Below, piece by piece: positions 1 to 64,000 of a stretch of DNA of 64,000 bases. The stretch covers positions 118,854,001 through 118,918,000 of the forward strand of contig NC_042997.1 of assembly GCF_006345805.1 (NCBI RefSeq). The letters are read 5' to 3'. Origin of the DNA: Octopus sinensis (lineage: Eukaryota). The notes under the pieces were generated by a model that was not told where the DNA came from, did not search any database, and saw only the letters and a list, made by a program, of their open reading frames with translations. Position 1 is the stretch's first letter; the number at the start of each line of letters is the position of its first letter. The translations under genes and the position numbers were made by a program.

Positions 1-790
1 AAACCCAAACCCTAATTAGTTGGGCTATGGTACTCCCCGTGACTTTCATCACCTCATCCAACAATTTGATACCTTTGTAGTTATTTCAATCTAATGCGAC
101 ACCTTTACCTTTGTTGAAGTTGACTGTTGCTGATACGGTATTAATTAGGTATGACTTCTTCATGTATCACCTGGTTAACTATACGGGCGACCAGATATAG
201 CCCACATTGCCAGATATTTTAAGCAGCGATACTTCATAGGCCAAAGGTTTTCCCTGTTTTCATACCCTAATTGCGTTATCTAACAAGGTAGTGTCAATTC
301 GAATGGCTGGTCTCCGGGTTGGGCCGACATTTGGCAGACTCTCTATTCATTCTCTTCATTTAGCAAACATTCGCAGTGGCTTCTCCAAGACTCTCTATTT
401 GCAGCATCATTAAATGCAAGTGAGCCATCATCAGGGCACATTTCTTTCCTATGACATCGCGATTTCCTCTCACACACTGTCTACCAATTCGAAATACTTC
501 AAGTCTTTAGTGCTCACGATGCAGAACATTGGCAATTATTTCTCATCTTCTTCTCCTCTGGCTGAGTAAACCTGTTTACTAGCTTCCGTTCTGGCGATCT
601 GGTACATTTCCCATATATATATATTTCGAAATGTAGCTGGATGTGGTCTGTTGGCGAGTTTCCTCCGTCTTCCTTTCCTTTTGAACTTTCCCCTGTCTAC
701 TGTTTCAGAAGAAGGGCTTTGCTCGAAACGCAAAACATTCCTTCTTTCCTTCCCTGAGCATGCATATACCACATTCTCGCACTGTTGCTT
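1..790 (-). mobile_element. Degraded RTE-clade LINE ORF fragment (pre-RT region), running off the window start
   Basis: Minus-strand translation near 10-110 gives KGKGVALD*NNYKGIKLLDEVMKV...IAQLIR, matching the RTE motif KGKGD...NYRGIKLL..MK. Upstream YQIARTEASKQVYSAR is also RTE-like. Stops and frameshifts are present. Confidence 0.7.
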
Positions 791-839
791 TTTCTTGTGT
801 TATTTCTTGTTTTGTTTTTTATATATATATGCGAACTAC

Positions 840-1310
840 CTGCAACCAATAAATTAGTGACACGTAGGTCTTAATAACCACACCGGATATCCATAATTAA
901 GGATAACTCCCTTAGATTACACTGGCGGTCAACTAGTCGAACAGACAGACACGTTGAAGTCATGCTAATAACTAAGTACGAGACCTTAGATTCAACCAAC
1001 TTCTTTTCTTCATCTACCTCACAATGGATTTAATGAACTTTGAACCTACTAAGACGTTTGAATCACTGAACATTTTCTTTTCCGGCTTCTCCCTCTACCT
1101 TTCCCTCTATTCTCCACTTCTGTCTTCTCAGCCTTCTTCGCTCTGATGATATCTACCATTTGCAACGAGGTAAATACATATTTGCCTCAGCATGGCACAC
1201 AGAAACAGCTGTAAATTCACTCTTACTCTCTCCTTGCTTAACGAACTAAATAATGGCTTTTTAGCACCAAAGACACTTCTAATTGTTGTTTTCCCTCCAT
1301 TTTCTTATCG
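840..1310 (+). mobile_element. Probable Penelope-like element terminal fragment with degenerate hammerhead motif (1143-1213)
   Basis: CTGATGA (1143-1149), long hairpin GAGGTAAATA/TATTTGCCTC, then GAAAC-AGCT-GTA (1202-1213) with palindromic stem III. Stem I pairs poorly. Confidence 0.4.
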
Positions 1311-1332
1311 TATATACATATATATGTATTGT

Positions 1333-1625
1333 GAAGGCGCATGGCTTAGTGGTTAGGGTGTTGTGCTCACAATTACGAGATCGTGGATTCGATTCCCAGA
1401 CCAGGCGTTACGTTGTGTAATTGAGCAAAGCACATAATATCACGTTGCTCTGGGATCATTTCGTCATCTGACATTTGGCACGTTGTCCACCATTACAAGT
1501 AATGTCGATTTGAGGGAGGGACTGATTTTATCTGTACACAAACATTCGAACACTCTGAACAAATCATCTGTGTGATCATTCGCCAAAAATCGCCGAACCC
1601 ACATACGTCGCCTAACGACAGGAGG
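1333..1625 (+). mobile_element. tRNA-derived SINE (family A type head)
   Basis: A box TGGCTTAGTGG and B box GGATTCGATTCC followed by a non-tRNA body related to the copies at 8984, 16371, 23510 and 60196. Confidence 0.75.
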
Positions 1626-2414
1626 CCGAAGAGTGTATTAACGAGAGATTTCCACTTTCATTGTAAGCAAATAGTGTAAACAGAAACAAATATGGCGTTT
1701 GTACACAAGGCTGTTTAGATGTTGTTCTTTTACTAAAAGTGCATTAATAATAATGATGATATATACATTGTCGAAATAAAAGCAATTGAATGTATGGTAA
1801 ACGGCACAATTCTATCACACTATTACGTTATTTTTTACATACCACGTGATGCTGTACTAATCTAATTCAAACGAATTTAATTTAAAATCATTCTGTAAAT
1901 GGTAATGTAATTAATATTTAAATCTGATTAATCTTTCAGTTATGGTTTGTTATCGTTTACCTATTACTTATCAAGGAGTAGGCAGTGAAACTTATCTGAA
2001 TAAACGTTTTAATTTTTCTGTACTCTTATGAGAGAACAAACATCTACATGAAGAAATAAATTCTGGCTCTAAGAAAAACTAAGCAAGACACATGAGTATA
2101 CTTCTAAATCTTTCTGTCATTATTAATTAAGGGCATAATAACCAGACATACTTCTTATTACATTTTCGTGAACGAATTATTTCACTTGAGTCTCTCCGGA
2201 TTGTAACGCTTTTAACGAATAGATACATTTCTGAATAACATACTACAAAGAAATGTTATTTCTGTCTATACATAATGTGACTATAAAAATTTCAATGGCG
2301 GGTTCTCATGAATAAAAATTAATTACGTTTAATATATTCGACGAATAATGCCACAACCAAGATTTTTGTCACTTTTCACTACTACAACTACTATTATTAT
2401 TTGTAATAGTAGAG

Positions 2415-2415
<1 letters not shown>

Positions 2416-2455
<40 letters not shown>

Positions 2456-2805
2456 TTAAAGAAATTTCCATAACCTCACTGAATTCACGACGGATTTATC
2501 CTTGTCCTTTCATTTAAATCCTCCTCCTCCTCCTTCTTCTTCTTCTTCTTCTTCTCCTTCTTCTTCTTCTCCTCCCCTCTTCTCCTTCTTCTTCTCCTTC
2601 TTCTTCTCCTTCTTCTTCTTCTCCTTCTTCTTCTTCTTCTTCTTCTTCTTCTTCTTCTTCTTCTTCTTCTTCTTCTTCTTCTTCTTCTTCTTCTTCCTCT
2701 CCTCCTCCCCTCACCCTCCTCTCACAACTCTCCTCTCCTAACTCTCCTCTCCTCCCCCTCTTATCCTCCTCCTCCACCACCACCACCACCACCACCACCA
2801 CCACC

Positions 2806-2860
<55 letters not shown>
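2416..2860. repeat. Compound trinucleotide microsatellites (TAG)n, (TTC)n, (CAC)n, (TAC)n
   Basis: Direct reading; source of the poly-F, poly-E and poly-V ORFs. Confidence 0.97.
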
Positions 2861-3639
2861 AGCAATATACAATTACAAAAACAAAACACTATGCGACGAA
2901 AATCTATACTGAAAAGTAGAGAGACCGTGGTATGTAAAATCGCTTACACTTGGCCCCAAACTTTCTGTTAATGAATATCGTGTTGTGTAATATGCTTTTA
3001 TCAAAGTATAGCAACGGTCCACTTTGAACAACAAATGTCTGGGTCAGGGCAAGGTATCTATTCGTTCAAATACCTTCATAGCAACATCAAGAATATGTGT
3101 TTGTAGGTCTGCGTCTGGTGAATCAGAGTTGGCATAGGGCTGCAAAACAACAATACCATTTTCATAATTAACAAGAAAGTGGCAACTACGTGATTATTCG
3201 GCAGGTAAGTGTAGAAATCAGACTAAAAAAATTTTAAAAAAACAGAAGAGAAACCACGGAAGATACATTAAATAATTTAGACTCAAATTCACCACGTTCT
3301 AAATGAAAGCCTATATGTGCAATAAAGTGAATGTTAAAATCTCAGAACCTCTTCCATCTTATGTACAACGTGCCCTGGATAAATTTGCGTTCTTTATATC
3401 TCGCTTTTGTAGGAATTCGTTGATGTATTGATGAACAGTCAATGACGTCGGAGAGTATAACGATTAAGGTTATAGTTAAGAAATATTCAGCTGACAAAGA
3501 TGGGGGAGCCATTCTGAGTATCGGATAAGAGTTACTTGTAGCATGATAATTCGAGTCATGTAATAAAATGCCGTCATGATGAGTGGTGCTCAATACTCTG
3601 CGAACATTCACCTAATAAATGATGAACAGGGACTTTAAA

Positions 3640-3990
3640 TCAATTCACACAGCTCTGTGGAGTTAATGGAGTGTGTGATCAAACTCTGGTTGAAGTGGTT
3701 TGCTGCTGGGCGGCCATATATATCGCACCAGCATTTGTGTCCTCGTCATTTCTACGGAAAGAGTTACAAAGAATTGTTAGAGAATTTCTACAACTTCAAC
3801 ATCCCCAATTTCCGCTCTCCTAATCCCACTGTTTGTAATCCTATTATGTAGGGCGTGGTTGAGAGAGACACCAACCGTTCTGCCTGCAACATCAAGGCAG
3901 AACTGGTAGCGAAGAGCAATGAGGTATTCGAGGATTTTCTCAAGCAATGAATGCACTGAGGTCGGCCGCCAAGTGTAAACTGATTTCTCC
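3640..3990 (+). mobile_element. Tc1/mariner-superfamily transposase remnant (C-terminal catalytic region)
   Basis: Translation WLKWFAAGRPYISHQHLCPRH...ENFYNFNIPNFRSPNPTVCNPIM*GVVERDTNRSACNIKAELVAK is a decayed form of GRPYVxQQDSAPxH...WPPxSPDxNPxDY...WGxVE. Confidence 0.7.
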
Positions 3991-4708
3991 TAGGCAAAAT
4001 CTAGTTGATTTTAAAATTCATTGTTCGATGATATAATGTTTTCTTTTCATTTATGACAACTATCAAATGTAGCCCGAACGCCCTGTGAGATATAGTTGCT
4101 AAACTTCATCAAAAATATTCCTATTGCTTTAAACAAGTACATGGAATAATGTAGTTTTGCCACCGTATCCATGATAAAGAAAAGCAAAAATGAAATAGAT
4201 AAAATAATAACAGCATCAATAATTTCTGCGTATGTGTGAGTAAAATGAAGGCTGATCTGGTGGTTAAACCACAACTGTCTAGACTGCATTCATACTTCAA
4301 CTTCCAACTCATATTTGAAGAGAGTAATGGTTTTACTACGTATAGTATATCTGCATAATTTCCTGTAGCAAAGAAATTATGACATACCACCGCAGCTGCA
4401 GCTACCAGCATCAGCCCTAGAACCACCATGAACAGCAGCGACACCCTCCTCCCCTTCGCCTCCTCATCCCCTCATAATCCTCCTCCTCTTCTCCTCCTCC
4501 CATCTCCCTCATCATCATCATTATCACCATCATCAAGAACAAGAACAATAAAAACACCATATGAAAATATGGTATATGATCTGCCAATCTCTCATTCACT
4601 CCATCCGTCTTCCTCCCACTGAAACTCTATCACTTTTTTGAATTCATGCACATAAGGATACAAACACAAAGCAAGCATATATAAATATATACTGACATAC
4701 ATACATAC

Positions 4709-4763
<55 letters not shown>

Positions 4764-7700
4764 TACATACATTTATTCGTTCATATATACATTCATGATA
4801 GATACGTACATTCATTAATGTAATGGCATGCACATGCATACGTGCATGAATACACGCATATGTGCATACTTACACGCATATAAGTCTTTTAAACTTACAG
4901 TTTTCTTAGGTTCTACGTCCGTGATCTCAGGTTTACTTAACGGTATAAAAAAACATAAAATTTTGATTTAAGGAAGTTTCAGGATGTAAAATGAAACCAA
5001 AATTTTTGGCAAAATCAAAACTAAAGAAATATAACGTAAGCGACTGTCAAAATATATGAAAGGATAAGAAATAATATTCTACAGATAAAATTACTGTTAA
5101 CATAAATTCTAGCGTTATAAACAAACACATATATTTTTTGAGAATAAGTGAAGAAACGGAAATTAACGAAAAATAATAAAACTGCACTTCGCTATGTCTT
5201 CAGCTTCTTACAATTTTCTCACCAAGGTATTGACTTGGAAACTGACGACCGATATGGAGCTTGTAAAATAAAAGTCGTCCCTGATGCTGTGCAATAAAAA
5301 ATGCTAGCGACAAACTGTAATGTCGTACGTTGGCGGATGGAGATGTACAATGCAAGTGTCATGGTTGAGTGATAATAGTGTTTAACTCGAATTGTTCTTT
5401 CTTTCAGTTTTTTTTCTTATTTTGACTGTTTACTTTACAGTGTTTTATAACCGTACATTTTTTTATACAGTATCTATATTTCCAATAAATGTCTTACATG
5501 CCAGATTTTTACAAGAGTTACAGTTTCAATAACATCCGTCTATTTTTAGGGGAATCTTACAGACATTTTAAATCTTTTGGATAAAGAATAGTTTTCATCT
5601 GATTAACAAAAAATACAAGAAAGCAATCTCGTATCACTCTAAGTTTCTTTTGTCGTAAAATCTTTGGATGGCTTTAGGAAAAAAACCAAAACCACCACGA
5701 AAAGAAGAATTTTAAACCAATAATTCTGATATGTTTATAATACTCTTGCAAAAGTATTGCCTTGACAAACAATGTTGCTTTAAAGATTAAAGTTTTATAA
5801 CATTTATAGAACATGGTAATGTTTTAATATTATAATGCATGGAAAGTATTACAAGAAGTAAGTCGTATTAGAAAAGTGTTTCGGTCAGAAATTATATTTT
5901 TGAGTACAGATTTATAATGTAATTTTATATTTACATCATATAAAAATGTTACTTTTAGCATCAAGTCATCCTTATCTGGCAGATTCGACTGAATTATGGA
6001 CACATCGGTCTTACCGTGACCATAACATACTTTATTCTGCCTCAATACATACAGAACCGAATAATGTAACATATTTCTCCAGTTCATAGGTATATAAAAT
6101 GGAATTTGAGATGGGTCTGGTTATTATTTCTTGATGGTTAAGTACCAGTATCCAAATTCCCTTGTTCGTTCATTAAATAAAGCAAATTATTGACAGTAAA
6201 TGTAATGATCGCATAATAACGGTTTCATATATAAAGATAAAATTGCACGTGAAATAGGATGTACGCGCCTCTATCGCAAGCAATTTTTACACTCACCTGT
6301 AAATATGCATCACCGTTCAAGCGTGATAATATAATAACCGGAAGTTAGATATTTCATAACTCTAAAACATTCCGAAGAAACGATGTGCCATCTCTTGATA
6401 CTTGTTGTCTTTATCAAAATCCATTTTATGACAAGATACATTTCGGGTCAGATATCAGGTCTCAGAAAATCTTTCTCCAATTCGAAAATACCACTCGAAC
6501 ATCACAGACGATTCCCTTCCTCCTTCAAGAAGCCATAAAACTGCTATTTTTGGTTTTCCCATTCCTGAGAGCATGACGAATATAAGTGAAGTGGTAACAC
6601 TCATAAATCAAGAAAACCTGTTCGCTGTCATCTTATCGTTAAGCTTCTAACCAACGATAGATTACACAAACAAATAAATATATTTCAACGAATACGTACA
6701 ATATATATCTAAAATTTAAATTTTTACATTTGGCGAAATATTACATGGCTTGTTATTATATGTTTTGTACTAGCCATTCACTCTAATAATATATTTTTGA
6801 CAGCGATGGACCAAACGTTTATCTGCAATTCGATGCAGAAAATTTATGCACACGATTGAATTAAGGAAGACCATAACCGTATATGAGACTCATATTAAGT
6901 AGACAAACATATGATTAGAAATCGATAATTTTATTGTCTTTGTAGTACTTGAATAAGGTGATACTCATGACCTTCGAAATTCCTCCGAGATCAGTGAGAC
7001 TGAAGTCGCTAACATACCACTTGATGTGTCACTTGTTGACATTTACAGAAAAAACAAAACCCTTTAAGAATGCGTTAAATTTTCTTTATTGTTATAAGTG
7101 TTGACGATATACGATATATATTCATCTATTCATATGTCGAATCACGTCTTTCAAATTATATGTGGAAAGCAAAACATAATGGAAGGTGACTATCGTTAAT
7201 GGCATTTTAACATTCAGAATAGCTGGATGTTTTCTTTTCATTATTCCTACATCTTTCAGAGAACATCAGATACATTATGTAGGAAATAAACTGTTTCAGC
7301 CAATTGATAGTTCCAAATTCATTAATAGACATTGAAGAAAATATTTGTAAGACTATATTAATAACAACCTTTCCTACAAAATACGTAAAAGCTACAGAAG
7401 GTTTTTATGACAATTGTATTTTATGGAAATGAAATATTTTCACAAGATGGTAGTTATAAGACTCTCAATAAAATCGGTGAAAATATCTATATGAATTCAC
7501 CGATTCATATCTTTTGTCCATAATTTAAAAGGTTATTATCAGGTTGCTTGTTTCTTCGGGAGATAAAGATCACGGCTTAAAGTTACTGATGCAGAGGTGT
7601 GTATGTTGTTTAACAGTCCAATATACTTCATAATGGCTGTTACTTATTATCCTCCTTTAAACTCTAAATATATTTGGACAGTCATGTCGTGAGGCTTCTT

Positions 7701-8844
7701 TTTGAGAGCTGAAGATATATACAGAGCACGTGATTCATTTTAAAACAAATTCATATTGAATACTATTTTGATCTTAGTTACCGTTTTGCTTTTAAGATAC
7801 TATCTGGATAAGAAAAATTGGTTTACAACAAAAACTTTTACTCAATCTGTCTATAAATTTCTTTCGGCAATACTAGTTATGAAAGCACTAGCGGTTTCCC
7901 TGAAGCTGTAGCTAACCTTCGGCCGAATTTCATGAAAACTTTGGTATAGATAGTTTTGCTTACTTAGATTGTTTCACAAAATCCCGGCAATATGGTAACG
8001 AATCATTAAATCATAAGCATGATTATACGACAAAATATTTCGTTCATCAATTTTATGTTTTGAATATGTTGACGTCCTGTTTATAATACTCACATCTTTA
8101 AATCTTCTATATTTTAATGCGTCTTTGCCATTGTAATAATTGCTGAAATGGTTAAAGCCTTCCTTCTCATATGATAAGTTGTATATGAATAAAGAAGCTT
8201 TTATCAATTACCATATCCATATACTGAAAGAATGCAATTAATATAAATATCTGTATTTTAATATACTGCAAATTCTCTTTAAAAATGTACTTCAGGGACA
8301 ATATTTACCTTCATGTAAACCTAGGACTTTATCATATATAAGCTATATTTCAATTAATTTCTCCTATGAAATTTCATCTAATTCTTTGAATAAGCGTTCA
8401 ATAAGCAGAGCGAATCAACCATATCAACAAATATTGTGTGCTAATTCTTATTAAATAAATAGTCAATAACGTTAGAAGCGAAAAAAACTCTACTTACAGA
8501 TATATCTTCCGAAATAACTCTCAACTATATACTCTCTTCAATTCAAACCTCAGAAATATCATAGGATCCTATGAGGTTATTGTAATTCGTAGCTAGTGTG
8601 TTTACTCGCAAAATAGTTACCGTCAACTAACGAACATATCATAGCTAATTAAATTAATCTAACAAACAATGTCTAAAACATATTCAGAACAGGAATTAGT
8701 TTAAAACCAAAAACAATCTACTTTATGGAAACGCTTAAATTTACGAGGACGTATGCTCTCTGTTATTGGAACAGACGGAAGTAGTAAACTTATATCATTC
8801 AGAAGGGAAGTTAACTGGTACAATTCATGAATAGACAAACAAAC

Positions 8845-8982
<138 letters not shown>

Positions 8983-8983
8983 A

Positions 8984-9335
8984 AGGTGCGTGACCTAGGG
9001 ACTAGGGCAGTGCACTCGCGAGATCATGATTTCGATTCCGAGAACGCCTGTGCTTTGTGCTCTTGAGCAAACACTTTATTGCACGCTGCTCCAGTCCACT
9101 CAGTTATAAATGAGCACCCTTGTGACAGATGGGTGTACAAAGGTGAAACGGTGACTCAGGAAAATCACTGGAGCCACGTTTTCTATTCAGCGATCGAAAG
9201 GATGAATAGTACAATCCGCACTATGAATACCGACTGGTTGGGATTGGTCGCTCAACCGTGTGAAAGGTTGAAACATATTTATCAGAAAGACAGTATTTCG
9301 TTAGCCTTTGTAGCTGGTTCGAAGATCTGGTGACT
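8984..9335 (+). mobile_element. Diverged tRNA-derived SINE (family A-like)
   Basis: Decayed A box, B box-like TTTCGATTCC, then TTGAGCAAACACTTTATTGCACG similar to the 1333 copy. Confidence 0.55.
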
Positions 9336-10379
9336 GGCAGATGCAATAATGGGAATTAGACAAACAGGTGAGCAATCTAGCAAATAGGCAACAATTAATA
9401 TTAAAATCTAGGCACTACATAGATAAATTAATTGAAACTATCAGCATCGCGTAATCGAATATCTATATCGTAGAGAAAAATTTAGTATTCTTACATATAT
9501 AGTAAGGATGCTTCGATCCCACGTTCTTCCGCAGAAAAGATTGAGAAGAAAACAATGAAGATAGAAAGGAAAAAATCGGCGAGTGAGAAAATAATGTGTA
9601 GGGATTCAGCATGATGAAATATATATAATAATCAACCAGAAGGAATACGGTTGGACATTAATTTTTTAATCACTACAATTGCATCCACGCAACGTAGTTC
9701 TCCATGTGCGCAGGTACGTGATTATGCCACCGCTTCCCTGAACCTATGGGATCTCATAATGCATGGAAGCGGTTGCATAATCAAGTACCTGCACATCTGG
9801 AAAACTGCATTAGTGGGGGGGGGGGTGCAGTAATTAAAAAATAAATGTCTACAGTACTCTTCCTTCCTGGCTCCAATTTTTTTCAATTATATGTTCACAC
9901 GTGACAGATGGCCAAGCGCCAACCTGGAAGTACGTATAAGATTACTACTGGATAGCAAACATATGTATGTATATATACACGAGAAGACTCCACGTGTATA
10001 CATGATGGAGGAAGTTCGGTGTAAGAAATGAAGAAGTAATACAGTGCTGAGAAGGAGGACCTGAAGCTAAACGCAAAATTATATAAGTAAAAATGATCAA
10101 GCAAGTGAAGGAGGTAAAGAAATATGTGGAAAGGTCTAAAAAATACGAGAGTGGGTAGAAAGCTATTCAGACGGTATGAAATAGGAAAAAAGCTGACATA
10201 GTATTAATCAAATAAACCAAAGTAGAAGAATGTTGGGAGGTGAGGTGAGATCAAAGAAGAATTAAAGAGGAAGAGATTACGGAAGGAGTTAACAAAACAA
10301 ACCCTGCTGTGTAGATGTCAGCTCTAGTTTCTAACAGCGTGAATAATTTATAATTATCCAAGCCAGAGAAGAAATATAG

Positions 10380-11155
10380 ATTCCAAATTTTGGCACAAGG
10401 TCAGCAATTTTAGAGGAAGGGATAAATCGATTACATTGACCTCAGTTTCCATCTGGTACAAATGTTATTGACTCCGGAAGGATGAAAGGCGCAGTCAGCC
10501 TCGGTGGCAGTTGAACTCAGAACATTAAGACTGAAGAAATGCTGATTAGAATTTCTACATCACGGTGAGAGTTCTACCATCTCGCCGACTTAATCGTTTC
10601 TACTCTAGGCACCATGTCCGAAATTTTCGGGAGGTGGGCAGTCGATTAGATGGACCTCAGTATATAACTGGTACTTAATTTATCGACTCCTCAAGGATGA
10701 AAGGCAAAGTCGATCTCGGTGGAATTTGAAGTCAGAACGTAAAGACAGACGAAATACCTATTTCTTTACTACCCAGAAGGGGCTGAACACAGAGAGGACA
10801 AACAAGGACAGACAAACGGATTAAGTCGATTATATCGACCCCAGTGCGCAACTGGTACTTAATTTATCGACCCCGAAAGGATGAAAGGCAAAGATGACCT
10901 CAGCGGAATTTGAACTCATAACGTAACGGCTACCATTTCGCCGGGCATGCTAACATTTTTGCCAGCTTGTCGACTTATCTCGCCGACTTATTTGAGACAT
11001 ATTTGTTTCTACTCTAGGCACAATTTTTGGGGAGCGGGTCAGTCGATTAGATCGACCACAGCACATAATTGTTACTTAATTTATCGACCCCGAAAAGATG
11101 AAAGGCATTTCTGCCAGCTCGCCACCTTATCTCGCCGCCTTATCTCGCCGTCTTA
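10380..11155 (-). mobile_element. Head-to-tail and nested cluster of at least 4 family C SINE copies, one with a Tx1-derived tail (10759-10990)
   Basis: Repeated head AAGGCGGCGAG(CTGGCAGAA), B box GTTCAAATTCC and core GACTTTGCCTTTCATCCTTTCGGGGTCGATAAATTAAGTACCAG on the minus strand, with two different 3' tails. Confidence 0.85.
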
Positions 11156-11259
11156 TTCGAGAAATATTAATATAATGTAAACAACGAATAGGAGAAGAAA
11201 GAGGACAAAATGTAGAAGAAATAACGTTGGAGGAATAAAGTAAATATATAATCATTGGT

Positions 11260-11419
11260 TCAGGCGTGGCTTTGTGGTAAGAAGCTTGCTTCCCAACCAC
11301 ATGGTCACGGTTTCAGTCCCGTTGAATGGCACCTTGCGCAAGTTTCTTCTGTTATAGCTACAGGCTGACCAAACCCTTGAGAACGGACTTCATAGACGGG
11401 AACTGAATGAATCCCGTCG

Positions 11420-11454
<35 letters not shown>

Positions 11455-11680
11455 TATATATATATACACACATACATATATAAATATATGTATGTGTGTG
11501 TTTCTGTCTGTGTTTGTACCCTCACCACCGCTTGACAGCCGGTGCTTCTGTGTTTACGTCCCCGAAAATTAGCGGTTCGGAAATGAGCTTGATAGAATAA
11601 GTACTGGGGTCGATACTAAACAAAATCGTTAAAACCGGTGCATGGCCGCAATTACGTGACTAAAATAAGTAAAAATTAAA
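11260..11680 (+). mobile_element. tRNA-derived SINE family B with internal (TA)n/(TG)n
   Basis: Head CAGGCGTGGCTTTGTGGTAAGAAGCTTGCTTCCCAACCAC, internal TA tract and tail CATGGCCGCA...GACTAAAATAAGTAAAA shared with the 34288, 43477 and 58658 copies. Confidence 0.85.
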
Positions 11681-11927
11681 AGTTAACTATAAACATGAAA
11701 GTATCTTCGCGTACCGTTATCACATGATATGCCCAAATCGAACTACATCCGGGACATTTCATTTATATACGAAAATGAACAGATAAAGACTAGGATGGGG
11801 AGATTACGTATGTGCGGCCACGCCTTCAATGAAACGTAACAAAAGACTGTACTACTCATCCTTAACATATGTGAGACGATTTGGTAGACGGAAGCTGAAA
11901 GAAACTCGAAGCCTATCGTTCCCTATT

Positions 11928-11985
11928 TGTCTCTGATGGGGGAATATCCCATACTCGGGGATATCCCAGGAACAGCTGTGAGATT
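11928..11985 (+). ncRNA. Degenerate type I hammerhead ribozyme motif
   Basis: TCT-CTGATGG-GGGAATATCCC/GGGATATCCC-AGGAAC-AGCT-GTG-AGA. Same ACAGCTGT palindromic stem III as the 1143 motif; several core substitutions. Confidence 0.45.
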
Positions 11986-12066
11986 TTGAATTTCTTCCCA
12001 TAATAATATTGTATACGACTTGAGACGTTTGCCTTGCCTTAATGTTTGCTGTCCTGTTTAACAACA

Positions 12067-12097
<31 letters not shown>

Positions 12098-12142
12098 TGT
12101 ATGTATGTATGTATGTATGTATGTATGTATGTATGTTTGTAT

Positions 12143-12563
12143 GTATACAACCACTCTAACGCCCCACCCCCGTACATATCTCTATGAGATATTTAAAAAT
12201 TTAATATTTCTGATTTTGGTGATTAGTGAATAAATTTCACTGAAAATTTATATATATATTTACGAAGTCTAGACAGATATCTTCAGCTAGCAGGTCTCTG
12301 CAACTCTAGACCGATGATGGGCAAAGACCCTGAAACATGTGTGTCTCTAGATGCAGGCCTAGCTGTTGGGGGTATTTGTCTCCCCTTCGTAAATATATAA
12401 GGACATAGGAAATATGTCGCGGCCGACAGGAAGCGTCGATGCTTCCTAGGTCTAAACAGCGGTAATGTAATTCCCTTACTGTCACGTTAAGTTGACAGTA
12501 TACAACCACTCTATCGCCCCACCACCGTACATATCTTTATGAGATATTTAGAAATTTAATATT

Positions 12564-12568
<5 letters not shown>
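12143..12568 (+). mobile_element. ~356-bp hammerhead-bearing unit with ~70-bp terminal direct repeats (retrozyme or Penelope pLTR-like)
   Basis: 12143-12211 is near-identical to 12499-12568; hammerhead at 12284-12365; flanked by (TATG)n and (TA)n. Confidence 0.6.
12284..12365 (+). ncRNA. Extended type I hammerhead ribozyme
   Basis: Stem I CAGCTAG..CTGCA..CTAGA / TCTAG.TGCAG..CTAGCTG; core CCGATGA (12311-17); stem II GGG-CAAAGA-CCC; GAAA; stem III ACA-TGTG-TGT; GUC cleavage triplet at 12343-45. Confidence 0.75.
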
Positions 12569-12633
<65 letters not shown>

Positions 12634-12664
12634 TATGTATATATGTATGTATGCATGCATGTAT

Positions 12665-12890
12665 GTAGGTGTGCCTGTTATCGTCGCCACCGCTTGACAA
12701 CCAGTGTTGTTGCATTTATGAATCCATAAGTTAGCGGTTCGGCATAAGATATTGATAGAATAGGTATTAGGCTTTAAAAAAAAATACTGGGTTGCAGGGG
12801 GCATTCGTTATACTAAAAAAAGAATATCCCGCAAGGAATTGCCCGAACATGGCCGGATTCCCATGAGTGAAACAAGTAAAAGAGTAAAAG
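12665..12890 (+). mobile_element. 3' half of SINE family B
   Basis: CACCGCTTGACAACC...TTAGCGGTTCGG...GATAGAATA...CATGGCCG...GAAACAAGTAAAAGA matches the family B tail. Confidence 0.65.
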
Positions 12891-13024
12891 AATGCACACA
12901 AAGGTATACTCACACACAAACACACACACAAAAGTAAATATACATTCCTGCATTACGTATTAGCTACTTCTCATTGTACACGCAATATCTTACCTACATT
13001 CCAACACTTAATGAATCAGTGAAA

Positions 13025-13031
13025 TATATAT

Positions 13032-13074
<43 letters not shown>

Positions 13075-13141
13075 AAACATTAAATATATATATATAACAT
13101 ATATATATATATATATATAAAATATTATATATATAAACATT

Positions 13142-13184
<43 letters not shown>

Positions 13185-13285
13185 ACATATATATATATAT
13201 ATATATATAATATATATTATATATAAAACATTAATATATATATATAACATATATATATATATATAAAATATTATATATATATAAC

Positions 13286-13327
<42 letters not shown>

Positions 13328-13390
13328 ATATATATAACATATATATATATATATATATAACATTTTATATATATATAATATATATTATAT
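13025..13390. repeat. Long degenerate (TA)n tract
   Basis: Direct reading; interrupted TA repeat with recurring AACAT units. Confidence 0.95.
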
Positions 13391-13572
13391 AAAAGGGCTT
13401 AGTAAAATAAATTACTTTGCCGCATACTGAACTCATTAGAAATAGCAGCTAAAAAACTTTTTTAAAACTATTTCTAATACTTAAAGAAAATCTCTCTCAT
13501 ATATAGTGTTTGCTTAATTCAACTCACAAAAGTTTGGGGGTAAGGACATCGAAAAATCAAATGCTAAGGTTA

Positions 13573-13630
13573 TTTGAGAACGTACGTTTCAAGATTAGTC
13601 AAAACAACACTTCTATCATCAGCTCAGAAA
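13573..13630 (-). ncRNA. Minimal type I hammerhead ribozyme, copy 1
   Basis: TGAG-CTGATGA-T-AGAAGT..ACTAATCT-T-GAAAC-GTAC-GTT-CTCA: stem I TGAG/CTCA, intact CUGAUGA and GAAA, palindromic stem III AACGTACGTT. Confidence 0.7.
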
Positions 13631-14117
13631 TTCCTTGGTTTGGATTTGGAAACACTGAAAATAAGAACATACCCTTTCGAAGATCTGCTCGTAACTAACA
13701 GTGCCAACAAATTCAAATAAGCAAGCGAAGAATCTCTGTTCTCCCCTTTCCACCAGCGTGGGTTAAAATCATCAAACACTATGCTTATTTCGGTAAAATC
13801 CGAAGCATTAATCAGAGGGAGATTAATTATAATTTCAACAATTGAGGGCAAAATTAATTAATTATTAATCAATTTCACCAAGTGTTCAGTATGCAAAGGG
13901 ACCATTCAAGGCGAATTCAAATTATTACATTATATAAAAGGGCTTAGTAAAATAAATTACTTTGCCGCATACTGAACTCATTAGAAATAGCAGCTAAAAA
14001 ACTTTTTTAAAACTATTTCTAATACTTAAAGAAAATCTCTCTCATATATAGTGTTTGCTTAATTCAACTCACAAAAGTTTGGGGGTAAGGACATCGAAAA
14101 ATCAAATGCTAAGGTTA

Positions 14118-14175
14118 TTTGAGAACGTACGTTTCAAGATTAGTCAAAACAACACTTCTATCATCAGCTCAGAAA
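14118..14175 (-). ncRNA. Minimal type I hammerhead ribozyme, copy 2
   Basis: Identical to the 13573-13630 motif, 545 bp away. Confidence 0.7.
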
Positions 14176-15074
14176 TTCCTTGGTTTGGATTTGGAAACAC
14201 TGAAAATAAGAACATACCCTTTCGAAGATCTGCTCGTAACTAACAGTGCCAACAAATTCAAATAAGCAAGCGAAGAATGTTATTTTACATATTTCTTGTA
14301 ACAAAGTCGTATATCTATTTTAAGGCGTTACTTGACTTCTAGTTAGAAACTTAAAATCTTAACATCTCGAAGAAATATCGTTACTGGTCGTTGAATTATC
14401 GTTCTGGATATGTCGAGATTGGATAAAAATATTCAATGACATTTGAAACGAAGCCATATTGTGTTATGAATCATCAGTGCAGCTTAATTACAGCGTTAAT
14501 CAAAAATAATTGGTATCAGTAACACATCATGTTGAGATTAGAGAATAATTTAAAAATAAGAAATAACAACTACTATTAAACCCTTCAAAATCTAAGAAAT
14601 GACAGAAAAGAGAGATAAAAAATATTTGAAAACACTAATGAATTCTTTTTTCTTTTTGTTTTTCCCTCGTAGAGAATGACAAGCTATCTTAACTCTAAAA
14701 CAATAGGAATGTAGTTCCCGGAAATTTGTTGAATGAATTAAACTACTTGAGAAGAGTAATTAATGATTTGAAACAATCATTATTCTTTAACTAAAAAAAT
14801 ATGGCGATTATAAAATTAACATCGCTGTTTACGTTATACGTAGTATAAGCGTACATAAAACTGGGTGAGTAAAGAGTTTCCTTTGATATAGGGTGTTTCA
14901 GAATCCGATCATATTAGAACATGTTTTTTCGATGTGGAAATTGGTAAACAAAAACCATATATCGATGTATGTGACGCGTTAATCTATGCGTTTATAGAGT
15001 ACAAATGTATTATTCTTATACAAGAATGTTGTTGACAATGACTTCGAAGTTTCAGCCTGCTTAGCTAAAAAGTT

Positions 15075-15115
<41 letters not shown>

Positions 15116-15254
15116 GTATACACACGTTCATTTTTTGCTCAGAAAATTTAAGAAAAATTGATATGGTCACCATATAACTTATAAGCGCTTCTTATAATGT
15201 ATATAACATCTATGCACCAACACGACCCTAAATAACACACACAGGCACGTGTGT

Positions 15255-15294
<40 letters not shown>

Positions 15295-15434
15295 CAACGA
15301 CCTCGAACCCACAAGAGTAAACAAGAGAGACAGAGACAGGCAGAAACAAGGAAAATGCCACTTGTATTTGAACACTATATAAATATTCTTTAAAAAAATT
15401 TTTTTAAGTTATGTAAATTTAATTGCTTAATTGC

Positions 15435-15473
15435 TACAGTTGAAAAGTTACAATGTCTGAAACCGGTACTGAA
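15435..15473 (+). ncRNA. Degenerate minimal hammerhead motif
   Basis: CAG-TTGAAAA-GTTACAATGTCT-GAAAC-CG-GTA-CTG: stem I CAG/CTG and palindromic ACCGGT stem III, but a decayed core. Confidence 0.35.
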
Positions 15474-15637
15474 ATGTTTTTTATAAAAATATTTCACCGT
15501 TTTCTATCTTGACATTTTTTTCCATATGTATATATATTTATTTTTAACTTTTATATTCTTAAATTAATTTTATGTATCGGCTTATGTTTTTCACTGTTTG
15601 ATTTGCCTAATAGTGGTTTTATCTCTAATTTAATATA

Positions 15638-15698
<61 letters not shown>

Positions 15699-16370
15699 GC
15701 CTTCAAGGCCTTTGAGACTTGAAGACTTGTACAAGTTTTGTTTTTTTGAAGCTTAAGACTTTTCATACACCCCATGTATATATAAAGAACGAGAGTGATA
15801 AGGGAGATAGATTGATATATTGAGAGATACTTTCATAAATCGAAATTACAGAAACCGAGACGTATATAGTTGTGCTCCTTAGCGTTTGCTGTCTAACTTT
15901 GTAACCCTGCTTGTTTTTCCCTTGTTTTCCTTGCAGGTACTAGTTTAAAACGTTTACCTGTTCGTGTGTTACAGATCGCTAAATCAAGCGAGATGCCAGG
16001 ATGAAATACTTAAGTGACTGAAATCATTTAAGGTGTTTTCCCTGAAAGGCCGCAGCCCCGTATATGAAGCAAAAAAAAAATGTAAAACATGATTATTCAA
16101 GTTGTGAGGAAATATTGAATGAAGGGGTAATTGATGGATAAATTAGTAATGACATTCTGATAAGGAAAATCAATAAATAATATTGTCAGAATGGGTTATT
16201 GATTTGGGTTACCGATTTAGGTACACGACCCACAATCTTCATGCGGATCGATAAATGGCAATAACCTCTGGGGTATTTGAACATAAACAACCCAGAGCAT
16301 TTGAATGCTCTTTTCAATATATTTAATCTAATTTAAAATATTATATTATGTCTGTATATTTTTTAACCAT

Positions 16371-16693
16371 GGAGGCGCAATGGCCCAGTGGTTAGGCAGG
16401 CGGGACGCGGTCATGGGAGTGCGTTTTCGATTCCCAGACCGGATGTTGTGATTGTTTATTGAGCGAAACACCTAAAGCTCCATGAGGCTCCGGCAGGGGT
16501 TGGTGGCGAACCCTGTTGAACACTTTCACTACAACTTCCTCACACTCTTTCTTCCTGCTTGTGTTGTACCTGTATTTCGAAGGGCCAGTCATGTCACACA
16601 CTGTGTCACGCTGAATCTCCCCGAGAACTACATTACTCGTTAATTTCCCGAGCAGGCTGGAACCCATGTCGTCGTAACCGACGGAGTGTCACG
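16371..16693 (+). mobile_element. tRNA-derived SINE family A with 12-bp TSD
   Basis: Head GGAGGCGCAATGGCCCAGTGGTTAGG...TTCGATTCCC; TSD ATTTTTTAACCA at 16358-16369 and 16694-16705. Confidence 0.88.
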
Positions 16694-16802
16694 ATTTTTT
16701 AACCAAGAACGTTTATAGTTAATATTTGAAGTAATTAGTTCCGGAAAATTCTATTTTTAGATTTGTACACTTAAAATGTCTATCGTCCATATTCAGGTAA
16801 GT

Positions 16803-17015
16803 AAGGCGGCGAACTCGCAGAATCATTAGCACGCCGGACAAAGTACATCATTTCATCCGTATGTACATTCTGAGTTCAAATGCCGCCGGAGTCGACTTTG
16901 TCTTTCACGCTTACGGAGCCGATAAAATAAGTATGAGATGAGCACTGGGATCGATTTAACCGATATAGCACCTCATCCAGAATTGCTGATTTTGTCACAA
17001 AATTTGAACCCAATA
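16803..17015 (+). mobile_element. SINE family C (short tail)
   Basis: AAGGCGGCGAACTCGCAGAATCATTAGCACGCCGG head, GAGTTCAAATGCC B box, tail TTGTCACAAAATTTGAACC. Confidence 0.8.
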
Positions 17016-17171
17016 TTTCGGCAGGTAGAAATAAGCCTATGCCTTTTAGTTAATCCCATATAAAACAGATAGTCTCTGGATTTGTTCCCTGTATATTTCG
17101 ACATAATTAATACAAAGCTTCAATTTCCCACCAAATAGCTGTTTCAGCCTATTATTAACATACCAAATATT

Positions 17172-17362
17172 GACTTCAAATTGTCGCAGAAGTCTAGCAA
17201 TTTCGAAGAGAGAGTTAGTCGATTACATCGACCCTAGCTCTTGACTGGTCCTCCGACAGGATAAAAGGTGGAGACGACCTCGGCGGAATTTGAACTCAGA
17301 AGTGCAGACGGCACTAAGCATTTTGCCTGGTGAGCTAACGATTCTAGCAGCTCACCACCTTA
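17172..17362 (-). mobile_element. SINE family C (short tail)
   Basis: Reverse complement of the family C head and core. Confidence 0.75.
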
Positions 17363-17550
17363 TGCACACCGAATGTTATGTTTAGTTTCTATTTACTTCA
17401 GGTTTTCTCAGATTTTTCGTCACACATCTGTGACCTGATCAATATATATATTCCCCCTACCATATATTTCCTGATATTTTCCCAGTACAATTCTGTATAT
17501 AATATAGTTTAATTCGCTCTTTCAGTTTACTGCACTTAATATATTAACTG

Positions 17551-17842
17551 TGGATGCACATGGCCAAGTGGTTAGAGCAGCGGACACGCGGTCGAGGGAT
17601 CGCGGATTCGAATCTCAGACCGGGCGATGTATGTGTTTATGAGCGAAACACCTAAGCTCTACGCGGCTTCGGCAGAAGGTAATGGCGAAAGTCTGCTGAC
17701 TCTTTCGCCACAACTTTCTCTCACTCTTTCCTCCTGCATCTTGACGCTCACGGTGTCCCGTCTAGGTGGGGAACCTATACGCCAAGAAACCGGGAAACCG
17801 GTCCTATGAGCCAAGAGTGGCTCGAGAAGGAACAAACAACAA
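17551..17842 (+). mobile_element. tRNA-derived SINE (family A variant, AAC tail)
   Basis: TGGCCAAGTGGTTAGAGCAGCGG A box and GGATTCGAATC B box; flanked by an AATATATTAA duplication. Confidence 0.8.
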
Positions 17843-18828
17843 ATATATTAATTCTTATTAGATGTTGATTATCTACGTAGGCTGATTTCCCTCTCAGTAA
17901 AAGCTAATAAACTAGCATAATTTTATATTCTGACGTTATGCAAGGTGAGAAACATAATCTGTAAATTATGAGAATAAACTTCTTACACACTGCTGCAACC
18001 ACAACGCCATATATATATCAACATAGAGATAATATAAATCACACAAGCATGTGAAATTATAGTCACGAATATACAGATATGTTCTTTCATTTGAAGACTA
18101 TTATAATTAGATCACTTCGGGGGAAACGTAATATTGAAGGAATGCTGTCATTTTACGAATATTCGGAAGAATATTATCAGCCATAAGGCAAATGAAATGA
18201 GTGGCCAACATGAAAATGTATTTCTATTCAGACATAAATGAGTTCGTTCCGTATGTATGACCTAATATCAATAACAATTCATTTAGTCGGGAACATATAC
18301 CAAGCAAAAGAATTGGTAGTTATGAATTGCTGGAAGCTCGAGGAATTTACTGATTGAACACACAAAATCAATTCACGCATTCCTAAAGACATATAACGCT
18401 GTATATTATTATACGCACAGTATAAGAAGATCAGGAACAAAGCATGCAAATCTAATAACTTTTTCACAGCATATACCCTCACATACTACTGCACACTTGA
18501 CGACACTACAACACACACTGGCAGACTCACACATACATACATACAATTACGCAAAAAATCTGAGATATATCTGCATTGTGTTAACATTCCCAATATCTAA
18601 ATAACAAATATCATAAGAATAAAATTGTACTCATTCATAGCATTTCTTACACACTGCAGAGACTTATCTTCAGTACACTATTTTTTAATCTAATTTCCTA
18701 TAGTTTTTTTTGTAAAATACGTATGTACAACACCCTGACCCGCGCACACAGAGAAGTGTACATAGGTTTACATATACTTATGCATGTACAAATATATCTA
18801 TATGTATGTATATATATCTATATATCTA

Positions 18829-18829
<1 letters not shown>

Positions 18830-18921
<92 letters not shown>

Positions 18922-18932
18922 CTCTGTGTCTC

Positions 18933-19000
<68 letters not shown>
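18830..19000. repeat. Compound (TCTA)n-(TC)n-(TCTG)n-(TA)n microsatellite
   Basis: Direct reading. Confidence 0.95.
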
Positions 19001-19002
<2 letters not shown>

Positions 19003-19079
19003 AATATATATGTATGTATATTCTTAAAGTCTTTTCTTGTTTTATACGTTTCAGCCTAAGGCTGTGGCCGTGCCGGAGC

Positions 19080-20570
19080 ACCACTAGTATAATCACCTTT
19101 TCAATAGCTAATGATATGTGATTGGCTTTTGGCGAAAGAGGGAGTTTGATACTTTTGCTCTATTTTGAGTTTACTACCTTGATATTGGTCCATCTGGCAT
19201 TGTTGCCTCTTGAAAACATCTACACCTGCTATAGAAGATCCCTTCAATGTTTTAGCAAGGTGTTAATTGGCCGTGGGGCCTTAAATTCCAAGCTGTTGCA
19301 GTACATGATCCTCACTATAGACGGGAATAGCTGGGCGTTTTGGAAGAGTGCAGTCACGTCCGGTTCTGATGTTAGTATACTTCTGGATGTCAACGTTTGG
19401 TACCTACCCGTCCAGGATCATCCATATGTATATCAATGCATACCTCTCCTTTTCTCGCTGTAAGGAATAGAGCCGTTGATCCATCAGACTATTTCACTGA
19501 ACCGCCTCAAGTTCCGCTATTAATCTCACACTGTACGGAGACCACAGTTTCTTGGTTCCTTGTTCTGAAGGTTCTGAGAATCCATCTGGTCATTCGCCTG
19601 CACACTGCCACCATCTTGCTGATATGCATGTAAAACGAGGCATCCTTGCTCATATCGATCCCGAGATTACACACCGTATGTAATTCCGTGATCACCGCTC
19701 CTTTTGGTCCAAAATATCGGTGTTGCAACTTGTTGGTAGCAATTAGATGGAATTTACATGCACTGAATTGCATGTTGTTTTCTTCAGATTATTCATATAT
19801 TGTACCTGAGTCTTTCTGCAGAAGGTTAGCACCAGAATGCTCCTTGACTGATTGTACTGCTTTTGTGTCTTTGGCTTAGCTAATAAGTGTGTCTATCTGT
19901 GTAACTGATGGCATGTCTGAAAGAACCACCATGAACACTAGCGGCCCTAATACAGCTCTCTAAGGAACTCCAAACTTTATTACTGTCTCCTTAGAGGGGG
20001 CTGCGTTTCTGTCTTTTAAGAAGTCATGCAACCACACTCCCACTTTTCCGACTATGCCGAGTGTCCCTAGCTTGTGACGTAGCATCGCATGATCAATCTT
20101 ATTAAAGGCTTTTGCAAATTCGAGATAAATCACATCAACGTTTGAGCAATTCGTTAATTGTTCCAACACCCAGTCATGATGCTGCAAAAGCTTCTTGAAC
20201 GGAAATCATGCTGGGTCATGAAGAAAGCCATTATCTTCACGGAACGCAAACAGTTTCCTTCTGCCAATGCGTTCCATGATTTTCCTGACACAAGAGGTTA
20301 GAGAGATAGGAATGTAATTATTAGCATCTGCTCTACGACTTCCCTTATGGGTAGAATATATTATGCCTCCCGTTAACGTTTTGGGGAGTCTCTCAGTTTC
20401 GAGGAAACACCGGAGGAGAATCTGTAGGGGTCTTGCTAGAGCCCCTTTGCATTTCTATACGAGAATTGCTGGGAACACATTCGAGGCTGAAACTGAGTTT
20501 GAGCTTCTTTCAACAATGGCTGACGTTAAATCTGCGTCCTCTATTTTGAAGTTATCAATAATTGGCATTC
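19080..20570 (-). mobile_element. Degraded CR1-group LINE reverse transcriptase
   Basis: Minus strand: NNYIPISLTSCVRKIMER, VDVIYLEFAKAFNKIDHAMLRHKL..GIVGKVGVWLHDFLKDR, GVP, later RRMTRWILRTFRTR. Many stops and frameshifts. Confidence 0.8.
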
Positions 20571-20682
20571 TATTGTGTAGTGGTGTGGTATTTACATGTG
20601 TATATGTAAATGAAAATACATAAACACACACACGCTCATGTATATATATATGAAACAAATCCTGAAGAAACGCATATCTATG

Positions 20683-20741
<59 letters not shown>

Positions 20742-20825
20742 GAAATATGTAGAATAAAATCGAACGCACGTATATGAACACTAGCACAGCAAGTGTATTA
20801 GTTCGACGTTTGGGAGAAGTGAAGA

Positions 20826-20866
20826 CATCTTTACGTTTCGAGCCTATGCTCTTCAACAGAAAAGAA
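20826..20866 (-). ncRNA. Minimal hammerhead-like motif (CUGUUGA core variant)
   Basis: TTTT-CTGTTGA-A-GAGC-ATAG-GCTC-GAAAC-GTA-AAGA; stem II GAGC/GCTC; ACGT palindrome. Confidence 0.45.
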
Positions 20867-20928
20867 TAGGAGATAAGAAACAGACCAAGAATGAAAAAAG
20901 CTTGTAGAATTCAGCGGTCCACCATGCC

Positions 20929-20967
<39 letters not shown>

Positions 20968-21079
20968 TAGATATATAGGTTAAAAGTTATATTAACGACT
21001 GAGGCTGTATCTCTATTTATATCGAGAGGTAATACTTATTGTCACCTAAACGTGGGAAGATGAATCGCCGCTTTCTCTA

Positions 21080-21455
21080 GCGGTCGAGCGTTTATCATTG
21101 ACAAGACCAAAGAGAGTCGAAATCATGTGATCTAGTAGTCTCAGCGCTTGGAATATAGGGAATTTATCTCCATGCTAGCGATGTAAACAAGAATGCATTT
21201 TACATAGAAACCAATATAAGAGTTTCTCTCATGGTGTCAACTTATTTTGTTTTTTATAACAGAACGTCCACATTTAAGTGGGAATGAATAATACCCTTCT
21301 GCATTAATATTATCTCTATCGTTAAAATATGTTTTTTAACGATCTCACTGGTTAATCAGAGACCAACCTTTGTTCTGGCACTATTTTTTCTATATATCGC
21401 TGGCGGTCAAGCGTCCGTCATTGACAAAACCAAGAAAGGTCGAAAGCAAGCATTC
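21080..21455 (+). repeat. Two ~45-bp related motifs 323 bp apart, each resembling a decayed hammerhead
   Basis: GCGGTCGAGCG...TTGACAA-GAC..GTC-GAAA-TCATGTGA-TC at 21080-21132 and GCGGTCAAGCG...TTGACAA-AACC..GGTC-GAAA at 21403-21445. Confidence 0.45.
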
Positions 21456-21699
21456 ATATTACCCTAACCTGATCCATGTAAATCCATAATTTTTACCCAC
21501 TTGTGTTATTTCTCTTACGTTAAATTTTCTAATTATATGAATTACAATAGAAAATGAAAAGAAACAAAATTCTTCTTAAATGAAATGTAATAAGATTGAA
21601 AACAAAATCTATAACTGTCACCTTGCGTGAAAATTTTATCAAATTTCTCTTTTAAGTTATTTCCTGGGAAATAAATCGGTAATTCCTGCAAGGCATCAC

Positions 21700-21712
21700 T
21701 CACACACACACA

Positions 21713-21756
<44 letters not shown>

Positions 21757-21988
21757 ACACACCCACACTCACACACACATACACACACCCACACTCACAC
21801 ACACATACACATAGACGCACAAACACACACACACATCACTCCACGTTATATATATAGTCATTTGCGTGTGTATATGTGTGCGTGCCTTGTATGTATGTGT
21901 GAGCATTGTCTTCCACATTCTCATGTGGTATAGCGTGTGGTACTTATAAACGTACAAACACACACACATACATACACACACAGCCACC

Positions 21989-22037
<49 letters not shown>

Positions 22038-22155
22038 GAGCACACATATAATATGTTTATGCTATATTTTTACAGTTGTCAATATGTGTATACTTGCACA
22101 TATTTGTGACTATGTATGTGTGTATATACATGCATACACACATACACGCATGCAC

Positions 22156-22200
<45 letters not shown>
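21700..22200. repeat. (CA)n/(TA)n/(TG)n low-complexity tract
   Basis: Direct reading. Confidence 0.9.
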
Positions 22201-22203
<3 letters not shown>

Positions 22204-23509
22204 CTGTGTGTACGTGTATGTGTATGTCTTGTGTGAGTGTGTGCCTCTGTGTCCCTGTGTGTACTTAATACGTATGTGGATTGAAGCAATTTGAATTAAA
22301 AACTTAAGAGTATTGATATATCATTTCTCGAGACTTGAAATGATTAAAACGAGAACATTAACACCAAAAAGTTACAATAACAACATCGATTACAACATAA
22401 GTAGCAACGTAAAAAAACCGCTGAGTAGCCACTTTATGGGTAAAGTCTGTTCTGTAATAACAGAAATCTACTACCTTATACTGTCTCTGGTATTTTTATA
22501 TGAAAACCCTTCTCTCTCCTAAAAGTACGTCTTTATTCAGTAAAAAATAATTATTTTCTTAAATAATCAATATATACACTAATGAAAGAGAAACTTAAGC
22601 GGTAATTCTCATATCAACGGTTTCTTCCCTTGTTTGGAATTCATATTAAGCGGTATTGCTATTCGAAAGTAAGTGCAAGTGTATTTTTTCTATTACATGG
22701 GATAGTATTCAAAAGTGGTTTAAAGAGAAATCGGTTTCGGTATTTTCTTTCTTCTGTAAAACTTCCTTACTTAAAACAGGTGATAAAATTTATTCCGGAA
22801 AGCATAATTCTATACGAAATTTTTTCCAGTAGAATGCGATTCCTCTTCATTGGTGTAAATTTCATTTTATGGCAGCATACACTAATATTTAGACTGTAAA
22901 TCAACCAACGAGCGGCCAGAATTGTTGGCGCACCGGATAATGTGGTTTGCAGCCGTCCTTGAGCTTCATCCCTTTTAGGACCAATGAAATATATACCTGT
23001 TGATGTAATCGACTTAGTCGCTCTACCAAAATTACTGGCCTTAGGCCAAAATTTGAAATTAATATTTCGACGACATATCTTTAAGCGAAAACGTAATTTT
23101 GTATATTTATTTCCACACATATTTATTTCCAACTTAACCTTATGAACTTTCTAAACTCTCTAACGAAGCCCAGAGGTACACCCAAGTACCTTAATCTTAT
23201 CTACCAAATACCTCAGTTCACTGAAGGGATGGGAGTAAATTGGGGTACTATGGTCTCTTGACTGAAACAGCTATAAGATACTATTCTATTTTCCATGCTC
23301 TACGTTATATATTTTAATAATTTCTGGTATTTTTATTTTTTATATATTATATATGTAAAACATAAGTTATACATGTATGCATATTGTTGTAATTGTGTTT
23401 TAAAAAATAGATAAAGAAGGGAGATTGATGCTTTCCTGAGAGTGGTGCAGGCTGCTTATCGGTGTTTCAGGTCCTATGTGGAACAAATAATTGTGTTGTG
23501 GAGTATATC

Positions 23510-23892
23510 GTGGCACTGTGTCGGTTACGACGACGAGGCTTCCAGTTGATCCGATCAAGCGGAGCAGCTTGCTCGTGAAATTAACGTGCAAGTGCCTGAG
23601 TACTGCACAGACACGTGTACACTTAGCGTAGTTCTCGGGGAGATTCAGCGTGACACAGGGTGTGACAAGGCTGGCCCTTTGAAAAACAGGTAGAACAGAA
23701 ACAAGAAGAAAGAGTGAGAGAAAGTTGTGGTGAAAGTATACAGAGGAGTTCGCCACAACACCATGCCGAGGCCTCGTGGAGCTTTAGGTGTTTTCGCTCA
23801 ATAAACACCCACAACACCCGGTCTGGGAATCGAAACCGCGATCCTATGACCGCGATTCCGCTGCGCTAACGACTGTGCCATTGCATCTCCAC
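23510..23892 (-). mobile_element. tRNA-derived SINE family A, full length
   Basis: Reverse complement closely matches the 16371 and 60196 copies (GGTTTCGATTCCCAGACCGGG...CTGAATCTCCCCGAGAACTAC...GTCGTCGTAACCGAC). Confidence 0.88.
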
Positions 23893-24342
23893 TGCGGAAT
23901 ATAATTGAGCAAATAAGAGAACATAAACTCCAGCTGCTTCGTAATTTCATCGACTTGAATATATCAATTCATAGGGTTCACTGAAATACATTCAGGAATA
24001 GCTTGAAAATCTATGGGATCCCGAACAGTTGTATCAACATGTTTAAGTTTCAGTAAAGGAATTCGCAATGATGCGTGAAGACGAGCAGGAGAGCCGATGA
24101 TATGCTCAAAAGTAAGACGGTGGGTTAGTAGAAACGTTAGCACGCCGGGCGAACTGCTTAGCGGTATTTCGTCTGCCGCACATGTGTTCGTGAAGTAAGA
24201 ATTGCTGTTTCGTGGTGTTAATATTGTTAACAACTGTTGTTTCTTGTTAAACTGTTGAATAACTTAACTGTTGGAGTTTTCAATTGAAAACACTTAGTGC
24301 TTGTGGTAGCACGCGTTGTTCATTCCCCCTTTGGGGGGAAGA

Positions 24343-25871
24343 ATGTCGTCTAGCATGGAGCCTACCGTTGGAGCAGAAATACTTGTTTCTCCTGTTGAGA
24401 GGAGGAAATACATGTCCGGCGAGGAGCCAACTACAGACAAGGAAATAGGGGTTTCCCCCGCTACAAGAAGGAATAGCAGAGAGGATAATATATTTGATAT
24501 TTTTGGAGATGTGTCTGAGAGCTCGTCAGAACTTTCACCAGAAGAGTTTCCGACTTTGCCAGAGAACAAAGGCATTGTGTCGAAGAGAATAATTGAGGTG
24601 CCTAGCATCCAGATAGAACCAAAAAATGGAAAAAAAAGTTTTGCGTTGGCTGCTGGGGGTGGAACCCAGATACTGTCGACGAATAAAAGCGAAATTATGA
24701 AATACAGCAAAATGATGGAAATAAATGACAACAGTGTGAAAATTGAACCTCCGCAAAAGTTATTACAGGAAGAAAAGCAAAAAACAATAATTTTCAAAAC
24801 ATATTGTCTACAAAATAGAAAAATTGAAAGAATGTCAGAAGAGAAAATAGAAAAGTGCTTAAAGCCAATATTGGGCGACGTAGTATTTCTGAGAAGAGGA
24901 AAAAAATTCGGAACGGTGGAAGTAAGGTTCACCAATAAAGAAATAGCACACAAGAACTCAGTGGAAACGTTGAAAACGAACGACGTGGAGTTAATACCCT
25001 ATTATATGGGGATGAGGACGTCGCGAATAAAAATTACAAGGGTCCCGCCAGAGGTCGAACCTATGTGGTTGTTGGCGGCAGTCCTAATCAAAGAGGTAGA
25101 AAAAATTACTCTCCTCCAGGCTACCGCTACGGAAAACCCACGCTGGGATGGTCAAACAATTAATCTTCTCATTCAAGCGGACCCTAAAATAATTCAAACA
25201 ATTCCTGAGACAATTGAGGTATGGGAGGAGAACCTCGTGGTGTTTGTTGAGGGCCGAAAAGCTCGATGTTTTTTATGTGGTCAATTAGGCCACATTCGAA
25301 GGAACTGCAAGGAAAATGAAGAAGAGGAGGAAGAGGAGAAAAAAGACAAAGAGGAAGAAGATAAAGAAGAAACAGATGAGAAAAAAACAACAAACAAAAG
25401 AAACATACAACCAGCAACCCAGCCGAGAGCGGCGACTACTACAGAACAACGACCAAAAAAGACTGCCAGAAGAGAAAAAGAAGAAAAGGCATAATAGCCG
25501 TATACACTAAAGATACTGAGCTCATGAGAGACATTCAACTCATAAAGACTGTAACAAAAATTGATAACCTTTCAGAGGAATTTATCAATTACGACATATA
25601 TGAAGTCTCAAATAAGACTTATAGAATTCTACAAAATAAGTACAGAAAGACTGTATCTTCATTGAGATTAGATTTTAACAAGTCGATATTTCATGGATTA
25701 CCAGCTCCGATCCCGCGAGAAAAGGAAAAGGTGGAGATTCCCCCTCCACCTGATAATTCTGTGTCGGTGGTGAGACGGGATTTTGACAAATCTATTTCCC
25801 AAGACCGTCCACCTCCGACCCTGGATAAAAAAAAGGTGGAGAGTCCCCCTCCACCGGACAATCCTAATTAA
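24343..25871 (+). pseudogene. Tx1 ORF1 (gag-like nucleic-acid chaperone, CCHC zinc knuckle), one frameshift near 25470-25490
   Basis: ORF 24316-25494 contains CFLCGQLGHIRRNC (CX2CX4HX4C) and an acidic/basic tail. ORF 25524-25871 extends upstream in frame (KGIIAVYTKDTELMRD), consistent with a frameshift in the purine run. Confidence 0.85.
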
Positions 25872-25882
25872 ACAGGTAAGTG

Positions 25883-28800
25883 ATGGCTATTCACATTGGT
25901 TGTTTAAATGTTCATGGCCTGTTGTCAAGCTGGAAGCAAGGACGCTCTCTGAATGACATCAGGTCGAGAAATTTGGATGTAATTGTTGCAACGGAAACCC
26001 GGGTGAAGGGGCCAAGAGATCTGCTCCCCCTCCTGAACGGCTACGAGAAATACGTTTCTCCGAGTCGGGCGGGAGGTGGGGGTGGGGTGTTGGTCCTACT
26101 AAAAAGAAACCGGGTAGCCGAGAAAAAGTTGGTTTTTTCTGACCCAGAAGGCAGGCTGGTCGTTCTCGACTTGACATTCAGTTGTGGCAAGACAATCAGG
26201 CTGGTCGCTATTTATGCACCAAACATTATTGGCCCGCAAACTGAATATTTTCGTGGCCTAGGAAAGTTCCTAGCCACGTCGCATTCACTAGTAGTGTTAG
26301 GAGACTCTAATACAATATGTGCAGCACACACAGATTGTGTTGGCTCAAACTCGAACATGAACAGAAAATGTAACACAGGCTTTCGGGATCTGCTAAGTCA
26401 ATTTCAGCTAGCAGATCCATATAGGTTGGAGCACCCGAACACTCCACAGTGGACGTGGTCAAATAGTGACGGGTCTACCAGAACATATCTAGATAGGATT
26501 TTAATTAGAGAAAAATATAAGTCCATAGTTGAGTGTCCACAGATTTTTCTAGTCAGCTACAGTGACCACAAGATGGTTACCTGTAAACTGACGGTAGATA
26601 AGTTGCATAGACAGGGATCTGGCTACTGGAAACTCAATACGTCCCTTTTGGCGATTGAGGAGTACAGAAAGCGGATCAAGATGTTAATACAGAGGGCATT
26701 AACAGGTACCATCATTAATAACAAATGGTGGTACGCCCTAAAAAGAGCCATCAAATATGAGTCTATTAGGTTTAGCATAAGTTTAGCTAAGAAGGGACGT
26801 AAAATAGGAGATGGTCTAGTTAAGGAACTAGAAGAAGCCTGGAGGACTGGTAATACAGACCAAGCGAGGGTGAAAAGACTGGAGTTAAACCAGCATCTTG
26901 AAGCCCACCACATGGGAAGTATTACCAGAGCTAAGTTACGTGCAATGGGAAGTGAAGGAATCAAAGCCGCTGGATGGGCCCGAGTGGTGGAAGCTCGGCA
27001 AGGAAATAGTTCCTCTATTCGGTCTTTGACGAATCAAAATGGTGTCTTGATAAACGAACCCGAGAAAATGTGTGAGGTCTTTCGGGAGTACTTCGCCCAG
27101 CTGTTCGGGGGTGACGGCGGTCCTGGTGGTGGGAGAGCCCTCGAGGACTTTCTTACCGGGCTGCCGTGCCTCTCGGGGTCGGATGCGGAGTCTTGCGAAG
27201 GGCCAATCACACTTGAGGAGGTGATGGAGGCTTTGGCCGATTGTAAAGCGGGTAAGTCACCGGGACTTGATGGTCTTCCGTACGAGCTGTATAAATGTAT
27301 GCCAGACTTGTTCGGGCAACTACTGACTGACGTGTACGCGAACTGGAAACAGAATGGGTTTATCCCCAGATCTGTGCGCCGGGGAGTAGTGACGTTGGTC
27401 AGAAAGGACCCGGACAAGGGGGACGTTCTAGAGAATTTCAGGCCCATCACTCTGTTAAACGCAGAAGTGAAGATTTTGGCCAAGGTTCTAGCAAAAAGGT
27501 TGGCGCGTGTCGCGAATGGTATATTCGGGGAGGCACAGACATGTGCCATCCCAGGCAGAACCATTCAGGATACCCTCCATCTTATTCGCTATACCATAGA
27601 GAGGTTTGGTAATAAATCTGGCAAAGGTGGGGCATTGGTGCATTTGGACCAGTCTAAAGCTTTTGATAGGGTTGACCATCGATACCTAGCGACTGTACTT
27701 GCGCGGTTTGGCCTGGGCCTTGGCTTCCTCAGGTGGTTTATCGCTTTGTACCACAACATTGACTCGATAGTTCGGGTGAATGGTTTCCTTTCGAAGCCGT
27801 TCTGCATCAGACGCTCGGTTCGTCAAGGATGTCCGCTTTCACCACTTTTGTATGTGATGGCTCTCGAGCCATTACTGCAAAGGTTGAGTGGCATCCCGAG
27901 AGAACCAGGACTAGAGGAGTTTGTTACGGCTTTCGCGGATGATATCACTATCAGTGTAACCACAGTGGTACGCCTACGTGAAGTAGGTAAGACTATTGAG
28001 GCTTACGAGGAGGTAGCAGGAGCAAAGATTAACCGGGAAAAGTCGGTCGGCTTGCAGCTCGGCACCTGGGTTGGCAAGTCGATGCCTTCAGACAGTGTTG
28101 TTAGGCGCTGGACGGAGGGACCGGTTAAGTTGCTGGGAGTCTGGTTTGGACCAGGCCTCCAGATAGAGAAGAACTGGACGGAGGTATTGAGCAGGGTGGC
28201 TGCAGTAGTCAAGACTTGGTCTTGGCGGTGGCTATCCCTGAAAGGAGGGCGGAAGTGGCCAATGTGTTTATCGCATCGGTCATTACCTACCGCCTGACTG
28301 TCGTGCCCTGTCCGGATTCGTGGTTGATCAGGTTGGAGAGACAGCTCTTTCGCTTTTTGTGGAAGGGCAGGTCGCCACTTGTGAAACGCTCTGTCTGCTG
28401 TCAAAAGCCTTTAAATGGAGGTTTAGGGATGCCTTGGTTAATGATGCGCAGACATGCGTTGAGGTTGAGGCACCTCTGGATTCTCCTGGATAGTGAACGG
28501 GTGTGGTCTCCGCTGGCCAGACAAATGTTCCCTGAGTTCAAGAGTTTTTGCGAACAGGAAGCCTGGTGTTCTCGTAGACCGAGGTCGAGTGAGTGGCATA
28601 AAGAGTGCCGTAAGGCCCTCTTGCTGTTCCGGCGCTCGGGCAACGCCAGCGGTGGGGGTTCCACACGGATTTTATATAGTGGGTTGGTAGAGTCTGAATG
28701 CGACGATGGCCTGGGGTCGACTCTAGGTCTCGGATTTATTCAACTGGACAGCTTGTTTCATCGTACATTCGGGTTGAGAACGTTGGACAACTTCCAAAAG

Positions 28801-29283
28801 TCCTTAACCTGGCAATGCTACAGAGGTGCCTTGCCCGTTTGGGATAAGCTCGCAAGACATGGTAAACGTCAGTCGCCGACCTGTCCAAGATGCGGTGGGG
28901 ACAGGGAAACCGTCCCTCACGCTATTGTTCAGTGTCCGGAGATAACTGAAATGTGGGCTTATGCTGAACATCTGTTGTCCGGCGAAGGAAGAGTACGGCT
29001 GTCGACTGAGTCAATTATAAAAATTGACCCACCGGGAGTTCTAACGAACGAAGGTAAGAATTGTTTTCTCACGGTTGTAGCAATAGCAAAAGCGGCTGTA
29101 TGGAATACTAGGATAAAAGGAATTAAGACAGGCAACTTTATCTCTGGTGACAATTTACGATCCTTTTTTTCTTTTCATTTGAAAAAGAAACTGTGGCTGG
29201 AGAAGAGGTGTCTGTCAGAGTGTACGTTCCAAAAGAGATGGAAGTATGTTGCACGAGTGTTGTGCGTGCAAGGAACCGTGTGA
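25883..29283 (+). pseudogene. Tx1 ORF2: apurinic endonuclease, reverse transcriptase and C-terminal zinc finger; one frameshift near 28245
   Basis: APE motifs GCLNVHGL, ATET, IYAP, GDSN, LDRI, SDH; GYWKLN linker; RT motifs KSPGLDGL, NFRPITLLN, LDQSKAFDRV, RQGCPLSPLLY, FADD; CPRC..ETVPHAIVQC. ORFs 25880-28297 and 28216-29283 join at LSLKG/RAEVAN. Confidence 0.93.
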
Positions 29284-30299
29284 ATAGACGAGGAAAAAAA
29301 AAAAAGGAAAAATAAAAAGGTATCAGCGGTAGATCGGGGCTTGTGGGATCGGAGCGTAACTTGATCATCGCTTCATTTGTATTGTTTTTGTACTGTGTAT
29401 TCCATTCGATTTTTATGTATTGTATTTTATTTTTGATGTCACATTTATGTAAAATCATATCGATTCACTGATCCCATCAGTTGTACTGTCCATATCTATG
29501 TTTGGCCCCCGGTGGGCAATAAAGAAATTGGTATTTCGTCTGCGGTCATGTTCTGAGTTCAAATTCCGCCGAGGTCGACTTTGCCTTTCATCCTTTCGGG
29601 GTCGATTAAATAAGTACCAGTTACACACTGAGGTCGATATAATCGACTTAATCCGTTTGTCTGTCCTTGTTTGTCCTCTCTGTGTTTAGCCCTTTGTGGG
29701 TAGTAAAGAAATATATATGCTCAAAAGTGCAACCGCAGGGAGATAGCGTTCCTACTTGCTGTTTCTACTCCACATAACGACTGATTTCATAATGTGGAAA
29801 GCAATGGCTAGCACCAATTTTTTGAATAACGTGGGCACTGCGCAAACTGACGGATTTGCATTTCGTAGACGAGTTGGTATCACTAAGCACTACTATATAT
29901 ATATATTTACATACACACAGGAGTAACGCAGTTTGCAGCAGGCGTTGGATATTTAGAAATGTTTTTAATTCTTTCTTAAACTGCAAATAATATAAATTTT
30001 AAGAAAAAATAAAGTTGTCTGAAGTTTTACATTATACTGCAATATTTCACACAAAACCCAGCTAGCAACATTACTTCTACAAGGAACTGGTTTTAACTTC
30101 GAAATATTGAAATACTAAGTAAAACTACAAGTATTGTATTATTTTTTATAACTTAAATTCCTTGAAATAACCAAACATATATGCATACATATACATTTAT
30201 AAAGGATTAAAGGCCAGTTTCCTGGATTCTGTAGAAACTGTAGGGGACGCCGATTGATCGCATGGTCCCTCAGTTTCTCCAGCTGCGTGGATTGGAAAA

Positions 30300-30431
30300 A
30301 TGGGGAATGAATTGTTTTTTTTTTCTTCCTCCAGAGCTCAAGGCATCGTTCGGTTCAGAAAACACACCCACAATCTTATATCTGAGATCATGAATGCAAC
30401 ATCCTGATCACTAAGCCATGCGCCTCCACCA
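30300..30431 (-). mobile_element. Short tRNA-head SINE fragment
   Basis: Minus strand GGAGGCGCATGGCTTAGTGATCAGG A box-like head. Confidence 0.5.
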
Positions 30432-30434
30432 TCA

Positions 30435-30469
<35 letters not shown>

Positions 30470-30471
<2 letters not shown>

Positions 30472-31942
30472 GGTGAACGCGTACATCGCGTCCATCATCT
30501 ACTACCGCCTGACCGTCGTACCTTGTCCCGACCCTACCATCACCAAACTAGAACGCATCCTCTTCCGCTTCTTGTGGAAAGGATGCGTCCCGATGGTCAG
30601 GCGATCCATTTGCTGTCAACACCCGTTAAAAGGAGGGCTGGGCATGCCGTGGTTGATGATGCGCAGACACGCGCTGAGACTGCGACATCTCCGGCTCTAT
30701 GTAGACGACGGTGAACAGGTGTGGTCGCCGTTTGTGAGGCACGCATTCCCGCAACTTGTCTCCATGACCGAACTACAGTCGTGGATCAAAAAGAGGCCGA
30801 AGAAGGGCGAATGGCACCGCGAGTGTCGCGTTGCTCTCAAGCAACTCTGCCGTCCCGGGTCGACCTTGAGTGACTTCAACACAACCAAAGCATTCTATAG
30901 GGGATTAGTGGAGGGGAGGTACGACGACGAGCTCGGGGCAAACCTGGGCGTCGACGAGGAATACCTGACCCGCCTGTTTCAAACGACTTTCGGCCCGGGA
31001 CCTATGGACAACTTCCAGAGATCCCTGGCCTGGCGGTGCTACCGAGAAGCGCTACCCGTTCGGGATAAGCTCTATAGGCATGGCTCGAGAAACACGGGGC
31101 CGACCTGCCCGAGATGCGGGCAGAGCGACGAAACCGCTCTGCACGCAATCGTGCAGTGTCCAGCAATTTCCCACCTGTGGGCTTATGTCGAACGACTGCT
31201 GTCACGTGTGGGACGTGTCGGTTTATCAGCCGAGTCTATCGTTAATATCGTCACGCCTCCTTCCTTCAAACGGGAAGGAAGAGCTATTTTTATCATACTT
31301 GTGGCTATGGCGAAAGAATGTATCTGGTGGACGCGTCTGAAAGGATTAGAGACAAACACTTTCCTCTCTGGTCAATCTCTCATCAACTTCTTCAAGTATC
31401 ACTTGAAGAAAAAAGTGAGAGTAGAGAGGCAAGTTTTGTCTAGTGAATGTTTTAAAAAAGATGGGTGAATGTAGCAAGGATGGCACGTATGAATGACGAA
31501 GCCACCTTGACTATGATTCTATGAACCGTAAAAATTAATACAGAGAGTTGCTTATTTGCAAAAAAAAAAAGAAATATAACATGTGACTTCATTGACCGAG
31601 GTTACCGTGGTCTTTTCCGTAGGCTTTTCTTTCCACGGGTAAACCTCACCTGTCCTCCCCTTTACACTTCATATTGACATTTCTGTGATAACGATCCCTA
31701 TTGATCAATTATTTTTTTCCTCTCCCCCCTTTTTTTAACCCCCCCTTTTTTTGTCCTTTCTCTCCTTTTACGATCCCTTTTGATCGACCCCCCCTTTTTT
31801 ATTTTATTTTATTTGTTATTTTATTATTATTATTATTATTATTATTTTATTTTTTAAATTTTTTTTTTAAACCTTCAAAAGAAAAGCTCTACCTTGTAAT
31901 TTGTTCTATCTGTGTGCAGCCCTGTGTGGCTAATAAAGAAAC
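30470..31942 (+). mobile_element. 5'-truncated Tx1-clade LINE (second family) inserted in (TCTA)n
   Basis: 332-aa ORF homologous to the ORF2 C-terminus of the 24-29 kb element (GGLGMPWLMMRRHALRLRHL, CPRC..ETALHAIVQC). 3' end AGCC-CTGTGT-GGCT-AATAAAGAAAC; (TCTA)n on both sides (30433-30470, 31945-31981). Confidence 0.92.
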
Positions 31943-31943
31943 A

Positions 31944-31981
<38 letters not shown>

Positions 31982-32066
31982 GATTCAGAAGAATATGATA
32001 CTTAAGTGGAGGCACCAGAATTTAGTACGGTATCATCCATACAATTTCAAATTAAGGTGATAAAAG

Positions 32067-32471
32067 TCAAAATAAGCAACAGAGGTAATGCAGTACGATC
32101 GTTTCATGTGACTCCCTTTAATAGAACAATGCAATCATTTCATTACATCAATTTAAAATGTAGAGCAATCTTCAGCTACACAAAGACATAGAATTTAATT
32201 AAATTAGAAGAACACATTAGAATGAGTTACAACAACTATGATGTTGTTGGTAAAACATGTTCTTTGTCTATCTCTTTATCATCTTGGAGATTTTAGTTAA
32301 AATTATATTAATGTGTCCATCTAATTTAAATAAATTCTATGTCTTTGTGCAGCTGAAGATTGCTCTACATTTTAAATTGATGTAATAAAATGACTGTATT
32401 GTTCAATTAAATGGAGTGGCATGAAACGATCGTGCTGCATTACCTCTGGATATCCTTGTTGCTTATTTTGA
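32067..32471. mobile_element. MITE/foldback with ~140-bp terminal inverted repeats
   Basis: 32067-32208 is the reverse complement of 32320-32471 (e.g. TGTAGAGCAATCTTCAGCT / AGCTGAAGATTGCTCTACA). Confidence 0.75.
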
Positions 32472-32477
32472 TATCTA

Positions 32478-32495
32478 TCAATCAATCAATCAATC

Positions 32496-32565
<70 letters not shown>

Positions 32566-32582
32566 CCAATCTATCTATCTAT
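32478..32582. repeat. (TCAA)n microsatellite
   Basis: Direct reading. Confidence 0.95.
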
Positions 32583-33471
32583 CGTGTGTATAGGTGCACT
32601 ATGGCCGAATACTTAAGAAGTTGGGGTTGCCAATCATTAGTTCTAGAGTTATTTCCAACTGCGTAGCAAATCGTACCCTATTCTCCAGGTGAACACATCT
32701 CTTATCATTCAAATCAAATAGACGGGACCTGTATAGAAGCTCCACCTAATGAGAAAAAAGCATTTTTAAGAGTGAGTTAGAGATTGAGCTGAACGGTAGA
32801 TGATTCAGTGTTATTACCAACCACATTTTCACGAAAACAGCAAAAAATTTAATTAGAGAAAAACTATTAAATAAAGATGTAGCATTCAATAAATGAATTT
32901 CTTTTATACCTCGTTTGTTACACAACGTATTTGATACGCAACATATGCATAACATCAATCACAATAATTTCAGTAAAATCCTCCTAAGTCTAATAACAAA
33001 AGGGATATTTGTAATAAATATCAGGTATTCCCAGATAAATATCGCAGTATATTACGATGTTGTGGTATATTCTATTATTCCCAAGTATAATTATGTAGTG
33101 AAAGCGCAAATTTGATGAAAGCGAAGCAGTACAAAATTAATACAAATTCTTTTTTATATATATATATGTATTTCGGTAAAGAAAAAAATGTGAAGTCTTC
33201 ACAGAAATTACATTTCATATCGATATTTTCATTCGATAGATATTGCTATTACAAAGATCCATTCTCTGTGGAAGGTATTACAAAAAAATGAATGCACGCA
33301 TAATTCATAAAGCGTATTGCCAAAGAAAACCTGGCCTGATTTGAATTCATGTTGTATATATACGTTTAAAACATCGCAAATCTCACATATTTCGTGCGAC
33401 GCTCTCAAAATCTTACTCCATCACAGAGATAAAGAAAGATGTCTTCTTTTATAGTGATTATACTTGTAATT

Positions 33472-33590
33472 GGTTACGGCCATATCACCTTGAAGGCACC
33501 AATTCTCGTCCGATCACCGAAGTTAAACAACGTCGAGCCTAGTTAGTACTTAGATGGGTGACTGCTTGGGAAACCTAGGTGCTGTAAGCG
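33472..33590 (+). rRNA. Full-length 5S rRNA-derived sequence (retrocopy or SINE3 head, probably not a functional rDNA unit)
   Basis: 119 nt GGTTACGGCCATATCACCTTGAAGGCACC..CTCGTCCGATCACCGAAGTTAAACAACGTCG..TTAGTACTTAGATGGGTGACTGCTTGGGAA..GGTGCTGTAAGC follows the metazoan 5S consensus. Solitary and flanked by TSD ATTATACTTGTAAT. Confidence 0.9.
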
Positions 33591-34219
33591 TCACATATTT
33601 GCCCTTGTGGAAAAATTTATAACTATTATACTTGTAATGAATACCAGAGCGATTGGATATTGGACAACACAAAAGATTGTAGCAAATCGAAATGCTTGTT
33701 TATTGTAAGTAGTAAAAAAACTATCGTTTCGAGTACTTGTGATCATAGGAGTAAAAAAAAATGAAATCTGGTTTTCGGAAAGTATAATGATGGGTTAACA
33801 GAATTTGTAGTGTAGTGGACGAATTAACATCTGGTAATTATTTACGCGATTATATATACTGAGTTCAAACCCCAACAGGGTCAACTTACATTTTACCTTC
33901 CAATGTCTATGAAATAAGTACGTTGTTATTATCAAGTATATTTCCCCCGCAAATCTGAAGTTTAATACTTATATTTTCAACAACGGATGAAGTAGCAAGA
34001 TGCAATGAATGAAACACGTTATTAATTTCCTCTCAGCTATGTCGTTCAAATATTAACGTTTCTTTCAGCTTTCTTGATTTACAGTATGTGTTACATAAAA
34101 TATTTAATGAATGACGTACTACCAAAAGTATATGTGTATATTAAGTGAAGAACATGCAATGTCGCACATACCTCAAGAACATGGATGTTCCCTAGTGATT
34201 AGAATAGAACTACGAGAGA

Positions 34220-34260
<41 letters not shown>

Positions 34261-34287
34261 TAATAATAATAATAATAATGATAATAA

Positions 34288-34660
34288 TGTGTGGTAAGTA
34301 GCTTGTTTACCAACCGCATGGTTCCGGGTTCAGTCCCACTGCGTGGCATCTTGGGCAAGTGTCTTCTACTACAGCCTCGTGCCGACCAAAGCCTTGTGAG
34401 TGGATTTGGTAGACGGAAACTGAAAAAAGCCCGTCGTATATATGTATATATGTGTGAGTGTATGTACATGTGCCTGTGTTCGTCCCCTTAGCATTGCTTG
34501 ACAATCGATGCTGGTGTGTGTACGTCTCCGTCACTTAGCGTTTCGGCAAAAAGAGACCGATAGAATAAGTCCCGGGGTCGAGTTGCTCGATTAAAGGCGG
34601 TGCTCCAGCATGGCCGCAGTCAAATGACTGAGACAAGTAAAAGACTAAAGACTAAAGACA
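34288..34660 (+). mobile_element. SINE family B within (TAA)n
   Basis: GTGTGGTAAGTAGCTTG..GGTTCAGTCCCACTGCGTGGCA..internal TA/TG..CATGGCCGCAGTCAAATGACTGAGACAAGTAAAAGA. Confidence 0.88.
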
Positions 34661-34680
34661 TAATAATAATAATAATAATG

Positions 34681-34715
<35 letters not shown>

Positions 34716-34737
34716 TATAATAACAATAATAATAATA

Positions 34738-35268
34738 ACTCTCATGGCTTCTGATCTTAACTGATTGGAAGTGTTATCATGTACATTGTTTTGTCTTGGT
34801 ATAAAAGATGGGCTACAGCAAATATTCTGCTCAATACCACAGATTTGCTTGTCAGTTGTTTGACCTTAACCAGTTGAGCATGTCCCTTAGTGGCTGACGA
34901 TATGTGCATCTCTGATCACGAGCAGAAGTAGTGGGGGAGCATCATGGCCATGTGTTGAGAGGGATTCTTTGGAGTTTGAATGGTTCACCTCTGGAAACAT
35001 AGGTGTTTCGTTCAACATCCCAAAGCAACCCTTATTCAAGGACCGTTTGAGCAGGATGGGCTACTCAACCTGAAGAAAATTCTAACTGGGCCCCACCTGC
35101 AAGGTCATGTGCTGTTTATCTTGATATGAGATCACCATGTCGCGCACATATGGTTGTGATGCATGTGCCTGGTGTACCTTTATCAGACGGGTAGTCATGA
35201 TGGGTATATTGGGCTTCGTATATTTTACCCCAGTGTCACTTTGATGGCATGAACTGCTCTCTCACTCA
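34738..35268 (+). mobile_element. ~530-bp non-coding insert embedded in (TAA)n; likely 3' UTR or non-autonomous derivative of a TAA-targeting retroelement
   Basis: Higher-GC non-repetitive block with sharp borders and (TAA)n on both sides; no ORF. Family assignment is inference. Confidence 0.45.
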
Positions 35269-35457
35269 ATAATAATAATAATAATTATAATAACAGGATT
35301 CTAAGCACTTGAAAGACTGTTGAAAATTTGCGGACAACAAAAGTCACTGGTAGTAAACCTCTACCCACATAAATCCTACCAGGAATCAGAATAAACCTGA
35401 GCCAAACCAAAACAACAACAAAACAACAACAACAACGACAACAATAATAATAATGAA

Positions 35458-36010
35458 GTCTTTAATTGATCACAAAGACTTAAGACACGGAAGACTGAAT
35501 CAGAGGTCGAGATAAAATTCACAAAAATACAGGTGGAGTATACATCGATCAAAGTGTGACACAACAATATTAAGTAATATAACAAAGGATATATAAACAG
35601 AAGTTAGAGAAATGAATAATTAATAAATGAACTACCCAAGATCGGGTTAGACCATTTAGAGTAATTAGGGTTCACGTCGCGTAAAAGACTCGATGCCTGG
35701 GAATTGCTCTCTTCCAGTTTCTTTTCTACTATTTAGAAAAGCATACTCAGAGTAGATCCATTCAGTCTCACCAGCCTTGCCGCTTACGTCCACCTTTTGG
35801 TAAACACACATGAAAGCAAAACCGCCCACTCTACCCTCACGTTTCTCTGCAAATAATATTTGAAACAACTGACGGGGTATTGAACAGATAGGAAAGGGCC
35901 GGTCTTGTAACGGGCCCACCATACAGCCTCTTATACCACAGCCACTAAGCAAAGAAACATCTGCCTTCCAAGTTTGCTAAAGAAAGGCGTTACACCGATC
36001 TTCACACTAC
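35458..36010 (-). mobile_element. Degraded 3' end of another Tx1-clade LINE
   Basis: Minus strand GRQMFLCLVAVV*EAVWWAR...FLS...CFKYYLQRNVRVE aligns by eye with GRAIFIILVAMAKECIWWTR...FFKYHLKKKVRVE of the 30470 copy. Tail GTCTTTGTGATCAATTAAAGAC followed by (TTA)n. Confidence 0.7.
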
Positions 36011-36054
36011 TGAACAATTGAAATAATAACCATGATGATAATGATGACGATAAT

Positions 36055-36330
36055 ATTACGAAGTTTGTGCTCAATTAAGAGAGCACACGTGATGCCAATA
36101 GTAATTGGTGAACTTAGAAGTATCAGCACTCAACTACCAACATTGCTAAACAAGATCGGTACAAGTGTGAATGTAGAACACCTTCAAAAATCATCATTGC
36201 TTGGAACTGAAAGAATTCTTCGCAGGTTTCTTGAAGCATGACCAGTAAACAAGCGTCACCTTCGTCTTCTGGCTATGGACAGCTGACACTTTCCATCATA
36301 ACCAGCAAAATAAGTTGAGGGTTTTCGTAT
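36055..36330 (+). mobile_element. 5'-truncated R4/Dong-like (RLE-type) LINE C-terminus and 3' UTR
   Basis: VMPIVIGELRSI...LQKSSLLGTERILRRFL* matches the PVVIGALG...LQKSALLGTARILR terminus of RLE-type LINEs; bordered by TAA/TGA repeats. Confidence 0.7.
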
Positions 36331-36510
36331 AATAATATATCAATAATAATGATAATAACAAAATGATGAAGTAGATTGACATGTAATTATTGAACCTGTG
36401 GAAGGCACGCTAGATGCCGAAATATCGTTCAACTAATTTCACATGTTAACTATGGTACTCTTCTATTTTTTTCTGTAATAATAATAATAATAGTAATAAT
36501 AATAATAATA

Positions 36511-37060
36511 AATCCTTCCTCTTATAGGCACAAGGCATGAAATTTTAGTGGAGGGGGCCATTCGATTAATTTGACCCAGTACACAATTGATACTTATTTT
36601 ATCGACCCTAAAAGGATGGAAGGTAAAGTTAACCACGGTGGAATTTGAACTCAGAACATATAGACGGGGGAAATGCTGTTAAGAATTTCCTCCGGGATGC
36701 TAACAAATCTGCCAGCTCAGCGCTTTTATAATACTAATACTAATACTAATAATAACAACAACAATAATGATAATAATAATAATAATAATATAATAATAAT
36801 AATAATAAATCCTTCCTCTTATAGGCACAAGGCATGAAATTTTAGTGGAGGGGGCCATTCGATTAATTTGACCCAGTACACAATTGATACTTATTTTATC
36901 GACCCTAAAAGGATGGAAGGTAAAGTTAACCACGGTGGAATTTGAACTCAGAACATATAGACGGGGGAAATGCTGTTAAGAATTTCCTCCGGGATGCTAA
37001 CAAATCTGCCAGCTCAGCGCTTTTATAATACTAATACTAATACTAATAATAACAACAACA
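36511..37060 (-). repeat. Identical tandem duplication (period ~297 bp) of a family C SINE plus its TAA flank
   Basis: 36511-36760 equals 36808-37057 across the SINE. Confidence 0.9.
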
Positions 37061-37066
37061 ATAATG

Positions 37067-37109
<43 letters not shown>

Positions 37110-37226
37110 TGATGATAATGATAATAATAATAATAATATGATAATAATAATGATAATAATAATAATAATTATAATAATATTAATAATAATAATAATAATG
37201 ATAATAATAATAATAATTATAATAAT

Positions 37227-37265
<39 letters not shown>

Positions 37266-37290
37266 TATGATGATGATGTTATTAATAATG
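37030..37290. repeat. (TAA)n microsatellite
   Basis: Direct reading; gives the poly-N and poly-I ORFs. Confidence 0.95.
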
Positions 37291-37295
37291 ACAAA

Positions 37296-37490
37296 AGTTT
37301 CAAATTTTGGCAAAATACCATTAAGTTTAGTGGGACGTGCTAACTGATTGCGCTTAACTGGGATATCATTTCATCGATCTCCAAAGGACGAAAGGCGAAG
37401 TCGACTTCGCTGGCATTTGAACTCAGAATACAAAGAACCGAAAGAAAAAAAAAAAAGAGCCGCGCGGCATTTTGTCTCATCACTATCGGT
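37296..37490 (-). mobile_element. Diverged SINE family C
   Basis: GAAAGGCGAAGTCGACTTCGCTGGCATTTGAACTCAGAA core in reverse orientation. Confidence 0.65.
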
Positions 37491-38041
37491 TCTGATATAT
37501 CAATGTTCATAATTGGACTATATTTTTCAACCCTGTACAAATTCGTGCTATAAGTGACCAGAAAAATAAATTCCAGTCAAGTTACTTCATTTCTGTCCAC
37601 GAATAAATGACAAAATTAAAATAATCTAACGATTAATAAAAGCATACAGAAAGAGGACTTGGAATTGTTATCGGAAGACAGCCTAGAAACTAATGAAATA
37701 TTTTATGCATTTCATATTCAGAGGTATAATGGTCGTATATAAATTGTAGTTAAAGTTAAAGCAGAGACTAAAGATAATCTCCATACAAATGCCAACTGAC
37801 GTTAAATGCAATTGCGTAACATGTCGAGGTCTAAAGACAGGAAAGGTGATTATAATCCTACTTGTCGTGTTTAAGGACAATGAACTGTAACTACAAATGT
37901 TACAGAATAGAAGTTGTACGCATTTGTAATGCTAAGGAGTCGATATACGCTGTCTCATTAATTAATTCCCGTGCTTCCGTCTTGACATGTAATGCCATAG
38001 AATAATCTAAATTACAACATCGTCAACGACAACAGCAACCG

Positions 38042-38086
<45 letters not shown>

Positions 38087-40099
38087 TAATGGTGTCAATA
38101 GTACAATAGTAAAGAAGACGTAATACTAAAATTAAAGAAATGAACTTCACGTATAAAAGTACTCTAGCTTACCAAAATATTCCAGCCACATCTATTCCGA
38201 TAATCGTTGCTTAAACACCTTCAAGGTCATCACATTGTAATAACTTAGCACTAGTGAGAATAGATTATATTGGCAATCGGCCAATGGGTAATACAAGGAC
38301 ATATTTATTACTCTAAGCATAAACCGGTATGGCATACTCGGTCACTACTTCGATAAAAGTGAGTTTCAAGAAGAGATTATTTCACAGTGCATGTAAGCGA
38401 AATATTGCTAAGTCCTCTTTCCTACGAATAAAAAGTAGAAAAATATGTCACCCAAATACCAAGTACACGGTGACTATAAGGTTACTCATAAGTCAAAAGA
38501 GACACTAAACCGACGAAATATCGTAGAACAGAAGCCCATGAGAATTAGATTGTATACGCATATAAGAGCTTTCGTTCCGAAAACCAGCCACAGGAAATTC
38601 GTCGCCTCCATTTACTCCCATGTCAATCTCTAGGAAATAAAATTTGTTTATTATTAACATTTCTAGGTGTCTCTCACCAAATACAGACACACGAATATTG
38701 AACAGCGAAAATTTAGAACACGTGGTATCAAGTACCATACACTTGAATAACCGCTCACAACAACATAATATTTATGAGATAGTAAACATCACTGTTGCTA
38801 TATCTAAAACTGCGTATAATCGAACAAGACTATAATCGGAGACATTAAAGCTATAAGTATCTACATTTTTTTTATCTGCACGTAATCCTGCGTCACATGA
38901 ACCAAAATGTCCTTTGCTAAGACAGTAGCATGTGGTTTGAAGGCGATTTGATTGTCAGCTACAGTAGACCCAGCATAGACGTCCTGAGTCTCTTTCACTG
39001 GCTTCACTTTGCCAATAAATAAACAAGTGTAGGCTTTCTATGCATGAAACCCACGTTATTATGGTCGATAATGGATAATATTCTAAATAATGTATTGTAA
39101 TCACATTAGTGAATGACTGTTTCGCACTGACTAGTAAATTCGCTCTAAACATATTCATTGCTGACACTATTTAAGCAAATGATCAACCAACTGGAAAACA
39201 AACCATTAGCCACCAGTTTGTCCCCTTGCTCTCGTTCATTCATTTCATTTCTCTCTATTTTTACTAATATTACAACAGATAAAAATTAGTGTATTATGTT
39301 CCATCCAAATAAATATATTTACTGTGTGTCTAAATAGTCACACACAGATCCGGAACTGAAATCGTTAACCAATCTTGGAATGTAAACCTTCCATAAATAC
39401 CTCCTTGCTCATTGCTTTGTGGCCGATATATCGATCTGCAAAGGTAAATCAGGGCAGTAATCGTATCGCTCTGCAATGCAACTTGTTTTTGTTCTGTTGC
39501 AGAAAGTATTACAAAAATCATCCTTTCACAATGGGCATTAAAAACCTATACAAATGAAAGTTGTATATTTGTATTCCAAGTTGGAAAATAAAATCACAGT
39601 GGAAGAAAGAGTGGGGTCAGTGAATGATACTTCTAATTTATTAAATTATATATCTGTTTCTTTCTATCACGAAGAAATGTTTAATACTGGAGTTCATTTT
39701 ATGTTGTAAATGAAGCCCATCTCTTTAACGAATTAGTGATCATCGCAATATTAACGTTTAGATTCGGATAAGAAAAGTGACACTTGATGTTTTGAAAACA
39801 GCTTACAGATCCAAGTGCTACCTGTTGAAAGCTCCGCATACCAGATGACATCAAGTTTCAGTTGAGAATGCCTATTTCTCAACGGCCTACTTCTGGGGGC
39901 CTACTTTTCGACGGCATCATTGCGCAACGGCTCCCATCGCTGAAATGAGACCCCGCTTGCTAGATCAACAGGTTATCAGATTTAGCTCAATATTCTTCTA
40001 GTAATTGCTCATCGTCTCTTTAAAAATATATGCATATACATACATATACTTATACATACACACACATATACAGGTACGCACACACACACACACACACAC

Positions 40100-40158
<59 letters not shown>

Positions 40159-40310
40159 ATAGTAAGAAAAGGGAGAAGAATTTCGATTATCAAGACATGG
40201 TGAGTTGTAATGTAAAAAAAAATATATATATATGAAAGAAAAGAAGTAAAATGAACACAGTTTAAATAGTTTTAATATAATTTTTGACATATTTAATGAG
40301 TAAAAGTGCA

Positions 40311-40467
40311 TTGTGTGTCGACCGGTTTCACTTTCGCTAGTCAAGACATTGAAATTGTTGTAATTTCGCATTTTCTTAACATGGACTAAGATATTCTTTG
40401 GAAAATACGAAATTACAACAATCTCAATGTGATGATTAGCGAAAGCGAAACCGGTTGACAAACACAA
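40311..40467. repeat. Inverted pair (~58-bp arms) of minimal hammerhead-like motifs
   Basis: 40311-40368 is the reverse complement of 40408-40467. Consensus TGTC-(C)TGATGA-CTAGC-GAAA-GC-GAAAC-CG-GTC-GACA. Confidence 0.6.
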
Positions 40468-40489
40468 TACTCTGTCACTGAAACAAGTA

Positions 40490-41015
40490 AAAAAGTAAAA
40501 AGACTAAAGAGTAATTACTGTATCGTTCATATTCTGTTGCCGCCAGTTTTATCGAGATCAAGCGAATTTTCATCTCGTCTTCCGGATCTTTATATTCTTT
40601 CTCGAAGATTTGCTCATGCCTCCTGTAGTATGCTTCGAAGGTAACTCCTTCGTCAGGTTTGTATTTGAACTCTGTTATGGAGTTCGAGAAGACCTTTTCT
40701 GAATTTCCTGACGACTTCCGTAATTGCCGCATTTGTTGCTGTAAAATTTGTTGTTGTTGCTTCTGCTGTTATTGTCTTTCAGTTGTTGCTTCAGTTGTTT
40801 TTGCATACAGATGTAGCGGCTGCTGTTATATTCTATAAATGTTGGATTGCTATAACACCAACTTCAGTATACAATATACCTAGTGAGACCAGTAAAGACA
40901 CGACTATCTCTGACCGCCTACTACCTACTCCGGTACATCCCTTTACTTATAGTGACCATGTTATTCTATTCGTCTCGTGGGAGGGGTGTACCATCATTAC
41001 TTATTCCATACAACA
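40490..41015 (-). mobile_element. Gypsy-type LTR retrotransposon remnant: putative LTR (40824-41015) plus gag N-terminus
   Basis: TGTT...AACA termini; downstream Q-rich stretch then FSNSITEFKYKPDEGVTFEAYYRRHEQIF...KIRLISIKLAATEYERYSNY, resembling invertebrate Gypsy gag (TFxxWxxRYExIF). Confidence 0.65.
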
Positions 41016-41106
41016 CTGACATACATATAAAAATACACACATACATATATAAATGTAGTCAAACCTAACATAAAAAATATGTATACACATATATATATAT
41101 ATATAT

Positions 41107-41157
<51 letters not shown>

Positions 41158-41247
41158 CCTACATATACATACAGATATACGTTCATTTATATACTCCCAT
41201 CCATGTATATATATATATACATATGTATATAGCTCTCTATCTATCTA

Positions 41248-41285
<38 letters not shown>

Positions 41286-41807
41286 CGTACATACACGATA
41301 CAGATATGCGTATACACATATACATGCATTAACACACACGCACACATGCACACACACACACACACACATAAACATATACATATTTATATATGCATACACA
41401 CAACCACTCACACATACACACATGTTATTTTGAATGGAACTTATCAAGTGTCGTTTTAATAGCCTGTTGAAGAAGGCTGCTTCAATAAATCACCGGAAAA
41501 AAGAAGAATATCGAATATAAATGAAGTATGACAATATGATATATGGAACATCTTGGTGCCATGACTGAGTGTTATTACAAAGTGTTACACCTACTAAAAT
41601 ATGACTTCTAATGCAATATCCTCTGCGGTATTCTTTTACATATTATTTCGGTAAGAAACACCTGGTGTAAGAAACGCACAATCACACACACCTCGCACAC
41701 ACACGTATAGATCTATACATCTATATTTCTATCATTATCCATATCAATAATTTTCTATTTGTCTGTCACTTTGTCAGTCTGTCTGTCTTTGTGTGACTGC
41801 CTGTCTT

Positions 41808-41932
<125 letters not shown>

Positions 41933-41944
41933 CTGTCATTCTTC

Positions 41945-42885
41945 TCATTAGTCTGGCAGATGAACAGGGGCGTGATTTACTCGAGCCTGAAAAGATATGT
42001 AAGGCCTTTCATCAACAATTTGCCCGACTGTTCGGGACAACTGGTGGTTCAGAAGGCAAAGTGGACGTTAGTGCCTACCTGCATAGCTTGCCACCACTCT
42101 CAGCGACAGAGGCGGAGTGTTGTGAAAGAGCCGTCACAGCCGCGGACGGACGGGATGCGATGGCAGGCTGCGCGGGAGACAAGTCGGCAGGCTTGGATGG
42201 TCTGCCCTACGGACTTTACTTTCATACGTTAGACTTGTTTAGAGGTATCTTGGCAGCTCTCTACTGCAACTAGCACCAAAACGGGATTATCCCCGTCTCT
42301 GTAAAGCGAGATGCGCCGGCACTACTAAAGAAATATCCAAACAAGTAGAATGTCATAGATAACTTCAGGCCCATCACCCTTCTCCATGCAGATTTGAAGA
42401 TTTTGGTCAATGTGTTAGCCAAGATGTTTGCGCTTGTCATAGGGGAAACTGGCCGAGAAGACGCAAACGTGCGCTGTGCCAGGTAGACGTATCCCTGACA
42501 ACCACCATCCGATGCGCTGCATCAAACACAGTGTAGTTTGGATCACTCGAACGCTTTCGCTAGGGTAGACCATCGCTACTTGGAGGCTGTCCTTAGAACG
42601 GCTGGCTTAGGTCCGTCTCCCGCGGTAGAATCGCTGCTTTATACAGCACCATCCGCTTGGTAGTTCGCTTAGATGATCATCTGTCCAGTCCATTTGACAT
42701 CATGCGTTCGGTTCGTCAACGATACCCCTTCTCGTCGCTTTTGTGCGTATTGACTTTTGAATCACTACTGCGGTTGCTGTCGACGCTGAATGGCATATGC
42801 GGACGACGTCACCGTCATTGTGTCGAGTCACAGGCATATAGACCTGGTCGTCGAGACACTAAGAGAATGCAAAGCGGAAAACGGA
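41945..42885 (+). mobile_element. Degraded internal Tx1 ORF2 (RT) fragment
   Basis: YLHSLPPLSATEAECCERAVT, DKSAGLDGLPYGLY, NFRPITLLHADLKIL, AFARVDHRYL, MRSVRQRYPFSSLL and AYADD parallel the 27100-28000 region of the intact element. Confidence 0.85.
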
Positions 42886-43476
42886 GAAATATTTATTGCC
42901 ACCCGGCAACGAACAGCAAGCACTAGTACTAGACACGTCAACGCCGGGTCATAGTGCTGGTAATTATTATATATATATTGAAACATATACTTCTAATGAT
43001 ACGTATATGAGTACATATAAATATATTCAACCATATATGAGTGTATGTACATACACACACACGTGTATGTGCATGCTCGCATATATTTAAATATCTGTGT
43101 GTGTGCATGTGTGTCTACGTTTGCATATATATATATATATATGTATGTATGTACATAAGTTATGTTTAGTCTTCGAAAAACGTGGTATATTAATAAGCTG
43201 AAGTAAAAACTTTAATGTTTAGGATTATTTTAAAAGCAATGAATATTATTATAACTAAGATGGATGATTGTGAGTCTACAACAGAACACCTTATTAAATG
43301 CATCGCTTCTTCATAAAATATGTATGCTGAAGAAAGTCGTAAAGTTGAATAAAGAAATAACAATTTAGCGTCCTCAATCAGGTTGTTTCTATTTTTAATA
43401 ATAGTTTATGCATTATTTACTGCTGTGTGACCAAGTTATATTTCATAAATACCTATTGAAAGTGACTCTTTTACTT

Positions 43477-43835
43477 CTTTCAGTCATTTGACTGCGGCCA
43501 TGTTGTTGCACCGCTTGGAGTCGAGGAAATCGACCCCAGGACATATTATTTGTAAGCCTAGTACTTATTCGATCGGTTTCTTTGCCGAACCGCTAAGTTA
43601 CGGGGACGTAAACACGTCAGCATCGGTTGTCAAGCGATGTTGGATATGGGGTACAAACACAGACACACAAACACATACACATATACATATATACGACTGT
43701 CTTCTTTCAGATTGCATTTACCAAATCCACTCAGAAGGCTTTGGTCGGCCCTTGGCTATAGTAGAAGACACTTGCCCAAGTTTCCACGACGCAGCGGGGC
43801 TGAACCCGGAACCATGCTTGTTATGCAAGCTAGTT
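43477..43835 (-). mobile_element. SINE family B
   Basis: Reverse complement of the family B head and tail. Confidence 0.85.
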
Positions 43836-44239
43836 AATTTCATTTTATTTGCCATAAAGGCAGTATACAGAGTAGCTGCGGGCTGGATAAAACACATTAA
43901 TGAATGAAAACGAATTAAAAAGAATAAATGAGAGACGAAACCCAACACCCGCTGATTGGATTTTCCTCGAAAACATAGATTCCTTTTTTAAAAAATTCAA
44001 TGACACTTCAAACCTCTTACAAGAAGGAGGCACTAAAACCTCTTACTTAACATGTTTTTTTTAATTAAAAAACACACAATTGAGGTTATAAACCACTACA
44101 TATAATGCAATAAGATGAGGTTTCAAACCATCTAACGAGGCTTTTTCACCTCCTACACATCGATACATCCATCAATATACCCATCATTATCATCCCACCA
44201 TTTCCCACGCTTGACTCATGTACGACATGTAAGTCGTGT

Positions 44240-44640
44240 AAGGGCCACCCGGCCATATGCGACATTCCGCTTCAAATTTTTTAAGCTTTTTCCCACACGG
44301 GATACCTTATGACATCCATAGCGATCTGTGGAGGCCATTCGGGATCCCGTGTGAAGGCCATATCTACTGTCTCTTTATGTTCTTCTACTATTTTCCCCAC
44401 CTTCCTACCCTTGTAGAAAAAGATAATTAATTCATCATATTTAAGGGTGGGCGTCGTTTTTTCCACCGTCGATGGCACAACTTCGGGACATGCAGACGCC
44501 ACATCATCTTCCACCTGCAATGGACCGTTCTTCATTCTATTTTTTTCTTTTCTTCCTGACTTCGGGAGAGTGGAGCTCTTTCGCTTTGTCCGGAGTCTCT
44601 CCCCCACCTCTTCCTTTTTAATCCTTTTTTGGGTTGAGGA
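44240..44640 (-). mobile_element. Possible LINE ORF1-like coding fragment (unassigned)
   Basis: ~120 codons open, GC-richer, charged low-complexity sequence followed by a globular-looking segment (IIFFYKGRKVGKIVEEHKETVDMAF), similar in layout to the Tx1 ORF1 C-terminus. No diagnostic motif. Confidence 0.3.
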
Positions 44641-44786
44641 TATATATGACAATAAATGAATTAATACTAAAAAAATGTTCGCATGCACATGTACACTCGG
44701 ACGCACAAACTATCTCTTTCGCTTTCAGCTATGCGCATAGATATATATGTATATGAATATATGCATGTATATACAAACACATATAC

Positions 44787-44827
<41 letters not shown>

Positions 44828-44902
44828 TCCTCCTTTCTTTCTTTCTTTCTTTCTTTATTTATTTCTCTGTGTGTGTGTGTGTGTCTCTCTCTCTCAGTAT
44901 AT

Positions 44903-44940
<38 letters not shown>

Positions 44941-45450
44941 ACACACACACACACATGCACACATATATACTAGACTGCCCGTGACCCGTTAGACCACCTG
45001 GAAAGTCTGAGTCCCCCAGCAACGGTGTTTTGTTTTATGAGATTTTTCCCTTCCAGGTTATTTTACATGCTTTGAACGAATGCGACATCGAAATCACACG
45101 TAAACGGCTCCTTTCCCAGGAAAACGAAAGATTTGGCTGCTATTTCTTTCACACCCTGCTAACACGTAACAGGTATTTCGGGTCGTTTATCGCAAACAGC
45201 TGTTACGTGAGAGCAGGGCGTACAAGAAATAGCAGCGAAATCTTTGGAACTGAGATGCGTTGAATGCACACGAAAAAATATTTGTTATGATATTCCCTTC
45301 GGGTGATCTTTGGCTTTGACTCTCAGAACTGTCATTCGGATCAGCTGGTTTTGTTCGTTAATTTCCGTAATGTTTTATTTATATAATTTTATTTTAAAGT
45401 GATAGATGTATGAACGTCTATATGAAATGGACGTATTTGTGTATGTGTGT

Positions 45451-45487
<37 letters not shown>

Positions 45488-46572
45488 AGAAAGAGCCACT
45501 CACACGTACATAAATATACACACACGTCCACTCATTCACATTCTCTCTATCTCTCTCAGAGACACACGTACACACAAATAAGTTGTACGCATAAGTATTG
45601 ATGTACGTACGTATACGTGACAACACACTCGTTCTCTCTTTCTCTCTCTATGTCTCTCTCTCTTCCTCATTCTTACTCGCCCCCGTCTCTCTCTTTCACA
45701 CACCATTTCATATACACAGTAAGCGATATTGTTTCATATCAGCACTGATTTCAGATTTAATCAATCTTCATCAGTGACCCATTACTCCGTCGTCGAACGT
45801 TAAAGAACCTAATATGACCATCCAAGTCTGACCATAGCTCTCATCGTGCACGTAGCTACGTGCTGCAATCTGTTGGTGCGCTGCAGAAGTAGTCCGGCCA
45901 CTTTTTGATACAACCTATTTATACATACAGACAGACACACAAACACACACACTCATACAGACGCGTCACACACAAAGACTCACACACGCACACGCACACA
46001 CACACATAAGTAATTTGCATTTTCGTTATTGATAGGTTTAAAAAATGTATTTTACCTTTGAGAAATAAATAACATCTAATATACAGAGCATTTCAATTTG
46101 AGCTCCATGTAACATAAAAAAATACTGGTGGTTGGGCTATCTCTTTTAAAAGTTACGTACGTGTAAGCCAATGTAAACCTTTCTTTTCGATTTCCCTATC
46201 TTGTAGCACTGCTGTGACTTCGGCTTCATAAGCCACTGAGCTGATCATGCATCCCTGTTTGTGAGGGCAAACAAATTGAATCTCAACAGTTACAACTATA
46301 ACGAGACGACTGTGGGTCAGAAGAGGCATAACATCTTTTATGAATTTAGCAACGCCTACCAAACTATTTGCTTCTTGGTAGGAATATATTTTCTGAATAT
46401 TGTTTGCAGCAATAAGAAAAATACTCCGAAATCGGAATTCTTACTGCTCAGATAACATCTGAATCTATTCCACATAGTGGAGTTTACTAAATCGTCCAAT
46501 GGTAACATGATAATAAGATGGACGGGGATTAGCCCTACGTTCCAGTGACAATTTTATTAGTATAATTTCGTG

Positions 46573-46805
46573 ATTAACTCCTCTCTACCAATGTAAAAAC
46601 GGTGATGGTGCGAAGAAACACACGACGAATCGCCAAACTTAAACATGGAACTATATAATAATACTACTGGATAGTACTGGGCAATTCTGTAATCTACCAC
46701 GTTCCTAACGGAATATACCATAAGTATATATATAATTGTATTATATATATATATATATATATATATACAAACATACATATATCTATATCTATCTATCCAT
46801 GTATG

Positions 46806-46855
<50 letters not shown>

Positions 46856-47042
46856 ATTATATATATACTTATGGTATATTCCATTAGGAACGTGGTAGAG
46901 TACAGTATAAAACGTGTCCACCTTCAGAATTGCCCAGTACTATCCAGTAGTATTATTATATAGTTCCAAGTTTAAGTTTGGCGATTCATCGTGTGTTTCT
47001 TTGCACCATAACCCTTTTTACATTGTGTAGAGAGGAGTTAAT
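46573..47042. mobile_element. Foldback: ~165-185-bp inverted arms around a (TA)n spacer
   Basis: 46573-46738 is the reverse complement of 46853-47042; ends read TTAACTCCTCTCT / AGAGAGGAGTTAA. Confidence 0.75.
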
Positions 47043-47060
47043 ATATATATATATATATAT

Positions 47061-47146
47061 ACGCATATTTGCCATTTGAATATGGCTAACCCCTAAGGTA
47101 GCATCCTCCATTAGGGATTAGCCATATTCAAATGGCAAATATGCGT
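47061..47146. repeat. Near-perfect hairpin: 36-bp arms (35/36 match), 14-nt loop
   Basis: ACGCATATTTGCCATTTGAATATGGCTAACCCCTAA ... TTAGGGATTAGCCATATTCAAATGGCAAATATGCGT. Confidence 0.9.
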
Positions 47147-47218
47147 CACGATGTGTTACCGCTACTGTTTATAACTCTCTCTGAGATTTATCATATATAT
47201 ATATATATATATATATGC

Positions 47219-47370
47219 TCCGGGCTTCTTACTGATTCCGTCTACCATATCCACTCATGAGGCTTTGGTCGGCCCAAGGCTATAATAGAAAACAGTCGCT
47301 CAGGGTGCCACGCAGTGAGACCAAACCCAGAACCATATGCTTGGGAGGCAAACGTGTTACAAGACTTTCA
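47219..47370 (-). mobile_element. SINE family B 5' part
   Basis: GGGCTTCT..TTCCGTCTACC..CCACTCA..GGCTTTGGTCGGCCC..GGTGCCACGCAGTG. Confidence 0.7.
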
Positions 47371-48757
47371 CGTCTGAAGAAATTGAAGACAAAATTTAAT
47401 TTTATCGAGATTCAGAGAAAACGACGCTGCCCTCCCTGAAATTTTATAATATGCTATCTTGTAATTAAACAGCAAAAGTAGTTTAGCGTTGGTGACAGTT
47501 CCGGATGTTTAAATTCCTAGCAGAAATAATACTCAGCCGATGCAAAAGTTATTACAATGAGCCTTCGATATAAAGTACCCATGTTAATATTTTGATCTAC
47601 AGAGACCCATTATCAGAATTATAAGCTGTTGCATTTTTTTAAATATATAATTACAAGAAACTACTTGTAAACTCGCTATAGTTAAAACTGATGTCCTATA
47701 CTTCATTTCAATTATCTCTCATTATTTTTTCTAACTTTTCAATTAGAAAATATGCTTCACTTGAATATGTTGAAAATCATTTTCCCTTCTTAATATGCAA
47801 GTGTTCATGCGCTCTTCTTTAAACATCAAAGAAAGAGTAAGTGCTTCTAAACGTGATTCTTTGCGACTAACAGAACAAATTACGAAAACACTAATGTATT
47901 ATCACTTCAAATTACAATCAGAATGAATGTTAAGTAACTCATCGATATTAATCAAAGCATTAACACTCCACAAAACGCTAAAGAACTGCGATGTGTTTTA
48001 CGTTTATTTTATATTTTCGGTGTCTTCTCGTTAATTTTTACCATCCAAAAGAAATGATTGAGCTAGAAAAGATAAAGAACACTTGGGAATCGTTTTATTC
48101 TTGAGAATGTTAGCATTTCCTCATTATTGTCGCTAAAGTTATGTTTTCCCTTACTAAATAATCAACACAGGAATCTACAAAGGAGGAGCAATGATGCATA
48201 AAAGCAACAAATTAGAAAAGACCAAGTCTCTCATTAATTAGATCGGCATTAGTTCCTGAGGTAGGAAAATCAATATTTATTCAGGAAACTAGATGAAACG
48301 AGGAACGAAGACTAGAAATCGCGAGAATAATTAAGAAAATAGAAGGAAAATTAGCGACAACAACAATAACTATCACTCGTGCAGCTCCTTGATTATATTT
48401 AGTTTTAAGCAAATGACGTAATTCGCAATTACTCTAATGAATGTCAATGTTCCCTGTCTTATATTTATAAAATCGTGTGGAAACGATTTAACATCATCAG
48501 AGATGCATACACTCAATATGTATCGTATGTGTGTGACAGTATGTGTAGAAAAGATACAAGAGTGTTTGATGGTCCAAGGATTTCGTGTCAAAGTACTCAA
48601 CCGGTGTTAAGAGTTCATGGGTAACTATAAAACGAGCCAATCAGAAACACCCATGTAGAATATTAATCAAATCTCTCTGTGGATATTTGTATGTTTAGAT
48701 ATTGAGAAAATGAGTATCCGATACATGATGTATACGGGGTATATGTTATGTAATGCG

Positions 48758-48795
<38 letters not shown>

Positions 48796-48798
<3 letters not shown>

Positions 48799-49298
48799 AC
48801 TTATAAACAAGGGCTAAAGAAGATTATTTCTATGCCAATATGCTGATAAAAGACTTTTAAATCGTCAATTTCCACATATTATTTACTCGCTACAGAAAAC
48901 ACGTACGGACTGGTAACCACTATAAGCTGTAGTGGAGAGCAGTTCACACGTGTACTGAGGCTAACCAGTATTTTATATTTAGATATATCTGGGGTACTTA
49001 TATGTACTAATGATTTTTACTTCGGCTTTTTTCCATGGGCGCATGTAAGTATTTCATTTATGTCTTTTCGTATTTTCTACTAAAGAGCAAAAAATCTATT
49101 ATGAGATTAATTCCGAAATTGATTCAACATAGAAATAACGAACTTAAAAAAAAATATTTGGTTGGCAAGCTTTCCTCGATTTCAGCTCTACGTGTTTTCT
49201 GTAGCGAGTAAATAATATATGGAAATTGGCGATTTGAAAGTCTGTTATCAGCATATTGGCATAGAAATAATTTTGTTTAGCCTTTATTTAGAAGTTGT
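48796..49298. mobile_element. MITE with ~110-bp terminal inverted repeats
   Basis: 48796-48905 is the reverse complement of 49189-49298 (TTATTTCTATGCCAATATGCTGATAA / TTATCAGCATATTGGCATAGAAATAA). Confidence 0.8.
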
Positions 49299-49390
49299 TT
49301 ATAATTTTAACGTTAAACGTACTTTAATATGCTGCCACATTTTTTGATGAAATTTTTTTCTGTAAAAAAAACATCATCCTATATTAGTAG

Positions 49391-49430
<40 letters not shown>

Positions 49431-50360
49431 GAACGCGCACATCAAATATGTAGTAGGTCATATAATATTGATTACGATCTGGCATTCTTTTGCGAGCCAT
49501 TACTTTCCAGATTTATATTCTTTCGACATGGGAAAAACGTGATGCACTCTACCTTGGAAGACTCTCTCGTAGTATGAGTTGAGTCACGTGCCTTAAACTA
49601 GTAAACAATGGTTTTTGATTTTTGTACAAAGTCAACATTTCGAGGTGAGAGGTGTCGTCGATAATATTAAGCCTGGTACATGATTTTTGCTTTAATTCAT
49701 AGACCCTCAAGTTATGAAAGACAATGAGACTGAACATAACATAAACATCCGGAGAAAAACGAGACATATTACCCGGCTGTCAAACTATTTTTCCGTCTTA
49801 AATTACTAAATAATAAAATCATTTGCACAAAGAAATAACGGAGAGGTCTGGCAGCATTATTACGAAGTTAGCATCACAGTCACGTTGTGCAGCGTTCCCT
49901 GCAAATGAACAGTACCTAATATAGGTGCCTTATTCTAGGGTGTACACAAAACCCTCCCTGATTTCACGATGTTATGATATTTAAACTAATTCAAATATAG
50001 TGATAAACATGTTATAAGCTGATTCTCTAACAATAGTTATTTTATTTTTTTCACGTGATTAGTATTCCTTGACATGAAAACCACAGGGGTGCAAGTAAAT
50101 CTAAAAATATACGTGTGTGTGTATACACATAAGTACATGCATACACACACATACCTCACACACACACATCCAGAAACACACACGCATGTATATATATACA
50201 CAAATATTGGACAACATAATGGAAATACCATTATACATTTATCTACTTTATCTATTGGCAATATGACAAATACGTTCAAAGTGTGGTAATCTGTACATAT
50301 CTTATCGTATACATTGTATATGTCTTGTACTTCATGATACCCTGTTCTCATTTACAGATA

Positions 50361-50408
<48 letters not shown>

Positions 50409-50437
50409 TGGCGAAATGTGAAAACTTCCTCATTTCC

Positions 50438-50500
50438 AAAGCTGACAAATTGCTGGAGGAAATATGATAGGAATTGAATTTCAGGCACGAAACCTACTGA
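50438..50500 (+). ncRNA. Decayed hammerhead-like motif next to (TA)n
   Basis: AG-CTGACAA-..TGCTGGA..TTCAGGCA-C-GAAAC-CTA-CT. Confidence 0.3.
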
Positions 50501-51689
50501 ATTTTTTAGTGTTTTAAGAGATATGCTCTCTAATTTTATGGCATTCGAAAACGAAGGTAAAACCAAGGCGGAAAGTGCAATATATAGTGAAAAACTGCAA
50601 ACTAGCGAAACGTAATCTATCTACAAAAAATACTGAAATACGGCAGCAGACTTCTTGGGAAAGCTATACCACCACTTTACTAATCCTGTGTCAACGAAAT
50701 CTATTTGTCGAGAGTTCCATTAAGCGCTACAATAGCACTTACATGGGGTGTTGAGAATATGCATATTACTGGGTAACATCATGTTCATTTACGAAGAATT
50801 AATGCGACTTATCAAAATGATCAATTAGACCCTTCTTTCCTGACAGTATCGTGACTGCTCCCATTTACTTGCTGCGACAATATGTCAGGACAAGAATGCA
50901 AGAATACGTAAAAGATGTGGTGTTCTATTTCCAGCGAGATTTGGCAATTTCAAACTATCAGAGTTGTATAAATGTCTAACTTGATGAGATTTTGCTAAAC
51001 AAGTGGATTTGACGAAGAGGTTCAGTAGAATACACTCTGCGTTCACTGACCCTCGTGCTCTAAGTTAGGGCAACTATATGTAAAAGGTCAGCCTGATTGC
51101 AAAGACAGTTTTAAGCGCGTTTCTGCTCTCTTGTGAGATGTAGTGTCAAGCTTTATATAGTTATAATAGAAGTTCGTTTGCGTTCGATTATTTACACACT
51201 TTTGCATTTGGTTATTCACGAATTACACACGCGTATGTCAATAAAATTGCAATCAACTACCCAATTCTTCTGATCAATGTATACTGTCCATAGGTGTAAC
51301 TACTTTCTTGTGACATATTTTAGATTTGTATGGCATTCAACCAACGATACTTGCATTGTAAGCTGTATTTCAAACCATATTATAGCAACAAAATAATTCA
51401 TTATTGAATCATAACTTTAAGAAAATCGCACGCTATAATAGGATTCCATTTCTAATATTCTTCTTTTCTTCCTAGGTATTATTGACGCTACCGAGTCCAA
51501 CCAAGGAGTTTATAGTAAATGGCAGCACAGAGGAATATTAATACAACATTGAATAATTGGTTTCTGCAATGTAATGCGATGATGAAGGTGATGCTGCTGC
51601 TGCGGATGGAGATGATGATGATGATAATAATAAAAATTGATAACAAAACAAAATCAAGAATAAATAACATGAACCTGGCCGTCAAAAAA

Positions 51690-53215
51690 CTAATTGTCAC
51701 AGAAACAAATGTCAATATGACCAGGATAAATTATGTGATATATGCAGTAGCTTCTGTAGCCACAAAACAAGCTGGTGACACCTGAAACCGATCCAAACAA
51801 GAGTATTACCACCCAAACAAATCCTGTGGATAAATAATATCTAGAAACAAAATACAAAATTAAAGAAAGGTTCTGTCAAGCCTTAATGAAACTAGTAGAC
51901 AATCAATACTACTAAACAACAAGAAGAGATGAAAAATACTACGTAAATACAAAATTACAGAACAAGGTATACTTGAGGTGAAAGAACAGCTACAGCAGGA
52001 TATCCTCACCATCGTACAAAGAATTTGCCGGTAGGGGAAACGCCAACGCTTCTTTGAACAAAACAAACAATTCAACTCCCTTCCCCAGATATTTTTCCAA
52101 GAACTTGGTTAAAATAAAATAGAGCAGAAGTGGAAGAATTTTGGAAAGTAGTATCGTTGGCGAAGGAACAACCTCAGAAAAGATCTATCAAAATAACAAA
52201 CACAGTACCTGAACAACTCTATAACAACTGAAGAGGTCACCGAGGCACTGCAAAAACTAAACATCTGGAAAGCACCCAGGTACGACAAGATCCCCAAATT
52301 CTGTTTAAAATATCTAACACGTATACATAAAACGCTGGCTGAGAAATTTAATGAAATACTAGCAGAATGCCTGAATGGCTCACAGAAAGGAAAGCTATCC
52401 TAATTCTCAAATCCACTGAAACTGCAAACCCACAAAATCACAGACCAATAACTTTTCTCTCTATAATTTCAAAGATTTTACTGCAATAATATCGCAGATA
52501 ATGGGCAAGCATTTGGAAGAAAACGACCTGTTTCCAGAAGAGCGGAAGGGATGCTGCAAGAGCTCATTGGATGTAAAGATCAGATATTGATCAATAAAGT
52601 AATAACTGTAAACCGACATAGGAAAAAGAAGGTTCTAAGTATAGATTGGATCGATGATCGAAAGGCTTTTGATAGCATTCCCAATGCATGGATCCTAGAA
52701 ACACTATCCATGAACAATGTAGCACCCTAATCATAAAATATATAAAATATTCCATGTATAAGTGGCAAACAGTGCTACAGCTCCAGACAAAAGAGTGACT
52801 CATAAAAGTCAAAGCTATCCCCATTAGAAGAGGAATATTCCAGGGAGACACGCTCTCTCCACTTCTTTTCTGCTTCGCACTGACGCCATTATCTGAAATA
52901 CTAAACAGAACTGGACGTAGATACAACTCTTATAGCAAAACAATCAGCCGTCTCTTGTGTATGGATGATTTAAACTGGGTGCTGCAAATCCTAAACAGCT
53001 GGAAACATTACTACAGACAGTATATGGATTTACCAAAGAAACAAACATGAAATTTAGCTTTAAAAAATGTGCCAAAAATAACCTTGAAAAGAGAAACACT
53101 AGTTAAGAGTAACAACATTACACTGGATAAAGCAAAAGAAATACGAAAATCAAACCAAACCCAGACACAAATACGAAGTAATCAATGAACTAGATACGAT
53201 ACAACGCACAAGCAC
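51690..53215 (+). mobile_element. Degraded R4/Dong-like (RLE-type) LINE reverse transcriptase
   Basis: WKAPRYDKIP, HRPIT, WIDDRKAFDSIPNAWI, RGIFQGDTLSPLLFCFALTPLSEILN and ISRLLCMDDL, with many frameshifts. Confidence 0.8.
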
Positions 53216-53216
53216 T

Positions 53217-55684
53217 TTAACCAGTTTACGGCGGTGATTCATTCGTTTGCCTGCGCGCGGCAACGGTAACCTCGCCGACTGAGGTCAGCACATAGTGTGA
53301 GATAACGTTTCGGATATATTTACGTCAAGTGCTTTAGTGCAACTACTGTTTATTTACCTAAAATATATTCCTGTGCAAGACTCTTATGCGGTATTATTCC
53401 TGAATAAGATCACTCGACAGCACAAATCAGATCAATTTCATGTATTTACAATCCTGTGAAAATTGACTTTAGTGTGGTAAATTCAAAGCAGGGTGCCGCA
53501 CGCAGTGGCACATCACATTGCATCTACCTTCCTCGTGTTTCCCTTTTACTTTACATACTGTGCATCTCTTTGAAGCATTTGTCTTCTTGGCGGTGGAGAG
53601 AAACAGTCGAGGAAAATGGCCCCATTCCTTTATCATGCGGTGAGGAGAGAGTCCGGCGCAGAGAAGTCCACACTTTCTGTACTTTGACAGATCTGATGCT
53701 TCTATCATTTCATGGGACAATAGCTTCCTGAATGTCAATCCATTCCCCACACCCCCAAGCATCTACCAAATCCAATGTGAGTTCTCGACACATGCCAACT
53801 ATATAGAAATATATTTTTGCACCGTTTCACAAATTTTCTCACCGATTTGTGTCATCGCCAGCTGGTCTGAGCGATCGACACCGCCCATTCTTTAATTGTA
53901 TGAAACAATTACACTCGGTTTCATTATGGCATCACCGTCCGCACCTTGTTTCCTCCTGTCCCCTATGCTTGCAAAATACGTTATGGATAATATGCAGACG
54001 TTTTTCATGTCATGCCACACTAGAGTGAGAATACCACTATCGGTTCATAGATACGCTGTTCCCGATTTTCAATGTATTATTTTGTGAAGATCGGGCGGCA
54101 TGCTTAGTTTTTCCTCTGTGTGTTTACAGTCCCACAGGTATTAGTCCTCCTCGCGTGCAGCTGTTGGAAGATAAATGTCTGGACTGGAAAACCAGCTGTC
54201 CATATAAATATTTTAGCATTTGTAAAACAAGTTTTCATTCAGCGACAACACACATGAGTTGACGCAAGAGTAGATGCTAGAAGATCTAATCTGTCTTCAC
54301 CACTATAGATTTTGTAATTCCACGTGTACCCACGTGCTCTGTCAGTTGACTGGCACACTTTATAAAGTTAGACTCCAAAGCAGGCACGTTTGGTCGCGTT
54401 GTATTGTTTCAATCGAAGCCCTCCCTTAAATTCCCACAAACGCTCGTCCGTACAAATGTTCTGTGTGGGGACATAAACTATTCTGAAATGTTCAGTGATT
54501 TCGTCAACGAGAGGGCATATTTTTGCAGCCTGTAATACTGGTTCTCGCCTCAGTTGAAATGTAGATTTCGAAGAAACGTTGAAATAAATCAATGGGAACC
54601 GTTTCCAGAAAGAAAAGTTTTGAAGTGGCTGGATCCAGATTCCTATATGATGCTAGGGTCGGTTTCTTCACGATGCTTATCAGTATCAGCAGGGCGAGCA
54701 GAACTTTGAGTTCATCCCCGGGTCTCACATGCTGGGGATGGTTTTCAGAATTTTTTGTTCGCTATATATTGAAACATTTCCTCTATCAAAAGCTCAAGGT
54801 ATTTTTCCGATGGCAAACTTCCATATTAATGATTTTCCTTTATGCCAAGCGTACCAACAACCCATACCGTTCTACAAAGTTGTCGCTCGCTCACCACACG
54901 ACATTCTGTTATTCATGGCCATCCACTGCTACCCGCCTGTACCGTTGATTCAACGGAATATCATCATCGCGGTCGGAATCATCTGATTCTGAACTAGGAA
55001 AATACTCACTCCGAGGTATCGTCCAAACCGGAAGAAACAACTGGTGAGGTAGTGGAGCTTGGTGTAACTACCAGAACGCGACGACGAAGTTGTGACAAGA
55101 CGAGACGACGATGGTGATGGAACCGTAATGGCAGGGCGCGACGATGATGGTAATTGAACCGTAGTGGCAGGACGCGATGTCGATGTTGATGGAATCGGAG
55201 TAGCAGGACGCGACAACGATGGTAATTGAATCTGAGTTGTAGAACGTGGGGAAGCATGAGTGGCATGATGTGATGATGAATGCAACAAAGTCGGTGTGGT
55301 GGTACACGAGTTTAAATTACATGTAGGACTAGAAGATCCAGCTACAGCAGAATTCCTAAGAGCACTGGCAGTATGGGATGAGAAACGTAGATTGGTTTTG
55401 AGTTGATTGGAAGCCATATTGCTAATACGATATAGTTAGCAAAATTACAGCTCCTATAGTAATAAAGCCTACGTCCGCGCGGCGAATATTTCCATGAGAC
55501 GTCTAGCCAGCCTACCGGGTTGTAAATATTGACATGAAAAATCTAATCGGCTTATCAGTAGGCAGGTGGACCGCAACTACTCAGGTGACAGGTTCTAAGT
55601 CAGTCGGTGGATAATTACGTCGGCCGATTTAAATCCTCTACATTGCGTGCGTAAATTTATGTCAACCGTTTTAAATATGTTTAA
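53217..55684 (-). mobile_element. Degraded piggyBac DNA transposon (PGBD4-like transposase)
   Basis: Minus strand ELKVLLALLILISIVKKP, ICTDERLWEFKGGLRLKQYNATKRACFGV*LYKVC..GYTWNYKIY and a Cys-rich C-terminus (RCTVCK..C). TTAA at 53217-20 and 55681-84; TIR similarity is weak. Confidence 0.8.
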
Positions 55685-57035
55685 AAGGAAAGAAGGAAAA
55701 ACACACTTCTTTTAATGTTAAATGATCCCACAAGAAGAGGGAAAGAAACAGGGTTTGGGGCTAGAGAGTAAATCCGATCTTTTGCAACCCTGCACAACAT
55801 TCGGTTTCATTTTCTCAATTTTTCAACGAGGCTCCCTCTATCCAATGGTTCCAACAATGTAAGAACGATTAATATAGATAGCTGTTTTTGTGGGTATATT
55901 CATTAATACGAACTAAAAATAATGACTGTAGTAACGTTCCCAATGTCTTTGTTTTAATTTATATGCTAAGGAACAGGGGAAGACAGTATATAATGAACTT
56001 GGATGCAAAGAGCAATTACAAATTTATGTTAAGTAAGTTTCAAAATTACTAGTTTATTGTAAATAAACACATAAATACATAGATGTACTATGCAAGCATT
56101 GTGTCCTCCATAAATTTCTTACAAAATGCTGGTACAATACAGAATGACAAATGATTGAGAATACAAAAAGAAAATGACTACTAGAAAAAAAGAGAAAACG
56201 CAACTAAAAACTAGTATATAAACTATATAGATACAAAAACACGCGCAAAAGATTCGCATAAAGAAAATAACATGCATATGTCTATGTACAAGGAAGATCA
56301 CAAAAACTTATATAAACTATCATCAAATACAGAAAAATAAATACTAATTTGAAAAGTGCAGTATTAAATAATTCAAGTAGTTGTTTATTCAGTGTAACCA
56401 TCATGAGGAAATTTGAAGTAAAAAAACGTCTGTTTTTTTTTAAAAAAATCTTTATATATATTTTCCTTGACTGATCTACAGTTTGAAAGCAATTGAAATG
56501 AAGCATCAAAACATTCTATAGTTTCAGCTCCGTGTTGCTAATTTGACTGCAGGACACCACTCTTACAATATTATACAATACTTATTGTATTTTTCACAGC
56601 CTCAGAAATTGAAAAGAAAATTTTGATAACCAAAATTATATTTGACTTCGTTTACTCACGTGTTTTTTTAATCATTCGCTTGTTTTAGTCTGCTGCCTAT
56701 GGCAAGACGAAGAAACCACCATTTTTTAAATTTGATTTTATTTCTTGATCACATAATCTCTGTATTTTTGGTTAATGAAAGAGTTGGGCATCGCTATCTT
56801 CATTTGTGTTTCTTGTTGTGGCATAGATTCGTCTGGGATGTAAAATAATGAAAACATTATTCAGTTCTTATTGAAAACACTGCTTCCATAACATTGACAA
56901 CTCTTAAACTTCTGTGCATATTACTGTGTTTTGTGCCTTTCAATACTAAGTCCATTAATCCCAAATTTATTTACATTGTTCTAGCTGCCTGAGGGCAATT
57001 ATACTTGAACTTGCTCTTCTATATTTCTCACGTAA

Positions 57036-57260
57036 AGGCAGCGAGCTGGCAGAAACGTTAGCACGCCGGGCGAAATGCGTAGCCGTATTTCGTCTGCCGT
57101 AAACGTTCTGAGTTCAAATTCCGCCGAGATCGACTTTGCCTTTCAGGGTTGATAAATTAAGTACCAGTTACGCACTGGGGTCGTTGTAATCGGCTTAATC
57201 CGTTTGTCTGTCCTTGTTTGTCCTCTCTGTGTTTAGCCCATTGTGGGTAGTAATGAAATA
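57036..57260 (+). mobile_element. Intact family C SINE with Tx1-derived tail and 16-bp TSD
   Basis: Head, uninterrupted GTATTTCGTCTGCCG site, B box and tail TGTCCTCTCTGTGTTTAGCCCATTGTGGGTAGTAATGAAATA; TSD TATATTTC(T/A)CACGTAA at 57020-35 and 57261-76. Confidence 0.9.
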
Positions 57261-58409
57261 TATATTTCACACGTAATTTAGTCGGCCTGCTGTCAGTAAA
57301 CCAAGGTTCTCTCTTATGTGGAGCTGAAGATAATTTTTCGCGAACTGAAGCTATTTTGCTCTTTTCTTTCTATCTCTAAGAAATAACGGTTTTGCGTATA
57401 CTGACCATCCTTTTTTGAACTGAACAGATATAATGTATATGACTTGCGTTATTGATATGTTTTTGCACATCTCATGTCATCATCGCGCACATAGGAACTT
57501 CTGGGCCACAACTTTTTCCGAACTTTCTCTGAATCAGTTTCCAGCCTGCTTTTGTTACAATTAAGGGCGAAATATTTCTAAGTGCCATTTTTTCTTGGCT
57601 GTCTCTTTGGTCCATACGTTTTCAGTTGTAATATATTATAGAATGTGAGAATCAATGGTGTAGCTATCACATTCTGGCAAACTTCCATGTTGTTTGAGAA
57701 GCAGTGAATAAATGAGATACCTAATTAAGATTCTGCTTGCCTTTATGCATACAATAGACTAAGCGAGAACATATTGTCATCGTACCATTGATTATTTCGG
57801 AGTTTGAAGTTATTCAAGAGGAAAGCACCCCGTTAAACCAGTTCCATTAATAACTCTTCTATCTTTCTGAAGCTTTCTTCAAATTTGTCATCTTGGCTTG
57901 AAGTAATCATTGGGCAACATAATGTACATATAACCACATAAGGTTGTTTTATATGTATTATTCCTGTCTCGCGTGGCTTCACATACATTAATCACGTAAA
58001 CAGAGTTTGTATTTAATGGAAAGATTAAGCATTTTACAAATTAATCATTAACCATGACATCTCCAGACTGACTAATCTAGTACCCGCCATGGTAGAACAC
58101 AGCGTAGTTTGAGATATTTTATATTCACATTTGTTATATTTATTCTAAGGTCTCTAAAGTATAGAATTGCTACCATTTATTAGGCTTTAAATGAACTCTA
58201 AATTAACAACATTCATTTGATGTTTGAGTAGAGATTAATAATGGAAAAACTAGATCTGTTATTTGTGGTGGCTTTGCATGTAGGCATATTTAACTCTATT
58301 CCTCTATCGCTCTCAGCTAAATCAACTGTAAGTAATATATTTCCTTGGGTGTGTATTGTGTTCAAATAGAAAAAATGTCGCTTTCTAAAACCCAATAAAA
58401 TTATGAACA

Positions 58410-58566
58410 AAATGCGTAGCCGGCATTTCGCTTGTCTCGACTTTGATTTTCATCCTTTCAAGGTCGATAAAATAAGAACCAGTTCAATACTATAAATTTC
58501 AATACTATAAATACTATAATTTAACACCTCTCCAGATATTGCTGGTTTTTGGTCATAATTTGAAAC
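58410..58566 (+). mobile_element. Diverged SINE family C fragment
   Basis: GACTTTGATTTTCATCCTTTCAAGGTCGATAAAATAAG core and short tail. Confidence 0.55.
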
Positions 58567-58657
58567 TTATAATAACTGTCAAGTTATCTTTGCACTCCAG
58601 GGTTCTTCACTACACATCTCTTTTTCGGTAGCATTATCTTTCACTATACCTTTTTAT

Positions 58658-58897
58658 TTGTTTCAGTCATTTGACTGTGGCCATGCTAGAGCACCACCTT
58701 TAGTCGAACGAATCGATCCCAGGACTTATGCTTTGGAAGCCTAGTACTTATTCTATCGGTCTCTTTTGCCGAACCACTAAATTACGGGGACATAAGCACA
58801 CCAGCATCGGTTGCCGAGCGATGTTGGGGTGGGACAAACACAGACACTTAAACACATACACACACACACACTCACACACATACATATATACATATAC

Positions 58898-58945
<48 letters not shown>

Positions 58946-59107
58946 CGACGGGCGTCTTTCTGTTTCCTTCTACCAAATCCACTCACAAGTCTTTGGTCGG
59001 TCCGAGGCTATATTAGAAGACACTTGCCCAAGGTGCCATGCAGTGGGACTGAACCTGGAACCATGTCGTTTGTAAGCAAACTACGTACTACACAGCCACT
59101 CCTACTC
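58658..59107 (-). mobile_element. SINE family B, full length
   Basis: Reverse complement of family B with internal (TA)/(CA) tract. Confidence 0.88.
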
Positions 59108-59489
59108 CTTTCTAATAAATTTAGTTATTGCCTAATAAGTTTATGTATCAATAAATATGGCTTGCAACAAAAGAATTGCTTTGTGTCACTGCATTTAAGT
59201 CATTAATCTAAGAGAACCTTAGCTTTTCTGGGTCTCGACAATTTAATTTGTTAAGTAGAAAGTGTTTCGACATTTTTCAGATCATGTTTGATCATTTTCC
59301 ATAACGAAATTTTCCAGAACTGGATCATTGTTTCATTTTCTAAATGACGATTCGGTAATTTGTTCACTAATGAGGTTAGTTTTGTTAGAATATATCTGTT
59401 TATTTGTACGTAGCAATGGAGCTCATATAATATATGTAATTTATCTGAGGAAGTTAAAATTAGGTAAAAGTGTGTATGTATGTATGTGC

Positions 59490-59546
<57 letters not shown>

Positions 59547-59836
59547 AGAAAGAGAGACAGAGGAAGAGAAAGAGAGAAGCAAGAACCAACACGGAAGATT
59601 TAAGGTACTTTCTGCTTTTTTCTGCTTTAGGAAATATGTGAGGTGAGTTTAGTACTGATTAATTGGAATACAAACTAGGGCAGAAAGAATAGAACAGAAA
59701 TGAGACAAAAAAATAGGTTTCTGTGGTGAATATCTTACTCAGAAGAAAATAGAGGAATCTAAGTTGATTCATCTTGAGAAATTTGGTAAAGAGAAATACT
59801 TAGGAAATATACATCCACGAAACGCACACACACACA

Positions 59837-59878
<42 letters not shown>

Positions 59879-60021
59879 ACAGACAAACAAATAAACAACA
59901 AATATACACAAAAATCAGAGGAAAATGAGCTTAATAGCAAATAATTAAAAGAAAGCCAAAATTAAATACAAAACGAAATGAAATATAATATTTATATTAA
60001 AATAACGGCGGGAAAAATATT

Positions 60022-60565
60022 AATTTCAAACTTTGGTACAAGGCCACTAAATTCGAGGGATTAGATAATTCGATTATATCGATCTCAGTCCTCAACTGGT
60101 ACTTATTTTATCGACCGCAAAAGGATAACAGCGGAATTTGAACACAGAAGGTAAAAACAGACGAAATTCTGCCGCCTTGAAGGACGTAAATATTCGTGGC
60201 ACTCCGTCGGTTTCGATAACGAGGGTTCCAGTTGATCCGATCAACAGAACAGCCTTCTCGTGAAATTAACTGAGCACACTACAGACATGTGTCTACCCTT
60301 AATGTAGTTCTCAGGGAAATTCAGCGTGACACAGAATGTGACGAGGCTGGCCCTTTGAAATACAGGTACAACAAAAACAGGAAGAAGAGTGAGAGAAAGT
60401 TGTGGTGAAAGTGTACTGCAGGTTTCACTACCATCCCCTGCTGGAGCTACGTGTAGCTGTAGGAATTTTTGCTCAATAAACACACACAACGTCCTTCTGG
60501 GAATCGAAACCGCGATCCTTCGACCACGAGTTCGCTGCACTAACCACTGGGCCATTGCGTTTCTA
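60022..60565 (-). mobile_element. Adjacent SINEs: family C (60022-60178) and family A (60196-60565)
   Basis: Family cores recognisable; the family A copy is flanked by a GTAAATATT duplication. Confidence 0.8.
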
Positions 60566-60987
60566 CGGTAAATATTAAGCACTAAACAAAAAGGAATCAT
60601 CGGGGAACGTATTGTCAGAAAAAAACAGATCGCAATTCTTCGAAGAAAATGAATTGCGAGCTAACACTTAATTTGTATTTTTGCATTTACACTGCTCACA
60701 CACACACACGCGCGCGCACGCACACACTCACACACATACACAAGCATACACCAGCCATAAAAGGAAATTAATTTCGAGCTAATACTTCGTTTCGTCTTTC
60801 ACCCTTACATTACCGAATCGTGAGTGGTATAAATACATTACCTAAATGTCGATATTCTCCGATGACGGAAAACAACAGCAATCTGGCAGTCGCATTCGAA
60901 TCTGCCACGGCGTATTTAGAATGAAAAGTTATGTTTCTGTTGAAATTCGCGCTGTCGAAAATTCTTATTTATTTAAGCAACCGCCAC

Positions 60988-61071
<84 letters not shown>

Positions 61072-61889
61072 TTGATAATTTTCAATAAACAAGATCTTGT
61101 ATTCTTATTAGGTGTATCGGTCTAACGCAGCATTTATTGAGGGAATACGCAATAACGTTGAAACGCCGATGTGTCTCAATTCCCCTTACTTGAGTGGATC
61201 GGGTGTGGTTTGAACTCAAATCATCTTACAGAAGGAGGTGCTCTCCGATGACGAAAAATAATTCAACTATTCACATTCAAATCTGCAACAGCGTTTTAAG
61301 ATTGAATGTACATTTCTTCAAAAGGCGACCGAAACTTTGAAAGCGAAGTTGAACTGCAAATACAATTCAGGAGGGAGTTTTAAAGATTTACTATCACATG
61401 TGTTAGGGATAATTTTGAAGCAGATAGACCAGTTCAAAACTTTCCCAATAAAGGTTCCGGAAAACAACGGATATTGATAGGCCCCAAAATGCAAGAAACG
61501 AAACTAGAAATATATTTTCGGAGTTCAAGAGAATCTGTGCGGCGGGACTTCAGAAAAGTAAGGATTTGCAAAACAAGCGGCCATCTCATTTCCAAGCGTT
61601 GTCATTAGAAATAATACTTTTCAAGTATAGTTCACGCTCACAACGAAAAAGAGAGACAAAAAGAGTAGAGTGGTACTTGGAAAGATGTGTTGAAGACTTC
61701 AACATTGAAGCTACACTTAAATCAATTGGTTCATTTTAAGCACCACAATTGAACCCACCGGGGACAGGAGAATTAGTATATGTCGGGTGAACAACATATT
61801 ATGAGAGTTACGACGTTCTGCGGCTTATCATTCACTTTTGAAGGTGCTGTGATTGACCTATTTGTTTTTGGTGATATTTGTTTCTTCTC

Positions 61890-62165
61890 GTACCATGCCT
61901 GGGTCATAAGGGCCGATTTCCCGGTTTCATTGGCGTATAGGTTCCCCACATGGATGGGACATCGGTCCGTCGCAGGTGAGATTCTGCTAGCTGCAGGACG
62001 ACAGAGTGAGAGTAAAGTGTGGCGAAAGAGTCAGCAGGAATTCGCCATTATCTTCTGCAGAGCGGCGTGGAGCTTAGCTGTTTCGCCCATAAACCCACAC
62101 ATCGCCCGGTCTGCGATTCCGATCCACGAGTCCATTGCCCTAGCCAGTAGGTCATGTTCCCCCAC
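61890..62165 (-). mobile_element. tRNA-derived SINE (family A variant as at 17551)
   Basis: TTTCCCGGTTTC, GGTTCCCCAC, AGAGTGAGAGTAAAGTGTGGCGAAAGAGTCAGCAG and ATCGCCCGGTCTG are reverse complements of the 17551 copy. Confidence 0.75.
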
Positions 62166-62706
62166 GTTTGACCTATTTACTTAAACTAATTGCGATGATC
62201 AATCATATTAAGTATTCAAGAGGACTTTTGACCAAAGGAAATTAGTCTTACCAAAAAAAAAAAAAAAGGACTACCGAGACTTCCACAGTATTTTAAGGAC
62301 TTAGTTTTAAAAACTTTGCACAATATGTAGATTTGAAGAACATCAATATAATTACCCGCAATGTTCATCAGATCTCACGCTACTAGACTGCTTATGAGGA
62401 TACCTAAAAGGTAAAATCTGCGGTACAAAACTGTTAAAGGTCGATGCACTGAGGGTAGCCACCGTACGAGAATGTATAGAAACACCGAACGAGTTGTTTC
62501 TCGATGTTTGCAATTATATGAAATGCATTATCAGTTTACAAACAGGCGTTGAAAAGTATTAAATTGTACATGTAATTGGCATTAAATTTTGAAAATAAAA
62601 CGTAATTTAAGAAACACTGACGTTATAATCATTTAATACGTGTATTCGTTTTTTCGGAACTCTCCGTATATATACATACATTACACACACACACACGAAT
62701 ACACAA

Positions 62707-62762
<56 letters not shown>

Positions 62763-64000
62763 ATATCTTTATGAATGTACGTTTGGTATTGATTTGAAAC
62801 CAGATTCTTGTCACTAGCACTTAATTAATTTCTGGATTACAAATTAGATTAAAAGATAATGTGAATTAATTTAAAAATAATTTCTCTCCGTTTTTTTTTT
62901 GTTTTGTTAATAAAATAACATCTTGTACGACAATTAATAATATTACACCAACATTTTTCATACAATATACGTGAGTTTCTGTATATCAAGGATTAGAAGA
63001 AATTAAAATACAATTTGAATTTGTGATATAGAATATCAGAACACATTATCACCTGTTAATTAAATTGGAAATATTAAACAGATTAGAATGGATTTCTTAG
63101 AAGTTAACAAGTAGTTTTAGGTGTCAATGAATAATGCTTCTTTACAAGATAACAATAATAAGATACTGAAAATAATCGTGTCAAATCATCAAATCGAAAA
63201 TATACTGTGAGCTGACGAATAGTTAGAAGCCGTACTTTTAATTGCATTTTCTTGTATTGTTTAAGCTGTGAACATTTTTGCGTAGCTATTAAATTCTTGC
63301 AATTTAGATTCATATTTCATGAGATCATAATTCAGTGTTGTATTTGTTTCGAAATAGAAGAATGTATATAGATTAAATCTGATACGTGTAAGCTGAGAAT
63401 TGTTCACAATTCTGACCACTTAATAAATTTATCTCATTCCTTTAATCAAAGTAGACATCAAAAATCTACTCCTCATCTTCATCAATTATAAAACGTTAAT
63501 TGCATAAGTGATTGATGGAAAGGGAAGGGTTACGTATGAAGTTGTCAGAAGAGAGATAGTGTAAAGCAAATACACAATTTTCAGTTAAGAATCAGTTCAA
63601 TATATTAGAATACCCTTTATTTCTTTAACAATGATTGACATTAATTTACGATTATCGGAGAATTCTTCAGGTGAAGCTAATTCAAGGAGAAATGGAAGGG
63701 AATAGTTTTGCTGTTGAGACAATGCATTAACCGAATTATAATCATATTTCTTAATGGTTAGTTTTCCATGAAGATGCTCACTATTCAAATCTAGAGTGCG
63801 TTATCCTTTCATCAATCGAATACAAGTGGATATCAAAGCATACATTCTCCAGTTATGGCCACTGAATATTTTGTGCCCAAAGGGAAAGAATTCGAGAAAG
63901 TTATTCTCCACTGTCATTTGGATAAACAAAATTAACAAAATATGTTAATGATGGGCATCCTTCGAATACATACTTTGTATATATGTCACTGTAATAATGA

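What the first reader, a model, noticed from the sequence alone, without database searches (positions are those of the whole stretch)
24100..29728. Tx1 LINE inserted site-specifically inside a SINE that carries the LINE's own tail: a candidate self-targeting LINE/SINE system
Seen: nested structure TSD1 (ATATGCTCAAAAGT, 24100-13) - SINE head - TSD2 (GGTATTTCGTCTGC, 24163-76) - 5.35-kb Tx1 LINE - TSD2 (29530-43) - SINE B box, core and tail - TSD1 (29715-28). The insertion falls between the SINE's Pol III A and B boxes. The SINE's last ~40 nt (TGTCCTCTCTGTGTTTAGCCCTTTGTGGGTAGTAAAGAAAT) match the LINE's 3' end (TGTCCATATCTATGTTTGGCCCCCGGTGGGCAATAAAGAAAT). Established: Tx1-clade APE endonucleases are often sequence-specific (Tx1L into a DNA transposon, Keno into U2, Mutsu into 5S, Dewa in tRNA arrays, Kibi/Koshi in microsatellites), and SINEs borrow LINE 3' ends. 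Inference: the LINE mobilises a SINE that spreads new copies of the LINE's own target site, so the parasite builds safe-haven landing pads for its driver, and the insertion breaks that SINE copy's promoter. I do not know of this loop being described in this lineage.
Basis: partly seen in the sequence, partly recalled or inferred. Interest (0 to 1): 0.88.

Follow-up and report, generated by a model that had tools for sequence, protein, structure and literature searches.

The report
LINE aimed at one SINE base
In what is likely an octopus genome, a young family of long jumping genes inserts at one exact base of a very abundant short repeat, and that short repeat carries a similar tail and piles into the same base of its relatives, so it is likely copied by the same enzyme lineage while it supplies most of the landing sites.

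Summary
The nesting is real and the targeting holds genome-wide. Of the first 100 listed of 133 exact LINE-tail matches, 99 sit at the same SINE base; the other is a SINE copy. The family is young, and 3 of 40 fetched copies keep both ORFs open. The tailed SINE hosts 50 of 61 inspected copies. It also enters this site itself: 15 of 43 randomly sampled loci, with inserted units younger than untailed hosts in 17 of 19 pairs.

The simple loop is only partly supported. The tail is shared by many sister LINE families. The SINE subtype at the site has a tail closer to a sister family, and its junction differs from this LINE's. The '14-bp TSD' is partly lineage-borne, likely an RNA leader. A second LINE with an ORF1-only derivative targets another site 33 bases upstream.

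Verdict: new variant of Tx1-type targeting, closest to crocodilian Tx1-Mar/SINEU, with the SINE's own head as target. Tx1 membership was not tested by tree. The scan noted this system before, in this and another genome.

The parts
24100..24113 (+). TSD1, left copy (host SINE insertion)
   Evidence: exact match to 29715-29728, only two copies in the window
24114..24162 (+). Host SINE head, with an A-box-like stretch at about 24126-24136 and the left arm of a predicted hairpin that pairs with the target
   Evidence: sequence; hairpin predicted on a younger copy, L062; tRNA origin recalled, not shown
24130..24143 (+). Site 2: second target in the SINE head, empty here; used elsewhere by another LINE family, its ORF1-only derivative and some SINE copies
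24163..24176 (+). Site 1 / TSD2, left copy; positions 1-7 follow the host, later positions often follow the LINE lineage
24177..29529 (+). Full-length Tx1-like LINE, 5353 bp, young family (most full-length copies 98-99.6% identical to this one)
24343..25871 (+). ORF1 with CCHC zinc knuckle; one frameshift near 25483 in this copy
   Evidence: open 520-aa frame in L133 and L158
25883..29283 (+). ORF2: APE endonuclease, reverse transcriptase, C-terminal zinc domain; one frameshift near 28243 in this copy
   Evidence: open 1134-codon frame in 6 of 40 fetched copies
29488..29529 (+). LINE tail: short stem-loop (29505-29517), AATAAA (29518-29523), no poly(A)
29530..29543 (+). TSD2, right copy = intact site 1
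29544..29663 (+). Host SINE: B-box-like stretch (29555-29567) and central core shared with other SINE families of the genome
29664..29714 (+). SINE tail homologous to the tails of this LINE and of several sister LINE families
29715..29728 (+). TSD1, right copy
10640..10930 (-). Second case in the window: a tailed SINE unit inserted at site 1 of an older, untailed SINE
   Evidence: inserted unit 2 of 61 differences, host 6 of 64

Best explanation
A young Tx1-like LINE family inserts at one fixed base in the head of an abundant SINE superfamily, likely because its endonuclease nicks there, and a SINE bearing a Tx1-type tail both supplies most of these sites and inserts into them itself, likely using the ORF2 protein of this LINE lineage. 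Inferred steps: (1) ORF2 nicks the bottom strand at the start of site 1 and the top strand about 14 bases further on. (2) The LINE RNA likely starts with a short target-like leader; its cDNA anneals to the overhang, which would explain the uniform 5' junctions, the many full-length copies and the lineage-borne letters in the left 'TSD'. (3) The SINE RNA is likely bound through the tail stem-loop and primed through a few read-through bases; RNAs ending in the site sequence would pair with nicked site 1, and their internal copy of the site would close the 5' junction, giving headless units in tandem behind the host's head. (4) SINE RNAs with other 3' flanks, or carried by sister LINEs, land elsewhere and seed new sites. 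Some arrays then grow by local duplication.
For: LINE side. 30 of 30 fetched 3' junctions and 30 of 30 5' junctions at site 1. 133 exact tails, 129 matches of the overlapping tail-plus-site pattern; the 7 of the first 100 places that lacked it were all read: 6 at the site with a point change or short duplication, 1 a SINE. Hosts differ in subfamily and flank; a separate outer repeat of 10 or more bases was scored in 18 of 30 full-length copies, a few of them probably chance, so this is not one composite that was copied. Truncated and internally deleted copies also end at the site (L008, L020, L139). Leader: position-14 T in 11 of 14 copies of one haplotype group against 6 of 30 others; a two-base variant shared by three copies whose right-hand copies lack it. 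SINE side. 32,807 of 52,146 exact tails are followed by AGGT. In 800 kb of evenly spaced sample, 24 of 62 tails and 15 of 43 loci have a site-1 junction. Against untailed hosts the inserted unit is less diverged in 17 of 19 pairs (4.2% v 8.7%, p=0.0007) and the head follows the host (9.8%). No unit carried its own head behind the site in any locus held (0 matches). No other LINE family with the SINE's A junction at site 1 turned up: 3 of 53 hits, one of them an older member of this LINE family. Precedents for RNA-target pairing: SART1Bm and R1Bm (PMC7265360, passages), R2 5' leader (PMC6895275, passages).
Against: The tail is generic to a radiation of sister LINEs at 63-78% ORF2 identity with other targets. 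None of 40 non-CAAT SINE tails is closest to this LINE, and the CAAT type seldom shows the site junction (1 of 18). The SINE junction letters differ from the young LINE's. In 36 of 43 sampled loci the outermost SINE unit is not at site 1, whereas the LINE is nearly always there, so either other enzymes move the SINE or this one is laxer in trans. For tailed hosts the age contrast is not significant (14 lower, 7 higher of 24, p=0.10), and units in some arrays share private variants (L233, L181), so the 63% count overstates independent insertions. The divergence test uses a tailed-SINE-dominated reference and may inflate host values. One left TSD copies a host-specific letter at position 13 (L130), so the leader does not always win. 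One search's pattern would miss LINE tails of other shapes. Tailed hosts are not clearly enriched among LINE sites (50 of 61 v 36 of 49 free sites).
Confidence: 0.62

Rival explanations
1. The LINE is a late squatter. It targets the SINE site, but the SINE is moved mainly by sister Tx1-like families, extinct or unseen, one of which had the same specificity. The tail likeness reflects shared ancestry of all these tails, so no loop runs through this family.
For: Main SINE subtype is closer to the L280/L281 family tail. Junction letters differ. About 130 LINE copies against over 52,000 exact SINE tails. Many sister families exist, and a second LINE targets site 2. Kojima reached a several-carrier reading for SINEU (PMC4494074, section 16).
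Against: The one pattern search for such a sister found none. The L280-type copies seen have other targets. An older member of this family has the A junction (L349). Older members at 87-92% identity already sit at site 1, overlapping the SINE's ages.
Confidence: 0.27
2. SINE units at site 1 arise mostly without targeted insertion: a few founder dimers were copied as whole transcripts or expanded by slippage and unequal exchange. Only the LINE is targeted.
For: Arrays with shared private variants (L233, L181). The junction letter is fixed regardless of head type. No run of four T in the one dimer checked, so read-through is possible. No significant age contrast for tailed hosts.
Against: Hosts belong to several SINE families with different 3' ends and are older than the inserted unit, with the head matching the host. 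SINE copies in unique DNA often have TSDs that begin with the same GGTA (5 of the 12 AGGT-other loci).
Confidence: 0.08
3. LINE plus SINE moved as one composite, or spread by segmental duplication, so the shared site reflects one ancestral event.
For: Host letter C or G at position 1 is uneven across LINE haplotypes (14 of 14 C in one group, 16 of 30 in the rest).
Against: Host SINEs differ in subtype, tail and flank, and many have their own outer TSD, while the LINEs are about 99% identical. 5'-truncated copies use the same site.
Confidence: 0.02

Closest known systems
Tx1-Mar LINEs and SINEU-1/2/3 of crocodilians (Kojima 2015, PMC4494074; passages and sections 14-16 read)
   Same: LINE and SINE share a fixed site inside an interspersed repeat; two preferred sites in one target used by different LINE families; tandem SINE insertions around a TSD; partnership inferred from shared target and age.
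   Different: There the target is a third element (Mariner-N4_AMi) and preference is 13-90% for the SINEs. Here the target is the head of the SINE superfamily itself, the LINE is about 99% specific, young and in part intact, and nested SINE units lose their own head.
Xenopus Tx1 in Tx1D; Keno in U2; Kibi and Koshi in microsatellites (as summarised in PMC4494074, introduction passage; the Tx1L endonuclease paper PMC85248 was not held)
   Same: APE-type LINE with strict sequence targeting; sister families with different targets, including (TATC)n and (TC)n here.
   Different: None of the targets named in the passages read is a SINE; the target here is a retroposon that carries a tail like the LINE's.
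R2, R1Bm and SART1Bm target-complementary RNA (PMC6895275 and PMC7265360, passages)
   Same: Target-derived bases at the RNA ends proposed to pair with the cut target and make junctions precise.
   Different: Those are rDNA or telomere elements, and R2 has another endonuclease type. Here the pairing is inferred only from junction letters.
Octopus tRNA-derived SINEs OK/OR1/OR2 and Nin-DC/Deu-core SINEs (named in PMC4824008 and PMC4758252, passages; likeness of this core to Nin-DC is recalled)
   Same: Head with A/B-box-like stretches, shared central core, exchangeable LINE-type tails.
   Different: No Tx1 partner or targeting for them appeared in the passages seen; identity with a named family was not tested.

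Membership tests
Tx1 clade (L1 group) non-LTR retrotransposon | ORF1 with CCHC zinc knuckle ahead of ORF2 | tested here: met
   PF00098, E 1e-4, above cut-off
Tx1 clade (L1 group) non-LTR retrotransposon | ORF2 with APE endonuclease, RT and C-terminal zinc domain, nearer to L1 than to R2 | tested here: met
   PF03372, PF00078, PF13966; best solved match L1 ORF2p E 1.9e-64, R2 1.6e-20
Tx1 clade (L1 group) non-LTR retrotransposon | RT groups with named Tx1 elements in a tree | not testable with these tools
   No labelled Tx1 reference was obtained: the 20 homologues looked up were unnamed, hypothetical or 'exonuclease III'. The label Tx1 rests on anatomy and recall.
Target-specific LINE (Kojima's rule: over 20% of flanks in one sequence type) | Fixed target sequence across independent copies | tested here: met
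   99 of the first 100 tail matches; 61 of 62 distinct loci read
Tx1-Mar/SINEU-type partnership | LINE and SINE share the insertion site | tested here: met
   15 of 43 sampled SINE loci, age contrast in 17 of 19 pairs
Tx1-Mar/SINEU-type partnership | Target is an unrelated DNA transposon; SINE has an snRNA-derived head | tested here: not met
   Target is the SINE head itself; no Rfam family matched the SINE
Stringent LINE-SINE pair (shared 3' tail) | SINE tail closest to the partner LINE's tail | tested here: inconclusive
   Closest for 7 (plus 3 tied) of 13 CAAT tails, for 0 of 40 others, among 13 reference tails
Stringent LINE-SINE pair (shared 3' tail) | Trans-mobilisation by the LINE's ORF2 | not testable with these tools
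   Needs a cell assay
tRNA-derived SINE | tRNA-like head with Pol III A and B boxes | tested here: inconclusive
   Box-like stretches by eye; ARAGORN 0 genes, Rfam no real match
tRNA-derived SINE | Short, non-coding, high copy, variable TSDs, LINE-type tail | tested here: met
   About 230 bp, 52,146 exact tails, TSDs of 8-22 bases where found
Nin-DC/Deu-core SINE superfamily | Central domain homologous to Nin-DC | not tested
   Recalled likeness only; no reference sequence at hand

The most novel reading that the evidence does not exclude
A closed, RNA-steered loop. One LINE lineage moves a SINE that both scatters new copies of the LINE's target and, once nested, transcribes the target into its own 3' end, so that site choice is inherited through short target tags on the RNAs rather than set by the endonuclease alone. 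The SINE head has become a self-renewing platform shared by at least two autonomous LINEs, an ORF1-only parasite and the SINE itself.
Probability: 0.33. Interest if true: 0.86.

Novelty: new variant of a known kind. Interest (0 to 1): 0.67.

Why it matters
Known Tx1-type targets are host RNA genes, microsatellites or other transposons. A target that is itself a passenger of the same enzyme lineage ties a LINE's supply of sites to the SINE it may carry, and could help explain why SINEs fill about a tenth of an octopus genome (11.6% in PMC13282606, passage). The family is young, has naturally intact copies and near-total specificity, and sits in a radiation of sisters at 63-78% identity with different targets. 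That makes it a ready system to separate endonuclease recognition from RNA-target pairing, an open question for site-specific APE LINEs and for their use in targeted insertion.

Tried and rejected
The representative search and the Atlas added no Tx1 label; two clusters are Argonauta hians hypothetical proteins (48-55% identity to the query). Rfam and ARAGORN gave no support for the head's origin. A tree of 5' ends was star-like and distorted by three copies with deletions or gaps; I used haplotype columns instead, leaving out L053, L054 and copies without a fetched 3' end (44 rows). The Fisher tests on them ignore shared descent. No RNA holder on record was listed. Contigs of four runs under four organism codes cover the LINE and two span a junction, but cannot show expression or an empty allele of this locus. 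An automatic stem finder picked the expected tail hairpin in 10 of 14 tails (one of them shifted) and another pairing in 4, so the hairpin is suggestive only. Rejected: composite or segmental spread; chance. Ten paper searches showed no report of a SINE-targeting Tx1 or of this octopod system. Subscription papers, Repbase entries and the supplements of PMC4494074 and PMC13282606 were not seen and may hold it.

Full report
Observation. The two repeat pairs are exact and occur only twice each in the window. Between the inner pair lies a 5353-bp LINE with ORF1 (zinc knuckle) and ORF2 (APE endonuclease, RT, zinc domain). This copy has one frameshift in each ORF. The SINE and LINE ends agree at 32 of 41 columns. 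The host is likely an octopod: the only named close homologues are Argonauta proteins, and I recall the SINE from octopus sequences. The labels 'Tx1', 'tRNA-derived' and 'Nin-DC' come from anatomy and recall, not from a call.

Is the LINE targeted? Yes. A search with the last 150 bases, which exclude the target, gave 338 candidates, 40 scored, all identical to the query; all 30 fetched continue with [G/C]GTATTT in the SINE. All 30 fetched 5' ends follow the same SINE position. An exact 31-base tail occurs 133 times and the overlapping tail-plus-site pattern 129 times. Of the first 100 places, 93 are in both lists (compared by eye). The other 7 were read: 6 are at the site with a point change or short duplication, 1 is a SINE whose tail happens to equal the LINE's. 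Over all loci held, 61 of 62 distinct tail loci are at the site. Chance is about 3e-5 per base and strand. Hosts differ in subtype and flank, and 18 of 30 full-length copies show a separate outer repeat, a few probably by chance. Of 40 fetched stretches 30 start at the LINE's first or second base, 6 have an open ORF2 and 3 have both ORFs open. Members at 87-92% identity use the same site, so the habit is older than the recent burst.

The inner TSD is not a plain duplication. In 46 copies with both ends, agreement by position was 44, 45, 45, 45, 45, 46, 46, 40, 42, 39, 44, 43, 45, 24. Three copies in different hosts share a two-base variant on the left only. Position-14 T marks 11 of 14 copies of one haplotype group and 6 of 30 others (shared descent not corrected). 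I infer a short target-like leader on the LINE RNA that anneals at the 5' junction, as proposed for R2 (PMC6895275, passages). One copy (L130) duplicates a host-specific letter at position 13, so the top-strand cut likely lies near 14 and either strand's letters can be kept. The same haplotype group lies only in C-type hosts (14 of 14 v 16 of 30); age or RNA read-through could each explain that.

Does the SINE use the site? Of 52,146 exact SINE tails, 32,807 are followed by AGGT. That count includes tandem units and non-SINE sites that begin with GGTA. In 80 evenly spaced 10-kb stretches, 24 of 62 tails and 15 of 43 loci have a site-1 junction. Among 47 arrays found in all loci held, 43 could be scored. 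Where the downstream unit belongs to an untailed SINE family, the upstream tailed unit is less diverged in 17 of 19 (1 higher, 1 tie; 4.2% v 8.7%, p=0.0007), and the head follows the host. Where it is tailed, the contrast is not significant (14 v 7 of 24, p=0.10). No inserted unit kept its own head, which fits 5' joining by homology and leaves a B box behind the host's A box. Some arrays share private variants and grew by local duplication. The window has a second case at 10640-10930.

Is this LINE the carrier? Unsettled. The genome holds a radiation of related LINEs at 63-78% ORF2 identity with similar tails and other fixed targets, and an ORF1-only family with a like tail. Against 13 reference tails, CAAT-type SINE tails are mostly nearest this LINE (7 alone and 3 tied of 13), the other 40 never. 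C-type tails show an AGGT-class junction in 1 of 18, T-type tails in 27 of 39. The SINE junction is A then G almost always (330 WCGT), also behind C-type heads, while the LINE has T and keeps the host's letter. I read the fixed G as carried on the SINE RNA, as target-like bases aid priming in SART1Bm and R1Bm (PMC7265360, passages). In favour of this lineage: a pattern built to catch LINE-type tails with the A junction found only 3 of 53 hits at site 1, and of the 2 inspected one is an older member of this family and the other showed no LINE ORF. That pattern would miss other tail shapes. The tailed SINE hosts 50 of 61 LINE copies and provides 36 of 49 free sites in the sample, so it does supply the sites, without clear enrichment.

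A second site. Most of the 53 hits are a 1.75-kb ORF1-only element at a site 33 bases upstream, beside the A-box-like stretch, in head-to-tail arrays with a 14-base target-like start that again varies by lineage. A separate complete LINE family ends at that site in 2 places found. Three of about 16 such loci adjoin a copy of this LINE, far above expectation; I have no tested explanation.

Comparison. The closest published system is Tx1-Mar with SINEU in crocodilians (PMC4494074; passages and sections 14-16): shared sites in a repeat, two sites, tandem SINEs. There the target is an unrelated DNA transposon. Ten searches showed no SINE-targeting Tx1. The Octopus vulgaris repeat paper lists 13 recently active L1-Tx1 families and never uses the word 'target' (PMC13282606, passages). 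PMC4758252 and PMC4824008 were seen as passages. Repbase, subscription papers and supplements were not seen. Earlier notes of this scan describe the same system here and in another genome; they are not independent support.

Verdict. Observation confirmed. LINE targeting is shown (about 0.98). SINE insertion at the same site is well supported (about 0.88). Carriage by this LINE lineage is likely but open (about 0.62 for the whole model). New variant of a known kind; interest 0.67.

Noticed in passing
window 30473-31944 (+): 5'-truncated sister LINE (52% ORF2 identity) inserted in a (TATC)n run, with a related stem-loop tail; the same tail before (TATC)n recurs in L200.
   Followed up: partly
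window 41950-42788 (+) and 35754-36011 (-): Further decayed LINE ORF2 fragments, 43-51% and 36% identical to this ORF2.
   Followed up: no
window 36562-36704 and 36859-37001 (-): Two near-identical copies of an old SINE with the same flank, 297 bases apart: a local tandem duplication.
   Followed up: no
window 25663-25865: Internal 98-base repeat at 73% identity at the end of ORF1, coding a twice-repeated proline-rich motif.
   Followed up: no
L301-L341, L351, L352: ORF1-only 1.75-kb element in head-to-tail arrays at SINE site 2, a complete LINE family at the same site, and 3 of about 16 loci directly adjoining this LINE. G000:C6 near 45.2 Mb stacks the site-2 LINE, three ORF1-only units, this LINE and a nested SINE in one host.
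   Followed up: partly
L251-L275: Another ORF1-only family, older (79-88% to the query copy), with a SINE-like tail and at least three recurring targets in other repeats.
   Followed up: partly
L276-L300, L342-L348, L176: Radiation of sister LINE families, each with its own recurring target, one of them (TC)n; three full-length copies show 12-20-base TSDs.
   Followed up: partly
L228, L013 and similar hosts: The 'untailed' SINE families end in a stem-loop with the same CTTGT loop and a changed but still pairing stem, so they may also depend on this LINE group.
   Followed up: partly
window ORF2, endonuclease motif near 26300: The usual GDFN motif reads GDSN in all 29 copies where it was found, while three sister copies aligned keep F.
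   Followed up: no
SINE head, window 24150-24176: Site 1 lies in the right arm of a long predicted hairpin in the intact SINE; whether DNA structure aids nicking is unknown.
   Followed up: no

Follow-up and report, generated by a model that had tools for sequence, protein, structure and literature searches.

Introduction

The locus described here raises the question of how a single 5S rRNA sequence came to stand between two short direct repeats in the genome of Octopus sinensis, followed by a tail resembling that of a SINE. The stretch analysed, referred to below as the window, comprises 64,000 nucleotides of contig NC_042997.1 (positions 118,854,001 to 118,918,000); all coordinates are given relative to its first letter. 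An earlier note on this DNA had framed the choice as one between a family of 5S-derived SINEs (SINE3) and a template-switch chimera, which turned out to be the right pair of alternatives. The observation itself stood, as did its reading as a retrotransposed 5S head with a SINE-type 3' end and a target-site duplication, whereas the proposed borrowing of the tail from a local SINE family and an argument from one 5S helix did not. General background can be found in PMC4824008, PMC4758252, PMC5322556 and PMC6472339.

Results

State of the 5S rRNA sequence

A single 5S rRNA sequence was detected on the + strand at 33472-33590, matching RF00001 with 91 bits (E 2.9e-18) over model positions 1-120, compared with a gathering score of 38. 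It was the sole Rfam match in the 64-kb window to reach the gathering score. No second 5S occurred among the 87 Rfam matches at E<=1 window-wide; the remainder were miRNA and snoRNA matches that stayed below threshold and lay mostly over microsatellite tracts. The 34 nt at 33591-33624 lie between the end of the 5S and the right repeat, and the complete 5S followed by about 34 nt, as originally described, was thus confirmed.

The alignment to Rfam and the pairing revealed a full-length but decaying head. Four pairs were non-standard (2/117, 18/60, 30/47 and 31/46), position 56 in box A was A instead of the G conserved in the Rfam consensus, and position 92 was T instead of the conserved C. Altogether at least 5-6 changes were counted in 119 nt, roughly 5% visible decay, which is a lower bound because the comparison was made with the Rfam consensus. 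The internal Pol III type-1 promoter region (33521-33568, + strand) was still recognisable. With the numbering of PMC6204057 (box A 50-64, IE 67-72, box C 80-97), box A, IE and box C of a SINE3-type 5' head were all present, carrying the substitutions at 56 and 92. The head folded no better than shuffled sequences, 139 of 200 shuffles being as good. The longest open stretch in the unit was 36 codons, and the repeats are separated by 154 nt.

A T-run terminator was absent right behind the 5S, as had been noted before; the first T4 downstream was found at 33772, and a transcript of about 300 nt would be expected from the locus. The predicted Pol III transcripts of about 150 nt would consequently not have a fixed length, since the unit carries no terminator. 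Judged from its sequence, the 5S at 33472-33590 is a decaying copy and not a working gene, on account of the four broken pairs, the changed box A base and the missing terminator, and the copy is probably silent now. The CCTAG/CTAGG helix, to which the earlier note had drawn attention, is indeed paired. This pairing says nothing on selection on this copy, because four other pairs of the 5S are broken; it is most simply explained as native host 5S sequence.

Boundaries of the insertion

The two copies of the 14-bp repeat, at 33457-33470 and 33625-33638 (both + strand), were identical and could not be extended in either direction, and no third copy existed on either strand of the window. In a null set of 5,538 pseudo-elements distributed along the unmasked window, only two reached at least 11 bp in the same geometry, and these two belonged to a nested SINE cluster at about 10,710. 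The exact duplication reported earlier was therefore far beyond chance, and by its geometry it is judged to be a real target-site duplication. One extra T at 33471 (+ strand), between the left copy and nucleotide 1 of the 5S, would be an untemplated base or a 5' extension. Upstream of the insertion TTTT was located at -10 to -7, and position 1 of the duplication was A.

Two other delimitations were considered. A 23-bp duplication would require an alignment extended over three adjacent mismatches, and it was rejected because the SINE-type tail reaches precisely 33624. Taking instead a 10-nt repeat as the true duplication would require a non-5S leader of 79 nt and would leave the 14-mer unexplained. 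The anatomy supports one insertion that comprises the 5S head, the SINE-type 3' end and the target-site duplication, and the unit is very probably a LINE-made insertion of an RNA or cDNA in which 5S was joined to a retroelement tail.

SINEs and other repeats of the window

Microsatellites and SINEs were abundant in the window. At least a dozen SINE copies shared a tRNA-type head and a central core and carried three different tails, A, B and C; the core is presumably MetaSINE-like. Copies combining the head and core with these tails were located at 10371-11150, 16803-17019, 17165-17361, 36476-37440, 57035-57268 and 60009-60170, among others, the region 10371-11150 being a nest of four copies. 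The A tail matched LINE 3' ends, and several copies were inserted at AATATTT-like sites. One further SINE family was found at 34290-34650, 43465-43836, 58652-59103 and 11262-11613, its copy at 34290 being flanked by (AAT)n tracts and located some 650 nt downstream from the 5S unit, and another at 23508-23892, 60187-60593, 16363-16635 and 17519-17836.

Long inverted-repeat or palindromic, MITE-like elements were observed at 32058-32480, 46573-47042, 40299-40479, 9654-9849, 45127-45245, 47061-47146 and 48791-49303. Near-perfect local duplications were present at 13381-13733 / 13926-14278 (99.7% over 353 bp) and at 36476-37106 (99.4%, a 297-bp unit with a B-tail SINE between (TAA)n tracts); they may be either recent tandem duplications or assembly artefacts.

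Origin of the tail

The alignment to family C divided the tail into a 9-nt linker (33591-33599, + strand) and a SINE/LINE-type 3' end of 25 nt (33600-33624, + strand) related to the family-C tail. The linker mismatched the family-C consensus at 6 of 9 positions when aligned ungapped and matched one C copy at 6 of 9 with a 2-nt gap. The decanucleotide 33591-33600 was identical to 33383-33392, a stretch that precedes the left duplication by about 65-75 nt. Such an identity was obtained by chance in 2 of 4,431 cases if anchored at the junction and in 111 of 4,431 if any part of the tail may match; it could be a templated patch or chance.

The unanchored similarity of the tail was weak (BLAST E=0.56, 16/19; nhmmer E=6.5), for which reason a profile test was required. 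The mean local alignment of the tail with six C tails was equalled by 13 of 7,166 background windows and by 9 of 2,000 shuffles. The AATATTT behind the C tails was assigned to the target sequence from the left flanks of the C copies, and this fixed the 3' end of C. With a 25-column profile built from the first six C members, the tail ranked 8 of 127,952 positions, the seven positions above it being the six members and one further family member. The final profile was made of eight family-C 3' ends, anchored at the 3' end (23036-23060 on the + strand, and those at 10379-, 17011+, 17172-, 37296-, 49610-, 58567+ and 60022-, the sign giving the strand), and was scored over the same number of positions. 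The last 25 nt before the right duplication scored 16.4 bits, and none of the 127,952 positions outside the family scored as high. At lengths 20, 30 and 34 one non-member position did so, and at length 15 there were 75. Out of five offsets the match appeared only at offset 0, shifts of 1-2 nt scoring below zero, and the score fell within the leave-one-out range of the C members (8.6-28.9). When five offsets and some six tail types are taken into account, we estimate that the match stays at about 1e-3 or better, with the caveat that about six tail types were tried and that the 25-nt core was first picked after the alignment had been seen.

Against the C consensus the tail showed 7 mismatches in 25 positions, compared with 2-8 in the members themselves. 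Seven mismatches had P=1.7e-4 at 5% decay and 0.009 at 10% decay; with about 5% visible decay in the 5S, the tail is thus not a direct copy of family C. The family-C tails cited in the earlier note exist, near 23032-23060 (+) and 10407-10379 (-), and the likeness claimed for the tail held for its last 25 nt in the anchored profile, while the first 9 nt did not match unless a gap was allowed and plain BLAST gave only the E value above.

Other donors were tried as well. The A/Tx1 tail was plausible by eye, yet its score was equalled in 153 of 7,166 background windows. It failed in the anchored profile, where 346 of 127,952 positions scored as high as the tail at 25 nt. The B tail (352 of 7,166 background windows as good) also failed in the anchored profile, and six ends of two other SINE families gave local scores of 10-16.5, which is about background. 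Within the 64-kb window the tail matched no local donor closely, and no LINE carrying exactly this 3' end was found. Outside the tail, the unit had no self-BLAST match to the local tRNA-type SINEs and contained neither a tRNA-type head nor a central core.

A hairpin at a common distance from the 3' end

A 5-nt loop similar to YTTGT recurs 15-16 nt ahead of the 3' end in all three tails (A, B and C) and in the two LINE ends of the window. The corresponding loop of the 5S unit was located at 33604-33608, 16 nt before the duplication. For the comparison of stems 15 of the 16 segments examined were used; the second LINE end was omitted due to its 6-nt loop, and one of two tandem B copies was taken. 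In the 4-pair stem 80% of cells were paired, compared with 52% in shuffles. The covariation of 0.61 versus 0.22 in shuffles (0 of 500 as high), and at most 0.18 when the stem was slid, is to be read as support and not as a probability, because the rows represent few related lineages and relatedness inflates the signal. Loops closed by two G-C pairs numbered 5 of 437, with 2.3 expected, and four of these five were retroelement tails or the 5S unit. The fifth, at 9054, lay within a tRNA-like SINE head with core at 8985-9160 that had been missed by self-BLAST.

In the stem of the 5S tail one of the four pairs was broken, and a C-G pair, as in A/Tx1, occupied the position where the C consensus has G-C. 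No stable fold was found for the tail alone, 166 of 200 shuffles being as good. Because of this A/Tx1-type pairing at one stem position and the seven differences in 25 nt, the tail is regarded as a sibling of the C tail and not a copy, and the word borrowed, which had been used for it, was too strong. The shared position and loop of the hairpin point to L1/Tx1-type LINE machinery as the likely partner. In the eel system, LINE reverse transcriptases reportedly recognise such 3' stem-loops.

Neighbouring LINEs and the candidate enzyme

Outside the insertion, at 24177-29529 (+ strand), a LINE was identified with a zinc-knuckle ORF1 and endonuclease, RT and zf-RVT domains. It had an exact 14-bp duplication of its own (24163-76 / 29530-43), and its 3' hairpin followed the geometry seen in the tail of the 5S unit; an element of this kind is the proposed source of the enzyme. 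Zinc-knuckle ORF1, endonuclease, RT and zf-RVT domains were also found in a second LINE at 30470-31945. Both are putatively of L1/Tx1 type, an assignment based on domains and target preference. Relatives of the neighbouring LINE's ORF1 amounted to 6 proteins among 8,000 scored candidates, three of them from Octopus vulgaris and two from O. bimaculoides; two of the O. vulgaris proteins were 97% identical over 28-37% of the query.

The LINE at 24177-29529 sits within the head of an A-tail SINE, which has an exact 14-bp duplication of its own (24100-13 / 29715-28), and the same head motif comes after an A-tail SINE that ends at 10760 (- strand). From this arrangement, the preferred target of the LINE may lie in the head of the SINE that it mobilises. 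Further L1/Tx1-type fragments, at 30470-31945 and about 41940-42790, both begin inside (TATC)n tracts, the former also ending in one, and may belong to a microsatellite-targeting lineage reminiscent of Kibi/Koshi. A broken RT fragment at about 52200-53200 (+ strand) was unlike the L1/Tx1 copies and was judged by eye to be possibly of the R2 superfamily (Dong/R4-like); as a partner LINE it was set aside, having no 3' end in view.

The motif NNTATTT followed the LINE at 24177-29529 and five of eight C copies, and NNTAT followed the 5S unit. In a survey of 19 other elements, a clear duplication could be made out in only about 4. Duplication lengths are reported to peak at 13-15 bp in the L1 clade and at 10-12 bp in RTE (PMC6007223), and the 14-bp duplication of the 5S unit fits the former better, which favours L1/Tx1. 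According to the same source, RTE insertions are characterised by a T-stretch about 10 nt upstream and by a duplication starting with A or T and mostly not longer than 13 bp. At this one site the TTTT at -10 to -7 and the initial A fit that signature, whereas the length of 14 fits the L1 range better. The 5S unit and the LINE at 24177-29529 have in common only the hairpin geometry, the duplication length and the target motif. On balance an L1/Tx1-type enzyme is slightly favoured; an RTE or a Dong/R4-like enzyme is unlikely, the one as much as the other.

Discussion

A family of 5S-headed SINEs or a single event

The unit is given an even chance of belonging to a family, as an old copy of a SINE3-like element about 154 nt long that has a 5S head and no body. 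A master locus would have arisen when a short LINE-type 3' end came to stand directly behind a 5S gene and replaced its terminator. RNA polymerase III would transcribe this master from the internal 5S promoter, yielding an RNA that ends in a small hairpin and then about 16 nt, as do the SINE tails of the window and the ends of its L1/Tx1-type LINEs, with the hairpin presumably being what is recognised. A LINE ORF2 protein, most likely of L1/Tx1 type, would nick an AT-rich site and prime at the 3' end of the RNA, and reverse transcription would run through to nucleotide 1 of the 5S, leaving the 14-bp duplication. Other copies of the unit would have been made likewise, and the inserted copy would then have decayed. 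A tail that is a distinct variant is what would be expected if it evolved in its own master.

The same anatomy, with a small RNA and a retroelement 3' end within one duplication, is predicted by a template switch, one-off or recurrent. The LINE reverse transcriptase would start at the 3' end of an RNA from a SINE or LINE of the C/A/Tx1 tail group, copy 25-34 nt, jump to the 3' end of mature 5S rRNA and copy it whole, and the product would never become a master. There are precedents in U6-AnolisSINE2, U6-Mon-1, U6-L2 and U6-RTE, involving several LINE clades (PMC4476161). The 5S extends in full to its 3' end with few changes, the window contains one copy of the unit, and a sibling LINE outside the window could have supplied the tail as an exact copy. 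The identity with 33383-33392 could also mark a templated patch at the switch point if the junction-anchored frequency is applied, although it is unremarkable when any part of the tail is allowed. On the other side, no close local donor exists for the tail, and among 253 human chimeras the 5S/L1 class made up 10.5% and was mostly truncated and antisense (bioRxiv 10.1101/2025.02.02.635956). Since such 5S/L1-type chimeras are rare per genome, a window containing an object of this kind would more often sample a family. A chimeric origin is accordingly possible, though doubtful.

The 34 nt might instead be the 3' flank of an ordinary 5S gene, retrocopied by read-through, with the likeness to SINE tails due to chance. 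The tail has no T4, so Pol III could pass, and its unanchored scores are weak; such an origin is nevertheless improbable in view of the register-exact profile match above all non-members and of the common loop at a common distance from the end. Moreover, bivalve 5S genes are described as carrying a T-rich stretch a few residues downstream (PMC6204057), which is absent here. An event at the DNA level is the least probable origin, and a very improbable one: a fragment of a short-spacer 5S array, a local duplication or a working orphan 5S gene, in which the repeats would be spacer (a 10-nt block after the 5S and a 14-23-nt block before it). It would account for the interleaving of 33383-92 = 33591-600 with 33457-70 = 33625-38, for the match at 6 of the 9 nt preceding the 14-mers and for a TATA-like TTTATA about 24-19 nt upstream of the 5S. 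However, no 5S neighbour lies on either side or anywhere else in the window, the middles of the two repeat blocks do not align, the tail is accounted for by its SINE similarity, and the broken pairs, promoter substitutions and lack of a terminator speak against a working gene.

Returning to the 5S-headed SINE family, a prokaryotic genome collection gave no matches to the unit, a result that is uninformative on its copy number in octopus. In the literature searched, neither a description of a SINE3 from octopus nor the sequence of an octopus 5S gene or its spacer was found; Repbase, Dfam or the Zenodo library of PMC13282606 may hold the family. The label SINE/5S accounts for 0.039% (O. vulgaris) and 0.030% (O. 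bimaculoides) of the repeat-family frequencies in PMC8967140, which would correspond to about 1,000 elements per species if these are counts, and 5S-Core-RTE for 0.021% in O. bimaculoides. A newer O. vulgaris annotation lists four SINE/5S families with 9.83 Mb, including a recently active one with 7 insertions and 42,242 bp, about 6 kb each (PMC13282606). Since that family averages 6 kb, unlike the 5S unit, the labels may denote other things; in both sources they come from automated annotation of repeats that are left undescribed (PMC8967140, PMC13282606).

We tentatively propose, at somewhat less than even confidence, that the unit represents a bodiless 154-nt SINE3 family, which would be the first one characterised in a mollusc and would consist solely of a complete 5S gene with a hairpin tail of 25-34 nt, the same 3' hairpin module serving the local tRNA-type SINE tails and the L1/Tx1-type LINEs. 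If so, one short recognition signal would explain several octopus SINE families, and the module would define the minimal signal for mobilisation by L1/Tx1-type LINEs. The existence of a family would bring molluscs into the SINE3 class, provide the anonymous 5S-derived repeats of octopus and squid with a structure, help to clean up 5S gene counts and, the unit being this small, bound the signal that a LINE needs to mobilise a passenger RNA. A single chimera, though of modest interest, would capture the step from which SINE3s are believed to originate.

Comparison with known systems

SINE3 features that can be checked at one locus were present: a 5S head, a short non-coding unit, a duplication of the non-LTR type and a retroelement-like 3' end. 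The unit is a candidate member of this class, whose defining feature is repeated copies. The likeness to the class thus consists in a 5S-derived head with an internal promoter, a retroelement-type 3' end and a target-site duplication. The class includes zebrafish SINE3, OS-SINE1, AmnSINE1, HaSE3, CoeSINE5, Ped-1, SINE-1_Pmo, 5S-Sauria and the MEG families (PMC4494074, PMC5786205, PMC10946416); 5S-derived SINEs made up 2.3% of the first SINEBase release and occurred in fish, reptiles, mammals and insects (PMC10946416). The elements described in PMC4494074 and PMC10946416 come from vertebrates and insects, in contrast to the 5S unit of a mollusc, and several have a body or a bipartite RTE part (PMC5786205), whereas only 34 nt follow the 5S here. 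The tail of the unit, furthermore, points to L1/Tx1-type machinery.

MEG-RS of fruit bats is a short, nearly bodiless element that ends in a simple A-rich tail, while the tail of the 5S unit is of the hairpin type and lacks poly(A). Like the unit, it has a 5S origin, being named as a 5S-derived SINE in PMC10946416. The template-switch chimeras (U6/L1, 5S/L1, and U6/SINE of lizard and platypus) resemble the unit in having a small RNA 5' of a retroelement 3' end within one duplication; human 5S/L1 chimeras are often truncated and antisense as described, in contrast to the whole, sense octopus 5S with its very short tail. The Cassandra and Ajax TRIMs also carry 5S-derived promoter sequence (PMC10886601), yet they have two LTRs, and Ajax has 5-bp duplications, compared with one 5S and a 14-bp duplication in octopus. 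A TRIM was rejected as the identity of the unit, which lacks two 5S-bearing LTRs and has a duplication of 14 bp.

Among cephalopods, about 24,000 5S-derived loci of the giant squid were called likely SINEs (PMC6962438), and both Octopus species carry SINE/5S labels; their likeness to the 5S unit is by label only, as those sources give neither structure nor sequence. A precedent is offered by HaSE1 and HaSE3 of Helicoverpa, a tRNA-headed and a 5S-headed SINE with a common 3' end (PMC5786205), as family C and the 5S unit appear to be. Their tail is RTE-derived, whereas that of the octopus unit is a 25-nt sibling of the family-C tail and not a common copy.
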